NCBI GenBank assembly: GCA_012959275.1
Contig: DUDM01000042.1
Coordinates: 17,018-81,017 of the forward strand
Length of the DNA stretch: 64,000 nucleotides
From: Candidatus Poseidoniales archaeon
GTDB taxonomy: Archaea; Thermoplasmatota; Poseidoniia; Poseidoniales; Poseidoniaceae
Direction of reading: 5' to 3'
Shown: positions 1 to 64,000 of the stretch, one piece after another
Position numbering within the stretch: position 1 is the first letter of the stretch
How the letters are laid out: every line of letters starts with the position of its first letter
Program-made: the position numbers and the translations under genes
The notes under the pieces: model-generated
Told to the model about the DNA's origin: nothing
What the model saw: the letters and a program-made list of their open reading frames with translations, nothing else
Database searches by the model: none

Positions 1-496
1 AAGAATCAGCGAATACGCAGAGCACTTCTCATCCGCTACTTACACAGCATCCGATAGAAGCCTTGACCACAACCCAATATGGGCTGTTAACGCAGATGTA
101 GCCCTACCGGCAGCAACCCAGAATGAAATCAACGAAAACGATGCAGCCAACCTTTTGGCAAACAGTGTATTCATGGTTTGTGAAGGCAGTAACATGCCAA
201 GTACCCCTGCAGCTATCGAGAAATTCATCGAAGCGGGAATCCTATATGCTCCTGGAAAGGCAAGCAACGCAGGTGGAGTAGCAACCAGTGGCTTAGAGAT
301 GAGTCAGAACAGTATGAGGCTATCATGGACTCGAGAAGAAGTCGATGCTAAGTTAGATGGAATCATGGTTGCAATTCACGAGTCCTGTGCAACTACTGCT
401 GCAGAATATGGCGAGCCAGGAAATTACATGCTTGGAGCAAATATTGCTGGTTTCCTAAAGGTTGCAGATGCGATGTTGGCTCAAGGCGTCATTTGA
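1..496 (+). CDS. gdhA: Glutamate dehydrogenase, C-terminal part (5' end lies outside the window)
   Basis: The frame is open from the window edge (codon phase starts at nt 2). The translation ..LPAATQNEINENDA..MVCEGSNMPSTPAAIEKF..YAPGKASNAGGVATSGLEMSQN.. matches the conserved NAD(P)-binding C-terminal half of Glu/Leu/Phe/Val dehydrogenases. Confidence 0.9.
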   Translation, partial: RISEYAEHFSSATYTASDRSLDHNPIWAVNADVALPAATQNEINENDAANLLANSVFMVCEGSNMPSTPAAIEKFIEAGILYAPGKASNAGGVATSGLEMSQNSMRLSWTREEVDAKLDGIMVAIHESCATTAAEYGEPGNYMLGANIAGFLKVADAMLAQGVI

Positions 497-989
497 TTGC
501 TTCATGCTTCAATAACCATTGCTTGGTTATAACACCACCAAAGCCGGAATAATCTCCCAAGTCCCCTCCAGACTTGAGAACTCTGTGGCAAGGCACGATA
601 ACAGTTACAGGATTTGCAGCCATCGCCGTGCCTACTGCTCTTGAAGCTCCTTCGTGGCCCGCCTTTTTCGCTAAGTCTCCATATGAGATTGTTTCTCCAA
701 CTATTGTGGAATTCAATGCCATCCAAACATCTTTTTGGAAATCCGTACCTTGAAGGTCTAGTTTGACATCTGGTAATTCCTTCTTCTCAATGAATTGCGA
801 AAGCCATTTATCAACACTTGAAAGAATGCCCTTTTGTAAGAGAGTTGGTCTACTGAAAACCAACAACCTCTTCCATTTCGTCTGCTCTTCTGGAGATAGG
901 AAAATCAGGCGCTTCAGGCCTTTTTCACTGGCTGTTGCAAGCAGTATTCCACATGGTAATTCAAATAGAGAGTTGGCATCATTTACCAT
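489..989 (-). CDS. ogt: Methylated-DNA--protein-cysteine methyltransferase (O6-alkylguanine alkyltransferase)
   Basis: Active-site motif PCHRV (IVPCHRVLKSGGDLGDYSG). ATG at 989 (MVNDANSLFELPCG..) is preferred. The ORF stays open to 1064, but that start would overlap the upstream gene by 86 nt. Confidence 0.85.
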   Translation of the reverse strand: MVNDANSLFELPCGILLATASEKGLKRLIFLSPEEQTKWKRLLVFSRPTLLQKGILSSVDKWLSQFIEKKELPDVKLDLQGTDFQKDVWMALNSTIVGETISYGDLAKKAGHEGASRAVGTAMAANPVTVIVPCHRVLKSGGDLGDYSGFGGVITKQWLLKHEAIK

Positions 990-1278
990 TTTCTCCACCT
1001 TCAACCGGTGCTTCTTCCATCCCGATGATTTCATAATTTGAAGGGAATAAGGCGATGACAACACCTGCTATTAGGCAGAATAGCCCCCAGCCGAATGATT
1101 GCTGGACGATGAATAATTCCAAGGCGATGGCGCATAGGGTTAGTCCTCCAACGTTGGATATCCAAACCATGGTTTTGAAGGTGGAAAGCCCAACTCCTTT
1201 GGTGCCTTCTCCCCGATAGGGGCCAAACTCCCCTCCAAACCGGACTGCATCTTCCTTTTCCTCTGCCATTTCATTCAC
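979..1278 (-). CDS. Small hypothetical membrane protein
   Basis: 99-aa ORF with hydrophobic segments (LTLCAIALELFIVQQSFGWGLFCLIAGVVIALF). 4-bp overlap with the upstream ferredoxin-like gene. No recognisable family. Confidence 0.45.
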   Translation of the reverse strand: MNEMAEEKEDAVRFGGEFGPYRGEGTKGVGLSTFKTMVWISNVGGLTLCAIALELFIVQQSFGWGLFCLIAGVVIALFPSNYEIIGMEEAPVEGGENGK

Positions 1279-1637
1279 CTGTCAAGCATGACGATTGCAT
1301 CTGTTGGACATGCAAGTACACAGAGTCTACATCCTGTGCAAGGGTCGCGGAGGATTCTTGCTTTTTTGTTAATCTCTGTTTTCATCAATGGACTCGCCAT
1401 TTCTTTATCATACATTTCGATTGCATCATCATCGCAGACCAGTGTACACTGATCGCAACCGATGCATAATTTCTCATGCACAAAGGCAACAACTTCTTCA
1501 CCGCTCTTTAGGGATTCCTTTCTTTCTTCATGACTGGAGTCCAGTGCCTTTCGGATGCGCTTCGCTTCGCCATCTCGGCGTCGTTGAAGTTCATCTATTG
1601 AGGTCATCAGGGCTGGCGAAGGGCTGCTCGGTTTCAA
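1275..1637 (-). CDS. 2x[4Fe-4S] ferredoxin-domain protein with charged N-terminal extension
   Basis: Two cluster motifs, CIGCDQCTLVCDDDAI and CTGCRLCVLACPTDAI. 4-bp overlaps with both neighbours. Confidence 0.75.
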   Translation of the reverse strand: MKPSSPSPALMTSIDELQRRRDGEAKRIRKALDSSHEERKESLKSGEEVVAFVHEKLCIGCDQCTLVCDDDAIEMYDKEMASPLMKTEINKKARILRDPCTGCRLCVLACPTDAIVMLDR

Positions 1638-2836
1638 GCCTTCTCGCTCTGCAATTGCATCTCTTTGGCCATCGCCAACATCGATAATTCTGCAATCAAT
1701 GCATGCCAGCCATCAGCATGGCGTGTAAGGTGTTCAGGCATTTCATCACGGCGATGGAAGTGAGATGAAGGCGAGTTTAGATTATCCATGTCGTTTTTCT
1801 TTGAATTAACGCGATAAAACCAAGATGCTGCCTCCCCATCGACTAGGTAAACTACTGGCTCAACTGCCCCATCTTCATTGAATTGGGTTGGCACACCTTC
1901 TTGAATCAGGAAATTATCGACATTTACTCCACCTTTACTATAGGAAAGTTTCTTCATTTTCCGATTGGATAATTGCAGCAATTGTTCACCAGAGGTTATT
2001 GTCAGGATACCTAGGCCATATGTTCCTCTGTCATTTTTAACAAAGACAACGGGCTCTCTATCGATTCCGTGTTTTTCATATCGTTGCTTTATTGCTTGAA
2101 TAAACGCGTCAACTTCTGCTGCTAATTCGATTCGGCAATTTTCTTTATCCAAGCATTTGTCTTCGCTGACAATCCATGCTGTCGTTAGGTGCCAAGGGTC
2201 GATGCCAAGCATTTTGCATATTTCATTGACATATTCATCGAGTGCTGCATAGTGTTCGGACTTTCGTCGCCGATGCCACCCCATCTCTACCGGTGGGCTA
2301 ACTTGCTGGGCGCCAAGCCCGGGGACTATCCCTCCTGTCAGGTCATTATTGAGTAAAATGAGACAAGGTTTCTCTCCATTGATGAGCAATGAATCGCCAT
2401 CGACTTCTACCTCAACCAATTGTAATGGCCCAGAAATGCCGTCGAGGGCTCCGTATCCTTCCAGTTCTGGTGAGCCGATAGTTGTCTTGAATCCTGCTTG
2501 CTTCAACAAGCGGGAAATCACGGCCACATTCTCGACATAGGCAGGATTGCGAGTATGGGATTCAGGATAGAGATGGACCCATCGACAGCCAGGGTGGCGC
2601 CGCTGCAGGTGGTTATTGAGCAGTTGGGATAGAAGTGCTTCATCTTCAGGTGCAACGTTATTGAAGCCAGCCGGAAAGTGATTTGCATCCACTACGCAGG
2701 CTTTCCAGCCGGAGTCTCGGATATCGACACTGCCATAGATTGGGATTGGTAATTCACTGCGTTTTTTTGCGAACCATTCGGTAAGTTCTGTACGCTTTGC
2801 TTCAAGCAGATGTTCATTATCATCGAGGTAGGTCAT
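1634..2836 (-). CDS. Probable glutamate--cysteine ligase of the rare T. ferrooxidans-type GshA family (ATP-grasp-like ligase)
   Basis: 400 aa. The N-terminal block PIYGSVDIRDSGWKACVVDANHFPAGFNNV resembles the signature I recall for Pfam GshA/TIGR02049. The assignment is from memory only. Confidence 0.45.
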   Translation of the reverse strand: MTYLDDNEHLLEAKRTELTEWFAKKRSELPIPIYGSVDIRDSGWKACVVDANHFPAGFNNVAPEDEALLSQLLNNHLQRRHPGCRWVHLYPESHTRNPAYVENVAVISRLLKQAGFKTTIGSPELEGYGALDGISGPLQLVEVEVDGDSLLINGEKPCLILLNNDLTGGIVPGLGAQQVSPPVEMGWHRRRKSEHYAALDEYVNEICKMLGIDPWHLTTAWIVSEDKCLDKENCRIELAAEVDAFIQAIKQRYEKHGIDREPVVFVKNDRGTYGLGILTITSGEQLLQLSNRKMKKLSYSKGGVNVDNFLIQEGVPTQFNEDGAVEPVVYLVDGEAASWFYRVNSKKNDMDNLNSPSSHFHRRDEMPEHLTRHADGWHALIAELSMLAMAKEMQLQSEKA

Positions 2837-2845
2837 ATTTTCACT

Positions 2846-4519
2846 TCACAATAGTTCATCCAATAGGTCGACAACAGTCATCCTGTTTCTATGCATGCCT
2901 CCTTCCAAGATATGCATTGATTCAAACAGCCCCATTCCCAAGGCGATTTCAGGTTGGTCTTTCATGCCACCAGATAGACTTGGATAGCGCTGCATTAATT
3001 GCTTGGCTCGCGGCATCATTTCATCTAAAAATTCGTCAAGCATTCGGGGTGCTGTTGCCCTTCCTGCAGGCAATTTAGGTCGCTTCACAATACTTGTTGG
3101 TAGAGGACTTAATGCTGCTGCACTTCGTAGTGCCCTCTTTTCCTCGCCCCATTTCTTAGAGTTTGGCAGGCGTTCTTGCATGGGCAGGTTCATCGCTTCT
3201 TCCACATGTGAAGACCCGAGGAATGGAACACGAACTTCCAAGCCATGTGCCATGCTGTGGCGGTCAACCAAGCGTAGTTGGAAGTTGGTTAACTGGCCAC
3301 GTTCTAATTCGAATTGAAGAGTATTTTGTAGTGAATTGAACATTGACAGGTCCTGTGTGGTTTGCATTCTATCGAGACGGCCCTGAATCAATTTGCGATG
3401 TTGGTCAAGGTCTCGATATCGGGGATAACCAGCATGTAATTCATCCGCCCCTTGCCCACAAAGGCCAACCGTAACGTCTTTTGACATGATTTGGAATAAT
3501 GGTTGGAAGAACATGACGGTGACATCTAGGTCCTCACCATGCCAACACATGTCAGGAACCGCACTTCCAAAAGCATCAGGGTCAAGGATTGTTTGATGGT
3601 GGACAAGGTCCAATTCACTGGCTACTAATTCTGCGGCCTGCCAATCGGGGTTATCTTCATCTTCGGCAACAGTCCAACATTCAGGAACAGGTTGGCCCGC
3701 AATTTGAGCAGCTTGATGAGATAGGGCTGCAACTAAGGCCGAATCAAGTCCACCAGATAACACGATTCCCACTGGGACATCGGACATCAAGCGGTCAGCA
3801 ATAGAATTAGTCAGAGAATCAAGCAAAGTCTTGGCTGAATAATCCTCCTTTGAAGTGATTTTGTATTGCTTGTATTTTTTACTACGAAGTAAAACTGCTT
3901 TGCCATCTTGAAGACCCCATACTTCTTCTGTGCCGGGGGCTACTTGTTCGACTCCTTCGAAAAGAGTCGCGTTGTCGAGTGGGTATTCAAAGGCAATTCT
4001 TTGTTGAAGTGCAGCCATATCCATTTTGGGCTGATAGGATTCGTGGGCACGTAAAGCCTTGGCTTCTGAGGCAACTAGTAGGGTGCCATCAACTACAGTG
4101 CGCAATAGTGGTTTGACACCTAATGGGTCGCGGGCAAGGATTAGTTCCTGCCGCTTTGCATTCCAAAGGCAGATGGCGAAGATACCATCCAACCGTGAAA
4201 CCCAGTCGCCACCTTGTTGTTGTAGAGCAAGAATTGATTCTGAATCACCTTTGGTTTTCCAAGGGTAGTTCTTCAATTCTGCTCTGGTATCTTTGTGATT
4301 ATAGATCTCTCCATTGACAACTAAGACGCTGCCATGCTCGGAGTGTATAGGTTGGTCTGAACCATGAATGTCGACAATAGCCAAACGTGAATGTCCCAAG
4401 CCGATTTCATCATCTACCCAGACATCATTTCCATCTGGTCCGCGGTGCTCAAGTAGCCCAATCATATTGCCTAGAGTAGAGGCGTCAGCCCCTCCAAGCA
4501 TGGCTGCGATACCGCACAT
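2846..4519 (-). CDS. asnB: Asparagine synthase (glutamine-hydrolysing)
   Basis: N-terminal MCGI (Cys2 Ntn-amidotransferase nucleophile), HRGPD, and the SGGLDS PP-loop ATP pyrophosphatase motif. 557 aa. Confidence 0.9.
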   Translation of the reverse strand: MCGIAAMLGGADASTLGNMIGLLEHRGPDGNDVWVDDEIGLGHSRLAIVDIHGSDQPIHSEHGSVLVVNGEIYNHKDTRAELKNYPWKTKGDSESILALQQQGGDWVSRLDGIFAICLWNAKRQELILARDPLGVKPLLRTVVDGTLLVASEAKALRAHESYQPKMDMAALQQRIAFEYPLDNATLFEGVEQVAPGTEEVWGLQDGKAVLLRSKKYKQYKITSKEDYSAKTLLDSLTNSIADRLMSDVPVGIVLSGGLDSALVAALSHQAAQIAGQPVPECWTVAEDEDNPDWQAAELVASELDLVHHQTILDPDAFGSAVPDMCWHGEDLDVTVMFFQPLFQIMSKDVTVGLCGQGADELHAGYPRYRDLDQHRKLIQGRLDRMQTTQDLSMFNSLQNTLQFELERGQLTNFQLRLVDRHSMAHGLEVRVPFLGSSHVEEAMNLPMQERLPNSKKWGEEKRALRSAAALSPLPTSIVKRPKLPAGRATAPRMLDEFLDEMMPRAKQLMQRYPSLSGGMKDQPEIALGMGLFESMHILEGGMHRNRMTVVDLLDELL

Positions 4520-4566
4520 CGATTCAGGCGCTCAGCCGGTGCTTATTCAACTCATGGTTGAATAAT

Positions 4567-4686
4567 TTAAGCAGACCAAAGAGGGAAGGCGAACATTGTC
4601 CAAATTAAAGAGCCAAATGCAAGTAAGAATGCAAGCACGTAAACGCTCTGTGGAACTTCCTCAGAGGTGCTCTCTTCTTCGCTCAT
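4567..4686 (-). CDS. Candidate 39-aa small membrane protein (below the ORF-track cutoff)
   Basis: Hand translation gives MSEEESTSEEVPQSVYVLAFLLAFGSLIWTMFAFPLWSA*: an acidic head plus one TM helix. It lies in an otherwise unassigned 220-bp gap between asnB and the next gene. Confidence 0.2.
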   Translation of the reverse strand: MSEEESTSEEVPQSVYVLAFLLAFGSLIWTMFAFPLWSA

Positions 4687-4738
4687 GTATTACCTGCGGG
4701 AGTAGGCGACTTGTAAAGATAACGAAACCAATCACTAA

Positions 4739-5377
4739 TCAAAGCCATGGTGCAAATACCATTGCCACAGCCAAAGGAATCAAACTCATCGTTGCATTAT
4801 CATCAATAAAGCGAAGCCTTGGCTTTTCTGCCAGTACACATAGAGGGGCAAATAGGGGCACCATCCACCAACTTGTATCGCTCCAATATGCGCTACCTGC
4901 CCAAACTAATGCCAACAAAAGGCTGCCGTAAAGCATGACTTTGGTTTCATCCATCCCTTTTCTTCGCAATTCGCCTAATAATGGGTCTCCAAGAGAAAGT
5001 GATAGTATGATTGCAAACCCTATTCCGGCACTTGGTGCATACAAGCAAGTCATGCCAACTCCAAAGGCTCCCCAAACCAAAGCACTAACCTGATGGGCTT
5101 CGTATTTCCTTTGACCATAGATGGTGATTCCTAGTTTTAGTCGAATACCTTCACCAATAGCCATGACGATTATTGCAATGCTAACGATTTTTTCTTTAGT
5201 CCAAGAGAGGTTAGCAATGTCATTTAGAAAATCAACCAATGGCTCATGCCAGAGATAGTAAATGAAAGGAATGATGGACATCGAGACGTGAAATGATCTG
5301 CGCAGAAGGTGCCCCCCTTTTCCTCCCACCGATTGCTCGATTGGGTCGGTCATCTCCACCGTCTCAGTCTCACTCAT
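4739..5377 (-). CDS. Polytopic membrane protein, function unknown (weak resemblance to dolichol/phytol kinase-type CTP-dependent enzymes)
   Basis: 212 aa with about 6 hydrophobic segments. 4-bp overlap with meaB upstream. The LGDPLLGELRRKG and DDN segments only loosely recall the kinase family. Confidence 0.5.
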   Translation of the reverse strand: MSETETVEMTDPIEQSVGGKGGHLLRRSFHVSMSIIPFIYYLWHEPLVDFLNDIANLSWTKEKIVSIAIIVMAIGEGIRLKLGITIYGQRKYEAHQVSALVWGAFGVGMTCLYAPSAGIGFAIILSLSLGDPLLGELRRKGMDETKVMLYGSLLLALVWAGSAYWSDTSWWMVPLFAPLCVLAEKPRLRFIDDNATMSLIPLAVAMVFAPWL

Positions 5378-6237
5378 TGTTCTACCTCCAAAAGTAGAAT
5401 TGCTTCTCCAATGTTGATTTGAGAGGATTCTAATTCATCTAAAATTGAATCGAGGTTAGGGTGATGACTCATTCTCCTCATCCATTGACTGGCTAATCTC
5501 TCCCGCCATTGGGCACGACTGGTTCCAGAATCTGCAACTTCGTCTATCGCCTGAACTAGGTAAGTGACACCATCTCCGGTGTGGGATGATACTTGCATAA
5601 CAGGAATATCCTTGCTCCCTGCTGATAATGCTGAGATGATGTTGGCTGCAGTTGCATCTGCCCCTTCAAGGTCTGATTTATTGACTACAATAATATCGAC
5701 TAATTCGATAATCCCTGCTTTTTCTGATTGGATTGCATCGCCCATCCCTGGTGCTTCAACCAGTATTATGGTATCAGCAACTGCAGCGATTCTAAATTCT
5801 GCTTGGCCCGAGCCAACCGTCTCTATGATAATCCGCTTCCAACCGCATTCTTTGAGCACTGCCGCCATGTCTGCAACCACGCTAGGTACAGCTCCAGTTT
5901 CACCTCTAGTGGCAACACTGCGCATGTATACAAGGTCATCTAAATCAGCGGATTCCATTCTAAGTCGGTCGCCAAGCAAGGCTCCTCCTGATATTGGAGA
6001 AGAAGGGTCGACCGCAAGAATTGCTACTTTCTCACCGTTCCTTGCATATGCTTGTGCTAATTGGTCGACGAGGCAAGATTTACCCACTCCTGGTGCGCCA
6101 GTTATGCCAATAACTTGCCCTTCTTCTTCCGTACTGAAAGCCAAACCATTTTCGACAAGGCTTAGGGCTTGAGATAGGCCAAGTCTGCTGCCCGCTCTGG
6201 CTTTATCAATATCCATTTTCAGTCGCCCCAATGCCAA
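5374..6237 (-). CDS. meaB: Methylmalonyl-CoA mutase-associated G3E GTPase (MeaB/ArgK)
   Basis: P-loop GITGAPGVGKS, LLGDRLRM, and NKSD (VVNKSDL) guanine-specificity motif. Adjacent to the mutase B12 subunit. An alternative start lies at 6216. Confidence 0.85.
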   Translation of the reverse strand: MALGRLKMDIDKARAGSRLGLSQALSLVENGLAFSTEEEGQVIGITGAPGVGKSCLVDQLAQAYARNGEKVAILAVDPSSPISGGALLGDRLRMESADLDDLVYMRSVATRGETGAVPSVVADMAAVLKECGWKRIIIETVGSGQAEFRIAAVADTIILVEAPGMGDAIQSEKAGIIELVDIIVVNKSDLEGADATAANIISALSAGSKDIPVMQVSSHTGDGVTYLVQAIDEVADSGTSRAQWRERLASQWMRRMSHHPNLDSILDELESSQINIGEAILLLEVEQ

Positions 6238-6659
6238 TCTGATTCTGCTCCGCAGCCGGCATCATCCTTGGCTGCAGCGGTGCTGATGAAGTCGTTGATT
6301 TGAGTGGAACTTGTTCCAGGTCCAAAAATTGCTTTTATCCCCGCCTCAAAGAGTGCTGGTTTGTCTGCAGTGGGGATTATTCCACCACCGAATACGATGA
6401 CGTGTCCGACATCAGATTCCTGAAGCAATTTACAAATCTTTGGAAATAAGTGTGCATGAGCACCTGAAAGAGAACTAAGCCCAAGGAATTGGGCATCTTC
6501 ATCGATGACAGTACGAACAATTTGTTCAGGTGTTCTCCTCAATCCAGTGTAGATGACTTCATGGCCAGCATCGCGCAATGCTCGCGCAACTACCTTTGCT
6601 CCGCGGTCATGTCCATCGAGCCCAGGTTTGGCGATGACTATGCGCAATGGGGTTGCCAT
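6219..6659 (-). CDS. Methylmalonyl-CoA mutase, B12-binding small subunit
   Basis: RIVIAKPGLDGHDRGAKVVARALRDAGHEVIYTG contains the DxHxxG cobalamin-binding motif. ATG at 6659 (MATPLRIV) is preferred over 6722. Confidence 0.9.
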   Translation of the reverse strand: MATPLRIVIAKPGLDGHDRGAKVVARALRDAGHEVIYTGLRRTPEQIVRTVIDEDAQFLGLSSLSGAHAHLFPKICKLLQESDVGHVIVFGGGIIPTADKPALFEAGIKAIFGPGTSSTQINDFISTAAAKDDAGCGAESDWHWGD

Positions 6660-6748
6660 TATGTCGCCACACAACAACCGCATTGATGTGGCTTGCGCCC
6701 ACGGTGCTTGCTGGGTAATCAATATGAGGTGGCTGCCTCTGGTCGAGG

Positions 6749-8311
6749 ATGAGCACCATGGAGACGACTAGACAACGTCTTGACAATTTACGCAACCGAA
6801 AGGTGCGTGCAGAGGCCGGTGGAGGCCAAGAAAGAGTGGATGTTCAGCACAAAAAAGGCAAATTAACGGCTCGTGAGAGATTGGATTATCTACTCGATGA
6901 AGGCTCATTTCAGGAAATCGACGCATTGGTCGAACATCGCTGCAAAGATTTCGACATGGATAAGAATATCATTCCTGGTGATGGTGTTGTTTGTGGTCAT
7001 GGAACAATCGATGGCCGACCAATCTATTGTTTCGCTCAGGACTTCACTGTTTACGGTGGAAGCCTTGGTGAAATGCATGGTCTGAAAATTTGCAAAGTCT
7101 TGGATATGGCCTTGAAAAATGGGCTTCCTGTAGTTGGCCTGAATGATTCTGGCGGCGCAAGGATTCAGGAGGGCGTAGCCTCATTGGGGTCCTATGCTGA
7201 AATCTTCTTCCGTAATGTTAGGGCAAGTGGAGTTGTTCCTCAAATCAGTGTTATCATGGGACCTTGTGCTGGTGGTGCAGTGTATTCTCCAGCAATAACC
7301 GATTTCGTCATCATGGTTGACAAGACAGCCCACATGTTCATTACCGGACCTGAAGTCATTAAGACGGTTACAAATGAGGATGTTTCATTCGAGGACTTAG
7401 GCGGAGCAGAGACTCATGGCACTAAGTCAGGAGTTTCTCACTTTACTACTCAAAGCGATGAGGAAGCACTCGACCTTGCTCGACAATTGGTAAATTACCT
7501 GCCTGCAAATAATATGGAAAAAGCACCTACAAAGAGCAGTTCGGACCCAGCCGATAGATTGTGTACATCTCTGGATACGTTAATTCCTGATGATGATAAC
7601 AAGCCCTATGATGTCCGAAAGGCGATTGAAGAAATTGCCGATAATGGGGCTTTTCTTGAAGTCCAAGCCGATTGGGCCGCAAATATCGTTGTTGGTTTTG
7701 CTCACTTAGCCGGTAATACAGTTGGTGTAGTAGCAAACCAGCCTTGTATTTTGGCCGGTTGCCTTGATATCGATGCCAGCGATAAGGCTGCCCGTTTCGT
7801 TCGTTTCTGTGATGCATTCAACATTCCATTGATTACTTTGGTCGATGTGCCTGGATTCTTGCCCGGAACCAATCAAGAGTGGGGTGGAATAATTCGCCAC
7901 GGTGCTAAACTCCTCTATGCTTATTCTGAAGCAACAGTGCCAAAGATGACAGTTATCCTTCGCAAGGCCTATGGCGGCGCATACGACGTAATGGGTTCTA
8001 AGCATATTCGTTCAGACCTTAACTTGGCATGGCCAAGCGCCCAAATCGCTGTCATGGGGGCTGATGGGGCGGTTGAAATCATTCATCGCAACCGCATTAA
8101 GTCGGCACGAAATTCTGAGCAAGAAAGAGAGAGGCTGGTTGAAGATTTCAATGATAAGTTGCTCAATCCATGGAAAGCAGCAGGGCTTGGTTACCTCGAT
8201 GATGTTATCGAACCAAGTCAAACACGACGCCGCTTAGCCGCAACTCTTGCCATTCTTCTTGACAAAGAAGAATTACGCCCAGCCCGAAAACACGGTAACA
8301 TCCCACTTTGA
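6749..8311 (+). CDS. pccB: Acyl-CoA carboxylase carboxyltransferase subunit (propionyl-CoA carboxylase beta / methylmalonyl-CoA decarboxylase alpha family)
   Basis: 520 aa. Conserved blocks [50 protein letters not shown] and [11 protein letters not shown]. Confidence 0.9.
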
Positions 8312-8320
8312 GGAAATCAT

Positions 8321-8509
8321 ATGACGCATTCTGAGCAGACTTTACGCACAGCCGCAATAATGGCAGTGTTGAGTTTGCTTGATGAATCAACTTCTTTGGA
8401 TGATATTGGTCGTAATGCAGGTACCGCTTGGGCACAAGACCACCGATTATTAGCGAGCGGTCAATCAAGTCTGTTGCGCCGCCGTTCAGCAAGATCCCCA
8501 TGGAAGTGA
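8321..8509 (+). CDS. Small ORF between carboxyltransferase and BCCP, possibly an acyl-CoA carboxylase epsilon-like or OadG-like accessory subunit
   Basis: 62 aa, tightly packed between pccB and the BCCP gene. The AAIMAVLSLL segment and the W/R-rich tail loosely recall small carboxylase accessory subunits. Confidence 0.3.
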   Translation: MTHSEQTLRTAAIMAVLSLLDESTSLDDIGRNAGTAWAQDHRLLASGQSSLLRRRSARSPWK

Positions 8510-8513
8510 AAAG

Positions 8514-8927
8514 ATGGGGGAAATCAGAAAAGTAATCGTCGACGGAGTTGAATTTGAGGTTGACATCGAAGTCGGAGATGGTTCATACAAGGCTACCGTG
8601 GAAGGCCAAACTTTCGAAATTTCAATTCCCAATACAGCCCCAGTTTCTTCAAAGCGAAAGCGCGACAGTAGTCGAGGCAAAAAAAGCGGCGTCATATCAG
8701 CCAATATCCCTGGAAAAATAGTCACTATTGATGTTGCGGTTGGAGATGTGGTTGAAGAAGGCCATGTTATTCTCATTCTTGAGGCCATGAAAATGCAAAA
8801 TGAAATCGTCGCACCGATAGCAGGAATCGTTGAAAGCATCAATTGCGTAGAGGGTCAATCCATTGAGGCAAATATTCCATTAGCGGTGATAAAAGGCCCA
8901 GATGACCCCCCACAAGACGAGGGTTGA
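8514..8927 (+). CDS. Biotin carboxyl carrier protein (biotinyl domain)
   Basis: Biotinylation motif EAMKMQNEI within a typical lipoyl/biotinyl barrel sequence (GKIVTIDVAVGDVVEEGHVILILEAMKM). Confidence 0.85.
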   Translation: MGEIRKVIVDGVEFEVDIEVGDGSYKATVEGQTFEISIPNTAPVSSKRKRDSSRGKKSGVISANIPGKIVTIDVAVGDVVEEGHVILILEAMKMQNEIVAPIAGIVESINCVEGQSIEANIPLAVIKGPDDPPQDEG

Positions 8928-9193
8928 ATAAGAAGCATGGAGTGGTGTTAGTCGTGTCCGACTCTCCAAGTTGCGATTTTCCCGGCTGCGAAGTCGATGG
9001 TTTCGTTATTAGCAGGCTATCCCCAGAGGGGTTCTTGGTGGCTACTGGAAAGAAAGCCTATTCGTTTAGAGAGGCTTATCGCCGCTTCCATTATTGTCAG
9101 GCACACCATGATGAATTGATGGCAAATGTATGGTCAAGAGTACGAAGGCCTGATGATAAGTCGGATGGGCATGTTGCGCCAACCGCAATTTAA
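8924..9193 (+). CDS. Hypothetical Cys/His-containing protein
   Basis: 89-aa ORF with a 4-bp overlap on the BCCP gene. Contains C-x4-C .. C-x2-HH residues. No family recognised. Confidence 0.4.
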   Translation: MNKKHGVVLVVSDSPSCDFPGCEVDGFVISRLSPEGFLVATGKKAYSFREAYRRFHYCQAHHDELMANVWSRVRRPDDKSDGHVAPTAI

Positions 9194-9215
9194 TCCTAAC
9201 AAATTCTTGTTAAGT

Positions 9216-11978
9216 TTAAGCTTCTATACTTGTTAGAGAATCACCTTCAACCAAAACTGGTTTGGCCGCATTAACTTGGCGAGCCAAGAATGAAACTATG
9301 TCAAGAATCTCAAAGTCATGGCGTGGGTCGCCTTCAAACTTCAAGCATTCAAAGTGAGCTACGCATTTTGGACATGAGGTTAGCATGACTTCAGCACCAG
9401 TTGCCCTTACTTCCTCAAAGCGGTCAACTCGCAATGCTCTGCTGTTTTCATTGCAGGACATCATACTTGATACGCCACAACACATTGCATCTTCACCATG
9501 GTGTTCCATTTCGACTAGTTCAACTCCAGCAACAGATTGGATTAACTCTCTTGGCTCATCATAAACTCCCATTTGTCGGCCCATCCTACATGGGTCGTGG
9601 TAAGTGACCTTGAGGTCTTCTTCAACTTTAAGATCCATATCGAAGTTGTTTTGTTGTAGGAATTCAGTAGTATGCATGACCTTGATTCCTTCCAATTCAT
9701 AGTCGCGAGCAAAGGTTCGGAAACACTCTGCACATGAAGAGACAAGTGTCTCAATTCCACTTGCCTTGATTTTCTTTTGGTTGTAAGCCTTTAGTTTCTC
9801 AAATACTTCAGTCATTCCTTGCCATTTCTGGTCATGACCACAGCACTTTAGGAAGTCGCGGCCCAAGTAGGCAACATCGACATCCATACTCTCGAATAGA
9901 GTAAAGGCAGCAGTGGTGCTATCTCCAAGGTTCATCTCTCCTTGGTTAACATGTGAGAAAACCATCTCTTGATCGATATAGTCGACACAGCCAGGATAAT
10001 AGCCAATTTTGCTGTCAATTCCCAATTCTTCAACACTGATGAAGTCAGCATCGCTCTCTTCTTCTGCTTCTGCAGCGAGAACCGCTTGTAGCACTGTATG
10101 AGGTATTTCTGCCGCAGGTGGTCCTCCAACCACCAAGTTTCGGCGAATATCAACATAGGAGTCATAGTCAACTAATTGTGGACAAGCAGTGGTACAAGCA
10201 CCACAGGTTAAGCAAGAATACATTGGTACACCATCGTCTTCATTATTCCAAGTATTGTAGATAATGTTGAGTTTGTCTCCAGCATTGAATAATCGTACAG
10301 GACAAGCATCATCACAGAGGTCGCAGTCGTAGCACTTATTCATTTCAAACTCATATCCTTTTGCCATTCTTCGCAATAAGGCCCACACCAAACAGCCAAC
10401 TGCTAGTGGAGGGATGAATAGGGTGTAGGTTAATTTTGCATCCAGACTCTTTGGATTAACGTGGTATGATGGGTTGTCTATGGACTCGTAAGATTCGATT
10501 CCGCCCATGGCGATGATGCCACCAGTATCTGAGAGATTTACTGCCATGCCGCTTTCCTTGAACAATAGTAGAGGCTGGTAAGAAATTACTTTCCAAGAGG
10601 ATTCTAAACTAATATTACTAGGAATCCCAGCACTGTTTTGAGTATATGTTGCAGTGTAGGAACCTACTGCTAATTCGGTTGTCAGGCTATCACAGCCGGT
10701 AGTTTTGACAATTTCATTTGCGCTACTATCTGTAATCACTAAACTTGTAGTCACTAAACTTGTAGTTAGGACTCCGTCTACCTTGCGTTCACTGGCTCGA
10801 TATTCACAGGAGATGTCGGTTATTGCTGCAGTTAGCCAGGTATCGTCAATAGTAAATTGGACGCTATCAGTATGCTTGAATGTACCATTCTGGACTAAAC
10901 TACCCTCTGCACCGTTTACTCCTGCCCCTAAATCCACATGATTGTTAACTCCAGAAAAATCGATTATTGTTGCTTGAGTCGGTTGATATAGATTCCATTG
11001 TAGCCAATCTGCTGCGGGTATCATCAGGTCGTCATACTTTCCTTCAGTGAATTGGTTTGCCTCGTTAACCGATGTATCGAGCGGCTGGCTTCGCATCTTG
11101 TAGAGTTCATCATCGTCTTCCATTGCTCCAAGTCCACCGGCATCCCAGAACCCATTATCGTAAATCGGCCACGTCATGGCACTGAATAATACTGCAATAA
11201 CTGCCCCCCCTACTGCTATTTGTTTACCTAATTTTGGAGTTGTACGCAAGCCGATACTATTGACGAGGAACCATCTTACTCCAAAATAAATTACAAACCA
11301 GATGAATATTCCCGTCATCACCCATGGTATGGCATTGAATACATCAGCCATCCAAGGTTCCCTAACCCCGCAAACCAAATCTCCATGGCTGTCTAATTTA
11401 CAAAAATCAGCCCGATTCTTTCCGTATAACTCGAGGAAAATATTGATTGAAAAGACCGATATGAACCAAACGTGAGCCAAGTAAATCGCCCCTGCAGTAG
11501 CAAAGACTGGGTCTTCTACACCGCGCTTTTCTCTGCCTCCAAGGAAAGGAGGTAATGCTAGGATTCCTACTGGGATTCCAGTTAGGAATGAGCCCCACCA
11601 TGCAGCGGACCATGGGAATACTGGTTGGCCGAAGAAATCACCAATTGGTCCAAGTGGAACATCGAATTGGGGCAGGTATTCCCCCCAGCGGAGGTATCCA
11701 TAGGAGAATAAAACATACCAATCAGGGAATACGAAGCCTGCTTGTGCAAAAGCATCTGCAGCATCGTGAAGCGGGGGTGGAATAAGCCACGAATAGAATG
11801 ATAATACAGCAAGAATCGCTACGAATACGATGCTGTCCCGAAGTACTTCATGAGGCCAAAACCCATGCCCAGTCATTGTACGGATACGCTTCTCACCGAC
11901 ATCCTTCAACTTGGCTTTCTCAACCATGTAGGTATCAGCGACTCTGCCAAAATTCTCGATTAGTCCCATTGCATTCAA
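9216..11978 (-). CDS. Fusion protein: cytochrome b C-terminal (subunit IV-like) domain, large extracytoplasmic insert, then an HdrD/GlpC-like 2x[4Fe-4S] plus two CCG domains
   Basis: The N-terminus (FWPHEVLRDS..FPDWYVLFSYGYLRW) matches the PEWY region of cyt b/b6f subunit IV. Extra TM helices follow, then about 250 aa non-hydrophobic, then a TM (LFIPPLAVGCLVWALL). After that come CYDCDLCDDACP and CLTCGACTTACP, then the Cys-rich CCG-type blocks (KCCGHD, SSCAECF, HDPCRMG, MCCGVSS, TSCPKCV). Confidence 0.8.
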   Translation of the reverse strand: MNAMGLIENFGRVADTYMVEKAKLKDVGEKRIRTMTGHGFWPHEVLRDSIVFVAILAVLSFYSWLIPPPLHDAADAFAQAGFVFPDWYVLFSYGYLRWGEYLPQFDVPLGPIGDFFGQPVFPWSAAWWGSFLTGIPVGILALPPFLGGREKRGVEDPVFATAGAIYLAHVWFISVFSINIFLELYGKNRADFCKLDSHGDLVCGVREPWMADVFNAIPWVMTGIFIWFVIYFGVRWFLVNSIGLRTTPKLGKQIAVGGAVIAVLFSAMTWPIYDNGFWDAGGLGAMEDDDELYKMRSQPLDTSVNEANQFTEGKYDDLMIPAADWLQWNLYQPTQATIIDFSGVNNHVDLGAGVNGAEGSLVQNGTFKHTDSVQFTIDDTWLTAAITDISCEYRASERKVDGVLTTSLVTTSLVITDSSANEIVKTTGCDSLTTELAVGSYTATYTQNSAGIPSNISLESSWKVISYQPLLLFKESGMAVNLSDTGGIIAMGGIESYESIDNPSYHVNPKSLDAKLTYTLFIPPLAVGCLVWALLRRMAKGYEFEMNKCYDCDLCDDACPVRLFNAGDKLNIIYNTWNNEDDGVPMYSCLTCGACTTACPQLVDYDSYVDIRRNLVVGGPPAAEIPHTVLQAVLAAEAEEESDADFISVEELGIDSKIGYYPGCVDYIDQEMVFSHVNQGEMNLGDSTTAAFTLFESMDVDVAYLGRDFLKCCGHDQKWQGMTEVFEKLKAYNQKKIKASGIETLVSSCAECFRTFARDYELEGIKVMHTTEFLQQNNFDMDLKVEEDLKVTYHDPCRMGRQMGVYDEPRELIQSVAGVELVEMEHHGEDAMCCGVSSMMSCNENSRALRVDRFEEVRATGAEVMLTSCPKCVAHFECLKFEGDPRHDFEILDIVSFLARQVNAAKPVLVEGDSLTSIEA

Positions 11979-11985
11979 CCTCCTA

Positions 11986-12861
11986 TCAATGCGGCTCCGC
12001 GATTCCTTGGACCCAGACGATGAACATGTGAACGATAATCAATCCAGTCACGATAACAGGTAAGATGAAGACGTGGATGAAGTACATTCTCGTTACTGTT
12101 CCACCTTCCAGTTTAGTACTACCAAATAATAAGGTCGCGATATATTTCCCTACTAATGGCGATGAATTACTCATGTTAATTCCAATCGTCGCTGCTCCAA
12201 ATGCCAAGGCGTCCCACGGTAACAGGTAACCCGAATATCCAAAGACGATAACTAAGAACATTAGTGCTACCCCAATTAACCAGTTCAACTCCCTTGGGTT
12301 TCGGTATGCGCCAGTGAAGTATACTCTGCACATATGCAGGAATACTGCGGCTACCATGAAGTGAGTCGCCCAATGGTGAATCGAGCGAATGATGTATCCG
12401 AATGGTAATTCTAGCATAATGAACTGCATAGAAGAATAGGCTGGGCTTGGGTCACCATTTCCGCCTGGAACATAGTAGATACCCAACACAGTACCAGTCA
12501 GAATTAGGATGATGAAGGCAATGAACGAAATCCCACCAAGGCAGTAAAGTGGGTACCAATACCAAATAATACGCAATTTATACTTCTCAGCATGGGTCAT
12601 AGGCATTTGTCTGTGCATGTTGTAGTACGCATCTTTGGACATCGCCCAATAATCCTGAACTCTGAATCGAGTGTCCAACCAAGAAAATACCCAGAGGAAG
12701 GAACGTTCGGCAACTCCCATCTTGCCCGATGCCTCGACTGCTCTAAGGATGTCTCGGCGGGGCATCTCTTGGTTTTCCTTTCGCAAAGTAAAGGCTACAA
12801 GAACGGTGATGAAGGCTATGAAAGACCACAATACCCAGAATATCGTATTCATCAAAATCAC
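11986..12861 (-). CDS. Cytochrome b, N-terminal (b6-like) di-haem subunit
   Basis: IRSIHHWATHFMVAAVFLHMCRVYFTGAYRNPRELNWLIGV..GYLLPWD carries the conserved His ligands and the R/NW/PWD blocks of cytochrome b. Confidence 0.85.
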   Translation of the reverse strand: MILMNTIFWVLWSFIAFITVLVAFTLRKENQEMPRRDILRAVEASGKMGVAERSFLWVFSWLDTRFRVQDYWAMSKDAYYNMHRQMPMTHAEKYKLRIIWYWYPLYCLGGISFIAFIILILTGTVLGIYYVPGGNGDPSPAYSSMQFIMLELPFGYIIRSIHHWATHFMVAAVFLHMCRVYFTGAYRNPRELNWLIGVALMFLVIVFGYSGYLLPWDALAFGAATIGINMSNSSPLVGKYIATLLFGSTKLEGGTVTRMYFIHVFILPVIVTGLIIVHMFIVWVQGIAEPH

Positions 12862-12862
12862 C

Positions 12863-13663
12863 TCAATCGCAATATGTCAACCAGTTCACGGTTGACCCCC
12901 CATCAACTTCGAAGGCCAATCCCTCGATGATATCTCCAGTGACTGCCACTGGAATGATTGGTAACCCAACGGGAGCAGGCCCACCACTTCGACGGATTCC
13001 TGCATAATTGAAGACTGAACCATCGGCTCGGTTTCTGTTAGTGTTCATTTCCAACATGGTTGGATCGAATCTTGAGGAATGGCAGATGCAGAATAATTTG
13101 GTACCACCGCTATCGGTACCACCGGCTGACCAATGGTCTTCTGTGAATGTATTTTCGACCAATTGCCAGCCTGGGATGCAACATAAGTGAGTGCAGCGGG
13201 AGAAAATCATAACGATATCATCGCTAGGGAAAATCCTCTCATCCTTATCGATTAGGTCTTCGATATGGCCGACATATTTTCCGGTTGCATCATAGCCTTC
13301 GGTCAATTGGAACCGGGGTTTGTTATCGACTTTAGGTGTGCCTGAATTAATTGAGTGTGGGATGAAGTTAACTGTTACAGGTAAGCCCATCCAAACTCCT
13401 GATGCTCCAGAGGTATTGGTCTTTGACTTGGCAGCCTGTGCAACGAAATCACTCTTCTTCATTGTCTCTAAGTGTAGGGAACCATACCATGCACTGTCTT
13501 CTCTGCCTTTGGCCCAATATTTGACCGCTGAGTCACCGGCTGAAGAACCACCACCTGGCATCAGGATGGATGCAAAACCAAGAACACCAAGGCTAGCAGC
13601 GAGTACACCGGCTGCCGAGTTTAATCCATAGCGCATGAATTGGCGTCGGTTGAGCATGGTCAT
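12863..13663 (-). CDS. Rieske [2Fe-2S] protein with twin-arginine signal
   Basis: Tat motif MTMLNRRQFMRYG. Rieske boxes CTHLCC and CICHSSRFD. In-frame upstream starts at 13729 and 13762 are also possible. Confidence 0.85.
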   Translation of the reverse strand: MTMLNRRQFMRYGLNSAAGVLAASLGVLGFASILMPGGGSSAGDSAVKYWAKGREDSAWYGSLHLETMKKSDFVAQAAKSKTNTSGASGVWMGLPVTVNFIPHSINSGTPKVDNKPRFQLTEGYDATGKYVGHIEDLIDKDERIFPSDDIVMIFSRCTHLCCIPGWQLVENTFTEDHWSAGGTDSGGTKLFCICHSSRFDPTMLEMNTNRNRADGSVFNYAGIRRSGGPAPVGLPIIPVAVTGDIIEGLAFEVDGGSTVNWLTYCD

Positions 13664-13740
13664 TGACTCGCTACCTTCAGCCCCTGAATCGGGCCCGGGT
13701 GCTGGGCGGAGGTCGTATTCTCTTACCATGATTCTCAACC

Positions 13741-14187
13741 TCAGAGTTTGTATTCCACCCAATCTTTTGGATGCTCTCTAACATACTTAGGGCGCCTATG
13801 TTTGACGATAACCTTGTCAGGTAGAACCCACTTCATGTAAACAACGCCCATCATAATAATTGTAGTTAGAGTCATTGCAAAATGATAGGATAACTGTTGT
13901 TGGTCCCAATCCATGAATAATCCATAGAGCATGCTGGCAGTCCAGTAAAGAACCCAGAATAATCCCCACACAAAGAAGAAAATCACCAGTAGACTTCCGC
14001 CACTTGGGGCTAGGCTGGCATTGACAATTGTACCCGGTTCTGCTGGATTGAATACTCCATGGTCGACGGCTGCAAGGTATTGTGGCTCGGTCAACTCTGC
14101 ATCTTCAAGGGCTGCTCGTGCATCCTTGATGGAAACTTTGCCACTCGCAACCTCTTCCAATAAACGAGTGATTGTATCACTCATCAT
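13741..14187 (-). CDS. Hypothetical membrane protein of the Rieske/cyt b operon
   Basis: 148 aa with a soluble N-terminal helix region and 2-3 TM segments. 4-bp overlap with the upstream gene. Confidence 0.5.
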   Translation of the reverse strand: MMSDTITRLLEEVASGKVSIKDARAALEDAELTEPQYLAAVDHGVFNPAEPGTIVNASLAPSGGSLLVIFFFVWGLFWVLYWTASMLYGLFMDWDQQQLSYHFAMTLTTIIMMGVVYMKWVLPDKVIVKHRRPKYVREHPKDWVEYKL

Positions 14188-15023
14188 TGGTCACCTCTTC
14201 TATTGACGTGGTATCTTAAGCGGAGTAAGTTCGACCTTCCTTCGTAAGATGTTGAGAATCCATATCGAAGCATGAAGCCGCAGAAAACAATGACCAATAT
14301 GACAGATAGGAATCCGAGTAAACCTAACCAGTGAGCACGAAGAGGTGCCCCCATATCGTGCAAGGAGACTCCATGCTCTTCTGCAGCTGGTGGTTCAATG
14401 TTGCCATCGCCTACGAAAATTGTGCGAACCCGTTCATCGGCGCCTTCTCTGGTCTCTTCGGGCAGTGAGAACATCAGGTGGTTCCAATTATCGGCATCAC
14501 TTTGGGCGTTATCTCCATTAACTGAATTTGCGCTGATACGGAATATTACGATTCCATTTCCTGCTTCGGGTGCTGTCCATGAAATCATCCAAGCCATGTC
14601 GCTAGTTTGGGCTCCATCTGTAGTATGAGTCAATGTTTGGCTATCTCCTTCAACGGCTTCGTGAATATCTGCTTCTGAACCCGCACCTGCTGCAAGGCTG
14701 CCAAAATCAACTCGCATAGAGAAGCCACCTGTATTGTGGCCTTCTTTGGTTGGGCCGCCAATAATTTGCAGTTTCATTTCATAAGTTTGACTGGGGATGT
14801 AAGTGTATGGGACCTTGTCCATTAGCACGGTTACTGAGTTTGTCGGGCCATCTCCGTTATGGCAAAGACATCCTTGTTCTGCAACATCAGAAATTTCATC
14901 TCCGCTATTGTCTTGAGTGCCACCAATGCCGCCTGAAAAGCCTAGGCTGCTACCTGGAATCACAATCAAAACCGCCAGTAGAGTGGATATGGCGACCCTG
15001 TATCTGTTCGATAACGTGACCAT
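14184..15023 (-). CDS. Exported, C-terminally membrane-anchored protein with GCLCH motif (possible redox partner; function unknown)
   Basis: Signal/anchor MVTLSNRYRVAISTLLAVLIVIPGSS. The beta-rich domain contains EQGCLCHNGDG and WMISWTAPEAGNGIVIF. C-terminal TM LGLLGFLSVILVIVFCGF. First gene of the operon. The ORF stays open to 15116. Confidence 0.55.
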   Translation of the reverse strand: MVTLSNRYRVAISTLLAVLIVIPGSSLGFSGGIGGTQDNSGDEISDVAEQGCLCHNGDGPTNSVTVLMDKVPYTYIPSQTYEMKLQIIGGPTKEGHNTGGFSMRVDFGSLAAGAGSEADIHEAVEGDSQTLTHTTDGAQTSDMAWMISWTAPEAGNGIVIFRISANSVNGDNAQSDADNWNHLMFSLPEETREGADERVRTIFVGDGNIEPPAAEEHGVSLHDMGAPLRAHWLGLLGFLSVILVIVFCGFMLRYGFSTSYEGRSNLLRLRYHVNRRGDQ

Positions 15024-15194
15024 GGTCTCACCAGCAATCAAGTCGAGGCGCAATTGGCACATAAGTATTTGCGACCCTCCCGTAGGGAGGGGGCTTTGCA
15101 GTGAGGCGTTTCTCAATCAATCAAGATTGGATTATTGGATTCAAGAATGACATGCACACGAAAGACTGTTCAAGGTCCAGCACATGGGCATGTC

Positions 15195-15500
15195 ATGGCC
15201 GAACTTCCTTTCAAGAATACTTACGACCTCAGCCCAGAACAACTTCTTGCTTTGGATGAGGCAGAGGAGTTGATGGAGAGGCTTGACCTTGGGGCTGCAG
15301 AAACGGCGTTTCTTACAATGCTAGAAGAGGCTCCAGATTGCATTCCGGTGCTAAATAATCTCGGCCACTTATACGGAAAACTGCTCTCTGAGTTTGAGAA
15401 AGCCGTAGAATATTATGAGAAAGTTTTGCAACAAGAACCGGATAATGCGTGGGCCCGCGACCAAAGAAGGAGATACTTACGCTACTGCTCATATGATTAA
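15195..15500 (+). CDS. TPR-repeat protein
   Basis: LNNLGHLYGKLLSEFEKAVEYYEKVLQQEPDNAWA fits the tetratricopeptide consensus. ATG at 15195 is preferred over 15135. Confidence 0.6.
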   Translation: MAELPFKNTYDLSPEQLLALDEAEELMERLDLGAAETAFLTMLEEAPDCIPVLNNLGHLYGKLLSEFEKAVEYYEKVLQQEPDNAWARDQRRRYLRYCSYD

Positions 15501-15526
15501 GACCTGCTTTGCTCACAGACGCCTCG

Positions 15527-16441
15527 ATGAGGGCCGGTGGTGAAGCGGATATCCTGATTGCTGGAGTAGGCGGCCTCGGCTGTGCTTGGGCAATTCAAGC
15601 CCACAAAAAAGTCGCTGCGAATGTTGATTTATTGCTCATCGACCATCCCGAAGTCGACCGACAAGAAGTAAAGGCTCACCGACTTGACCTAGGAGTTGAT
15701 GAACATGATGCAGGTTGTGCTTCTTTATCCCAACTAGCACACCAAAGAATGAGAGCCCATGGGCCAAATACTGAGATTATCATGCAACCGATAGAATTGG
15801 TAATTTTAATGGCTGGCCTCGGTGGGGGCGCGGGTAGTGGAGCAGCACCAGAATTTGCTCGCCAAGCAAGAGCCCGTGGAGCACTCGTTCTTTCGATTGC
15901 AGCCCTTCCTTTTGAAAGCCAAATCGCCCGTATAGAAATTGCATCACAAGCACTGAAAGACCTCGAAGAATCTTCAGATGTTTGTGTGCGGTTGATGTTG
16001 GACCGCTTGGCTTGGCAGGCTAGAGAACGAGGTGCAGATTGGCGTAAAGGCGCCCATTGGATTGTGGAGTTGGTAGATGGCATCGTCCAAACGATCTGCC
16101 GAATGGGGCTGATTAACCTTGATTTAATGGATTTGAGAGCGGTCGTTGAACGTAAAGGGAAAGCCACGATGTTGGTTGCACAAGCCGCAGCTTCAGAACC
16201 CTTGGAAGTCTTTGCCAAGGCATTGAAGTCACCCTTGGACGATTTAGCAATCATTGGGGCTCGCTCATGTTTATTGCAAATCGAAGGTGGAAGAGGTATG
16301 ACTGTGGCCCAAGTCGAGGCAGTATCCAATGCTTTTACCCAAGGATTGCACCCAGACGCTCTTGTTATTTTGGGAGCCAGAATGAGTCCAGAATTAGAGG
16401 GGCAATTAAGGGCGGTTGCAGTAGTTTCAGGAATCAGTTGA
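15527..16441 (+). CDS. Divergent FtsZ/tubulin-superfamily GTPase without a C-terminal tail
   Basis: It appears collinear with FtsZ by eye. ILIAGVGGLG corresponds to GVGGGG, MAGLGGGAGSGAAP to the T4 signature GGGTGTG, LPFESQ to PFxFEG, and GLINLDLMDL to the T7 NLDFAD. It ends in AVAVVSGI. Confidence 0.75.
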   Translation: MRAGGEADILIAGVGGLGCAWAIQAHKKVAANVDLLLIDHPEVDRQEVKAHRLDLGVDEHDAGCASLSQLAHQRMRAHGPNTEIIMQPIELVILMAGLGGGAGSGAAPEFARQARARGALVLSIAALPFESQIARIEIASQALKDLEESSDVCVRLMLDRLAWQARERGADWRKGAHWIVELVDGIVQTICRMGLINLDLMDLRAVVERKGKATMLVAQAAASEPLEVFAKALKSPLDDLAIIGARSCLLQIEGGRGMTVAQVEAVSNAFTQGLHPDALVILGARMSPELEGQLRAVAVVSGIS

Positions 16442-17933
16442 GGATTTCTATTTCCTCATCATCATCCTCGTCAATAATTTCTATTTCCTCAGCATCTTCA
16501 AGCACTTCAATTTCCTCTTCCTCGTCACTCTCTTCAACAACTTCAATTTCCTCTTCTTCATCATCCTCATGAAGTGCCTCTTCTTCGACTAATATCTCCT
16601 CTTTTTCGACTTCTATTTCAACTTCGGTAATTTCTTCTTCAGGCTTTATTTCGTCTTCATCTTTTTTAATATCAGTAATAACTGACTCGGACTTCTGAGG
16701 GGCTGCCCAGGGCAATTGCATCAGGGTTTTACGATGTAAATGAAGTAGTGTCAAATAGGTTATTGCATGGCCAAACATCAAGACAGTTGCAACATCGCTG
16801 AGCATGATGGTAATCATGGTTATTGAACCTGCATAACCGAACCCGAAAACTAAGCCCCAGAAGAGGGCATTTTTCTCACTAAAATAGGGACTATCCACCT
16901 GTAAGGAGCGGCTAGATAATCCGTATATTGCTAATACAACAGTCAGTACCATTAAGGTCAATTCTTCGATTGTTGAGATTACTTCTGGCTCTCCAAATTC
17001 ACTGATTCTTCGCCAGATTGAAAGCAAGTGCCAAGCGGCGAATAATTGCATCATCAAACCGATACTAAAACTTGATTTTGCACCACCTTTGCTTTGCCCG
17101 GCAAATTCCCTGCTTGGTCGTGCCCAAACTAAGATTGAGATTTGTCCAGCCGCCAAAACCAAGAGGTATGCATATTGTTCTTTCAATACTTGAATGGGGG
17201 CGACATTTGAGGCTGCGGCAGCAGATTGAATAGCCCACATCATAGCAAATCCAGCAACCTGAACGATTGTCACCTGCATGAAGGAAGAAGAAATGAGATG
17301 AGGTTGCCTAACTCTTGAATCCACGAATGAAGGGCGGCCAATTAGCACTCCTTGGATTGTCATCCTGAACGAGATTGCTTGGCCCATCGACCAAGCGATG
17401 AATAAGAATGCCAGCGCCAAAGGTAAGCCGCCTGACCAAGATTCCAATGGCTTCCCTTGGCCAAATAATGCAAATAATCCAACTGAGACTATGGCTGTTA
17501 ACAACAAAGGAGGAATCCACACTTTGACCAATTGTTGGAATTGATGGATTAACCAAGCGCTCGCTCCTTTAGTTTCAGTTTCTTTGAAAGGAGTTGTGTT
17601 GACTAAATCGGTCCAGCGTTGTTTTCTTGCTGCCAATGCAATGATGACATAAGAAAAAGAAAATGAAATAAATGCAATTGCGATAGATTCGCTGTGCTGT
17701 GGCTTGATTTTTACGAGTTGGAATAAAGAAGTACTGACCAAAATCAATAGTAGAAGATGGGGGAATGTGCGTGGAGAGAGTAGAACTGCAATAATGCGAG
17801 CGAACCCCAAAACAGATGTTTCCACCTCTACTTCTTGGCTGCCCTCCAAATCGCCCACGTTATGGTTGGCGACGCAGTAGGCTATCAAGCATAGCCCTCC
17901 TCGGGGGGATGTGGCCGGTAAAAAGTTGAGCAA
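16434..17933 (-). CDS. Polytopic membrane protein with long Glu/Asp-rich C-terminal tail
   Basis: About 10 hydrophobic segments. The last roughly 90 aa are E/D/I/V repeats (EEEIEVVEESDEEEEIEVLEDAEEIEIIDEDDDEEIEIL). Only non-ATG starts are available (TTG 17933, GTG 17858). Confidence 0.6.
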   Translation of the reverse strand: MLNFLPATSPRGGLCLIAYCVANHNVGDLEGSQEVEVETSVLGFARIIAVLLSPRTFPHLLLLILVSTSLFQLVKIKPQHSESIAIAFISFSFSYVIIALAARKQRWTDLVNTTPFKETETKGASAWLIHQFQQLVKVWIPPLLLTAIVSVGLFALFGQGKPLESWSGGLPLALAFLFIAWSMGQAISFRMTIQGVLIGRPSFVDSRVRQPHLISSSFMQVTIVQVAGFAMMWAIQSAAAASNVAPIQVLKEQYAYLLVLAAGQISILVWARPSREFAGQSKGGAKSSFSIGLMMQLFAAWHLLSIWRRISEFGEPEVISTIEELTLMVLTVVLAIYGLSSRSLQVDSPYFSEKNALFWGLVFGFGYAGSITMITIMLSDVATVLMFGHAITYLTLLHLHRKTLMQLPWAAPQKSESVITDIKKDEDEIKPEEEITEVEIEVEKEEILVEEEALHEDDEEEEIEVVEESDEEEEIEVLEDAEEIEIIDEDDDEEIEILN

Positions 17934-18201
17934 AGCAAAGCGCGGAAAGCGCCGCTGGATAGGCTTAGAAGTTCCATCTACGACTACCCGAGATTCATTA
18001 AATGAGATTCTTCCAAAGGGCTATCGTTTGTATGACTTGGTAGATGAAAAGGCAATTATCAGAGTAAAACTTCAAGATTACTCGTCTTCAAGAGAAGTTT
18101 TAGAAAAATTAGGCTTGAAAACAAACACTGCATCTGGCAAAATCAAACTGGTAAGGGAAAGACTCGGCATCCAAAAACCCCCGCGCAAAAGAGGCAGTTG
18201 A
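17911..18201 (+). CDS. rnp2: RNase P protein component Pop5 (short form)
   Basis: RGKRRWIGLEV matches the Pop5 R-x-KRY-I/L-x-F-E/K-V signature. AIIRV and TASGKIKLVRERL match the Pop5 central and C-terminal SGTIK blocks. GTG start. Confidence 0.55.
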   Translation: MAGKKLSKAKRGKRRWIGLEVPSTTTRDSLNEILPKGYRLYDLVDEKAIIRVKLQDYSSSREVLEKLGLKTNTASGKIKLVRERLGIQKPPRKRGS

Positions 18202-18252
18202 GCATTTCTTCCTGCGAAGTCCTTTTCCTTGTAATGATGGCAGGTAGTTCTT

Positions 18253-18711
18253 GTGAGCACTGAAGAGGATGCTGAAAATGAAGCGGTGATTGAGATCATC
18301 GAAGCCGATGAAGACCTTACTGCTGTGGTCGAGGACGCATTAGAGGATAGCACTCCGATTCAACAAGAAGTTGCGAGCGTAGGGCTATTGGCAAAATGGT
18401 GGTCAGCAGAAGATTCACATCTTGGTCATATCCTACCTGAGCTTTCATTTTTGCAAAAAGTTGAAGCAATTCGAGGAACCATAATTCTTTCAGTATCAAC
18501 CTTTGTTCTCCAATCTTGGAATTTAATTTTTGGAATAGCTTCTTCTTCATCAGGAGTTAGGAATATGACAATTGACTGGTGGAGGTTCCTTTTCTCTTCA
18601 GGGCAGGATAGTTTTGAGGCTCCATATTTGATGGACCCACTAGGGTGGGTCTTGCTGATTGGCAGTTTTACAATTCTGATTTCAACCATGCCTCATGAGG
18701 CAAAGGATTGA
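18253..18711 (+). CDS. Hypothetical membrane protein with acidic N-terminus
   Basis: 152-aa ORF with a GTG start and hydrophobic segments. No family recognised. Confidence 0.45.
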   Translation: MSTEEDAENEAVIEIIEADEDLTAVVEDALEDSTPIQQEVASVGLLAKWWSAEDSHLGHILPELSFLQKVEAIRGTIILSVSTFVLQSWNLIFGIASSSSGVRNMTIDWWRFLFSSGQDSFEAPYLMDPLGWVLLIGSFTILISTMPHEAKD

Positions 18712-18736
18712 ATCCACCTTCGCATTGGGGTGCCTC

Positions 18737-19312
18737 ATGGCTGGTGGCGGTTCAGGGGGAGAAGCAAAGATTCCTGATGTTGCAATCTTGATTGGTTCTT
18801 GTCTCGTAATCGCCGCTTTTATCATGTTGCTTTGGGATCCCACATCTACCCTACAACCTCCCGAACTCGGTGATGAATTACCTCCTGGCACCTCTTCCAC
18901 TGTTGATACATGGCAAACCTTTGACCTCAATGTTGGAGATGAAGTTTCTTTGGACTTAGGTTTGGTAGAATGTCCTGGCGAGGATGATTCAGGCGATTGT
19001 GGATTGGTTTCAGTGGCTTGGGTAGAAGGTTATGATATGCCTTCTGCAGAGGACTGGCAGCATCATGTATTGAAAGAAGGAGGTGGTTTAGAGTCCCAAT
19101 TCGATGTTCCAAGTGATGGCGAATGGACTCTACACTTGCGCACGGACTCTGTTATTGAACTAGATATGGATGTTGAGCACCAGTGGTTAACTCCTTGGAT
19201 TGCCCTATTTTTGGGAATGGGCATTGCAGTTTGGGGCTATTGGATGTCTCAACAACAGAACCTTTCTGAAAGTGATATTCTGATAGTTGATTCAAGCAAT
19301 TTATCAGATTAG
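18737..19312 (+). CDS. Hypothetical membrane-anchored protein
   Basis: N-terminal TM (VAILIGSCLVIAAFIMLLW), an acidic extracytoplasmic domain, and a C-terminal TM (WIALFLGMGIAVWGYW). The ORF stays open from 18695. Confidence 0.45.
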   Translation: MAGGGSGGEAKIPDVAILIGSCLVIAAFIMLLWDPTSTLQPPELGDELPPGTSSTVDTWQTFDLNVGDEVSLDLGLVECPGEDDSGDCGLVSVAWVEGYDMPSAEDWQHHVLKEGGGLESQFDVPSDGEWTLHLRTDSVIELDMDVEHQWLTPWIALFLGMGIAVWGYWMSQQQNLSESDILIVDSSNLSD

Positions 19313-20716
19313 GAATTGTATTCCGTCTGTCGCTGAAATTTCTTTAACACCATCTTCAAATTCAACCAATAAGTGCCCCTCATTTGTTAGTCCTACTACG
19401 GAACCAGTTTGCTTTGACAGTTGGATTTCTTGGCCATTATAGAGGCCGGCTGACATCATTCCCCATGCCAGTTCAATTATCTCGTTATTCTTCATGTTAG
19501 GAACTCCTTGCTTAGACTCCAGCAAGCCTGCTAAAGCAGCATCTAAGCGTTTTTGGAAATCCTTATTCTGATGCTTAATTGTAGCAATTGGGATGTCTTC
19601 ATCCTTATCCATGAAGTTGGCGCCTATGCCAATCACGAATCTGTTTTCTTGGCCTTTGCTTTTACCTTCTGCAAGACAACCTGCAAATTTTCTTTTGCCA
19701 ATCCACACATCATTTGGCCACTTCATCCAATGGTTGATTTTTTCATCCTGATGAATTTCAATTGAATCAAGGCTTTGCATCAGTGCAATCCCTGCTGATA
19801 GTTGAAGAATTCCTGCATCATTCACTGGAACTAGCCAAGAGCATAGTAGGTCGCCTTCTTTTGAAATCCATTTTGAATCTCTTTGGCCTCTGCCCTTGGT
19901 TTGATTTAAGGCCTTAATACAACGCCCTATTTTACCACCTTGTTCAAGCATTAGACTATTTGTTGAGGAAACGACTCCTACTTCCTCAACAGGACGAGCA
20001 TTCCACGGTCGCCAGAATGCTAGAACTTCCAGATGCTCCCCATCATCAAATGTTATAGCAACCGCTGAGCGTTGAGCCCAACCTCTTCCGATAGCTTCCT
20101 CGCCAAGATATCTGCCGATTGTGGTCGATGAGCGGATTATCAAAACGATGCCATCGTCATTCAACAAATTTCCTTCTTCGATGGCATCCAATAATACAAC
20201 TCCACTGCCTTGTTCCCAATCCAGATCTACCATACCTGCTTCTTCCAGTGGACCTAATACTGGGTCACCTTCGCTAGGGGGGTCTAAGTAGGGTGGATTC
20301 CAGATGATGACATCGTGTTTTCCTTGGGCCCATTGTTTAATTTCGCCTTCTCCAGGACCGCCTTCTACAACCGTTAATCTTGAAGACAATCCCATCTCTT
20401 CTGCCCTGCCTCGGACTGCTGCTACAGCAAGTGGATTAATGTCACAAGTGGACACTCTGAAACCTCTCATTGCAGCCCACAAAGAAACGGCTCCAGAGCC
20501 GCAACCTATCTCTAAGAGTGAGCGACCATTTCCAGGGCCTAATGAGAGCACAGAATCGCACAAAATCCCCGTATCCTCTCCCGGCGGATATACTGTCGGC
20601 GGAACTAGTAAATCCAACATCGCACCATCAGGTGCAGACCACCCCACTTCTTCAGCCTCTTCAATGAAGACTTCTAACTCCCTATTGACATTGTCTTCAA
20701 CGAATGATGTGCGCAT
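19304..20716 (-). CDS. birA: Fusion: HemK/Mtq2-like (release-factor glutamine) methyltransferase domain plus biotin--protein ligase BirA
   Basis: N-terminal half: VYPPGEDTGIL, SAM motif LEIGCGSGAVS, and NPPY (IIWNPPYLD). C-terminal half: BirA motifs QTKGRGQRDSKW and KWPNDVWIGKRKFAGCLAEG. Confidence 0.8.
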   Translation of the reverse strand: MRTSFVEDNVNRELEVFIEEAEEVGWSAPDGAMLDLLVPPTVYPPGEDTGILCDSVLSLGPGNGRSLLEIGCGSGAVSLWAAMRGFRVSTCDINPLAVAAVRGRAEEMGLSSRLTVVEGGPGEGEIKQWAQGKHDVIIWNPPYLDPPSEGDPVLGPLEEAGMVDLDWEQGSGVVLLDAIEEGNLLNDDGIVLIIRSSTTIGRYLGEEAIGRGWAQRSAVAITFDDGEHLEVLAFWRPWNARPVEEVGVVSSTNSLMLEQGGKIGRCIKALNQTKGRGQRDSKWISKEGDLLCSWLVPVNDAGILQLSAGIALMQSLDSIEIHQDEKINHWMKWPNDVWIGKRKFAGCLAEGKSKGQENRFVIGIGANFMDKDEDIPIATIKHQNKDFQKRLDAALAGLLESKQGVPNMKNNEIIELAWGMMSAGLYNGQEIQLSKQTGSVVGLTNEGHLLVEFEDGVKEISATDGIQFLI

Positions 20717-20900
20717 GAATAATCACCATATTTCCTTGAAAACCGACATTTTGCCGCGAAGGTTTGATAGCGCAGAATGTAAAGTCATGGTTGGAGCGCA
20801 CCTCCCCTCTCACCATGGGGCTCTGTGCGCAGCCTATGGCTCCTCTGCCGATGGTTTTACATACCGACCCTCGGTCGGCGGGTGGCCCTGACTATGAGAA

Positions 20901-20974
20901 GGGCTTGTAGCTCAGTCAGGTAGAGCGCCGGGCTTTTAACCCGGTTCGCGCGGGTTCGAACCCCGTCAAGCCCG
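20901..20974 (+). tRNA. tRNA-Lys: tRNA-Lys (anticodon UUU); CCA is encoded at 20975-20977
   Basis: Hand-folded cloverleaf. Acceptor GGGCTTG/CAAGCCC, D stem GCTC/GAGC, anticodon stem CCGGG/CCCGG with loop CTTTTAA, 5-nt variable loop, T stem GCGGG/CCCGT with loop TTCGAAC, discriminator G. Confidence 0.9.
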
Positions 20975-21028
20975 CCATCTGACGACTCCAAGCCCCCCTC
21001 TGAATTGGGCACTGGCGGGTGAAGAAAA

Positions 21029-21649
21029 ATGGTGGTAAAAAGCGCTACAAAAAAGCGTCTAATGGAACTAGGTGTCGATGAGGAATACGCTCACAAACTC
21101 GCCACTGATAGAAACATGGCTGACATCAAACAACTTTCACTTGATGAAGTATCAGCAATCGTCTCACTTTCCAAGGATGAAGATAAGTTCTCCTCCCTGA
21201 TGGATGTTATTCGAGAAGTCGGTGCAACTCGCCGCAAGCGCCGAAGCAAGAAGATTACCATCAATGCCAAGGCTGTCGACGAAGATGATTTCCCGATGGG
21301 TTTGACCAAATTCAACGTTCTAAACCATGTCATGGTACCTCACCAACAATTGGTTCCTATGGAAGATGAAGAAGAAGTCCTTGCTCCATGGAATCTAATC
21401 AAGCCTGACGAGGAAACCGGAGAGGACCGCCTTGCTAAGGAATTACTTCCGAAGATTCTCATTACAGACCCTGTTGTACAAGTCATCAAAGAGATGGCAG
21501 AGAAGGACGACATGCTTCTTTCAGCAGCTGACCCAGAACATATTCCCCTAGCAGCCGGATGGTTGGCAGACCGAGTTATTAGAGTCAAGAGGCACAGCCT
21601 CTCGGCCGGTATCTCAGTGGCTTATCGCCTAATAGTTGAGGGTAATTGA
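21029..21649 (+). CDS. rpoH: RNA polymerase subunit H (Rpo5) with ~95-aa N-terminal extension and internal inserts
   Basis: The C-terminal part, HVMVPHQQLV..LLPKILITDPVV..RVIRVKRHSLSAGISVAYRLIV, matches the RpoH/Rpb5 C-terminal-domain consensus. It sits directly upstream of rpoB. Confidence 0.85.
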   Translation: MVVKSATKKRLMELGVDEEYAHKLATDRNMADIKQLSLDEVSAIVSLSKDEDKFSSLMDVIREVGATRRKRRSKKITINAKAVDEDDFPMGLTKFNVLNHVMVPHQQLVPMEDEEEVLAPWNLIKPDEETGEDRLAKELLPKILITDPVVQVIKEMAEKDDMLLSAADPEHIPLAAGWLADRVIRVKRHSLSAGISVAYRLIVEGN

Positions 21650-21662
21650 GGAGGAATTAATC

Positions 21663-24600
21663 ATGCAGGAGATAATAACAGCATTTTTCCGCGAGCGTAG
21701 CCTCGTGAACCATCAACTCGCATCCTATGACGATTGTATTCCGTCTAGCGATAGTCGTCTTTCAAGAATGGAACGCATCGTTCAAGCAATCAGTGTTGGA
21801 ACAGATGAAGACAATGATGATGACCAAGGTGGAATCATCAAACTTGACGTTATCGATCAAGACATCATGGTCCGATTAAAGAATATTCAATTGGGTAGTC
21901 CAACTATCCGTGAAGCAAACGGCAGTGAGCACGATGCTACTCCAATGGAATGTAGGTTGCGCAAGTTAACTTACATGTCTCCAGTAACAATCGACTTCAC
22001 TATTTACCGCAATGGAATACCAAATAATCCAGAGAAGGGAGTCCAAGTAGGCAGTCTCCCTATCATGACCCGCTCAGCTCGCTGCAATCTCCACCCAAAC
22101 CATCTGGTCAATGACCGCGTCCTAAACCCAGCCCACTCCGATGAGGACATGAAAATCACTCACGACATGTGGCGCAAGAAGGGCGAAGATCCTCTGGACC
22201 CTGGAGGCTACTTCATCATCAACGGTACCGAACGTGTACTAATTTCCATGGAGGATTTGGCTCCAAACCGAGTAACAATCGAAATCAACAAGCGCTATGC
22301 CAAGAAAACTGAAGTCGCTAAGATTTTCTCACAAAAAGAAGGAGTGCGCAAGCCCCTTACTGTTGAGAAGCGCCGTGATGGAATGTTGATGGTAAAAATC
22401 AGCACCGCAGGAACCACCGCAATCCCAGTAGTTCTACTAATGAGGGCAATGGGAATCGAGAATGACCAGGATATTTTCCAAGCAATTGCAGGACCAACTC
22501 AAACTTTCAAGTACATCGTTGCTAACATCAACGAAGTCAAAGACAATGAAGAGTACATGGTAGAAAACATCGAGGAAGCTCACCAGTGGTTAGAGAAGAA
22601 ATTCGCTGCTGGACAACAGAAAGAATACCGTGAAGCCCGTGTTCAACAACTAATCGATAGAGAAGTTCTTCCTCACTTGGGAGACCAACCAGAGGACCGC
22701 AAGAAGAAGGCAATCTTCATCGGAAGAATTGTCCGTCAAGTACTCGAGATGGCTCTTGATGACAAGCCGCCAAATGATAAAGATCATTATGCAAACAAGC
22801 GAGTTCGCTTGGCAGGGGACTTGTTCGAAGACTTATTCCGTGTTTCAATGAACCAACTCGCTCGTGATTTAAAGTACCAATTAGAGCGCCATCACAACCG
22901 CAAGCGCGACTTGAAAATCACTTCGTGCTTGAGGCCAGATGTTCTTACCTCCAAAATCATGCACGCTCTCGCAACAGGTAATTGGGTCGGTGGACGCAGC
23001 GGTGTTAGCCAGTTGCTAGATAGAACCACTTACTTGGCATCTTTGTCTCACATGAGAAGAGTAACCAGCCCACTGGTCCGCTCCCAACCTCACTTCGAGG
23101 CTAGAGATTTGCACCCTACACAATGGGGCCGCCTTTGTCCTAACGAAACTCCTGAAGGTCAAAACTGTGGTCTGGTAAAGAATGCCGCCCAGATGATCGA
23201 CGTTTCAGAACAAGTTGACGAAATGGAAATCAAAGCTCGCTTGGATGAGATGGATGTATTCCAACCAGATGACTGGACAGATGGAGACCGAATCCACGTA
23301 AACGGTGATATCTATGGAATCCATAAGAGAGGAAAGAACTTGGTAAAGCAATTCAAGAATGCTCGTCGCCGTGGTTCAATCCGCTCTGAAGTTTGTATCC
23401 GCTATGATGCAGTCAACAAGGATATCTTCATCAATACCGACAAGGGTAGAATTCTACGCCCACTGCTCATCCTTCACGATGGTGCACCACGCTTAACAAA
23501 TCAGAACCTTGAGGACCTAAGGTCTGGAGACATGGTCTTCGATGAGCTGCTCAACCAAGGTATTGTTGAGTGGGTAGATGCTGAAGAAGAAGAGGACTTA
23601 CTAATCGCCCCTCGCCCATTCACCTTACCAGCCGTAGCACCTGATTCCTGCAAAAAAATCGCAGGCCGCCCACTGACTCACGAAAACATCGTCTGGACCA
23701 ACCTCGGTGCCGAGGGTGTTGACCATGCTAAGTTGAAGGCTCGTGTACAAATGCCAAATGGCAGTTGGGAAGAAGAGACTTTCAAGGTCCCACTTGAATA
23801 TACTTCAGACCATACCCACGTGGAAATAGATCCACAGTTGATTCTGGGAGTTTGCGCTAGCCTGATTCCATACCCAGAGCACAACTCTACACCTCGTGTC
23901 ACTGGTGGGACCGCAATGGTCAAGCAAAGTCTTGGCCTTCCAAGTGCAAACTACCGCTTGCGCCCCGACACCCGTCTACACGTACTCCACTACCCGCAGC
24001 GTAGTATTGTTGGAACAAGAGCAATGGAAACTACAAAATTCCTTCAACGCCCAGGTGGACAGAACTTTATCGTTGCAATCATGTCCTTACATGGCTACAA
24101 CATGCAGGACGCAGTCATCATGAACCGCTCAAGTGTTGAGCGCGGAATGAGTCGCTCAACCTTCATCCGCACTTACAATGCAGAACGCCGACGCTACCCA
24201 GGTGGACAAATCGAAGAGATTGAAATCCCAGGTTCAGGCCTTGAAGAGGTCAAGGGATTGAAACCTACTGAGGCCTATGGGCACTTGGAAGAGGATGGAT
24301 TACCAACTCCGGAGACCTTCTTGGAAGGAGGAGATGTTCTAGTCGGTAAGACCAGCCCTCCGCGCTTCCTTGAAGAAACAGGTGCAGGTGCTTTCTTACA
24401 AGCACAAGAACGCAGAGAGTCATCAATGTTGGTTCGCCACGGTGAATTAGGCTGGATCGACAATGTATACGTGACAGAATCACTAGACAGCGGCCGCTTA
24501 TGCAGAATTACCATGCGCAGCCACAAGGTTCCCGAAGTCGGCGATAAATTCGCAAGTCGCCACGGACAAAAGGGAGTTATTGGACGCTTAGTCAATCAGG

Positions 24601-25277
24601 AAGATATGCCATTCACTCGTGATGGAATCATCCCTGACCTAATCATCAACCCACACGCGATTCCAAGCCGCATGACCGTTGCCCACGTCCTCGAGATGAT
24701 CGGTGGTAAGGTCGGCTCTATGGATGGACGCTTCATCGATGGAACAGCATTCAGTGGGGAGAAAGAAGTTAGTATCCGTGAAGGATTGACTCGCCATGGA
24801 TTCAACCACACTGGTCGTGAGACCATGTACAATGGTGAAACTGGTGAAGAATACCCAGTCGAAATCTTCCTTGGAGTCATCTACTACCAGAAGTTGCACC
24901 ACATGGTTTCAGGAAAGATACACGCCCGTTCACGTGGACGCGTACAAATCCTTACTCGCCAACCAACCGAAGGACGTGCCCGCCAAGGTGGACTAAGATT
25001 CGGAGAGATGGAAAGAGACTGTCTAATCGCCCACGGAGTATCGATGGTCATCAAGGATAGACTACTCGACCAGTCGGACGGAGAGAAATTGTTGGTTTGT
25101 TCTGAATCCGGTCATATCGCTTGGTATGATTGGCGAAGACGGACCTATGTCAGTCCGGTCTTAGGGCCTGGCGCAGAGGTGCACGAGGTGCAAACATCCT
25201 ATGCATTCAAACTGCTACTTGATGAGATGAAATCTCTGGGAGTTGCAATGAGACTTGAACTGGAGGACCAGAGATGA
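21663..25277 (+). CDS. rpoB: RNA polymerase subunit B (unsplit)
   Basis: About 1200 aa. Blocks GGYFIINGTERV, NWVGGRSGVSQLLDR, RHGQKGV, GGLRFGEMERDC and others. ATG at 21663 is preferred over 21636. Confidence 0.95.
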   Translation: MQEIITAFFRERSLVNHQLASYDDCIPSSDSRLSRMERIVQAISVGTDEDNDDDQGGIIKLDVIDQDIMVRLKNIQLGSPTIREANGSEHDATPMECRLRKLTYMSPVTIDFTIYRNGIPNNPEKGVQVGSLPIMTRSARCNLHPNHLVNDRVLNPAHSDEDMKITHDMWRKKGEDPLDPGGYFIINGTERVLISMEDLAPNRVTIEINKRYAKKTEVAKIFSQKEGVRKPLTVEKRRDGMLMVKISTAGTTAIPVVLLMRAMGIENDQDIFQAIAGPTQTFKYIVANINEVKDNEEYMVENIEEAHQWLEKKFAAGQQKEYREARVQQLIDREVLPHLGDQPEDRKKKAIFIGRIVRQVLEMALDDKPPNDKDHYANKRVRLAGDLFEDLFRVSMNQLARDLKYQLERHHNRKRDLKITSCLRPDVLTSKIMHALATGNWVGGRSGVSQLLDRTTYLASLSHMRRVTSPLVRSQPHFEARDLHPTQWGRLCPNETPEGQNCGLVKNAAQMIDVSEQVDEMEIKARLDEMDVFQPDDWTDGDRIHVNGDIYGIHKRGKNLVKQFKNARRRGSIRSEVCIRYDAVNKDIFINTDKGRILRPLLILHDGAPRLTNQNLEDLRSGDMVFDELLNQGIVEWVDAEEEEDLLIAPRPFTLPAVAPDSCKKIAGRPLTHENIVWTNLGAEGVDHAKLKARVQMPNGSWEEETFKVPLEYTSDHTHVEIDPQLILGVCASLIPYPEHNSTPRVTGGTAMVKQSLGLPSANYRLRPDTRLHVLHYPQRSIVGTRAMETTKFLQRPGGQNFIVAIMSLHGYNMQDAVIMNRSSVERGMSRSTFIRTYNAERRRYPGGQIEEIEIPGSGLEEVKGLKPTEAYGHLEEDGLPTPETFLEGGDVLVGKTSPPRFLEETGAGAFLQAQERRESSMLVRHGELGWIDNVYVTESLDSGRLCRITMRSHKVPEVGDKFASRHGQKGVIGRLVNQEDMPFTRDGIIPDLIINPHAIPSRMTVAHVLEMIGGKVGSMDGRFIDGTAFSGEKEVSIREGLTRHGFNHTGRETMYNGETGEEYPVEIFLGVIYYQKLHHMVSGKIHARSRGRVQILTRQPTEGRARQGGLRFGEMERDCLIAHGVSMVIKDRLLDQSDGEKLLVCSESGHIAWYDWRRRTYVSPVLGPGAEVHEVQTSYAFKLLLDEMKSLGVAMRLELEDQR

Positions 25278-28200
25278 AAACTAACGCAACTTCACTGATA
25301 CCAAAGCGAATTTCCAGCATCCGCTTCAGCCTGATGGACCCTAACGAGATCCGCAAGATGTCGGCTGTTGAGGTTAAGACAGCAGATACTTACAAGGATG
25401 ACGGGCACGCATATCGCCAAGGATTGATGGACCCCAAAATGGGAGTTATCGAACCGGGAATTCGTTGTGATACCTGTGGAAACAAGTATGATGAATGCCC
25501 ATCGCACTTTGGTCACATCCAATTGGAACTTCCAGTCATCCACATCGGTTTCGTTGGTCTAATCAAGACCGCGTTGAAGACAACTTGCAACTCATGTAGT
25601 CGCGTTCTTCTTCACGAAGCCAAGGGTACACATCCAAGCGATGCAGAAAAGTCAGAACAAGATTATTATCGCTCACGCATCATCGATACCATCCAAAAAC
25701 ACGGACTGGGTTCGACCGAGTTTTCCAAGATTATCAAGGAAGTCGAGAAGATATGTTGCAGTGCCAAGCGCCGAGTTTGCATGCACTGTGGTGAAGAGCA
25801 AGGAAAAATCATGCTCGATAAGCCAACCACCTTCAAGGAGAGAGCAGAATCCGGAACCACAGCAAAGGGCAGCGAAAAGAAACTCAATGCACGTGATATC
25901 AGAGAATTGTTAGGGGAAATCCCGATGAATGACCTAATATTCATTGGAATGGACAAGTCTAACCGACCTGAATGGGCAATCATGCGTGTACTACCTGTAC
26001 CCCCAATCACTGTGCGTCCCTCGATTACCCTTGACAGTGGAGACCGTTCAGAAGACGACTTGACTCACAAGTTAGTCGACGTTCTACGAATTAACCAGCG
26101 CCTACGTGAAAACCGTGACGCAGGTGCCCCACAACTAATCGTTGAGGACCTTTGGGAACTTCTACAATACCATATTACAACTTACTTTGACAACCAAACC
26201 AGTGGAATTCCACCGGCCCGCCACCGTTCAGGTCGCCCATTGAAGACCCTGACACAACGCCTGAAAGGTAAGGAAGGACGTTTCCGTAGCAACCTATCTG
26301 GAAAGCGTGTTAACTTCTGTGCCCGTTCAGTCATATCCCCAGACCCATTCTTGGGAATCAACGAGGTTGGAGTGCCTACTCAAATCGCCAAAGAACTGAC
26401 CGTACCAATTCGTGTCACAACAAGAAACCGTGAACAGATGAGACAGATGATTCTTCGTGGACCAAACGTACACCCTGGTGTCAACTATGTAATCCGCGCA
26501 GATGGTCGTCGTGTTAGAATCAATGACCGTTCAAAGCAAATTAACGCTGGATTCCGTTGTCATAACCCTGATTGTCAAACCGAGACCACCTTACGCCCAG
26601 ATCTCGACAGTGTCATGCCAGCCCCTAATTTCCTTCCCGGAATCGTCATCCGTAAGATGACTCGCCGTACCGATACCGAAATTGGCGGCGCCCCACAAAT
26701 GGAAGAATATTACGAAGTGGATGAACCAGCAACTTTGTCAAATCTACAAGGTGAAGACGCCAGCCACCAACCATTGGCTGAAGACGACCCACGTGCAGTC
26801 CTACACTACCGCTGGAAGTGGGAGTTGGCAAACCCAGATGAGTCCACTGGGGCATACCCAGAGCACTTAGAGGTCTCCTGTCCTCACTGTGGTTCTCCTG
26901 AAATAAACGGCTATAGAACTCGAGTAGAAGACCGCTTATCCACCTTCGACCTTGACGGTACACCCCGCCCAGGAATGATTATTGAACGCCACCTAATTGA
27001 TGGAGATGTTACAATCTTCAATCGACAGCCTTCACTACACAGAATGTCGATGATGGTTCACGAAATACGTGTTATGCCTGGCCGAACCTTCAGGTTTAAC
27101 TTGGCAGTATGTACCCCATACAACGCTGATTTCGACGGTGATGAAATGAATCTGCACGTAATTCAGGGAGAAGAAGCCCGTGCAGAAGCACAGATTCTGA
27201 TGCGTGTACAAGAACACATCCTTACTCCTCGCTATGGTGGAGCTGTTATCGGTGGAATACACGACCATATTTCTGGAGCATACTTGCTGACAAGGCCAGG
27301 TACTACGGTCGATAAGACAGTTGGTATGGATATTTTGGGACGAATCGATTACACCGGCCCTCTACCTAAAGAAATCAAGAGGGCTGATGGCTCACCCGGT
27401 TTTAACGGTGCAGACCTAATTGGCCTGATCGTCCCAGAGAACATCATGCTTCGCTTCCGTAGCCGTTCCAATGAAGATGTCATCATCAATTCAGGAACAG
27501 TTGTAGGAACACTCGACAAGAGAGCGATTGGTGCTGAAGACGGCCGCCTACTGGACGCTATTGTCCAGACAAACGGTCCAACTGAAGGAGCCAAGTTCAT
27601 TGATGACATGACTCGTTTAACTATCGGTGCTTGCACCGCTCTAGGATTTACAACTGGAATCGACGATGAAGACTTGCCCCCCGAAGCACTAGCAGAAATT
27701 GAGCGAATCAATTCCGATGCACGTGATAAAGTAGATGAAGAGTTGGTTAAATTTGGAAAGGATGGACGTGGCTATGAAGCCCGCCCAGGACGCACTCCAC
27801 TTGAGACCATGGAAGAGAATATCATGGTCATCTTGGACGAAGGAAAAGCCGAATCTGGTAATATTGCAAAGACCAACCTGACCGAGAGCAGTGAAGACAA
27901 TGCTGCAGTAAACATGGCTATCTCTGGTGCACGTGGTTCGATGGATAACCTGACGATGATGGCCGGTTCAATAGGTCAAGCAAAGGTACGTGGTGCACGC
28001 TTGGAACGTGGATACAAGGATAGAGTTCTACCTCACTTCCCTCGTGGACTAAAGGGTGCTCGAGAAAAGGGATTCATCTCTTCTTCCTTCAAGCGTGGTC
28101 TTGAACCAACAGAGTTCTTCATGCTATCAATATCTGGAAGAGAATCACTGGTCGATACCGCGGTTCGTACCAGTAAGTCAGGATACATGCAACGCCGACT

Positions 28201-28405
28201 GATCAACGCAATGGACGACCTAAAGGTCTTCAAAGATGAAAAACTATCTGTTAGAAACACCGCAGACCGAATTATTCAATTCGAGTATGGAGAAGATGGA
28301 ATCGACCCATGCCGAAGTGTGCACGGAATGCCCGTCAATACTGATGTCATAATTGACAAAGTACTGGGCACTAAGAGCAAGGCTGTAAAAGGAGGCGGTA
28401 AGTGA
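25274..28405 (+). CDS. rpoA1: RNA polymerase subunit A' (Rpo1N) with lineage-specific insertion
   Basis: Zn motifs [44 protein letters not shown], and the catalytic [10 protein letters not shown]. 4-bp overlap with rpoB. Confidence 0.95.
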
Positions 28406-29961
28406 TGGTAGTAAAGAGTGCAACCAAGAAGAAGCTCATGGATATGCAGGTGCCAGAAGAATTTGCGCACTTGCTTGCGGATGACCGAAAGTGGGATGAT
28501 GTCAAAGTCCTAACTTCCCAAGAAATTGCAGCCCTCTGTAAAACAGATTCAGAGACTGGAAATAAACTACACCAGATTATCCTCACCGCAGCAGGAGGCC
28601 GTTCCGATAGTTCAGATGCCGGAGCCACCACCGTAGTTCGCCGAAGAGTAGCCAGCCGCCGCCGCCGTACAAAGGTGGTTCAGGAACTCGAAGTGTATGA
28701 TGAAGATAGTAAACTGGGACTTTATTACGATGAAATTGTAGAAGACCCAATCCACAAGGCACTCGTGAAGGCTGATGAAGCAACTGGTGGAAAACCACTA
28801 TCTGCTCGTGTATTAACCGACTTGTGCGACTCTCTTTGGGCTCGTGAGCGCAAGAAGATTACAGCTAAGCAAGCGACTGAAATCATAGATGCAACCCGTG
28901 CTGCATTCAAGAAGGCCCGAATCGACCCATATGAAGCAGCAGGAATCACTACCGCACAATCGATTGGAGAACCAGGAACACAAATGACCATGCGTACATT
29001 CCACTATGCGGGTGTTGCAACAGTCAACGTCACTCAAGGTCTTCCAAGAATCATTGAAATTGTCGATGCTCGAAAAGTTCCAGATACTCCAACTATGACC
29101 ATCAGGCTGGATGAGGATAAGAAAAATAATGCTGATGCAGCCCGTAAGTTAGCAGCAGGAATTGAAGTCACTTTGGCAAAGAATATCGCCGATATCGAGA
29201 CTGATGTAGCACAGAGAAAGTTGGTCCTTAAACTCAAGGTTGGCAATCTCAAACAAAAGAACATGACTGGTGACGAAGTAAGGGACAAATTATCCCGTGC
29301 TCTACGCCTACACATAATAGCGGACAAGGAAAAGAAACCCCGTGTTTTGACAATCATCCCAGGAGTGATTAAGGAAGATGACCTTGCTGACCTTAACGAA
29401 AACCCCCCTTCCTATACTGAATTACTTCAATTGGAAGATAAGGTTAGAGACCTACGCCTCAAAGGAATTCCTGGAATTGAGCGTGCAAACGTACAGAAGG
29501 ATGAACAAACCGAAGAATTCTACCTCTCTACAATTGGTAGCAACTTAGCTCGTGTTTCAGACTTAGAAGGAATCGACCGTAGCCGCACTTATACCAACAA
29601 TATCATCGAGATTTACGAATACCTCGGAATAGAAGCAGCCCGCCAAGCCATCATCAATGAATTGAAGGCTACTTTGGAAGGAGCAAGATTGGAAGTCGAT
29701 GTTCGCCACCTATTGATGGTTGCTGATGTCATGACCAGTGAGGGAGCAGTTCGTGCAATTGGTCGCCACGGAGTCAGTGGAAACAAGCACAGTATCCTTG
29801 CACGTGCAGCATTCGAAGTCACCGTTAACCACCTACTAAAGGCAGGAATAATCGGTGAGCGTGATCGCCTAACTGGCGTAGCAGAAAACATCATCGTCGG
29901 ACAACCAATCAGTTTGGGAACTGGCGCTGTAGAATTGTTTTACATCCCCGAAGAGGGATGA
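28405..29961 (+). CDS. rpoA2: RNA polymerase subunit A'' (Rpo1C) with ~130-aa N-terminal extension
   Basis: [25 protein letters not shown] and the C-terminal [17 protein letters not shown] blocks. Its ATG overlaps the rpoA1 TGA by 1 nt. Confidence 0.92.
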
Positions 29962-30006
29962 ATGCAACCTTCTGAGAAACAAAAGTGGAGTATGGAGGAA
30001 TAAGAA

Positions 30007-30306
30007 ATGGACCTAACAAGACAATTGAAAATAGCCATGGGCAGCGGTAGTATGTTGTTCGGACAAAAGCAAACCGTAAATGCATGTGCAAAGGGAGATG
30101 CTAGACTAATTATTCTGGCAGCAAATTGCCCTCAAACATGGATTGATGATGTTCATGCTCGCCACCCAGATGTGGCAATGCACAGAGTAATGTTGGTTAA
30201 CAGAGAACTTGGTATAGCCTGTGCTAAGCCATTCTCGATCAGTACCATCTGCATTCTCGATGCAGGTAGTTCAGAATTGTTAACACTGCGAAACAATATC
30301 GAATGA
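30007..30306 (+). CDS. rpl30e: Ribosomal protein L30e
   Basis: 99 aa. GSGSMLFGQKQTVNACAKGDARLIILAANCP fits the L30e/L7Ae-fold consensus. It holds the canonical position after rpoA2. Confidence 0.85.
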   Translation: MDLTRQLKIAMGSGSMLFGQKQTVNACAKGDARLIILAANCPQTWIDDVHARHPDVAMHRVMLVNRELGIACAKPFSISTICILDAGSSELLTLRNNIE

Positions 30307-30320
30307 TTGCTTCCATCGCC

Positions 30321-30336
30321 TTTTTAGGTTGATTTT
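30321..30336 (+). terminator. T-tracts (T5, T4) downstream of rpl30e, a possible archaeal terminator
   Basis: cgccTTTTTaggttgaTTTTgg lies 15-30 nt after the rpl30e stop. Confidence 0.3.
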
Positions 30337-30383
30337 GGACGAATATTCTGTAATGTTGATGTGCCTTTGGCTTTTGCCATTAG

Positions 30384-31328
30384 ATGATGTCGCAGCCGTT
30401 GACCAAACTTTTGGAGCGTTGCGGAATAATTTGGCAGCAGCATGCTAGTCAACCGCAATCAAATCCTGGGCCTTTACTTTGGTTGGGCAGAGTTTGTGAA
30501 TCAAGTAGGATAGAGAGGGGATTAGGTCCTCTTCTCGGACCAGATATTTGGTGTTCTGAGGGTGAATGGCCTGGTTTAACACCAGCAGATATCGAAACTT
30601 GGTTGGTTGATGCGATTCCAGGAGAACATCTTCTCATTTTACATGGGAATAAATCACCATTACAAGTTTCTCTTCCTTTTGGAGTGGAAATTATTTATCG
30701 CTCGGATTTGGCATCCATGCTTGGAGAACATCTTCTGGAAGGAGGTGAAGTAGGTGTCGAATCTTTTCAAGAAAACATTACCAAAGCATCCTACGATTCC
30801 GGTGAAAGTGCTATTCAACTAGGCAGGAATGAATTGGGTTTGGAGCCTAAAGTACGCCCTCAACAAATCCTTGAACGACTCGGTTTCTCTGGCCTTGGCC
30901 TTCGGCCCGTACATTTGCAGGCTAAATTATGGCATCTAAGTGGCTGCTTAGTTGGACCTGATGGAGAAAAGGAAGAGCGAGAATGGCTGGTCTTAGAAGA
31001 CCCATGGAGGCAGGAAATGGTTGAGATAATGGAGCAAGAATTACTTGATAATCCGCCGGATTTACAATTATTAGAAAACACCTCCACTTATGCCGATTCT
31101 ATGGCTAAATCGAAACTAATCGAGTTGCTAAGCCAACGTCGCACCTTCGAATTAGAGAGTGGAGGTGGTTCAGTGCTGAAGCGCTGGTTTGCCGAATTTA
31201 AAGAAAACTTAACACACACAAGAAAAATACTCGTGCCAGCATGGATTGGAGATATTCCTGGCCATGGAGAATCGATATTACATGGTTTAGATGCCAGCCT
31301 CATTAGTCTTTCAAAGACAACACTCTGA
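30384..31328 (+). CDS. Hypothetical protein
   Basis: 314-aa ORF occupying the slot where nusA normally follows rpl30e. No KH/S1 motifs and no recognisable family. Confidence 0.5.
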   Translation: MMSQPLTKLLERCGIIWQQHASQPQSNPGPLLWLGRVCESSRIERGLGPLLGPDIWCSEGEWPGLTPADIETWLVDAIPGEHLLILHGNKSPLQVSLPFGVEIIYRSDLASMLGEHLLEGGEVGVESFQENITKASYDSGESAIQLGRNELGLEPKVRPQQILERLGFSGLGLRPVHLQAKLWHLSGCLVGPDGEKEEREWLVLEDPWRQEMVEIMEQELLDNPPDLQLLENTSTYADSMAKSKLIELLSQRRTFELESGGGSVLKRWFAEFKENLTHTRKILVPAWIGDIPGHGESILHGLDASLISLSKTTL

Positions 31329-31365
31329 GGCAAGGTTTCATCAGGGTGCAATAACAGGAGACTGC

Positions 31366-34300
31366 ATGACAAGTGCCATTGCAGTCGATTCATCCGTCAG
31401 CCGAAGGCTGGTTTTCCTTCTTGTAACAATCTTTTTGACGGGATATTTTCTGCCTATTGTTGCCAATGAAGAAAGTGTCATGCCGCTTGAAGAATTGGAG
31501 GCATTGGATAGTTTTGATGCAAGTGCACGCTCTGGAACAGGCTGGTCAATGATGGCCGCAGGTTCCTCAAATGGAAATGCTAGATTCATCGATGTTCACG
31601 GAGCAACTGGGGATATGGTACTGGCTGGTCAAATGGATGGCGGTGGCCAAACTATCTCTTGGGATGGTATTTCTGCAACTTCTGGAGATACGGTTTCATT
31701 CTGGATGGCCGGCCTAGATAGTGGCGGTAATGGCAGTTGGGTTTCTGTTGCAACAGCAGCAGGTTCAAATTCTCCCGCGATAAATCCTGGTGGTCTTGTG
31801 GTTGCTGATAATGGTGATATTTACATTACAGGTTCATTTAGGGAGACTGCCACATTTGGCTCATTGAGTTTAACTTCCTCTGGCTATTACGATTGTTTTA
31901 TTGTTAAGTTAAATTCCAATGGTGATTTCCAGTGGGCTCAGTCGCTTCGAGGTGCTGCTGATGTTGTGACTGGTGCTACAACGACTTGGGATGTAGTATG
32001 GGGTACTTCGATTGCTGCAGTTCCAGGTGGAGTGGTGGTTGGAGGATTCTATCTTGGAAATACTGATGTCGGTTCAAATGCTGGAGTTAGTACAAGCGAT
32101 GGCGATATTTTCGTCGCTAAATACACTGATTCAGGTCAGTTTCAATGGTCTGTAGAAGCAAAAGGAAATGAAATGAATGAAGTTCACTCGATGGCAAGTA
32201 ATATGGCTGGAGATGTTTGGCTAGCAACTAATTTCCAAGATTCGATGACCTTTGGTTCTCACACGGTCTCAGCAGCAGGCTCAGGCCATCCTGTGATTGC
32301 AAAAATCGACGGTGGTGGCAGTTGGTTAGATGCTCAATCTGGTACAACCACATCAAGCACATTCCTAAGCGGATTAGCAGTTAACGTTGCAGGAGAACCA
32401 ATTCTTGCAGGGATTTTTTCAGGCTCATTGACTATGGGCAGTCGTACAATATCTTCCTATGGTGAGGATGATGGTTTCATAACCACCTTTGCAAGTGGCA
32501 GTTGGTCCTTCTTAACTCAAGTTGGAAGTTCTACCTATGATTATCTCTCCGACCTTCAAATTGATCCTAGCAGTGGCAATGCTGTCATCAGTATGGCAAG
32601 TGCAGGAAGCATCAGCATCGCAGGTCAGCAATTCACTTCACAAGGAGAAAACGATAGTATCATCGCGTCCTTAGATTCAACAGGTGCATGGTCAAGGATG
32701 GTAAGTGCTCATGGCAGTAGCGATAATTGGCCCGGGGCATTAGCAATAGATGACCTAGGAAATGTGGCTGTCGCTGGAACCTCTAGCGGTATGATAGACT
32801 TCTCTTCAACAAGTGCTGGAAGCGCATCACCAAGCAACTCATTCGGACCTTATGCATGGCATATCTCAGGATTTGGCAGTGCAGATAGTGATGGTGATGG
32901 AGTTTTTGATGAGGATGATAATTGTCCAGAGGACCACAATAGCGGCCAAGAAGATCATGATTCGGATGGTCAAGGAGATGCCTGTGATAGCGATGATGAC
33001 GATGATGGCATCCTTGATAATAATGGAGATGACTGCCCAACTGGGGAATTATTATGGCTCTCAACAAGTAATGCATTAGACCCTAATTCCAGCACTGATT
33101 GGGATATGGATGGTTGTAAGGATTCGTCAAGTGAAGATTTAGATATGGATAATGACCAGAAATTGGATGCCGATGATAACTGTCCGCGCACCGCTTGGGA
33201 CCGAAGCATTAGCGTTAGGCCAGAATGGATTAGTGAACCTTCTTCTGACAAGGACCTAGATGGTTGTAGAGATGGAGATGAGGATACGGATGATGATAAT
33301 GATGGTGTCGAAGATGGAAATGACAACTGTCCTGATGAGACTGGCACTTCCTCAAAGGGTACGATAATCGGTTGCCCTGACCGTGATGGCGACGGCTGGG
33401 CGGACCAAATTGATGATTGCCCCGACACAAATGGCAACTCAGAGAACGGCAGCCGTGTCGGTTGCTTAGACAGTGATGGTGATGGCTGGGCAGATGAAAT
33501 CGATGCTCTTCCCCTTGAGCCAACTCAGTGGATAGACTCAGATGGAGATTCATACGGAGATAATCCAAACGGCAACAAGGCAGATGATTGCCCTAATGAA
33601 TCCGGAGGTTCTTTTGAAGATAGACAAGGTTGCAAGGATAGCGATAATGATGGGTGGTCCAATCCTGATGTGATTTGGACAATTGATGACGGAGCAGATG
33701 CATTGCCCGATAACCCAACTCAGTGGAGTGATTTTGATGGAGATGGTTACGGTGATAATTATGGTAATCATTCTTGGACCATGACTCGAGATGATTCTTG
33801 GCCTGGTGAATATGTTTTACTTGCTCTAAATCAAGATGCTTGCCCTCTACAATATGGCGACTCTAGTCTTGGTGAAATATTGGGCTGTAATGACAAAGAT
33901 GGAGATGGTTGGGCAGATTTCATTGATGCATTCCCTAATGATGTAAACGAATATTTGGATAGCGATAAAGACGGTTTTGCAGATGGTACTGATGATTGCC
34001 GCAATACTAGGGGCGGCTCTCAACATGACAGAAAAGGTTGTCCAGACCTTGATGGAGATGGCTGGTCAGATGCTGATGCAATGTGGACAATAGGAAATGG
34101 TGCAGATGCGTTTAGAGATGAGCCAAGTCAATGGGCGGATGCTGATGGAGATGGTTATGGCGACAACTCCGAAGGAATAAAGGCAGACGATTGCCCTGAT
34201 ACTTTTGGAACACTCGATGAAGAAGGATTCAGAGGTTGCCCACCTTCTTCTAAAGCAAAGGAAACTGAAGATGACTCACTTTCTGAGGGCTCAAGTAACT

Positions 34301-34671
34301 TAGCAGGATTGGGTGATACTGATATGATTACAATGGGACTAATAATCGGTGGCATTATTGCAGTCTTGATTTTAGTTGTAGTCTTGGTAAGAGGCGGAGG
34401 TGAGGATGAAGAATACCTTGAGGATGAAGATGATGTTTATCACCAGCAATATGCAACTGCAATGCAAGGTACCGAGCAATATGCTAACCCCGCTGCCACC
34501 CATGCCCAGGCTCAATACCAAGCACCTCAACAAGTTCAGGCTCAACACCCAGATCCAACCGTAGTTGGACAGATGAGAACAGATGGAAATGAATGGTTAG
34601 AATACCCCCATTCATCTGGAATGTGGTATAGTCGCGACACAGCTACCCGTACTTGGGTACGTCGAATTTAA
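31366..34671 (+). CDS. Giant surface adhesin-like protein: SBBP-type beta-propeller repeats, thrombospondin type-3-like Ca-binding repeats, C-terminal TM and Q-rich cytoplasmic tail
   Basis: N-terminal anchor RRLVFLLVTIFLTGYFL. Repeats such as GDIYITGSFRETATFGS..DCFIVKLNSNGDFQW. More than 15 DxDxDGxxDxxD-type motifs (DSDGDGWADEID, DADGDGYGDN). TM LIIGGIIAVLILVVVLV. The ORF stays open from 31291. Confidence 0.8.
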   Translation: MTSAIAVDSSVSRRLVFLLVTIFLTGYFLPIVANEESVMPLEELEALDSFDASARSGTGWSMMAAGSSNGNARFIDVHGATGDMVLAGQMDGGGQTISWDGISATSGDTVSFWMAGLDSGGNGSWVSVATAAGSNSPAINPGGLVVADNGDIYITGSFRETATFGSLSLTSSGYYDCFIVKLNSNGDFQWAQSLRGAADVVTGATTTWDVVWGTSIAAVPGGVVVGGFYLGNTDVGSNAGVSTSDGDIFVAKYTDSGQFQWSVEAKGNEMNEVHSMASNMAGDVWLATNFQDSMTFGSHTVSAAGSGHPVIAKIDGGGSWLDAQSGTTTSSTFLSGLAVNVAGEPILAGIFSGSLTMGSRTISSYGEDDGFITTFASGSWSFLTQVGSSTYDYLSDLQIDPSSGNAVISMASAGSISIAGQQFTSQGENDSIIASLDSTGAWSRMVSAHGSSDNWPGALAIDDLGNVAVAGTSSGMIDFSSTSAGSASPSNSFGPYAWHISGFGSADSDGDGVFDEDDNCPEDHNSGQEDHDSDGQGDACDSDDDDDGILDNNGDDCPTGELLWLSTSNALDPNSSTDWDMDGCKDSSSEDLDMDNDQKLDADDNCPRTAWDRSISVRPEWISEPSSDKDLDGCRDGDEDTDDDNDGVEDGNDNCPDETGTSSKGTIIGCPDRDGDGWADQIDDCPDTNGNSENGSRVGCLDSDGDGWADEIDALPLEPTQWIDSDGDSYGDNPNGNKADDCPNESGGSFEDRQGCKDSDNDGWSNPDVIWTIDDGADALPDNPTQWSDFDGDGYGDNYGNHSWTMTRDDSWPGEYVLLALNQDACPLQYGDSSLGEILGCNDKDGDGWADFIDAFPNDVNEYLDSDKDGFADGTDDCRNTRGGSQHDRKGCPDLDGDGWSDADAMWTIGNGADAFRDEPSQWADADGDGYGDNSEGIKADDCPDTFGTLDEEGFRGCPPSSKAKETEDDSLSEGSSNLAGLGDTDMITMGLIIGGIIAVLILVVVLVRGGGEDEEYLEDEDDVYHQQYATAMQGTEQYANPAATHAQAQYQAPQQVQAQHPDPTVVGQMRTDGNEWLEYPHSSGMWYSRDTATRTWVRRI
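32880..34210 (+). repeat. Array of degenerate Asp-rich Ca-binding (TSP3-like) coding repeats inside the adhesin gene
   Basis: Recurrent D-x-D-G-D-G-(W/Y)-x-D and DDCP(D/N) motifs are visible throughout the translation. Confidence 0.7.
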
Positions 34672-34681
34672 AGCGATTAAT

Positions 34682-34915
34682 TCAATCAAGAGGATGGCTT
34701 ATTCCTTCTTCACCTAGGGTCCAGCGAAGACATTTGATTACCCCATCGAGGGCTTTGGAATTTCTTGCAGCTTCCATCATTCCTTCTCGGTCACCATCAC
34801 TCTTACATTGGTCAAACCAAGCCTTCCATTTTTGTTTACGCTCTTGTGCACTTTCGAGCATTTCCTCAATTTCTTCCCAAGTTCTATCATAATGTCGAAT
34901 CGGAGTAGTCATCAT
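34682..34915 (-). CDS. Small hypothetical protein
   Basis: 77 aa from MMTTPIRHYDRTWEEIEEML. Last gene of the minus-strand operon. No family recognised. Confidence 0.4.
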   Translation of the reverse strand: MMTTPIRHYDRTWEEIEEMLESAQERKQKWKAWFDQCKSDGDREGMMEAARNSKALDGVIKCLRWTLGEEGISHPLD

Positions 34916-34977
34916 CAGCACCTCGGCAGCCCCTCCCCGTTTAGTGGCCCTTCTAAAGGTTACACCGGCATGCACTA

Positions 34978-36012
34978 TTAGTCATCATTAGGATATCTGA
35001 TACCGTTCCATTCAGAATCGGCTGGAACACTTTCTCTATCCCCAATTACACACCCATTTAGAATACAACCTTTTTGGATAACAGTATTTCTTCCGATGAT
35101 GCAATTCTCTATTTCACATCCTCTTGAGACGGATGCACCAGCCATCAATAATGAGTTCTTGACAATTGAACCTGCAGCAATAGCACTCCCTTTCAAGGCG
35201 ATACTACCGTCGCATCTACCTATGATATCGGATTCTGAGTTCGGGTTTTCTGGGATTTGTGTCCAAACCAAATCTCGGTTTTCAAGAATGATATTTTGGG
35301 CTTTAAGGAGATCTGAAGGGCGACCTATATCGAACCAAATTCCCTTTGTTAAACAAGCATAAAGCGGCATTCCAAGTTCAAGCATTTGCGGAAACACTTG
35401 CCTTGACCAATCGAACTTTTCATCCTCAGGAATTAAATCAAGCACTTCAGGTTCAAGGATATACAAACCTGCATTGATGACATTTGAGAATGCCTCTTGT
35501 GGACTAGGTTTTTCTTGAAACCTGCTGATCCAACCTTTTTCAAGATTTGAGTTTATCTCACCATCTCTAGTTTCTGAAAGCCCAACAACTCCATATTCTG
35601 AGACATTTTCTACCTGCCATAGGGCCATTGTAGCCATCGCTCCCTTTTCTTTGTGTAGGGCAAGCAATCCCGCGATATCAAAGGAGGCAAGTGTGTCTCC
35701 TGAGCCGACGATAAAAGTCTCAGTCAATTCCTTCGCCAGCAATTTCACAGAGCCTGCAGTTCCCATCGCAACTTCTTCTTCATTTACCCAAGCCTTGATG
35801 GCATCGGAATTCCATGATTCGACATGATTCGCTAGTGATTTACCACGATACCCAGTGGTTATGATTACTTCATTCACCCCTCCTTGGATAAGTGCATCTT
35901 TGACGAAGTCGATAACTGGGATTCCAACTACTTCGACCATCGGTTTTGGCCTGTGTAAAGTCAATGGACGTAATCTACTTCCTTGGCCACCAGCCATGAT
36001 GACGCCTTTCAC
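34978..36012 (-). CDS. Sugar-1-phosphate nucleotidylyltransferase with C-terminal left-handed beta-helix domain
   Basis: (M)KGVIMAGGQGSRLRPLTLHRPKPMV is the NTP-transferase G-loop. The C-terminus has hexapeptide-like repeats. GTG at 36012 gives the canonical MKGVI start, and GTG at 36021 is also possible. Confidence 0.85.
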   Translation of the reverse strand: MKGVIMAGGQGSRLRPLTLHRPKPMVEVVGIPVIDFVKDALIQGGVNEVIITTGYRGKSLANHVESWNSDAIKAWVNEEEVAMGTAGSVKLLAKELTETFIVGSGDTLASFDIAGLLALHKEKGAMATMALWQVENVSEYGVVGLSETRDGEINSNLEKGWISRFQEKPSPQEAFSNVINAGLYILEPEVLDLIPEDEKFDWSRQVFPQMLELGMPLYACLTKGIWFDIGRPSDLLKAQNIILENRDLVWTQIPENPNSESDIIGRCDGSIALKGSAIAAGSIVKNSLLMAGASVSRGCEIENCIIGRNTVIQKGCILNGCVIGDRESVPADSEWNGIRYPNDD

Positions 36013-36023
36013 AAAAATCACCC

Positions 36024-37073
36024 TCAGCGCTTTCGAGTAGCAGATATTTTCTTTCCCTTCTTCTTGGGTCGGAGACGGGCTTGCTGGGGGTTTGCATCAC
36101 TGTCCAATGTTCCACCAAGTGAGATATTTCCCTCTCCAAGTAGGGTTGAAATTAGGTCTTTGGCAACATCTTCGGATTCTGCACCGCTCTGCATTTCTGC
36201 ATCGACGCTTGCATTGTGGTCATCAATCCAAGATTGGCGCTCCTTTCGCTCTGCCTTCATAGCATCCTTGACTTCGGTTACTTGTTTGATAAGTTCTAAG
36301 GCCTTTTCATGGATTTCATTGGCCTTTTCTTTCTCAGCGACAAAGCCATTGTGGTGCCTATCTCCTTCGCTTTTGAGGAAATCGCGGTGGGCAAACAACT
36401 CATCGAGTTCTTTACCCTCTTTGTTTGCCTCAGATACTGCTTCCAACATTAATTTATGAGCAGAATCAGCCTCTGATTTCATCCTTGCAATTGTTCCTTC
36501 AATGTCATCAAGGTCAATTTTAATCAAAGCCTGCTGTTTCAGTTCTGGTTCAAGTTCAGCGATTCTACGACGCATTTCTTTAACCGCTTTCACTAATCCC
36601 TTTTCCTTTGACAAGGTGATTGTTCCAGAAGTTTCGAGCCTATTTTCTATGGACTTTACCTCAGCAGTTAACTTGTTGTATTCTGCTCCCACCGACTGTC
36701 CCTTGCGTGCTGTGTCCTTGTTTGATTTGTGTTGCCCAAACAACTCTCTCATTTGGGATTGGATGGAATTGCGTAATTCCTTGTGTTCTTTTATTCTCAC
36801 TCTAATAGCCTTGACAACTTCTAGGCGAGCATCGAGTTTCTCCCTGTGTTCCTTGTATTGACCCTGAACGGCATTGCGTTGTTCTGCAAACCTGTTTGCC
36901 GAATCATTGTGTTGACCGCGAATGTCGCGCAGTTTTGAGAGTTTTTTCTCCATCGACTGCAATTTGTCTCGCAGGTCTTCATCCTCGGCTACAACCTCGC
37001 TTGCTTTGGCATCGGTTTGTTCGCTCATAGGCCATGCGAGAACATTAACCGTTTCAATACTGTTCATGCCCAA
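36024..37073 (-). CDS. Archaeal coiled-coil protein (COG1340-like), paralog 1
   Basis: 349 aa, K/E/R-rich heptad-like sequence, with the central block LETSGTITLSKEKGLVKAVKEMRRRIAELE and a basic tail RLRPKKKGKKISATRKR. Confidence 0.65.
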   Translation of the reverse strand: MGMNSIETVNVLAWPMSEQTDAKASEVVAEDEDLRDKLQSMEKKLSKLRDIRGQHNDSANRFAEQRNAVQGQYKEHREKLDARLEVVKAIRVRIKEHKELRNSIQSQMRELFGQHKSNKDTARKGQSVGAEYNKLTAEVKSIENRLETSGTITLSKEKGLVKAVKEMRRRIAELEPELKQQALIKIDLDDIEGTIARMKSEADSAHKLMLEAVSEANKEGKELDELFAHRDFLKSEGDRHHNGFVAEKEKANEIHEKALELIKQVTEVKDAMKAERKERQSWIDDHNASVDAEMQSGAESEDVAKDLISTLLGEGNISLGGTLDSDANPQQARLRPKKKGKKISATRKR

Positions 37074-37095
37074 CTGTCAATCGGCTGATGCGTTT

Positions 37096-38859
37096 TCAAG
37101 TGCTGATGACACTAAGGACTTGCAGAATTAAGGCTGCGAATAAGGAAACTACACCACCTGCAAGTGAAATCAAACCAGTCAGTTTCGCTAATCTCTGGTT
37201 CCACTCGCTACGCACTCTGAGGTTGATGACTCGTCCTAAAATCAGATCCCCATTCTCATCTTCTAAGGAAATTGAAACCGTGGCTTCTCCAAGTCGTTCT
37301 GGAAGTAAGGTCTGCCAATTCATTTGTCCAACGTTGAGCAGGTTAGCAATCGCCGCTAGTACGTCATCATCACCTTCACTGGATAGGGCCATCTGGTCAT
37401 GCATTGAACTAATCATTCCACCCGCTGCAGGCAAGTTTAGGTTGAGGTGAATGTGGCCTGGCCGGAAATCCGGTGATTCTATTCGAAGCACTACTGAGCG
37501 GTCTTCTTGACCGTTATTGACCAGTAGGCAGAACAGGTTTGCCTGCTGATAAACAACATTCTCCATATCAACATCGAAAATCAAATCATTCTTTTTCAAA
37601 CTCTTGGTATCAACTCTCAAACTATGTTCCAAGCGGTCAAGAATCCTGAAGAATGATGGACAACGACTGCCGATTCTATCCAATAGTTGAGCCCAGACCT
37701 CATCATTGAAGAAAGGGTGGTCGAGTATCTCCTCAATATCATCTTCAAGGATAATCTCTGCAACTTCGCGATATCTTTCTTCATTAGAAAGTGAACCTCT
37801 GCGGTGTAAGTGAAGAATATAGAATAAGCGCTCTCGACCAATGACTGGGTCGAAGCCAGGTTGCAAAGCCGCCCTGAAGCGTTGCATGAAATCTTCAAAC
37901 CTCATACGTAGGAATGGGTCCATGTGAGTCAGCATCAAGTCAGAAAATACCTGTCCAAGTAAGGCCGGGTGGACTGGTGGCTCATAGGTTGAAAGAATAC
38001 CTCCAGCCTCTGCAGTTGAATAAGAATCTTCACGGCTAATTAGATGCAATCCCAAGGTCAGCATGGTCGTGCCAAGACTGACTAAAAATAGGGTTCCACC
38101 TCCGTCTTTTGTGGCATCTGAAAACAAACTCGCCAAAAGTAGCAAAAAGGTAAAACCTGCTAGTATTGCAGTTGTAGTGCGATTGCGTAGGGTTCCAGAA
38201 GTCATCTCTTCTAATGCTGGATATCCATGCATACTTGAGAAAGGTCTGCCCATCCGTTGAAACCGTTCTACTTCATCTGCCATGATTGATTGAGTAATGG
38301 CTAATCTTTGACGGGTAATCAGTAATCCCAACATCCATGCTGCAGAAACTACCAAAGCAAGGCCGGATAAGACAAAATTAAAACTGAGACCCAATGTATC
38401 TTCGATGCTATCTTGCCACCAACTAGGTGAATCTGCTCTCCAATTCCAAGACATTAATTCTAGCAAAATCATGATGCTAGGCAATAGCACGAGAAGATGA
38501 ATTCCTTTTGATAACATTAAGCGGTCAATTCGAAGTAAGCCCCTTTCAATTTTTTGCATTGATGCATGTTTTTCTTGATCCTTTTCACTCCACACATCGG
38601 CAGCATGTTCATTCGAAGCTTGGAGAATTCGGCGGTCAATATCTCGTTGGGCTTCGACCCTTTCCTCTTCTTCTTGGCTGAGCACACCAAATGATTGAAT
38701 ACCAGATGAAATGCGTTGTACTAAACTGCCTTTTTCTTTATCCTCGACTTCATCTTCGGGTTCTTCAACGACCTTTTTGTTTTTGATTGGTTTGGCTTTT
38801 GATAGGATGTCTGAGACCGTATCCTCGGCCTTAACTTCACTCTCATCCCCCTCCGCCAT
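37096..38859 (-). CDS. Hypothetical polytopic membrane protein with acidic N-terminus and large soluble C-terminal region
   Basis: About 588 aa from ATG 38859 (a TTG at 38898 would overlap the DtxR stop). At least 5 TM segments including a C-terminal one. No family recognised. Confidence 0.6.
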   Translation of the reverse strand: MAEGDESEVKAEDTVSDILSKAKPIKNKKVVEEPEDEVEDKEKGSLVQRISSGIQSFGVLSQEEEERVEAQRDIDRRILQASNEHAADVWSEKDQEKHASMQKIERGLLRIDRLMLSKGIHLLVLLPSIMILLELMSWNWRADSPSWWQDSIEDTLGLSFNFVLSGLALVVSAAWMLGLLITRQRLAITQSIMADEVERFQRMGRPFSSMHGYPALEEMTSGTLRNRTTTAILAGFTFLLLLASLFSDATKDGGGTLFLVSLGTTMLTLGLHLISREDSYSTAEAGGILSTYEPPVHPALLGQVFSDLMLTHMDPFLRMRFEDFMQRFRAALQPGFDPVIGRERLFYILHLHRRGSLSNEERYREVAEIILEDDIEEILDHPFFNDEVWAQLLDRIGSRCPSFFRILDRLEHSLRVDTKSLKKNDLIFDVDMENVVYQQANLFCLLVNNGQEDRSVVLRIESPDFRPGHIHLNLNLPAAGGMISSMHDQMALSSEGDDDVLAAIANLLNVGQMNWQTLLPERLGEATVSISLEDENGDLILGRVINLRVRSEWNQRLAKLTGLISLAGGVVSLFAALILQVLSVIST

Positions 38860-38894
38860 GATGCTCCACACCCGCTTCGGGTTGATGATGATTC

Positions 38895-39554
38895 TCAATG
38901 TTCATACTTGACGAGAATCCGTTTCATCAGTTCATCAGCCAATTGATATTCGTTTTTTTCGATTATTATCCCTTTAGGTGTTCTTTCAAGAGAAATGCCA
39001 GTTTTTATCCCAAATTCCTCTAATACTGAATTATCATTTTGTTGAATGAGAATTGAATAAACCGATGCCCTTTCACCTTCTCCAAGGTGCTTAAGCAGGA
39101 CTAATGATTCTGGAACTGAAATATTCACGTCTAGGTCATTGCCGCGTGGGATCTCCTTTCCATCTGGATTATGTGTTGGCTTACCCAATAGTAAATCTAG
39201 AGTTTCTTCTAGTTCATCTGTTAGGGCGTGTTCTAACATACAAGCATTTTCATGAGAATCGCCTTGAAAATCAAGCACATCGATTAGAAAACATTCTGCT
39301 AGACGGTGCTTCTTCTTCATCCTGCGCCCGCACTCTAAGCCTGATTCTGTAAGACGAAGACCCTTGTAAGGTTCATAATCAACTAGTCCTTTTGTTGCCA
39401 ATCTTTGAATCATTTCAGTGGCGCTGGCTGGAGCCACATCCAATGCTTTAGCAACCTCACCAGTTTTGATAATAGTGGTTGGATTAACTTCCCAAAATTC
39501 GTATAGAGTCTCCATGTATTCATCTTCAAATTCCTGAAAATGACCAGAGCCCAC
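38895..39554 (-). CDS. DtxR/MntR-family metal-dependent transcriptional repressor with C-terminal FeoA/SH3-like domain
   Basis: EDEYMETLYEFWE..VAKALDVAPASATEMIQRLATKGLVDYEPYKGLRLTESG..KKKHRLAECFL fits the wHTH plus dimerisation helices of DtxR. GTG start. Confidence 0.8.
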   Translation of the reverse strand: MGSGHFQEFEDEYMETLYEFWEVNPTTIIKTGEVAKALDVAPASATEMIQRLATKGLVDYEPYKGLRLTESGLECGRRMKKKHRLAECFLIDVLDFQGDSHENACMLEHALTDELEETLDLLLGKPTHNPDGKEIPRGNDLDVNISVPESLVLLKHLGEGERASVYSILIQQNDNSVLEEFGIKTGISLERTPKGIIIEKNEYQLADELMKRILVKYEH

Positions 39555-39593
39555 GAATATGCACTGGAGGGTCCCACTTCATCAAGGTGTGCC

Positions 39594-42197
39594 TCAAGAG
39601 ATAAGAGCACGGAATTCAGTTTTACATGCAGGGCAACGAGCGGTGGCTGGTCTTTGTTCGAGTGGGACTCTCAATTTTGCGCTACAAGTAGGGCAGCCAA
39701 GGATATCTTCTGATGAGGAGGATGAAAGTTCTTCATCTACCTCTTCAATTACTTCATCTTCCACTTCATCATCAAAGAAATCTAATTCATCATCCAAGTC
39801 CAATTCTTCATCGAGTTCTTTTTCGGCTAGAACGGGGGTAGGCAAGGTGATGCTTTCAACCTTGAATTGGTGTTTGCAAGATGGGCAGGACACACTGCCG
39901 CTATAGGAGGATGGAACCTTGAGTCCTTGCTGGCAAGAAGTACACGTAATTTCGCGTTTCTCATCGCTGGCTAATGCACTGGACTTCTCCCTCTCTGCTA
40001 ACCTTTCTTCGCGTTCCCTTTCCCGTTTTATTTTACGCTCAGTTCTCTGCTCTGAATCTCCATACCAAGAACTACCTAATCTAATCACTAAGGCAGCACC
40101 AAGGGCAATAGCAAGACCTGTGCCAATAGCCATGAAGGGGAGAAGTTCAGTTGATGATTGCTGGCTTGAAACAGCATCCATGTCAGATAGGAAGGTATTG
40201 CTCGAAGTGAGGATATTGCCATCATTCCAACGGCAGGTCAGTGGGACATCATCACCAGCAGGCCAGGAATCAATAGTGAGTTCCACTTCCTTTGATGTTT
40301 CAACTCTGCCAACATTTACCTCGTCAAATACAGTGCCATCGCTGCCAATTAGTAGCATCATTCCTTCTTTGGACTGTACACCAGCATTACTGATGGTGCA
40401 GAAAATAGACACTTCCCCTCCGTTTTCAGGCCTTTTAGGGGTGCTGAGTGGATTGATAGTTAATTCCAATTCTGGCCTTTGACTAGGCAATGCAAGGGTG
40501 ATGACTTGACTATTTTCAAGGCCCCAATCGATTCTATCAACATCGATATAGACCAAAGCGCTGCCATCGAATAAACCCAAATCTGACTGTAGATTTCTAC
40601 GTCCTGCTTGAAGTTCTAACTGCATCACTAATCTTTCATCACGCTGGCCTTGTACCAATAATCCAATCGATATATCGAGTAATCTTGAGGGGCCATCATC
40701 CATCTCAATGCTCCATGTGGCTTCAATGCCCTCAACAGCATCCCATGTTATGGCTTCAATTTCAATATTGAGGCCTTGTTCTGTTTCAGAATCTATGTTT
40801 TCTATTCCCGATAGATCACTTGAAACTAGAGAATCACTACTCGAAACCTTCCAACTAATATTATGGGAACCATTTGTTTGAACAAGGTGAGAGGAGGTTA
40901 ATTCAAGACTGCTACCAAGAGGTATTGACACCACTTCCCCTTTACTCCATCCTCCATCCTCTTTCAACCATAATGAGGCAGTTGAGTCCGCATCACCATT
41001 ATTGTGAATTAATATAGATGCTAACACTTCATCTCCCACATGCCATGGTCCTCCTGATAATGAAACTCCTTGTCCCCCAGTTAAGATGAGGTTACCTGCA
41101 GTCATTGTAAAAGAATGGCTGGCATTGAGGTTGCTTGAAGTTGAAACTCTAACGCCTTCTTCTATGGCGCAGAATATTTCCCCAGGTCTTGCCTCTGTGC
41201 TAATATTCCATGATTGATTTGTCGAAATAGCGATGGATGTGGAAGCAAATAGTAGAACCGTCTCTTCATCTGCAGCAATGCAACCAATATTGCCGCTCCA
41301 ATCTGCCTCTCCCTGATTTACAAGAAGCAATGTGAATTGGAAATTGTCACCAAGGTCAGGTTCTTCCCCAAGACCTGTTAATGATAGTTGTAATTCTGCT
41401 AATGGGGGTGCAAGAATACTATACGAAAGGTTGTTTGAATCATCACTTGAATCTCCATCACTAAGGTTGGAAAGGCTTGCCTGCACCACTAGTAAGCCCT
41501 CACTTACTTGTGGCAATTGGATGATGACATCGAAAGTTGAATCGGCACTCAGGTTGATACTCTGGTTAACATCAAGAATCACATTCTGTTGACTACTTAT
41601 TACTCTGATAGAGCCGTTCCAACCGATGTCTCCAGCATTGACTATCGGAATGGTCAATCGAACCCAGTCGCCATCTCTGATGCTGCTATTGCCTGTATCA
41701 ACTTGGGAATCATTCACTGGCTCAGCCAACCATTGCGCTAAACTTGCTAAGCCTACATCCAAAGGACGTAAGCGATTACTACTTCCATTCCAGAAATTGG
41801 CATAACCAACTGGTAGAGACTGGCTGATGTCTCCACTCAAACTGAGGTTAATTTGATGTTGACCTGGTTGTATCCCAGTTAGTTCTAATGAAATCGCTTG
41901 ATTGCCGCTGGCGCTTAATTGGACCGCTTCGCTGGCGCTGGCCATGATGACGCCTTCAGATGTTGTTATCACAGCACTCAGGCTTGCATTTGCTGCATTA
42001 TCATCGACTTCTTCTAGGCTCAAGTTTATCCAAATACTGCCAACACCTATGCCGGAATCACCTTCAATGACTACAGAACTAATGTTGATTGCTATTCCGC
42101 CCGCTGGTTCGGCGTTGGCTGCTGGAGCCAATGACATTAGGAGCAGTCCAAAGACTACAGCCAAGGTCAAACTCTGCCCCATCAATCCTTTGGGCAT
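39594..42197 (-). CDS. Large secreted/surface protein (Ig/CARDB-like repeats) with C-terminal TM and cytoplasmic tail carrying two zinc ribbons
   Basis: Signal peptide MPKGLMGQSLTLAVVFGLLLMSLAPAANA. The ectodomain is about 690 aa and beta-rich. TM LPFMAIGTGLAIALGAALVI. The tail holds CTSCQQ..CPSCKHQFKV, an acidic linker, then CPTCSAKLRV..CPACKTEF. Confidence 0.75.
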   Translation of the reverse strand: MPKGLMGQSLTLAVVFGLLLMSLAPAANAEPAGGIAINISSVVIEGDSGIGVGSIWINLSLEEVDDNAANASLSAVITTSEGVIMASASEAVQLSASGNQAISLELTGIQPGQHQINLSLSGDISQSLPVGYANFWNGSSNRLRPLDVGLASLAQWLAEPVNDSQVDTGNSSIRDGDWVRLTIPIVNAGDIGWNGSIRVISSQQNVILDVNQSINLSADSTFDVIIQLPQVSEGLLVVQASLSNLSDGDSSDDSNNLSYSILAPPLAELQLSLTGLGEEPDLGDNFQFTLLLVNQGEADWSGNIGCIAADEETVLLFASTSIAISTNQSWNISTEARPGEIFCAIEEGVRVSTSSNLNASHSFTMTAGNLILTGGQGVSLSGGPWHVGDEVLASILIHNNGDADSTASLWLKEDGGWSKGEVVSIPLGSSLELTSSHLVQTNGSHNISWKVSSSDSLVSSDLSGIENIDSETEQGLNIEIEAITWDAVEGIEATWSIEMDDGPSRLLDISIGLLVQGQRDERLVMQLELQAGRRNLQSDLGLFDGSALVYIDVDRIDWGLENSQVITLALPSQRPELELTINPLSTPKRPENGGEVSIFCTISNAGVQSKEGMMLLIGSDGTVFDEVNVGRVETSKEVELTIDSWPAGDDVPLTCRWNDGNILTSSNTFLSDMDAVSSQQSSTELLPFMAIGTGLAIALGAALVIRLGSSWYGDSEQRTERKIKREREREERLAEREKSSALASDEKREITCTSCQQGLKVPSSYSGSVSCPSCKHQFKVESITLPTPVLAEKELDEELDLDDELDFFDDEVEDEVIEEVDEELSSSSSEDILGCPTCSAKLRVPLEQRPATARCPACKTEFRALIS

Positions 42198-42248
42198 GCA
42201 GGGGTGTGAATACCTTTGTGGCAGTGGTGCACCCTTTAACCAACCTTT

Positions 42249-43136
42249 ATGTCGGTATCTCGCATCGAGCGCCCGTTCAACATGGACCCAGCAGCCCTCC
42301 TTTCAATGCCGAGCGATTTACTCGCCAAGGCTGTGCTCCACCGCAGAGAGCAATTACTGGAGTCCTTACCCGAGCAAATAAGTCAACTAAAGAGCGAACT
42401 AGGAGGTACAAGTCCGGTTGCAACAGAGACTGGAAATAAGCGGGATGATGTCAATACCAAGGTTGCCTCGCTTAAACTTGAGAGAAACAAATACAAGGTC
42501 GAAGCCTTTGATTTAATCCGTCGAAGTAAAGAATTGCGAGAATTATTAATTTCAGAAGGTCGCTTGAAGAATCCCGATCCACAATGGGCCAAAGATAAGT
42601 TGGTCGAACAAATTGCACAAATGGAGCAAGATTTCGAAACTAGAGCCGGAGACCATAAGGCGGAGCGTAAATTCCTCAGGACAATAAAGGAATTAACCAG
42701 TAAGCATCAAGACGAAGTGAAGGCAAGAATTGCGTCAAACCCGGAGTTAGGGGAGTTGAACGAAATACAATCTAAGATTAAACCACTTTTTGAAGCAGCA
42801 GAAAAAGCCCATGATGCAATGGTGGAGTTAGTTGGTGAATCAGATGAGTTGCATACTTCTTGGACATCAGTTGTCGAGGAACAACGAATTTTACATTCAC
42901 GATTATTCAGAGCAGAATCAGCGCTTGAAAACTCGCTAAAGGCAACTGAATACTGGAAGAAACGCTTGCAAGATGGTTTTGGAGACTTAGGCGTCGCTGG
43001 TTTCCCAGACTTATATGCAGCTGCAAATAATATCAAGGAAGGTGGAATGTCGAGTATAGCAATACGCCGTCAAGCCAAATTGGAGAGGGAAGCAAAAGAG
43101 TCCACTAACAAGGCAAAGGAAGGTGAAGAAGAATGA
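42249..43136 (+). CDS. Archaeal coiled-coil protein (COG1340-like), paralog 2
   Basis: 295 aa (alternative ATG at 42282). Heptad-rich. The central block FETRAGDHKAERKFLRTIKELTSK parallels the other paralogs. ATGA overlap with the next gene. Confidence 0.6.
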   Translation: MSVSRIERPFNMDPAALLSMPSDLLAKAVLHRREQLLESLPEQISQLKSELGGTSPVATETGNKRDDVNTKVASLKLERNKYKVEAFDLIRRSKELRELLISEGRLKNPDPQWAKDKLVEQIAQMEQDFETRAGDHKAERKFLRTIKELTSKHQDEVKARIASNPELGELNEIQSKIKPLFEAAEKAHDAMVELVGESDELHTSWTSVVEEQRILHSRLFRAESALENSLKATEYWKKRLQDGFGDLGVAGFPDLYAAANNIKEGGMSSIAIRRQAKLEREAKESTNKAKEGEEE

Positions 43137-45133
43137 GTGATGATGTCTCTTTTTCATCCATTCTTGAGGACGCAACTCCCAATAAGCATGATTTGAAGCG
43201 TCGTTCAGGGATACTGGCTCATCTTCAGAAGTCCCTCGAGAAAAACCACAAAGGTGCGAGTATCAACTTTAGTGGCAACACCTCCCTCGGATTATCTCCA
43301 CGTCGTGGCGGAATCGAATTTTCAGTTTCTATACCAGAAGGAAAAACTGCAACTGCATTTAGCAAGAAATTTTCATGGGAATTGAATGGTAGAGGTCTTG
43401 AGGATGTCATCGTACACGATAATCGTTCAACACCAACAATTCATGGAAAAAACGACCGCACTAGTATTCCGGTTAGAATATCCATCGGCGATGCAACTGC
43501 TGAGAATAAAGTTGCTTTGCTAAGGCTTTTGAGTGATTCTGATAACCGGATTTCCAATTACCTATTGGCTGTTCAAAACTGGGTCCTTCATCGCGACTTA
43601 GCGGAACAATCAGGTGGACTTTCACCCTTTGCTTGGAGTATAGTTGCTTTGACTCACTTGCGTTCAATAAATTTGATTTCAGACCCATTCTTAGCCGATT
43701 CCGGAACTGTTGTTGAAGATGGAAAGAGGAGTCTAGATGTCGGTTTAGTTGAGTCCACTAAAACTATTTGGCAAGGAGGTGATGAGGAAGCGGAGTCGAT
43801 GTTCAAGTCATTCCTAACTTCATTGCAAGCACTCCAATTACCTGCGAAGAAAATCATCTCTCTACGAGTGCCAGACGGTGTTGGAAGAAAAGAATGCAAT
43901 TTCAAAGCACCTGATATTGGCAAACTTTCAGCAAATCAGAGGGTGCCTCATCTGTGGCCAATTCTTGACCCATTCGACCTAACTAAGGATATTTCTGAAT
44001 CACTAACTCTAGAGGGGGCAAAGAGAATTCTTGTTGAAGCCGCAAGAGAAGGCCTCAGTTCCGAAGAACTATTTTCAACTATTAAGGAAGATTTGCTAGC
44101 AGCAGATGAAGACAAAGATTTGTTTGCTGACCTTAGAAGCCGGCCTACTCCTGAAATTGAATCCGAAGCAAAGGAGTTGAGGAAGAGGAAGAGCTTGATA
44201 GAGGCAGAAGTTGATTCTATTAAAGTGGCAAGGCAAGCACAAATCAGGATAGTTGAAGCCTTACGTGGAATCGTCAATGACACAAGCGAGTTGAGAACTG
44301 AACAAAGAAAAATAATCCCTCAGTTAGGAAATAGGCGTAAGGAAATAGATAAATTACGTCAGCAAAGAGATGATATTAACAGTAAAATAGTCTTGCCTAC
44401 CAAAGCAATCGAGGAAGAAATAATTTTGGTTTATGAGAAATTATGTGGCGCGGCAAAGTCATTCCGTTATCCAAGCCCAGAGGAAGAAGTTCGCCTTTTC
44501 ATCTACTTCTTAGAATTACAAGAGATGTTCAAAGCCGCGGTCATTAGTTCAGAATGCCACCATGTATTACAACAATTATCCGGCCAACAAAGGGCTGCAG
44601 TAAAAGAATTGAAATCATTTGAATCAGAGACAGAGTCAATCAAGTCAGATGCTTTGGAAGGAATAACAAGTGCAAAGGAATTGAAAGGAAATTACCACGA
44701 AATGAAGGATATTGACCGGCAAATCGGAAAATTGTTGAGGAATCTGAATTCTAAGCGTGATGACTTAAGAGAGGCCAATCGTGAATTAGGCAGATTAGAT
44801 GCTTGGTTGAGGATACAGAAGAAGGACAGCAATAAGCCAAGCGGAAAGCGCCAAGGAAGTAAGGGTGGAAGTTCAGACAGACCCCATCAAAGCAGAGTTC
44901 CAAAGGTTGACATCAAGGAAGTAAAGAGAAAAGCCGCTAGCGGTGAATCAATGTCTCTGGAAGATTTCGGGGCCTTATTGTCAAGTGGAGGGCTTTCAAA
45001 TATAATCGCAGATGAGCCTCAACCATCGAGAAGCCGGCGAAAGAAATCGAACAAGAAGAGAGTTGGGGCCACATCAGGTAATCGTGGAACAGGTCGACCT
45101 GACCTCGAAGGGCGCGCAAACAAGAGGCGCTGA
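43133..45133 (+). CDS. Hypothetical protein: degenerate PAP/Cid1-like nucleotidyltransferase-like N-terminal half, COG1340-like coiled coil (paralog 3), basic S/R/K-rich tail
   Basis: The N-terminal half aligns by eye to the Pol-beta NTase/PAP-associated pattern (FSGNTSLGLSPRRGGIEFSV; IPVRISIGD; NRISNYLLAVQNWVLHRDL..SGGLSPFAWSIVALTHLR), but the catalytic acidic residues are replaced. The C-terminal half is coiled coil ending SLEDFGALLSSGG, followed by the basic tail. Confidence 0.6.
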   Translation: MSDDVSFSSILEDATPNKHDLKRRSGILAHLQKSLEKNHKGASINFSGNTSLGLSPRRGGIEFSVSIPEGKTATAFSKKFSWELNGRGLEDVIVHDNRSTPTIHGKNDRTSIPVRISIGDATAENKVALLRLLSDSDNRISNYLLAVQNWVLHRDLAEQSGGLSPFAWSIVALTHLRSINLISDPFLADSGTVVEDGKRSLDVGLVESTKTIWQGGDEEAESMFKSFLTSLQALQLPAKKIISLRVPDGVGRKECNFKAPDIGKLSANQRVPHLWPILDPFDLTKDISESLTLEGAKRILVEAAREGLSSEELFSTIKEDLLAADEDKDLFADLRSRPTPEIESEAKELRKRKSLIEAEVDSIKVARQAQIRIVEALRGIVNDTSELRTEQRKIIPQLGNRRKEIDKLRQQRDDINSKIVLPTKAIEEEIILVYEKLCGAAKSFRYPSPEEEVRLFIYFLELQEMFKAAVISSECHHVLQQLSGQQRAAVKELKSFESETESIKSDALEGITSAKELKGNYHEMKDIDRQIGKLLRNLNSKRDDLREANRELGRLDAWLRIQKKDSNKPSGKRQGSKGGSSDRPHQSRVPKVDIKEVKRKAASGESMSLEDFGALLSSGGLSNIIADEPQPSRSRRKKSNKKRVGATSGNRGTGRPDLEGRANKRR

Positions 45134-45171
45134 ATTTGAATAATGAAGCCTTGAAATGGGTATATTCTCCA

Positions 45172-45654
45172 ATGCCGAGTACTTTTTCATTATCTTTTTT
45201 ACAACACTGTAAAGGCTTAATTTTCAAAGCCACTGGCGAATCATATCCCTTGGAATTGATTCGTACTATGCCAGTTGATACATTGGTGGGAAGTTTTTTC
45301 CTCATCCCTGAAACTTATTCTAGACAGCAAGCAATGGATGAATTGAAGGTATTTGGGCTACTATGGTCGATGCGTATCGACGATAATTCTTCTCGGATAT
45401 TGACCTTTTTAATCGCTGAAGAATTCCGAGGGCGAGGTCTTGCATCTGATGTGTGGATTAGGTTTGTTGAAACAGGAATTGCAGAAGGAATACTGAATGT
45501 ATCATTAGAGGTTAGGGAGGAAAACGATATTGCCTATGAATTCTATTTGCGAAGAGGATTGCAAGCCAAAGGAAAATTGTCTCAATATTATCGACAAAGT
45601 GTTGGAGTTGCAATGTTCGGCCCATTACAATGCCCCCAGCCACAATCTCAATGA
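45172..45654 (+). CDS. GNAT-family N-acetyltransferase
   Basis: Acetyl-CoA motif A, LIAEEFRGRGLASDVW, followed by AYEFYLRRGL. An alternative TTG start lies at 45136. Confidence 0.75.
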   Translation: MPSTFSLSFLQHCKGLIFKATGESYPLELIRTMPVDTLVGSFFLIPETYSRQQAMDELKVFGLLWSMRIDDNSSRILTFLIAEEFRGRGLASDVWIRFVETGIAEGILNVSLEVREENDIAYEFYLRRGLQAKGKLSQYYRQSVGVAMFGPLQCPQPQSQ

Positions 45655-46022
45655 CCCCTCTTCATCTGCAGTTGATTGTGCCAATGCGAATCTTGGAGAC
45701 CTTGAGGTCTGATGCCTCTGCTTCTCTTGCAGTTATTATCGATATTGAGGCCTTGCCAATTTTCACTTCTCCTTCAGGTAGTGATGCTTCAGCAATTTCC
45801 GGAAGGTGGGCCGCATTGATGCAGTCTTTGGCCCCAGTGAGTCAGAAATCTGCAAGTGGGCCAATGGAAGAGTTGGTGATTTCAGGAACTGAAGGAGAGG
45901 TTATCGCCAGCCGTCTTGGGGACAGCCATTGGCTATTATTGGTGGTAGACGATAAATCGATGCTCGGTCGAGCAAAGTATGCAATCGCCGAGTCCAAAAG
46001 CCTCTTACAAAGAAAACTCTAG
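45651..46022 (+). CDS. Roadblock/LC7 (MglB-like) domain protein
   Basis: About 123 aa. The pattern ASLAVIIDIEALPIFTS..AAISGRWAALMQSL..MEELVISGTEGEVIASRLGDSHWLLLVVDDKSMLGRAKYAI fits the Roadblock fold consensus. Its ATG overlaps the GNAT TGA (ATGA). Confidence 0.6.
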   Translation: MTPLHLQLIVPMRILETLRSDASASLAVIIDIEALPIFTSPSGSDASAISGRWAALMQSLAPVSQKSASGPMEELVISGTEGEVIASRLGDSHWLLLVVDDKSMLGRAKYAIAESKSLLQRKL

Positions 46023-46702
46023 TCGAAGAGTGGTCCAAGGATAACAGGGCCTTGAGGGCCTACTTCAATCGCTTGCTTTTCCATTGAATGGCGAACGTGG
46101 CGCATCTTCTCAAGTTGGAGTGTGCGCACAATAGTGCCATTTCTACGGTCGAGCCCCAAAGAGATGATGGCATCTGCGAGGAAGCCTTCATTGCCGCCTA
46201 ATTCCGCATGGCTTCCAACATTACGTTCTGTAATAATGAAGACATTGAGATTTTGAGCCCTCAAAAAATCAAAGAATCCGAACATTTTCTTGCGCATTTG
46301 CTCATCGATGGTAGTCAGGCTGTAGATTGCACCTAATGAGTCTAGGACGAAGCAAGTGAATCTGTGACCGTGTTGCTGTTTGAAGTGTTCGATCATTCTG
46401 CGGGTGAATTTGAGATAATCCATGTTTTCATTTTCCCTTCGCAATTCTGTAAAATCGGTGATTTGAAGGTTGTGAGGCAGGTTCAATCCGAATGATTCGC
46501 AAGAGCGCAAGAGGCTATCAACTGATTCTTCAACAGTACAGTAGAGGCCAAATTCTCCAGTTCTTGTTAGGTGGTTTGATAGGAGGGTCATGCAAAACCC
46601 AGTCTTCATTGAGCCAGGTGGGCCTGTAACCAGTGAAAGATAAGGTGGTCTAACGTCGTTTTGAATGACCCGCTCGATTCCTGCAATGCTTCCTAGAAAC
46701 AT
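46019..46702 (-). CDS. KaiC/RecA-superfamily ATPase (single domain) with deviant Walker A
   Basis: IAGIERVI..LSLVTGPPGSMKTGF (Walker A with Met in place of the Gly before Lys). Walker B FVLDSLGAIY. FIITERN and LQLEKMRHVRHS blocks are typical of archaeal KaiC-like proteins. A TTG start at 46738 is also possible. Confidence 0.7.
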   Translation of the reverse strand: MFLGSIAGIERVIQNDVRPPYLSLVTGPPGSMKTGFCMTLLSNHLTRTGEFGLYCTVEESVDSLLRSCESFGLNLPHNLQITDFTELRRENENMDYLKFTRRMIEHFKQQHGHRFTCFVLDSLGAIYSLTTIDEQMRKKMFGFFDFLRAQNLNVFIITERNVGSHAELGGNEGFLADAIISLGLDRRNGTIVRTLQLEKMRHVRHSMEKQAIEVGPQGPVILGPLFD

Positions 46703-46850
46703 GGTGCTCGCCCTAGCCACAGTCGAATAGGACTTCAACTTATGGAGGGGATTGAGTAGTTGCTACACTGTGTTTCTTCGCTAGAGAATCGCAACACTAT
46801 TCAACATTGCACTTTCCAAGATTACTTTCAGTCCAGTTCCACGATTAAAC

Positions 46851-46948
46851 CTGAATAGTAAAGACACATTTTTGGTCCAATTCCCCATAGGCGTTGAATA
46901 TTAATTCAATGCTAATGAAGACTTTGAAACAGTGTAGTTACTATTCAG
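46851..46948. repeat. Perfect 11-bp inverted repeat CTGAATAGTAA / TTACTATTCAG separated by 76 nt in a long divergent intergenic region
   Basis: Read directly at 46851-46861 and 46938-46948. A third copy of the core ACTATTCA lies at 46796-46803. An adjoining imperfect inverted pair is CTACACTGT (46763-46771) / ACAGTGTAG (46930-46938). Confidence 0.6.
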
Positions 46949-46989
46949 CCCTTAGGCGAGTTGGGTTGATAGGGTTCATATGGGGAATG

Positions 46990-47004
46990 CGAGTCGCCGA
47001 CTCG
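46990..47004. promoter_or_regulatory. Palindrome CGAGTCG-C-CGACTCG about 40 nt upstream of the coiled-coil gene start
   Basis: 7-bp arms with a 1-nt spacer, read directly. Its function is unknown. Confidence 0.3.
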
Positions 47005-47044
47005 TCATCAAGGGAACTTGATGATAAGGCTGCGTGGTTTCAAG

Positions 47045-47938
47045 ATGAGCGAACTGAAGAATCTGTTGGAAGATAAGAGGAAGCTAGTCGATAAGAAAGC
47101 TACCGAATATAGACAGGTTCGAGACGATTGGAACGGCCGTACAAAAGACCATTTGACTGTGCGTAACAACCTCAACGGAGAAGTTCGTGAGTTGATTATT
47201 AATGTTCGTTCACAACGTGAATTAAGAGAGGAAAAGAATACCGAAGTTCGCGATAAAAAACAACTTCGAGCAGACTGCAATAAGTTAGTCAGAGAATCCA
47301 AAGAAAAGTTGGAAGTATTGCGCGGCGGCAGCCAACAAAAAGCCGCTCCCCAACAAGACGGCCACCGAGGTCGCCGTGAAAAGAAAGTGACGGTCCACAG
47401 CCTACGCAGAGATATGCAACGCTTTGAGCGAGAGTTCGAGATGGGGCGCCACACCGGTAAAAACGAGAAGAAAATCATGAAGAAGATGAAGGAGATACGT
47501 TCCCAAATCCGTTCGATGGAACTCTCGGAAGAAGGTAATGAAGAATTGAAGGCAATCCGCGAAGAATTACGCATCGCCATGGAATCCCAAGAAGAAGCAC
47601 ATATCGAAGTCACTAGAGCAGCCGAAGAAGCCCAACAGGCTCACGAGTTGATGATTGTCTGGAATAGCGAGGTAGACAAAAAGCGCGAAGAGGCAGAAGA
47701 TGCCCATCGCCGCCTACGCCGCTCAAAGAAAGAAGCAGACCAAGCCCACCACCACTACATCGTATCCATCCGCTGCCTTCACAGCACTCAGTCCATCCTA
47801 CGCTCAATCCGTGGAATCGAGAGTGGTTCAGCCCCTTCCAAGTCTGCCCGCGAAGAGGTGGCAGACTTGATGAGTAAATTGATGAGTGGTGAGACTCTGA
47901 CAACAGAACAGTTGATGGAGTTGCAGAGATTCGATTGA
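47045..47938 (+). CDS. Archaeal coiled-coil protein (COG1340-like), paralog 4
   Basis: MSELKNLLEDKRKLVDKKATEYRQVRDDWN.., with the central block FEREFEMGRHTGKNEKKIMKKMKEIRSQIRSME and a C-terminal VADLMSKLMSGETLT motif. The ORF stays open from 47018. Confidence 0.65.
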   Translation: MSELKNLLEDKRKLVDKKATEYRQVRDDWNGRTKDHLTVRNNLNGEVRELIINVRSQRELREEKNTEVRDKKQLRADCNKLVRESKEKLEVLRGGSQQKAAPQQDGHRGRREKKVTVHSLRRDMQRFEREFEMGRHTGKNEKKIMKKMKEIRSQIRSMELSEEGNEELKAIREELRIAMESQEEAHIEVTRAAEEAQQAHELMIVWNSEVDKKREEAEDAHRRLRRSKKEADQAHHHYIVSIRCLHSTQSILRSIRGIESGSAPSKSAREEVADLMSKLMSGETLTTEQLMELQRFD

Positions 47939-47953
47939 TTGGAGTTGCCCAAT

Positions 47954-49111
47954 ATGATCAGCCGCGACCAAATCTCCTCGGTCTTGGATGACTATGACAG
48001 ATTGAAGTTGAGAATCGGCATGACAGCGAGTCATTCAGCCCTCGATATCTGCGATGGCGCTATCGAAGAGGGCTTTCCTACCGTAGCATATTGTCAAAAG
48101 GGCAGAGAAAAAACTTACTCTCATTACTTCAAGGCCCAGCGCACAGTTGCAGGTAGAGTCCGCAGAGGAATGGTTGACAAAGCCGTCGTTCTCGATAAAT
48201 TCAGCGATGTCTTAGAGCCTAGTTTTCAGCAAGGAATGAGAGACCGTAATGTGATCTATATCCCAAACCGTTCTTTCACTTCTTATTGTGGAATGGACGC
48301 AATAGAGAATGATTTCAATGTACCAATGTTTGGCAGCCGTAACATGTTGAGAATGGAAGAGAGAACTGAAGAGCAGGATTATTATTGGATTCTGGACAAA
48401 GCCGGACTTCCTTATCCTGAAGCAATCGAAGACCCCCAAGATATCGATTGTCTAGTCATTGTCAAGTTGCACCATGCAGAGAAAAAACTCGAAAGAGGAT
48501 TCTTTACCTGTGCATCTTATGAGGAGTATCAACAGAAGTCTCAAGATTTAATCAAGCAAGGTGTCATCGATGCAGCCAGTTTAGCAGGAGCAAGAATCGA
48601 GCGCTATGTTATTGGACCAGTCTTCAACCTCAACTTCTTTTACAGCCCATTGGAAGAGGAGATGCCAAAACTGGAATTATTGGGAGTTGATTGGAGATTT
48701 GAATCATCCCTAGATGGTCATGTACGCCTACCCGCACCACAACAAATGACCATGCCAGCCCATCAGCAAATTCCAGAAATGACCGTTGTTGGTCATAATT
48801 CAGCAACAATTCGAGAATCTCTTCTTGAAACGGCATTCGAATTGGGTGAAAAGTTCATCAGCGCTAGCAAGGAGCACTATGACCCAGGTATTATCGGCCC
48901 ATTCTGCCTACAAACATGTATCGATAAAGACATGAATTATTCAATATATGATGTTGCACCGAGAGTTGGCGGCGGTACAAATGTACATGTTAGCGTAGGC
49001 CACCCATACGGTAATGCAACTTGGAGAAAACCGATGAGCAGTGGTCGCCGAATTGCCTTGGAACTTCGTAGAGCAGCCGAGCAAGACCGCCTTTTGGAAG
49101 TCCTAACTTGA
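47954..49111 (+). CDS. purP: 5-formaminoimidazole-4-carboxamide ribonucleotide (FAICAR) synthetase PurP
   Basis: RIGMTASHSALDICDGAIEEGFPTVAYCQKGREKTYSHYF matches the PurP N-terminal signature (GSHSAL..GREK.Y). ATP-grasp length. The ORF stays open from TTG 47939. Confidence 0.85.
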   Translation: MISRDQISSVLDDYDRLKLRIGMTASHSALDICDGAIEEGFPTVAYCQKGREKTYSHYFKAQRTVAGRVRRGMVDKAVVLDKFSDVLEPSFQQGMRDRNVIYIPNRSFTSYCGMDAIENDFNVPMFGSRNMLRMEERTEEQDYYWILDKAGLPYPEAIEDPQDIDCLVIVKLHHAEKKLERGFFTCASYEEYQQKSQDLIKQGVIDAASLAGARIERYVIGPVFNLNFFYSPLEEEMPKLELLGVDWRFESSLDGHVRLPAPQQMTMPAHQQIPEMTVVGHNSATIRESLLETAFELGEKFISASKEHYDPGIIGPFCLQTCIDKDMNYSIYDVAPRVGGGTNVHVSVGHPYGNATWRKPMSSGRRIALELRRAAEQDRLLEVLT

Positions 49112-49125
49112 GTAGTATTGGGCTA

Positions 49126-49130
49126 TTTTT
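49126..49130 (+). terminator. T5 tract 15 nt after the purP stop, a possible terminator
   Basis: gggctaTTTTTcc, read directly. Confidence 0.25.
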
Positions 49131-49195
49131 CCATTTCATCCGGCAACAAGATTACCTATGGCATACCGAGGTGAATGGATATGGTCGGAGATTCT

Positions 49196-49279
49196 GACTC
49201 AGCCCCGCCGGCCAGTATCGTCATTGGAAATGATGCTGACTCAGCCCCGCCGGCCAGTATCACCATTGGGAATGATGCT
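49196..49279. repeat. 42-bp tandem direct repeat, two copies, 39/42 identical
   Basis: Copy 1 (49196-49237) is GACTCAGCCCCGCCGGCCAGTATCGTCATTGGAAATGATGCT. Copy 2 (49238-49279) is GACTCAGCCCCGCCGGCCAGTATCACCATTGGGAATGATGCT. Confidence 0.9.
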
Positions 49280-49351
49280 GTATCTATCCCCCAAACTGTA
49301 TTCTCAGCATCGGTATCTACCGAAAATATCGCCTTTTCAGACTCCTCTTTG

Positions 49352-50242
49352 ATGATGCCAGCAAAAGGAAAAATGATGAAAAAACAATTTTTCTTAGGAC
49401 TTCTTTTCCCACTCATAGTTTCTATCCTTTTCGCAATTAGCATTGAATCCTTAACTGAAAGTGATTACCAGGATGGTACATTCGAATCTAATGAACAAGG
49501 AGAATTCAGCATCGATTTGGCAGAGTTAGGATGGAATTGTGATGACGGTTCTTATTATGAAGCTAATCTAAATTGGAATACAAATAATACATCAATTCCC
49601 CATGGTTCTTATTTTGAAGCTTATTATGATTGTATGGGAGATTTAAGATATTATACAAACGAAAACATTGGCACTATCCATGAAAACGGTAGTATAGAGT
49701 TAGATTTATTATACCCCCCAGTTGACGGTTATGATGTAATATTTCATTATTGGAAAGATGGAAACAGCCGTACTGCATTATTGGGCCAAGGAGATGGAGT
49801 CAATACCACTTTCAGTGGAAATGTAGACCCTGATTATTGTGATGGAGATGGAGACTATCGATACTCGCTAGGTGGTAGCTCTAACGATAATTATGGTTGG
49901 TTCAGTACCAATGGAGGGCCACGGCCATGCTCCATATGGGAATCTGGAGACATCATTATTGATAGCGAATTGGAAGATGGAGTTTTGACTTTTAAATTAC
50001 CTGATACCCATTCAAGTGCTAAAGAAATCAACATCAAAATATATTCAGGGTATGACTCCAGCACTGACTTTATCATAGGAGTTCTTCCCTTTCTTGGATG
50101 TCTCGGATTCATCGGGGCAGGAGTAGGTGCTTACATGTCTGGATACAAGTGGTTTGCTTATGGGGTGGGAGCCTCAGTCATCGTGCTTCCTGCAGTTCTT
50201 TTCGTTGTATTTATAGCAGCACTAATGACTTATGGATTCTAA
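49352..50242 (+). CDS. Hypothetical exported/membrane protein
   Basis: The signal/anchor MMPAKGKMMKKQFFLGLLFPLIVSILFAI is followed by an Asn/Asp/Tyr/Gly-rich domain and two C-terminal TM helices. The frame stays open upstream to ATG 49175, through the tandem repeat. Confidence 0.6.
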   Translation: MMPAKGKMMKKQFFLGLLFPLIVSILFAISIESLTESDYQDGTFESNEQGEFSIDLAELGWNCDDGSYYEANLNWNTNNTSIPHGSYFEAYYDCMGDLRYYTNENIGTIHENGSIELDLLYPPVDGYDVIFHYWKDGNSRTALLGQGDGVNTTFSGNVDPDYCDGDGDYRYSLGGSSNDNYGWFSTNGGPRPCSIWESGDIIIDSELEDGVLTFKLPDTHSSAKEINIKIYSGYDSSTDFIIGVLPFLGCLGFIGAGVGAYMSGYKWFAYGVGASVIVLPAVLFVVFIAALMTYGF

Positions 50243-50258
50243 GCCAAAAGGTGAACAC

Positions 50259-50726
50259 ATGCCATTCGCAAACTTAACTTGGCGAGTCACCGCCTCGGGT
50301 CTTGAAGATGAATTGCTCATTGCAGATGCTCTTTCGTGGCTTTGCGGCGAGCCAGAGAGCATTGAACTGGAACGAACAAAATCCTACCACGGCTCCAAAG
50401 TTCACATGATCACTTCCAAAATAACCCGCCGCGGCGCTATCCGCAAAGCAATTTCTAATTTCGGTCCAAACTTGCTGAAGACATTATTGATGCAATTGGA
50501 TTCACGCTTACATGATGATAATGCCCTCTACTTCCGCCTCGACCTTGACAGCCTTATTCGAGGAAAACTCATCCTGAGCGAACCTGGCGGAAAAGCAACT
50601 GTAAAAGCCCGTCTCAAGTTCAAAGCATTCCCTGGTCAAGACACCCAGCAAGTCGTCAAAGATAGTCTTCAATCTCTGCTTGAAAGAGCACAAACTCCTG
50701 CTTTGCCGGATTATGAAGAAGAGTGA
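50259..50726 (+). CDS. Predicted RNA-binding protein (COG1931/DUF54-like)
   Basis: About 155 aa. LEDELLIADALSWL and ALYFRLDLDSLIRGKLIL resemble the TEDxxKV and FYLRxDKQ blocks I recall for this archaeal family. Confidence 0.4.
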   Translation: MPFANLTWRVTASGLEDELLIADALSWLCGEPESIELERTKSYHGSKVHMITSKITRRGAIRKAISNFGPNLLKTLLMQLDSRLHDDNALYFRLDLDSLIRGKLILSEPGGKATVKARLKFKAFPGQDTQQVVKDSLQSLLERAQTPALPDYEEE

Positions 50727-50779
50727 CTCCACAAAGCCTTCATATCAGCATTCTCAATCGGCGCTGTGGAGAGAAGCAG

Positions 50780-51058
50780 ATGACCCACGTAGTAATCTCA
50801 ACATGTGTTGACCACAAGTATCAGGAATGCGTTGCAGTATGCCCAGTAGAGGCATTTAGAGAAGCCGACACCTATCTGGTCATTGACCCTGATGAGTGCA
50901 TAGATTGTGGCGCCTGTATACCAGAGTGCCCAGTAGAAGCAATCTTTGCTGATACTGATGTTCCTGATGAAGAGGAAGCATGGATTGAACGCAATGCTAC
51001 TGAAGCACTGAACTTGGAAGTCGCAACCGGCGATTCACCAGTTCTTGCTGATGATTGA
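50780..51058 (+). CDS. fdxA: 7Fe-type ferredoxin ([3Fe-4S][4Fe-4S], FdxA-like)
   Basis: [56 protein letters not shown] appears collinear, by eye, with Azotobacter-type ferredoxin I. Confidence 0.85.
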
Positions 51059-51102
51059 ATCACCGATTTCCAATACCACTCTTGACTAATAGAGGGATAG
51101 CG

Positions 51103-52095
51103 ATGGCAGTTAATACCGACCTTGAAACAATGTACAAAGGTACTGAATTGATCAAGCGTGGATTTGCTCGCATGCAACAAGGCGGCGTCATCATGGACGT
51201 GGTTACTCCCGAGCAAGCTCAACTTGCAGAAGATGCTGGCGCAACTGCGGTCATGGCTCTTGAGAGAGTTCCTTCTGATATCCGCAAGGATGGCGGAGTT
51301 GCAAGGATGAGTCATCCAGACCTAATTCGTGGTATCATCGAGACCACTTCTATTCCAGTCATGGCAAAGGCGCGAATCGGACACGATATGGAGGCTGCAG
51401 TATTGCAGGAACTTGGTGTTGACATGGTCGATGAATCAGAAGTCCTAACCCCTGCTGACCCATTCTTCCATATTGCTAAGAATGATTTTACCATTCCATT
51501 CGTCTGTGGCGCAACAAACCTCGGAGAGGCGGTTCGCAGAATCCATGAAGGTGCTGCGATGATACGAACCAAGGGTGAAGCAGGAACAGGCAACGTAGTT
51601 GCAGCAGTGACTCACTCACGTATAATCCAGCAAGAAATCGCCCAAGTTCAGGCTATGGATGATGAAAAGTTGGATATCGCTGTTGATATCATCATGGACA
51701 GGTATTACGAATTATCGGAGACTTCTCCACTGCTCGGAGATGTATGTACAACGCCTTTCGGCGACTTGGATGATGAGTTCCATGCTAACATGAAAAATGT
51801 CTTGCTACAAGTAAAGGAAATGGGGAGATTACCCGTCATCACCTTCTCTGCTGGTGGTATTGCAACTCCTGCTGATGCTGCCTTGATGATGAAACATGGA
51901 ATGGATGGAATCTTTGTCGGCTCTGGAATATTCAAATCTCCAGACCCAAAGACTACTGCAGATGCAATAATTATGGCAACTCACCATTTTGATGACCCCG
52001 CTGTAGTTTCTGAGGCTTCAGCCATGATGGGAGAAGCAATGCCAGGTCTGGAATTAGAAGGTCTTGCAACAAGAATGGAAGACCGCGGCGCATGA
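51103..52095 (+). CDS. pdxS: Pyridoxal 5'-phosphate synthase lyase subunit PdxS
   Basis: [63 protein letters not shown] and [11 protein letters not shown]-type blocks. Confidence 0.92.
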
Positions 52096-52101
52096 CGCCT
52101 C

Positions 52102-52158
52102 TCATATAATTCAAATAGTGGAGGTCGGTCGGCGGCTTGCTCGTAGGGTAGCCCCTAC
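52102..52158 (+). promoter_or_regulatory. AT-rich TATA-like element (TCATATAATTC) and a 6-bp-stem hairpin (GTAGGG-TAGC-CCCTAC) in the S3Ae leader
   Basis: Read directly at 52102-52112 and 52143-52158, roughly 20-80 nt upstream of the rps3ae ATG. Confidence 0.2.
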
Positions 52159-52179
52159 AACAAACTCTGAGGGATCAAG

Positions 52180-53202
52180 ATGGCAAGTCGAAACAGTGCA
52201 AAGGCACGCGCAGCAGCAAGAAAGCAGAAAGACAAGTGGAAGACCAAGCGTTGGTTCACAATCCGTGCACCACGATATCCTTGGGATTTCAAGCGCATCG
52301 GCGAGACTCTCGGAGAAGAAGAAGAACACATCGTAGGACGTACCTACGAAATTACTCAACAAGAATTCGATGGCGACTTCACAAAGATGCACGTCAAAGT
52401 ACGCTTCCGTGTTATTGAGTGTGTTGGCCAAGATGCACTAACTGAATTCATCGGCCACAGTCACCAGTCCGACCACGTTCGCAGGCAAATCCGCCGTTAC
52501 CGTGGAAAAATTGACGATGTTGTTGATGTCGTTACACAAGATGGTTTCTTGGTCCGCTTGAAGCCATTGATGATTACCGAGCGCAGAATCAAATCCAGCG
52601 TCAAGAGTGCAATGCGCTTAGCAGCACGCGATGTCATCCTTACACAATCAGCACGCAAGACCTTTGCCCAGTTGCAAAAGTCTCTACTTGGAACCGAGAT
52701 GGAAGATGAAGTGTCCAAGGCTGTCAGGAAGGTCTACCCTGTTCGCTCTGCGGTTATTCACAAGAGCCAACTATTACAGAGTGGAGTAGTTTCAGAAAGC
52801 GGCCCTACCCTTGATGAAATTCATGCTGATGAAGAGCGAAAGATTGCAGAAACTGCGGCCCGTAAGGCCGCAGCATTGGCAGCAGCCGCTGACGAAGAAG
52901 ACGATGATACTGCAGCAGAAGCAGGAGTACTAGCAGCAGCAGAAGCACTTGAAGATGTATCAGACAAGACACCAGAACCTGTTGAGGAAGTCATAGAAGA
53001 AGAGGCAACTCCAGTAGCGGCACCTGCTTCAGATGATGACTTCTCTACTCTACCAGGCGTAGGTCCAGCATCTGCAAAGAAGTTGCAGGATGCGGGTCTT
53101 GGCTCCTTTGCGGCATTGAAGGATGCTGGTGTTGATGGAATCTCTGAAATAAAGGGAATTTCGGCGGCGCTTGCTGGAAAGATTCTCGATCATCTTTCTT
53201 GA
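52180..53202 (+). CDS. rps3ae: Ribosomal protein S3Ae (eS1) with Ala/Glu/Asp-rich linker and C-terminal (HhH)2 extension
   Basis: KDKWKTKRWFTIRAPRYPWDFKRIGETLG..GRTYEITQQEF..VRFRV is the S3Ae core (about 205 aa). The tail TLPGVGPASAKKLQDAGLGSF..ISEIKGISAALAGKILDHL has two helix-hairpin-helix motifs. Confidence 0.9.
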   Translation: MASRNSAKARAAARKQKDKWKTKRWFTIRAPRYPWDFKRIGETLGEEEEHIVGRTYEITQQEFDGDFTKMHVKVRFRVIECVGQDALTEFIGHSHQSDHVRRQIRRYRGKIDDVVDVVTQDGFLVRLKPLMITERRIKSSVKSAMRLAARDVILTQSARKTFAQLQKSLLGTEMEDEVSKAVRKVYPVRSAVIHKSQLLQSGVVSESGPTLDEIHADEERKIAETAARKAAALAAAADEEDDDTAAEAGVLAAAEALEDVSDKTPEPVEEVIEEEATPVAAPASDDDFSTLPGVGPASAKKLQDAGLGSFAALKDAGVDGISEIKGISAALAGKILDHLS

Positions 53203-53664
53203 GTGGCATTGAAGGACTACGGTCCTCTGCCTGAAGCCATGACAAGACCAACAGACGTCGACCAATGGCTCAATGACGAGGCGGGCGAACGCGTTTTAGC
53301 AGTCAGCGAAACCGATGTTGCAGAGATTCTTTGCGATGGCAGATTCGACACCATGATGGCAAGAACTGCAAGGTTCCACCACAAGCATGCCTTCGCAGAT
53401 AATAACGGTCATGATATGGGCTACCGCCTAACTTTGATGATTGAGGAATTAGGAGAATTAGCAGCCGCAGTTACCAAGGGGAAACCCAAGGCTGACTTAG
53501 AGGAAGAATTGGCAGATGTTTTCATCTTGACTTTAGGCAATGCCTTAGCAATGGAGATAGACCTTGAGAAAGCCTTCCACAAAAAAATGGACACTATTAT
53601 GACTCGACCAAGTCGAAAAGGTAGACTTGGGGTTAGGGTTACTGAGTACGTTCCAGAATCTTGA
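53203..53664 (+). CDS. MazG-like nucleotide pyrophosphohydrolase
   Basis: LMIEELGELAAAV..LEEELADVFILTLGNALAMEIDLEKAF fits the EExxE..ExxD all-alpha NTP-PPase motifs. Confidence 0.7.
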   Translation: MALKDYGPLPEAMTRPTDVDQWLNDEAGERVLAVSETDVAEILCDGRFDTMMARTARFHHKHAFADNNGHDMGYRLTLMIEELGELAAAVTKGKPKADLEEELADVFILTLGNALAMEIDLEKAFHKKMDTIMTRPSRKGRLGVRVTEYVPES

Positions 53665-54112
53665 GAACCCAAGGGTGCTCATCATTTTCACCTTGTTGAG
53701 ATTCCGCTATTGATGAGATTTCCATTTGTGCTGGTATCTCAAAAAATGTGTCCGCACCTTCTATTGTCGTTTGGACTACTGTTAATTCTAATATATCTAA
53801 GTCGAATAGACGGTAAATTTCACCACCTCCAATGATGAATGCCTCATCTACGGCGCCGCAGGCGGTGATTGCAGCGGCAGGACTCCTTGCCATGATTACT
53901 CCCTCGAAGTTTGAGGTCCGGCTGATTACGATGTTTAGTCGTCCAGGCAGAGGCCTGCCAATCGACTCGTAGGTTTTGCGCCCCATGATGATAGGAGCGC
54001 CCATAGTGCGCTGTTTGAAGCGGGCTAGGTCAGAAGGCAATCTCCACGGCAAATCGCCTTGCTTGCCGATGGCCCCGTTCAAATCGCAAGCAACTAAGGC
54101 GACGATTCTCAT
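53639..54112 (-). CDS. folA: Dihydrofolate reductase
   Basis: MRIVALVACDLNGAIGKQGDLPWRLPSDLARFKQRTMGAPIIMGRKTYESIGRPLPGRLNIVISR is the classic FolA N-terminal consensus. Confidence 0.9.
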   Translation of the reverse strand: MRIVALVACDLNGAIGKQGDLPWRLPSDLARFKQRTMGAPIIMGRKTYESIGRPLPGRLNIVISRTSNFEGVIMARSPAAAITACGAVDEAFIIGGGEIYRLFDLDILELTVVQTTIEGADTFFEIPAQMEISSIAESQQGENDEHPWVLKILERTQ

Positions 54113-54123
54113 TATTCCACCTC

Positions 54124-54918
54124 TTAAACTGAAATCGGGGCCTTGATATGTGGGTGATGTTGATAATCTTGAATTTCAAAGTCCTCGTAAGTGAAGTCAT
54201 CGATGTCCATTTTTTCTGGGTTTAGGATTAGTTTGGGTAATCCAAGACATTCTCTTGAGACTTGCAATCGGGCTTGTTCAAGGTGGTTAGCATAGAGGTG
54301 GGCATCTCCAATTGTGTGGATGAAATCACCGACTTCAAGTTCACAGACTTGAGCCATCATGTGGACAAGAATGCTATAGGATGCTATATTGAATGGAACA
54401 CCAAGAAATACATCTGCACTTCTTTGATAAAGTTGACATGATAGTTTTCCATTATTAACATAGAACTGGAAAAAGGCATGACAGGGCATTAATGCCATCT
54501 TGTCCAAGGCTCCTACGTTCCAAGCGGAGACGATTATTCGGCGTGAATCGGGATTATTCTTGATCATCTTGATGGCTTCTGCTATTTGGTCGACGACTTG
54601 CCCACCTTCGGTCTCCCATTTCCGCCATTGTTCGCCATAAACTGGACCCAATTCACCCTCCTCATCTGCCCATGCATTCCAGATTCGAACATCGTGTTCT
54701 TTCAGGTAGGAGATATTTGTCTCTCCCCTCAGAAACCACAATAATTCGTAGATAATCGACTTCATGTGTAATTTCTTGGTAGTGACCATGGGAAAGCCCT
54801 TGGAGAGGTCAAAGCGCATTTGGTGGCCGAAAAGAGATACGGTTCCGGTTCCGGTCCTATCGCCTTTTGGCTGACCCTCGTCGAGGATACGGCGCATCAA
54901 GTCGAGATACTGTTCCAT
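54124..54918 (-). CDS. thyA: Thymidylate synthase (ThyA type)
   Basis: [42 protein letters not shown], and [13 protein letters not shown] (catalytic Cys). The ORF stays open to 54954. Confidence 0.92.
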
Positions 54919-54966
54919 GGTACCGAAGAGTGGTGGCCTTAGCCGGTTCTTCAATTATTGCGAAGG

Positions 54967-55734
54967 CTATGGTGCACCTAACTCTTTGATATCAGCCATG
55001 ATTAGGTCAGTAAAGGCGCGATAAAGAGCAGCGATTGCTGCTTTCTTTTCATCTGCTTCCATTCCAGCAATAGCATCTATATTTTTTTGGCTGACATTTG
55101 TTTGTTCTAAGAATTGATTCCAACTTCGACCATAACCAATGTTGACACGAATCTTTCTCCAAAGGCGGGGAAGTTTGTGGATTTTTGGAGCCATGACCTC
55201 TCTTGTTCCTATTAGAGCCATCGGGGTAACTGGTATTTCAGGGTGGGATGCTGCAAGGCGCGCAACTCCTGTCTTCCCTGCTGCAAGAAATGGCGGCTCT
55301 TTGTTCCGAGAGCGAGTACCTTCTGGAAATAGTCCCAAACAGCGCCCTTCTGCCAATATGTCGCTGGCTCTGGCCAAAGCATCTGCAGCGCCTGATTCTC
55401 GCTCGGTTTTGATTTGACCTGTAGCCTTCATGAAAAAGGAAACTCCCGGGGTGCTGAAGTGTTCATCTTTAGCCAAATAATGCAATTTCTTTCGAACAAC
55501 GCTAACCACAACAACTGGGTCAACATGACTAAGGTGGTTTGCAACGAAAATTCCCGAGCCTTGTTTTGGAATCCGTTCAATTCCATATGGTTTGATTCGG
55601 ATGAAAAATCGGATGATTGGAACAACAGTCCATTGCAAAATGCTGTATGAAAGTGGTGGCTTAAGTGGCTTGCCTGTGCCCTTAATTATGACTGCGTCAC
55701 CCAAACGCAACCATGCATCAGCAGCATCCCCCAT
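54967..55734 (-). CDS. plsC: 1-acyl-sn-glycerol-3-phosphate acyltransferase-like (PlsC family)
   Basis: HX4D motif VANHLSHVDPVVV and block III FPEGTRS. Confidence 0.8.
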   Translation of the reverse strand: MGDAADAWLRLGDAVIIKGTGKPLKPPLSYSILQWTVVPIIRFFIRIKPYGIERIPKQGSGIFVANHLSHVDPVVVVSVVRKKLHYLAKDEHFSTPGVSFFMKATGQIKTERESGAADALARASDILAEGRCLGLFPEGTRSRNKEPPFLAAGKTGVARLAASHPEIPVTPMALIGTREVMAPKIHKLPRLWRKIRVNIGYGRSWNQFLEQTNVSQKNIDAIAGMEADEKKAAIAALYRAFTDLIMADIKELGAP

Positions 55735-55838
55735 AACTTACGGGGGTTGCTTTTCAGTATTCTATGCTGCGGCGCACCATAATCCTTGAAGGCGTTTATT
55801 CCGGTATAGTCTTGAACAGCAGACATTTGGAACAAATC

Positions 55839-57044
55839 ATGCGCAGAGGCTTTACTTGGTTGCTGCTGCTATTACTAATCCTCCAACCAATTATCACACC
55901 TGTTGCCGCAGCATCATGGGAAGTAGATGGTTGGCTTTCAACAGGTTATGCAGATGAACGCTTGGCAGCGGGGGATGAATTTGGCTGCTATGAAATCCCA
56001 TCCCTATCTTGGCAAGCAGACCCTGGTGCAATGGCTAAAGAATGTAGAGAATATATTGAGGAGAATATCGCCGCCTCACATTGGAATTTAACACCAATCT
56101 CCACCTTTGTAGAAGATGGATTGACCTATATTGAGCATGATCTGATTGACGCACAAGGCTTTCCGATTCATGGCGATGATACTGGCCTAGCCTCAACAGC
56201 GTGGCATAATTCAGAAGATTTCCCTGAACAACCAGAGGATTGGTACAATCTAGGCAGGCGAGGTGGAAGTCTTGAGAAAGAAATGAACACCTTGGCGACA
56301 GTGAAAACGGAAGCAGAAGCCGGCGGGTTAGTGAACTTCTATTGGATTGGGAAAGTAGATGAGATAACAATACGCCATGATTCAGGCATCGAAGAATGGC
56401 TTCTTGACAGCGATGCATGGTTCACAACTTGGGGGGAGGCTTGGTCGACATGGGTAATTCAACGCTGCCATCAATTCCAATTACCTTCACCTACTACTTC
56501 GGCTGAAGGAGAATGGAGAATGAAAGTTGAACGCCCTGAAGCGTGCTTGGCTTCTGAAGATAGAAACTGGAATGTTCCGGTAACTTGGAGAGTCAATGCA
56601 AGCGATTCAAAGGTTGTCTCTGTAGTCGATGTTTCTACGGGTAATCAGTTAGTAGTGTTAGATGTTAGTGAAAACCAACTTCAACAAGGCTGGAGGATGG
56701 ATGGCTCTCATCTTTTATTGACAATACCAGTAGGAATGGAGGTCAAGGTCGTCTTTGAAGATGGCGATGTTGGAGTTGATATATTGGATGAGCAATGGTT
56801 CAATGGGCGTTCATTCGCAGTCACCATTGCGGCTCATGAAACTGATGACTTGTTCACTTGGTCAAAGCGTTTTGAAGCCTCTTCAGACCTCAGATTCACT
56901 TGGCTGATTTCACCCAGAGATGCAAGGAGTTCTTCACCGTGGTTGCCGATTATTGGAGTTACATTGGTGCTAGGTTCGATGTTGGCCTATTCGATAATGA
57001 TAAAGCGCGATAAGACCTTGATTGCATCACTTGAAGAAGAATGA
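55839..57044 (+). CDS. Hypothetical exported protein with C-terminal membrane anchor
   Basis: Signal MRRGFTWLLLLLLILQPIITPVAAA. A Trp-rich ectodomain. C-terminal TM WLPIIGVTLVLGSMLAYSIMI. The ORF stays open from 55764. Confidence 0.6.
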   Translation: MRRGFTWLLLLLLILQPIITPVAAASWEVDGWLSTGYADERLAAGDEFGCYEIPSLSWQADPGAMAKECREYIEENIAASHWNLTPISTFVEDGLTYIEHDLIDAQGFPIHGDDTGLASTAWHNSEDFPEQPEDWYNLGRRGGSLEKEMNTLATVKTEAEAGGLVNFYWIGKVDEITIRHDSGIEEWLLDSDAWFTTWGEAWSTWVIQRCHQFQLPSPTTSAEGEWRMKVERPEACLASEDRNWNVPVTWRVNASDSKVVSVVDVSTGNQLVVLDVSENQLQQGWRMDGSHLLLTIPVGMEVKVVFEDGDVGVDILDEQWFNGRSFAVTIAAHETDDLFTWSKRFEASSDLRFTWLISPRDARSSSPWLPIIGVTLVLGSMLAYSIMIKRDKTLIASLEEE

Positions 57045-58010
57045 ATCTCTTTTTATCTGCACACCTGCGTCTTGCAGCCGTTTTTCTGCTAATTGCAATA
57101 GTTCCGGAACCCCTTCAGGAGGATGTACTCCCTCAGGAATCAATCCAGCAAGCGCAGCATCAATCGCCGCTAGAGTGACCAGCCCTGTGGTCCTTGCCAT
57201 CGATGAATCGCCATCTTTGCCATAGTCAATAAGATAGCCATTCCACTCTCCGTTTTTTATTGTCGCAGCAACCGTCATGACAGTCATTTCTTCTCTGCTT
57301 GCATCAAATTGCCATTCGTTTGCCAATTCTTCATCTTGGCTAGATGCTAACCATTTTTCATAATGGCCCGGCCACCTCAATGTATATTCCAACATAGTCT
57401 CGGCTTCTACTGTATCGAGTAGGCTTCGCAACCCGTCGGTTATTGCAGCCTCTAATTTGCCAATATTAGGGATTTCGACCATATGCCTCATTTCCAATGC
57501 AGGGATTTCTTTTTGCTCTCCTGCTATGATAACTCTTGCTGGGCGAGTATATTCTTCAATGACGTCGCTTGGAGAGAATGGCGCCATGTAGGACCAGCCT
57601 TTGTCGGGCTGACAAGGGATGCCGCCGACTTTAATTTCCAATCTCTTAATGCCCTTAATCGCTGCACTCCAAAGATTGGAAAGTCCTGGTGCAATGCCAA
57701 CATCATAGACCATTCTGCCGCCTTGCAGATTGCGAGGGTCTTCTGCAGTGAATGCCAAATCTACAATTGTTTGATTATTATTCAGGAGGGGTTGCCTTAC
57801 TGCATGCCCAACTCTCCCAGGTAGCATATTTACCCATACATCCACATCTTCCATTTTAAGAACATCAAAAGCTGAACAGCAAAGCGTATGACAATTCAAT
57901 TCATTCAGCGATTCTTGGCAATTATCAACTACTAACAAATCATGCTCAAATAATCGCGATGCTACGAATTTACCGATTAAGCCGGCCCCAAGAACCACAA
58001 TCCGCGCCAT
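57027..58010 (-). CDS. Saccharopine dehydrogenase-family NAD(P) oxidoreductase
   Basis: Rossmann start MARIVVLGAGLIGKFV. DVGIAPGLSN and the C-terminal blocks (EYTLRWPGH) are typical of the saccharopine/lysine dehydrogenase family. Confidence 0.7.
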   Translation of the reverse strand: MARIVVLGAGLIGKFVASRLFEHDLLVVDNCQESLNELNCHTLCCSAFDVLKMEDVDVWVNMLPGRVGHAVRQPLLNNNQTIVDLAFTAEDPRNLQGGRMVYDVGIAPGLSNLWSAAIKGIKRLEIKVGGIPCQPDKGWSYMAPFSPSDVIEEYTRPARVIIAGEQKEIPALEMRHMVEIPNIGKLEAAITDGLRSLLDTVEAETMLEYTLRWPGHYEKWLASSQDEELANEWQFDASREEMTVMTVAATIKNGEWNGYLIDYGKDGDSSMARTTGLVTLAAIDAALAGLIPEGVHPPEGVPELLQLAEKRLQDAGVQIKRDSFFFK

Positions 58011-58099
58011 CTCAATCACTTTCCTTAATGGCTCATGACACTTCTATGTGGCGAAGCCTTCATCCCCTGAATGTAAAGGCCACAACATCAGGTGAGCGG

Positions 58100-59467
58100 A
58101 TGGCAAGCGAGGTACGCATCGACCCATGGTCCAGCGCCCAGTCGACTGACTATTCTCGAATCATCGAGCAATTTGGCATCACGCCGCTGGATGCATCCTC
58201 AATTCATGATGCAAGTTTGCATCAGCGACGAGGCATCGTTTTTGCTCATCGAGACCTTGATGTTGTTCTTGATGCTCGTGATTCTGGTAAGCCGTTTGGA
58301 GTCATGACCGGCTTGATGCCGAGTGGACAAATGCATTTGGGCCACAAGATGGTTATCGATCAAGTGCGCTGGTTCCAGCAACAAGGCGGCGATGTCACCA
58401 TTGCTGTGGCCGACCTTGAATCTAATGCGACTCGTGGCGTCAGCCTAGCAGATGCCCGAAGTATAGCACTTGAAGAGTATATTTCCAATTATGTTGCAAT
58501 GGGTTTAGACCCTAACCGGACCAATATCTACTTCCAGTCTAGCCGCTCAATTACGCAAAAATTAGGATTCACTTTGGGCAAGAAAACCAACCTTTCAGAA
58601 ATGGAGGCCATCTACGGTTTTTCAGGCGATACCAATCTTGCTCATGTTCAAGCACCATTGGTTCAGGCCGGCGATATCATCCATCCACAATTAGATGAAT
58701 ACGGCGGCCTACGTCCTATTGTAGTTCCAGTTGGAGTCGACCAAGACCCACACTTACGCCTGACTCGTGGAATAGTCGCCAAAACCAATTGGTTCAATGT
58801 CAAACCAGCCAAGAATGGCGGTTTGGTCATCGGTCTTTCTGTTCAGGATGAAAATGGCGAGGCGCTCGGTCAAAATGACCAACAGAAGAAAAATCAGGTA
58901 TTTGCCGACATTTGCGCTGAATTAACGGACTTAGGCTTTGCTGACTTCCTTTCCAACCCCAAGCATGGCTCTGTTCACATCCCTTCTGCTACTATCAAGG
59001 ACCGAGCAAATATCAGAATGCGTTTATTGGCATTGGAGCGTAAGATGGGAGGGATGGGTTTGCTACAACCTTCGAGTACCTACCATCGTTTTGCAGTTGG
59101 ACTAACAGGAGATAAGATGTCATCTTCAAAGCCTAAGACTACTATTTTCCTAAATGACTCGCCTGAATTAATAGAGAAGAAAATCAAACGAGCCTTTTCT
59201 GGTGGTCAAGCCACACTCGAGGAACATCGCAGGTTAGGTGGCGATCCCGAAAAAGATGTGGCGTTTCAGTACATGATGTTCTTCTTCGAGGATGATGACG
59301 ACTTCCTAAGGGATACCGCAGCATCCTATAGAGCCGGAACTATATTGGCTGGCGAGATGAAACAACTGTGTGTCGACAGAGCCTTGGAATGGATGAATGA
59401 ACACGCAGAATTGAAAGCGCAAAATGCTCATTTAGTCAAGGACTTCCTTGCTCCAGATGCTCGTTGA
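58100..59467 (+). CDS. trpS: Tryptophan--tRNA ligase (archaeal/eukaryotic type) with ~95-aa internal insertion
   Basis: IDPWSS..DYSRIIEQFGI. HIGH-type motif GQMHLGH. KMSKS-type motif DKMSSSKP. ATG at 58100 is preferred over 57959. Confidence 0.85.
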   Translation: MASEVRIDPWSSAQSTDYSRIIEQFGITPLDASSIHDASLHQRRGIVFAHRDLDVVLDARDSGKPFGVMTGLMPSGQMHLGHKMVIDQVRWFQQQGGDVTIAVADLESNATRGVSLADARSIALEEYISNYVAMGLDPNRTNIYFQSSRSITQKLGFTLGKKTNLSEMEAIYGFSGDTNLAHVQAPLVQAGDIIHPQLDEYGGLRPIVVPVGVDQDPHLRLTRGIVAKTNWFNVKPAKNGGLVIGLSVQDENGEALGQNDQQKKNQVFADICAELTDLGFADFLSNPKHGSVHIPSATIKDRANIRMRLLALERKMGGMGLLQPSSTYHRFAVGLTGDKMSSSKPKTTIFLNDSPELIEKKIKRAFSGGQATLEEHRRLGGDPEKDVAFQYMMFFFEDDDDFLRDTAASYRAGTILAGEMKQLCVDRALEWMNEHAELKAQNAHLVKDFLAPDAR

Positions 59468-60055
59468 TTACTTCTCAATGACCGGCGGCTCTGGCCCGAG
59501 TGGCAAACTCTCTAACTCTTCTTCGGTTAATTCACGATTAACTGTATTCTCATGCAGTACCATGCTATGGCCACGTGGGTCAAGAAATTCAACCGTAATT
59601 CCAGAACCTCGCCCTTCTTTCACCTCAGATAGCACCAACAAGATGCGGGTTGCTGCACCCACTTGTGTAGGGTCATCTAGGTCCTTCAAGACCATCTCAA
59701 CCACTTGTATAAAGCGGTCAAGTACCCCTTCTATATTGCTCACATAACCAGTGTTTGAAGTGCCTGGGCTGACTTCCAATTCTAATTCTGGGATTGAGAT
59801 GGTACAACTCGATGAACGCACAACTCGAGCCCTTAATTCATCCTCTCCACTGATAAAAAGAGAAGATGCACCAGGCTTCTTGCCCTCAGCAGGGATGAAA
59901 TCAGTTTGTCTCCAACCACAGGCATTGCACATTAGGGTGACTTGGGTATGCTCTCCAAAGTATGGGATATCATCGATATGTGAAGCCATCTTCAATTGTC
60001 CGGATTTAGAACAAATAGGGCATGGCATATCGATATCTGATTCCATTATGCTCAC
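59468..60055 (-). CDS. ZPR1-type zinc-finger protein
   Basis: CPICSKSG..HIDDIPYFGEHTQVTLMCNACGWRQTDF matches the ZPR1 C-x2-C..C-x2-C zinc-finger module, followed by the A-domain. ATGA overlap with sepF. Confidence 0.8.
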   Translation of the reverse strand: MSIMESDIDMPCPICSKSGQLKMASHIDDIPYFGEHTQVTLMCNACGWRQTDFIPAEGKKPGASSLFISGEDELRARVVRSSSCTISIPELELEVSPGTSNTGYVSNIEGVLDRFIQVVEMVLKDLDDPTQVGAATRILLVLSEVKEGRGSGITVEFLDPRGHSMVLHENTVNRELTEEELESLPLGPEPPVIEK

Positions 60056-60705
60056 TCCAGCCGACCAGCAGCAAAGGCTTCGTCCTCAACTCCTCGTACT
60101 CCTCGGCAACCTGGGGGGAGCAAAAGCAGTCTTGAGGAAGTTAGTTGAACGATTTGACCACCTAAATCTTCTTCGATAAAGGAATACAATTGTGCTAAGG
60201 CTGTACTGAATTCTAATTTCCGTTGCATCAGACGCCCAACTTCGACGATAACAACTTCCCCATCGCTTAGCCAATCCAATAATTCCGCCACTCCAGTCAA
60301 GTCTTGTAGTACGCCTCGGTGTAACACCAAGCCATTTTCACCCGAAGAAATAGGGGCAGCAGGATACTTACTTCCAAGGTCATGATAGCGAACTTTTGCA
60401 GGAGGTGGCGGAACTTCACCCGCTGGCCGTGAACTCGGCATGTCCAAACGGCGCAGAGGGAGGTCGGTGGAAGTGGCCAAGATATCCTCGATAGATTCGA
60501 CCATTTCGGTAGAGAATGAGTCAAGTGAGGATTGCCTCCTGACTTCTTTCTCATCATTCATACTCTTGCTGCAGTGGGCTAAGCACATGAACCTGCGCTC
60601 TGATGTATTGTCGTCGGGTTGATAAGCCATGGCATACCGCCTAGCCTCAACACTCAAGGACCCTCGCCGTTTGTGAGGTACTTGTCTTAGGTGATTATCA
60701 TGCAA
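60052..60705 (-). CDS. sepF: SepF-like cell-division protein
   Basis: The C-terminal core LTGVAELLDWLSDGEVVIVEVGRL..LEFSTALAQLYSFIEEDLGGQIVQLTSSRLLLLPPG fits DUF552/SepF. The start is uncertain (ATG at 60705 or 60630). Confidence 0.7.
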   Translation of the reverse strand: MHDNHLRQVPHKRRGSLSVEARRYAMAYQPDDNTSERRFMCLAHCSKSMNDEKEVRRQSSLDSFSTEMVESIEDILATSTDLPLRRLDMPSSRPAGEVPPPPAKVRYHDLGSKYPAAPISSGENGLVLHRGVLQDLTGVAELLDWLSDGEVVIVEVGRLMQRKLEFSTALAQLYSFIEEDLGGQIVQLTSSRLLLLPPGCRGVRGVEDEAFAAGRLE

Positions 60706-61320
60706 TCAATGGAGCCGGAGCAATTCAAGACAGGAACAAGTACGCTGGGAATATGCTTCAAAGGTGGAGCAGTTGTTGGAGCAGACCACAGAGCAACTAT
60801 GGGTCACTTCATCGCCAACAAAAGCGTCCAAAAACTATTCAAAATCGGCGATAACCTCGCTTTAACAACTGCAGGACTAGTTGGACACGCTCAAAGTCTG
60901 AGCCGAATGTTAGCTGCTGAAGTCAACCTCTATGAACTAAAGCGTGGCAAGAAAATGAGCGTCACTGCAGCCGCCACCCTAACTGCTAACATCCTCGGTG
61001 GCCGCCCCTTCTGGGTTCAACTCCTAATAGTCGGCATGGACGATGATGGCCCATCTGTATATTCCATAGACTCTGCTGGCGGAAGTATCCCCGACAAATA
61101 CTGTGCTACAGGTTCAGGTTCTCCCTACATGTATGGTGTCCTAGAAGATGGTTTCAAGGACAATATGTCTGAAAAAGAAGCTCTTCAATTAGCACATCGT
61201 GCTCTTACAGCATCCGGACAACGTGATGCTGCAAGCGGCAACGGTATGGATTTAGCAGTCATCACAAAAGAGGGCTACAAAGCCCTAACTGATGCCGAAG
61301 TCAACTCACTCTCGAAGTGA
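60700..61320 (+). CDS. psmB: Proteasome beta subunit
   Basis: The propeptide is followed by G/TSTLGICFKGGAVVGADHRATMG (N-terminal Thr nucleophile context). About 206 aa. Confidence 0.9.
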   Translation: MQSMEPEQFKTGTSTLGICFKGGAVVGADHRATMGHFIANKSVQKLFKIGDNLALTTAGLVGHAQSLSRMLAAEVNLYELKRGKKMSVTAAATLTANILGGRPFWVQLLIVGMDDDGPSVYSIDSAGGSIPDKYCATGSGSPYMYGVLEDGFKDNMSEKEALQLAHRALTASGQRDAASGNGMDLAVITKEGYKALTDAEVNSLSK

Positions 61321-61365
61321 AATTCACATTCCCCCAAGTCACCTATGGTGGCCCATCCCCTGAAC

Positions 61366-61390
61366 TAGGGTTCTGATTTTCATAACCCTA
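61366..61390 (+). terminator. Hairpin TAGGGTT-(11 nt, contains TTTT)-AACCCTA downstream of psmB
   Basis: Read directly, about 45 nt after the psmB stop and about 40 nt before the aCPSF1 start. Confidence 0.2.
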
Positions 61391-61427
61391 TGGCGGCGAG
61401 AAGGAGAGTGGGAACGGAGAGATAATA

Positions 61428-63332
61428 ATGAGATTAACCTTCAAAGAAGTGAAAGATCAGATAGCAAAACTGATCCCAAAAGATGTCGATTATGAAATCG
61501 ACTTAGAATCAGCAAAGGTGGCAATCGTCACCCCAACTCCCCGCCGTTTCGGTGGAGCGGATGGACTAGTCGGAAGAATATCAAAAACCGTCAAGCGCAG
61601 TATCGTAGTACGACCTTCAGATGATATCATCATGGAGGAAAAGGATGCAGATAAACTCATCAGGGAATTGATTCCAGATAAGGTGGTAATTTCGGTCATA
61701 AGTTTTGACCGCTGCTTAAAGGAAGTCTTAGTCCAATGTGATGACCCAAGTACCGCCCTAGGGAAGAGAGCCGCTATCAAAAATAAAATCATGGATGAGA
61801 TTGGCTGGATATTAATCATGGAAAGAACACCTCCATTGGAATCAAAGACAACTCACGACATCCGTGGCTACCGACAAGCACACTGGCAAGAGCGTCGCAA
61901 ATTCATGAAAGAATTTGGGCTCAATATCTACCGCCCAAAAAGAGCCGGACCCAACTGGGTTAGGTTAACCGCACTTGGCTCATATAGAGAGGTTGGGCGA
62001 GCATGTCACTACATAACAACAAATGAAAGCAGAATCATGATTGATGTTGGAGTAAACATCGCATCAGATACCGACCCAATGCCATATTTCAACGCTCCAG
62101 AAGCATTACCATTAGAGAAAATAGACGCAGTTGTTCTAACTCACGCCCATTTAGACCACGCAGGAATGCTTCCAGTTCTGTTCAAGTACGGCTACAAGGG
62201 TCCAGTTTTCTGCACTCCTCCTACAAGGGATATGATGTTGTTATTGCAAACTGATTATTTGAAAGTTACGAGCAGCGAAGGCAAGCGCCCGCCCTATGAG
62301 ATGGAGCACATTAGAGAATGTATGAAGCACGTTATCGACGTTAATTGGAATGAAACCACTGATATTGCACCCGATGTCAAATTGACCTTCCACAATGCAG
62401 GTCACATCCTTGGTTCCTCGGCTGTTCATTTGCACATTGGAGACGGGGTCCACAATGTGGTACTAACCGGCGATACAAAATACGAAAAATCATGGCTATT
62501 CGATGCCGCAAGCGTGCGTTTCCCTCGCTGTGAAACTCTCATTATCGAATCTACTTATGGAGCAGCAGGCGACTTTCAACCTAGCCGCGAAGAAGCAACG
62601 ATGGAATTACAAGACGTCATCAAAAGAACGATGGCAAGGAATGGAAAAGTCATCTGTCCAGTATTCGCAGTCGGTCGTTCTCAGGAAGTCATGATAGCAA
62701 TTGACGAATTATTCCGCAGCGGTGAGATTCCTCCAGTGCCAGTTTACTTGGATGGAATGATTCAAGAAGCAACCGCAATCCATGCTGCTCACCCTAAGTA
62801 TCTAACTAGTGCTCTACGGAAATCATTACAACGCGACGATGGCGACAACCCATTCACCAGTAGTTGGTTTAGGCCAGTTAAAGGACGAGATATGAGAGAA
62901 TCAGTTGTTTTGGATCACTCGCCATGTATCGTCTTGGCAACCAGCGGGATGCTAAACGGTGGCCCAGTCATGGAATACTTCCGAAATTGGGCCGGTGATG
63001 AGCGCAACACTCTATGTTTCGTCGGCTATCAAGCAGAAGGAACACTTGGACGACGTTTGCAAAAAGGATTCGGAGAAGTGCCAATGCATATCGATGGTCG
63101 AACTGAAATCGTGAAAATTGGCTGCGAAATGGTTACCATCGATGGCTTCAGCGGACATTCAGACCGAAAGCAACTCATCGACTTCGTTTCAGAAATGAGC
63201 CCAAGACCCAAAAATGTCATCTGCCATCATGGAGATTATCATAAGTGCAATGAATTAGGTCACTCCTTGCGTGAAAAATTCAACATGAGAACTTGGGCCC
63301 CAAAGAATCTTGAAACGGTGCGCTTGGTCTAG
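61428..63332 (+). CDS. Archaeal CPSF1 (KH domains, metallo-beta-lactamase, beta-CASP ribonuclease)
   Basis: 634 aa. The N-terminal KH-like region is followed by the HxHxDH motif LTHAHLDHAG, plus beta-CASP and C-terminal HGD motifs. Confidence 0.9.
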   Translation: MRLTFKEVKDQIAKLIPKDVDYEIDLESAKVAIVTPTPRRFGGADGLVGRISKTVKRSIVVRPSDDIIMEEKDADKLIRELIPDKVVISVISFDRCLKEVLVQCDDPSTALGKRAAIKNKIMDEIGWILIMERTPPLESKTTHDIRGYRQAHWQERRKFMKEFGLNIYRPKRAGPNWVRLTALGSYREVGRACHYITTNESRIMIDVGVNIASDTDPMPYFNAPEALPLEKIDAVVLTHAHLDHAGMLPVLFKYGYKGPVFCTPPTRDMMLLLQTDYLKVTSSEGKRPPYEMEHIRECMKHVIDVNWNETTDIAPDVKLTFHNAGHILGSSAVHLHIGDGVHNVVLTGDTKYEKSWLFDAASVRFPRCETLIIESTYGAAGDFQPSREEATMELQDVIKRTMARNGKVICPVFAVGRSQEVMIAIDELFRSGEIPPVPVYLDGMIQEATAIHAAHPKYLTSALRKSLQRDDGDNPFTSSWFRPVKGRDMRESVVLDHSPCIVLATSGMLNGGPVMEYFRNWAGDERNTLCFVGYQAEGTLGRRLQKGFGEVPMHIDGRTEIVKIGCEMVTIDGFSGHSDRKQLIDFVSEMSPRPKNVICHHGDYHKCNELGHSLREKFNMRTWAPKNLETVRLV

Positions 63333-63616
63333 AGAGGGATATCGAAGCCCTCATCGAGAGGGTCTTTGAGGTTCTCTTTTGCTTCTGTCAAGTTAGTCTC
63401 AAGAGTTGCTTCATTATGCTTGAGGACTCCTTCGGTTGAAGATTGCCTCTCTTGTTTTCTGTTGGTATTAAGGACAATAATTCCGACCAACAGGAGGCCA
63501 AAAAGCAGTAGCATGAACACAGTACCACCTTCAATTCCATCGCTACTTCTACCGATGGCAATCAGCACGATGAGGCTAGCAATACTGCCACCAATGAGCA
63601 AATCCCGTGTCTTCAT
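63329..63616 (-). CDS. Small hypothetical membrane protein
   Basis: MKTRDLLIGGSIASLIVLIAIG..FMLLLFGLLLVGIIVL gives two TM helices. The ORF stays open to 63748 but would then overlap the divergent gene. Confidence 0.45.
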   Translation of the reverse strand: MKTRDLLIGGSIASLIVLIAIGRSSDGIEGGTVFMLLLFGLLLVGIIVLNTNRKQERQSSTEGVLKHNEATLETNLTEAKENLKDPLDEGFDIPL

Positions 63617-63729
63617 TACCTGTACCGAGGAACCATTCTGTTCATGAACCCCATCGCCGTCCTGATGCCATGCCCCCCTTGGATGAGATGCCAAAGCGAC
63701 GTTCAGGAAAGTCAACTCCTGGTTGGTTG

Positions 63730-64000
63730 ATGACCTCTGTTGCACCATTTGGTGAGAATCAAGAAGATGCTTTTGACCAAGGTCTAGTCGACCTAGGATT
63801 AGGCGATTGCCGCCTCATTAGAGTCGAAGGTGCAATGCTACCGATTGGGTTTGAGGCAGTACAACCAAACGACCTACCAATGGGTTCTCTCGTAGAGTGC
63901 CACATCGCTATTGCAAAAGCGGAGGACCGTGGTATTGGTAGTGCAGGAGTCGCCTGGGCAGCAGCAGAGACTCCAGAAGGAGACCAATGTGCAATCGTCT
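63730..64000 (+). CDS. Pyruvoyl-dependent arginine decarboxylase (PdaD)-family protein, 5' part (runs off the window)
   Basis: The hand translation MTSVAPFGENQEDAFDQGLVDLGLGDCRLIRVEGAMLPIGFEAVQPNDLPMGSLVE.. parallels M. jannaschii PdaD ..[47 protein letters not shown].. In-frame ATGs also occur at 63670 and 63688. Confidence 0.55.
   Translation, partial: MTSVAPFGENQEDAFDQGLVDLGLGDCRLIRVEGAMLPIGFEAVQPNDLPMGSLVECHIAIAKAEDRGIGSAGVAWAAAETPEGDQCAIV

Follow-up and report, generated by a model that had tools for sequence, protein, structure and literature searches.

Four co-directional genes, here termed ORF1 to ORF4, follow one another closely within the window, a 64,000-nt stretch of contig DUDM01000042.1 from a Candidatus Poseidoniales archaeon, and the question they raise is whether they constitute a functional unit and, if so, of what kind. 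An earlier note on this DNA had described a packed unit of genes for a coiled-coil protein, a nucleotidyltransferase-like protein, a GNAT acetyltransferase and a Roadblock/LC7 protein, and the sequence bears this out, as all of the ORFs and boundaries that it named are present (Table 1). The note also knew of no characterised system with this composition, and PADLOC and literature searches similarly yielded none.

Table 1. Positions of the four genes, their subdivisions and neighbouring features in the window
Feature	Position	Strand	Evidence or remark
TTTAT, TATA-box-like (putative promoter)	42246..42250	+	36 nt upstream of the true ORF1 start
ORF1, DUF7121-family coiled-coil protein (DUF7121a), 284 aa	42282..43136	+	PF23435 matches of orthologues; hhalign
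ORF1/ORF2 start/stop overlap	43133..43136	+	ATGA in sequence; NTGA across loci
ORF2 head, aa 1-326, predicted degenerate Cid1/TUT-type TENT (palm + PAP-associated domain)	43133..44110	+	AF2, Foldseek
ORF2 coiled coil, aa 327-565, predicted long helical hairpin	44111..44827	+	AF2 (low confidence), conserved motifs
ORF2 basic tail, aa 566-666, and stop codon	44828..45133	+	K/R excess, conserved motifs
ORF3, RimI/Ard1-type (N-terminal acetyltransferase-like) GNAT, TTG start	45136..45654	+	PF00583, family profile
ORF4, Roadblock/LC7, 123 aa (130 aa from ATG 45630)	45651..46022	+	PF03259
KaiC-like single-domain ATPase, convergent neighbour outside the conserved core	46019..46738	-	PF06745, 97 bits
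DUF7121b paralogue, downstream context	47045..47938	+	PF23435, 42 bits
DUF7121c, third paralogue in the syntenic block	36024..37073	-	PF23435, 26.5 bits, E 5e-6

The order DUF7121a, TENT-coiled coil, GNAT and Roadblock is retained in both Poseidoniales families, and the unit was found in every sampled Marine Group II (Poseidoniales) locus, with synteny extending well beyond the source genome to 64 Poseidoniales species loci and additional metagenome contigs. The unit is fixed in the chromosome next to core genes and has been passed on vertically throughout the order. On its own, gene order is nonetheless weak evidence for a functional link, because an entire block of 11-12 genes around the operon is syntenic order-wide, including the unrelated genes for PurP, DtxR and a surface protein, and this synteny runs in all loci from an NTP-transferase gene to PurP. 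Stronger evidence is provided by the conserved start/stop overlaps. An NTGA occupies the ORF1/ORF2 boundary in 61 of 62 loci (ATGA in 44, GTGA in 12 and TTGA in 5), even though the proteins are only 30-45% identical between loci, and this recurrence demonstrates that the tight junctions are not a product of chance. Further downstream, the spacing remains tight, with -4 to +38 nt between the ORF2 stop and the GNAT start and -25 to +63 nt between the GNAT stop and the Roadblock start; in the window, the latter two codons share the ATGA at 45651-45654. The four genes are also among the fastest-evolving of the block, with identities of 21-33% for Roadblock and 30-42% for ORF2 versus 49-94% for the flanking PurP, KaiC and DUF7121b.

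ORF1 belongs to the DUF7121 family, judging from precomputed PF23435 matches in its orthologues and from hhalign probabilities of 92-94% between its family and two DUF7121 paralogue families; a Pfam search with the window protein itself gave no match. Its dN/dS is 0.068 relative to a 90%-identical relative, the comparison used for all such values below. A start at 42249, as given in the earlier note, was rejected in favor of ATG 42282, where the N-terminus M-D/T-P-x-x-L-L common to every orthologue begins. The TTTAT upstream includes the first two bases of the rejected ATG, and both the element and its 35-36 nt spacing to the true ATG are conserved in the window and in loci L076, L001 and L004, consistent with a putative promoter. 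Of the two neighboring paralogues, DUF7121c has precomputed matches in all relatives, while DUF7121b, 49-75% identical across the order, is separated from the preceding Roadblock or KaiC gene by 53-285 nt in most loci and is transcribed separately from the four-gene unit. Based on its size, coiled-coil nature and COG1340 label, DUF7121 (PF23435/COG1340) probably corresponds to the near-universal arCOG01159 (representative TK2157), a top-priority uncharacterised archaeal family found in 492 of 524 genomes (PMC6393860).

ORF2 begins with a head that is predicted to adopt the fold of the Cid1/TUT4/TUT7/URT1-type terminal nucleotidyltransferases (TENTs). Its AF2 model reached a pLDDT of 92.2 and a pTM of 0.92, with an input alignment that contained eukaryotic TENTs and on which the model leans, and Foldseek returned Cid1, URT1, TUT1, TUT7 and CutA as top matches (E ~1e-17, TM 0.7-0.77, ~330 residues). 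PF22600 (1.6e-31) and PF03828 (2.7e-15) match 12-13 of 15 ORF2 family members, and neither matches the window protein in a Pfam search. A profile of the family finds human TUT7 (1e-84), URT1 (1e-72), Cid1 (9e-60) and GLD-2 (1e-51) in the PDB, and a single archaeal member, P0021, finds TUT7 at 1.6e-52, with its IEDPxDLxH aligned to the D1280/H1286 motif of TUT7 (roles of these residues from PMC6240794). Among ten sampled relatives from outside the Poseidoniales family, the six with a source name are all eukaryotic and the other four are metagenome sequences; the nearest relatives of the head outside the order thus appear to be eukaryotic. No viral relatives of the unit were found.

That the head is degenerate had been proposed previously, and the window clade indeed carries G60 (43310-12), E62 (43316-18) and R115 (43475-77) at the positions of the catalytic triad and K285 (43985-87) at that of the UTP-selecting histidine. 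Each of the 58 other Poseidoniales loci examined retains the triad as Asp-Asp-Asp, together with the GS motif and the histidine, and its head appears, from these residues, to be catalytically intact. Given the lost catalytic residues, the modelled TENT fold and the strong purifying selection (dN/dS of 0.12 for the head and 0.047 for its palm), the head of the window lineage is a selected pseudoenzyme rather than a decaying gene. The Cid1/TUT4/7/URT1 type of the head, its intact Poseidoniales homologues, its eukaryotic nearest relatives and the DUF7121 nature of ORF1 had all been missed in the earlier reading.

Beyond the head, AF2 places helices with low confidence at residues 339-416, 423-438 and 449-566 of ORF2, and this coiled coil (dN/dS = 0.072) carries the conserved motifs DLFxDLR, RDDIN, LPxxxIEEE and PSxxxE..F..F.ELQ. 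Its similarity to DUF7121 is statistically weak, with hhalign probabilities of 2-28% and no HMM matches. The tail is basic, as previously supposed, with 25 K/R versus 10 D/E, and it contains a conserved helix, KRKAxSGESMSxxDxxxLLSSGG, and ends in an RG-rich stretch, the motifs being invariant among 44-46%-identical relatives. An SGExxSxE[DE] motif is common to the tail and the C-terminus of DUF7121b.

The acetyltransferase assignment of ORF3 holds at 30 bits for PF00583. The best match of its family profile is the Ard1 of Thermoplasma volcanium (4pv6; 2.8e-18), followed by Naa50, RimI, Naa30 and SSO0209, while TIGR01575 (rimI) picks up 11 of 11 family members, none of which reaches its trusted cut-off. 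Past the ORF2 stop (TGA 45131-45133) lie in-frame TTG codons at 45136 and 45151 and an ATG at 45172, and both TTG and ATG starts had been entertained; because the invariant Trp8 of the family is encoded upstream of the ATG, only a TTG start stands. ORF4, similarly, justifies its Roadblock/LC7 assignment by exceeding the PF03259 cut-off of 23 with 27.3-27.5 bits, a cut-off reached only in the window clade (three of 15 members), and it matches a Roadblock/LC7 protein of the PDB (9jue_D) at 1.4e-3; 54 of 61 candidates carry a small homologous ORF after the GNAT gene.

The best explanation for these findings, held at slightly better than even, is a Poseidoniales-wide operon with a TENT-coiled-coil fusion at its centre, encoding a four-protein assembly that would act on RNA and whose head is a pseudoenzyme in the window lineage. 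ORF1 and ORF2 would be co-translated through their conserved 4-nt overlap and pair via their coiled coils to form a scaffold, which a Roadblock dimer could then clamp, much like LC7 on the dynein intermediate chain or the Ragulator roadblock dimers on LAMTOR1. The basic tail of ORF2 would anchor the assembly on RNA or on a ribonucleoprotein, where the intact heads of most Poseidoniales might add non-templated U to RNA 3' ends and the head of the window lineage would only bind. Finally, ORF3 could acetylate a subunit or a client protein. Both the joint complex of the four products and its action on RNA are inferences.

It is conceivable, although unlikely, that the four are unrelated housekeeping genes in a rarely rearranged block, sharing no complex or pathway. 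The synteny from the NTP-transferase gene to PurP in all loci would fit this, as would the Ard1-like match of ORF3, which may simply be a general, housekeeping archaeal N-terminal acetyltransferase; however, such a view is difficult to reconcile with a 4-nt overlap that persists at such low identity, the tight spacing of all four genes, the gap of mostly 53-285 nt that sets them off from the next gene, the DUF7121-like motifs common to ORF1 and the ORF2 tail, and their rapid evolution relative to the flanking genes. A quite improbable alternative makes the GNAT the catalytic subunit of an N-terminal acetyltransferase holoenzyme, with the coiled coils and Roadblock as auxiliary or anchoring parts, akin to Naa15/HYPK in eukaryotic NatA, and the TENT head dispensable. 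The GNAT is of the appropriate type and potentially active in the window clade, where the TENT is dead, and ribosomal RNA is a potential ligand of the basic tail. To our knowledge, however, the archaeal N-terminal acetyltransferases studied so far work without auxiliary subunits, and a triad intact in all 58 other loci implies that catalysis by the head matters there.

Proteins of the Roadblock/MglB type are established regulators of small GTPases, and the earlier note, which named the KaiC-like ATPase as the only NTPase nearby, hinted at an NTPase-regulatory module; the target of Roadblock would then be that ATPase or a GTPase not seen here. The stop of the KaiC-like gene (46019-46021) does overlap that of Roadblock (TAG 46020-46022), as the note had stated, and the 3' ends of the two genes abut or overlap wherever both occur. 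But only 17 of ~54 species loci contain the KaiC-like gene (23 of 61 with the window-clade contigs included), so that about two thirds of loci with all four genes lack it and the proposed link is unsupported; it is also encoded on the opposite strand and, at 74-94% identity across loci versus 21-33% for Roadblock, changes much more slowly. As the note had also remarked for this DNA, no GTPase gene is found within the conserved block of the Poseidoniales loci examined, and the module is thus very doubtful. Least credible of all is the possibility that the nucleotidyltransferase and a toxin-like GNAT make up a defence or conflict system. Such enzymes are known in toxin-antitoxin and CBASS-type systems, and P0021 has a weak 18-bit match to the PADLOC "Cyclase" model, yet PADLOC gave no significant matches, those of 16-18 bits being coiled-coil or generic nucleotidyltransferase noise, and the fixed position by core genes in every sampled locus, the vertical inheritance, the lack of viral relatives in the searches and a closer relationship to eukaryotic RNA-tailing enzymes than to CD-NTases all argue against it.

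The preferred reading, an RNA-acting assembly around the TENT-coiled-coil fusion, can be set beside several known systems. The DUF7121 family includes ORF1 and the two neighboring paralogues, and two of its motifs, RDDxN and the C-terminal SGExxSxE[DE], recur in the body and tail of ORF2. ORF3 resembles Ard1 (T. volcanium 4PV6, Sulfolobus SSO0209) and RimI in its RxxGxG/A acetyl-CoA motif (RGRGLA) and its LEVRxxNxxAxxFY signature, and its family profile aligns with 4PV6 over almost the entire length, but it scores 44 bits versus the trusted cut-off of 86 for the rimI equivalog model, reaches only 30-46% identity within the order and occurs in a new operon context. ORF4 has the typical single-domain length (~120 aa) of Roadblock/LC7/MglB proteins, although it is without a nearby partner GTPase gene and its very fast-evolving family was confined to Poseidoniales in the search run. 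With Cid1, TUT4/TUT7 and URT1 (eukaryotic TENTs or non-canonical poly(A) polymerases; PF22600 + PF03828), ORF2 shares a two-domain fold, and its intact archaeal relatives share GS...DxD...D, KxWA...SSY and IEDPFDxxH with the UTP-selecting histidine. Unlike those enzymes, the ORF2 family resides in an archaeal order, its head is fused C-terminally to a coiled coil of ~240 aa plus a basic tail rather than zinc knuckles or RRMs, and its gene shares an operon with DUF7121, GNAT and Roadblock genes; the window protein, moreover, cannot work like known TENT enzymes because two of three carboxylates and the histidine are missing. A further parallel for the window protein may be the inactive N-terminal, Lin28-interacting nucleotidyltransferase module of TUT4/TUT7, in which the TENT fold has lost catalysis and serves in binding, and to which the archaeal family profile also aligns (TUT7 residues 267-480; i-Evalue 6.7e-19). 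That module has an active counterpart in the same chain, whereas the ORF2 head is the sole TENT domain of its protein, and by analogy this head may likewise have been retained for binding.

The head of ORF2, the second gene of the four-gene unit, has the two-domain architecture of a Cid1/TUT-type terminal nucleotidyltransferase (TENT), consisting of a Pol-beta-like palm and a PAP-associated (PAP/OAS1 substrate-binding) domain. When an AF2 model of residues 1–330 (pLDDT 92.2, pTM 0.92) was compared with the PDB by Foldseek, the top 50 matches were all Cid1, URT1, TUT1, TUT7 or CutA (E 1e-15 to 1e-17, query TM-score 0.60–0.77). The best of them extend over the whole domain at E ~1e-17 and TM 0.7–0.77, so the TENT fold is kept. 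In Pfam, window ORF2 matched neither PF22600 nor PF03828, nor any other family. A word-indexed search with ORF2 returned 17 relatives, including one group at 88–99% identity and three proteins at 44–46%, and an exhaustive search with a profile of residues 1–326 returned 19 proteins at E<=1e-10. A subset of the latter (670–730 aa, 22–28% identical to the window protein) shares the full-length architecture of ORF2, and full-length alignment ties ORF2 to this family at E 1e-32 to 1e-11.

These distant relatives carry the Cid1-type motifs FGSxxSGLxLxxGDxDLCL, AKVPIVKFxD...PVDISxNN, VKxWAxxR...GTLSSYAW and IEDPFDLxHDLS, and 12–13 of 15 family members match PF22600 (best 1.6e-31), PF03828 (2.7e-15), NTP_transf_2 and TUTase in Pfam. 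Searched against the PDB, the family profile finds human TUT7 (1e-84), TUT4 (5e-84), Arabidopsis URT1 (1e-72), Cid1 (9e-60) and GLD-2 (1e-51). Even a single intact archaeal protein, P0021, matches TUT7 at 1.6e-52, with its IEDPLDLDH aligned to TUT7 IEDPFDLNH; in TUT7 this nucleotide-recognition motif supplies Asp1280 and His1286, the residue that selects UTP (PMC6240794). The TENT/Cid1 identity of ORF2's archaeal relatives is well supported.

The window protein and its close relatives (the window clade) have departed from this pattern at the active site, where they read GLSPRRGG60-I-E62, PVR115IS and LDPFDLTK285D. By alignment, only one of the three catalytic carboxylates is left in window ORF2, and the UTP-selecting histidine is gone: 58 other loci carry GS...DxD and D at the positions of G60-I-E62 and R115, and LDPFDLTK285D replaces the IEDPFDLxHD of intact relatives, which aligns with TUT7 IEDPFDLNHN. 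The Asp-Asp-Asp triad is present in all 58 other loci, a count that is no unbiased frequency because the pattern used to scan for related loci was built from intact members only (IEDP[FL][DE]...; the 15-sequence alignment had no conserved stretch) and so biased the 64 loci found toward intact enzymes. Constraint on the protein has continued in the window lineage. In the one pair from which these values come, the window protein and its 90%-identical relative from locus L076, dN/dS is 0.12 for the head, 0.047 for the palm, 0.072 for the coiled coil and 0.10 for the tail; at 45% identity, conservation of the head matches that of the remainder of the protein. The head is thus a predicted pseudoenzyme under selection.

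A second degenerate TENT variant, P0031 (locus L073, 8001–10082), has Glu, Gly and Asn at the triad positions and the same operon context as in the window, without KaiC. In a neighbour-joining tree it groups with the window clade close to the root, a placement that long-branch attraction may explain. P0031 keeps an N-terminal extension of ~45 residues that is absent from the window clade and that, in the intact TENT proteins (L007–L072), carries a conserved MSxxCxxTGxSxxQxxRWPxxH.

The conservation of the operon was surveyed in one genome per GTDB species, with loci annotated using the window's proteins, and 64 loci were returned from both Poseidoniales families, Poseidoniaceae and Thalassarchaeaceae, including the 2.06-Mb MG-II chromosome CM001443.1. 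The same arrangement occurs in these 64 loci, and the gene order on which an earlier note had staked its candidate four-gene system is therefore conserved. All but one of the loci (63 of 64) are labelled Poseidoniales or carry a broader archaeal name; the exception, L060 (CAXRAI010000081.1), is a complete Poseidoniales block in a MAG labelled Salinimicrobium sp., and since Salinimicrobium is a bacterial genus, this contig is probably a mis-binned contaminant. The invariant block comprises genes for an NTP-transferase, DUF7121c, a 500–600-aa protein, DtxR and a surface protein on the minus strand, followed on the plus strand by those for DUF7121a (ORF1), the TENT–coiled coil protein (ORF2), GNAT (ORF3) and the small Roadblock-like ORF (ORF4). 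It ends with a minus-strand KaiC-like gene that only some loci have (its protein, where present, is 74–94% identical, far above its neighbours) and then DUF7121b and PurP on the plus strand. Core information-processing genes also lie in the window (RNA polymerase B, A' and A'', tRNA-Lys(UUU) and FttA/aCPSF1, along with a PF01877 'RNA_binding' protein), which sets the operon in a housekeeping neighbourhood.

Features of the window and of the related loci (window positions; negative spacings are overlaps)
Feature	Position	Strand	Remarks
tRNA-Lys(UUU)	20901-20977		
RNA polymerase B, A', A''	21636-29961		
1126-aa ORF	31291-34671	+	no Pfam match at E<=1e-4
DUF7121c	36024-37073	-	paralogue family matched by ORF1 profile
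Surface-protein gene	start 42197	-	divergent from ORF1
20-nt element	42204-42223		
TTTAT element	42246-42250		
ORF1 (DUF7121a)	42282-43136	+	
ORF1/ORF2 junction	ORF2 start 43133, ORF1 end 43136	+	ATGA shared; across loci, NTGA overlap in 61/62 (ATGA 44, GTGA 12, TTGA 5)
ORF2	43133-45133	+	stop TGA 45131-45133; ORF2 stop to GNAT start across loci, -4 to +38 nt
ORF3 (GNAT)	45136-45654	+	GNAT stop to Roadblock start across loci, -25 to +63 nt
GNAT/Roadblock junction	ATG 45651, GNAT end 45654	+	ATGA
ORF4 (Roadblock)	45651-46022	+	stop TAG 46020-46022 overlaps KaiC-like stop; Roadblock (or KaiC) to DUF7121b across loci, mostly 53-285 nt
KaiC-like ATPase	46019-46738	-	PF06745, 97 bits; convergent with Roadblock gene; where present, its 3' end meets or overlaps that of the Roadblock gene in every case (-21 to +6 nt)
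DUF7121b	47045-47938	+	paralogue family matched by ORF1 profile; next ORF (PurP) at 47939, directly adjoining
PF01877 'RNA_binding' protein	50232-50726		
FttA/aCPSF1	61428-63332		

The junctions and reading frames described in the earlier note were confirmed, one start excepted, by listing the ORFs and reading the sequence directly, and its GNAT, Roadblock and KaiC domain calls were upheld by PF00583, PF03259 and PF06745, respectively. The exception is ORF1, previously placed at 42249: all orthologues begin at a conserved Met-Asp/Thr-Pro-x-x-Leu-Leu, which puts the start of the 284-aa protein at the downstream ATG. The ATG at 42249 falls within the TTTAT element instead, and both this element and its 35–36 nt spacing to the ORF1 start are kept in relatives with ~60%-identical ORF1; it may be the operon's TATA box. 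Slightly upstream, the 20-nt element GTGTGAATACCTTTGTGGCA lies between the divergent surface-protein gene and ORF1; it is conserved in loci L001 and L004, where the proteins on either side share only 52–60% identity with those of the window. Its candidate roles are promoter, 5' UTR and regulator site.

Pfam had no match for window ORF1 itself. Its orthologues match PF23435, which assigns ORF1 to DUF7121 (PF23435/COG1340), and the profile of its family matches both paralogue families nearby, DUF7121b and DUF7121c, with 92–94% hhalign probability. The three paralogues lie inside 12 kb, and the trio is conserved across the order, over which DUF7121b is 49–75% identical versus 34–53% for the operon copy. 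A DUF7121b profile found no solved relative in the PDB. DUF7121/COG1340 is probably arCOG01159 (representative TK2157), and no function was found in the literature on DUF7121, COG1340 or TK2157. Indeed, arCOG01159, which occurs in 492 of 524 archaeal genomes, has been listed as a top-priority family without an assigned function (PMC6393860).

Beyond its head, ORF2 continues into a coiled coil (residues 327–565) with motifs conserved order-wide and long helices at 339–416, 423–438 and 449–566, these boundaries alone being taken from a low-confidence full-length AF2 model (7-sequence alignment, pLDDT 52). The tail (566–666) is basic, with 25 K/R vs 10 D/E, and holds an invariant KRKAxSGESMSxxDxxxLLSSGG segment; the degenerate nucleotidyltransferase head and basic tail recognized in the earlier note are thus both real, the former in having lost its triad. 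Several hints suggest a kinship between this C-terminal half and DUF7121. An RDDxN motif is common to both, the SGExxSxE[DE] C-terminal motif of ORF2 aligns locally with the DUF7121b C-terminus (hhalign P=0.009), and two fragments bear the JGI label 'COG1340/DUF342'. Matches by hhalign between the coiled coil/tail and DUF7121 are weak, at 2–28% probability (P 6e-4 to 0.03), the 28% match spanning 134 columns. In this comparison the C-terminal half gave no Pfam match at E<=1 and no hmmsearch match in either direction, BLAST comparisons between pairs of coiled-coil proteins from the window gave nothing significant, and a homology search with the C-terminal half was overrun by word matches to coiled coils and returned 7 matches, all same-family fragments.

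ORF3 combines its PF00583 match with the acetyl-CoA motif RGRGLA and the N-terminal acetyltransferase signature LEVREENDIAYEFY. The GNAT-family profile matches Thermoplasma volcanium Ard1 (4pv6) nearly over its full length (2.8e-18), followed by Naa50, RimI, Naa30 and Sulfolobus SSO0209, and all 11/11 family members match TIGR01575 rimI below its trusted cut-off (best E 4e-15), short of equivalog level at 44 bits vs 86.4. By these profiles, ORF3 is a GNAT of the N-terminal acetyltransferase (RimI/Ard1/Naa) type. Its start had been left between a TTG and an ATG; among the in-frame candidates after the ORF2 stop (TTG 45136, TTG 45151 and ATG 45172), a TTG is correct and the ATG falls away, because an invariant Trp at residue 8 of the GNAT alignment lies upstream of it.

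ORF4 matches PF03259 with 27.3–27.5 bits (cut-off 23) and has an alternative start, ATG 45630. Pfam significance is limited to the window clade, with just 3/15 orthologues across the order matching PF03259 at E<=0.01. A small ORF follows GNAT in nearly every locus and is homologous in 54/61 candidates by iterated search; the alignment of these ORFs displays the Roadblock pattern, and a database profile search with the Roadblock protein found Poseidoniales-type small proteins only.

How these components might be connected can be read in several ways. The earlier note had tied the Roadblock protein to the neighbouring KaiC-like ATPase on the grounds that no small GTPase is encoded nearby, and indeed no GTPase gene lies in the conserved block around it. 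Such a regulatory pair is largely excluded, since just 17 of ~54 species loci have the KaiC-like gene, which lies outside the conserved core. Largely excluded, too, is a defence system, for which PADLOC, run on all components against anti-phage defence, gave no significant match, only noise of 13–18 bits. An unlikely rival, in keeping with the acetyltransferase type of ORF3, would make the unit an N-terminal acetyltransferase holoenzyme whose other members anchor it; the TENT triad intact in the 58 other loci speaks against it.

The four genes could also be an unconnected housekeeping cluster. The junction spacings point the other way: the four genes behave as a single, closely packed unit that carries a conserved signature of translational coupling, with the caveat that the entire block is syntenic. 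A joint acceleration of the four genes within the window clade was rejected as evidence, as the flanking genes are likewise more divergent there.

We propose, as a hypothesis, that the unit forms an assembly in which ORF1 and ORF2 would pair via their coiled coils and a Roadblock dimer would clamp this scaffold. Scaffold clamping is a known role of the LC7 and Ragulator roadblock dimers and requires no NTPase; by analogy, none would be needed here. The basic tail of ORF2 may bind RNA or a ribonucleoprotein, and in most Poseidoniales the TENT head would add U to RNA 3' ends. In the window lineage the head might only bind, much like the dead N-terminal module of TUT4/7, and GNAT could acetylate a subunit of the unit or a client protein.

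Cid1/TUT-type tailing enzymes are regarded as eukaryotic, and the exosome is the known RNA tailing agent in archaea; no report of a Cid1-type enzyme in archaea was found in the literature searched. Ten proteins from outside the Poseidoniales family were sampled from the exhaustive search, and all 6 with a source name come from eukaryotes (TUT7/TUT4 of a tick, URT1 of coconut, fungal Cid11 and a PAP/OAS1-domain protein, and unnamed haptophyte and Fabomonas proteins), the other 4/10 being unnamed metagenome sequences. A BFVD fold search matched no viral structure. The parsimonious account would be that a eukaryotic gene entered the ancestor of the Poseidoniales once and was then joined to the sequence of an archaeal coiled coil. 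That the Poseidoniales gained a eukaryotic terminal uridylyltransferase in particular, and fused it to a coiled coil of the DUF7121 type, is a tentative idea and on balance a doubtful one.

If it is true, RNA 3' uridylation would be present in an abundant archaeal order. Marine Group II are among the most abundant planktonic archaea, and these organisms are uncultured; an order-wide, syntenic and mostly intact TENT family in them would extend RNA uridylation to archaea, and it also suggests that the gene was transferred from eukaryotes long ago. Moreover, because the fusion and the operon join TENT to DUF7121, they provide a testable hypothesis for the latter, on which the operon would be the first functional handle: DUF7121 (probably arCOG01159) would be a scaffold bringing RNA- and protein-modifying enzymes to a ribonucleoprotein target, and this role would outlive catalysis in the window lineage. 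The predicted window pseudoenzyme is a natural experiment, in which a tailing enzyme has turned into a non-catalytic module that is kept by selection. Set against known systems, the enzyme family is a familiar one, met here in a domain of life where it was not expected and as part of an undescribed operon, with the window holding what its motifs indicate to be the catalytically dead form.
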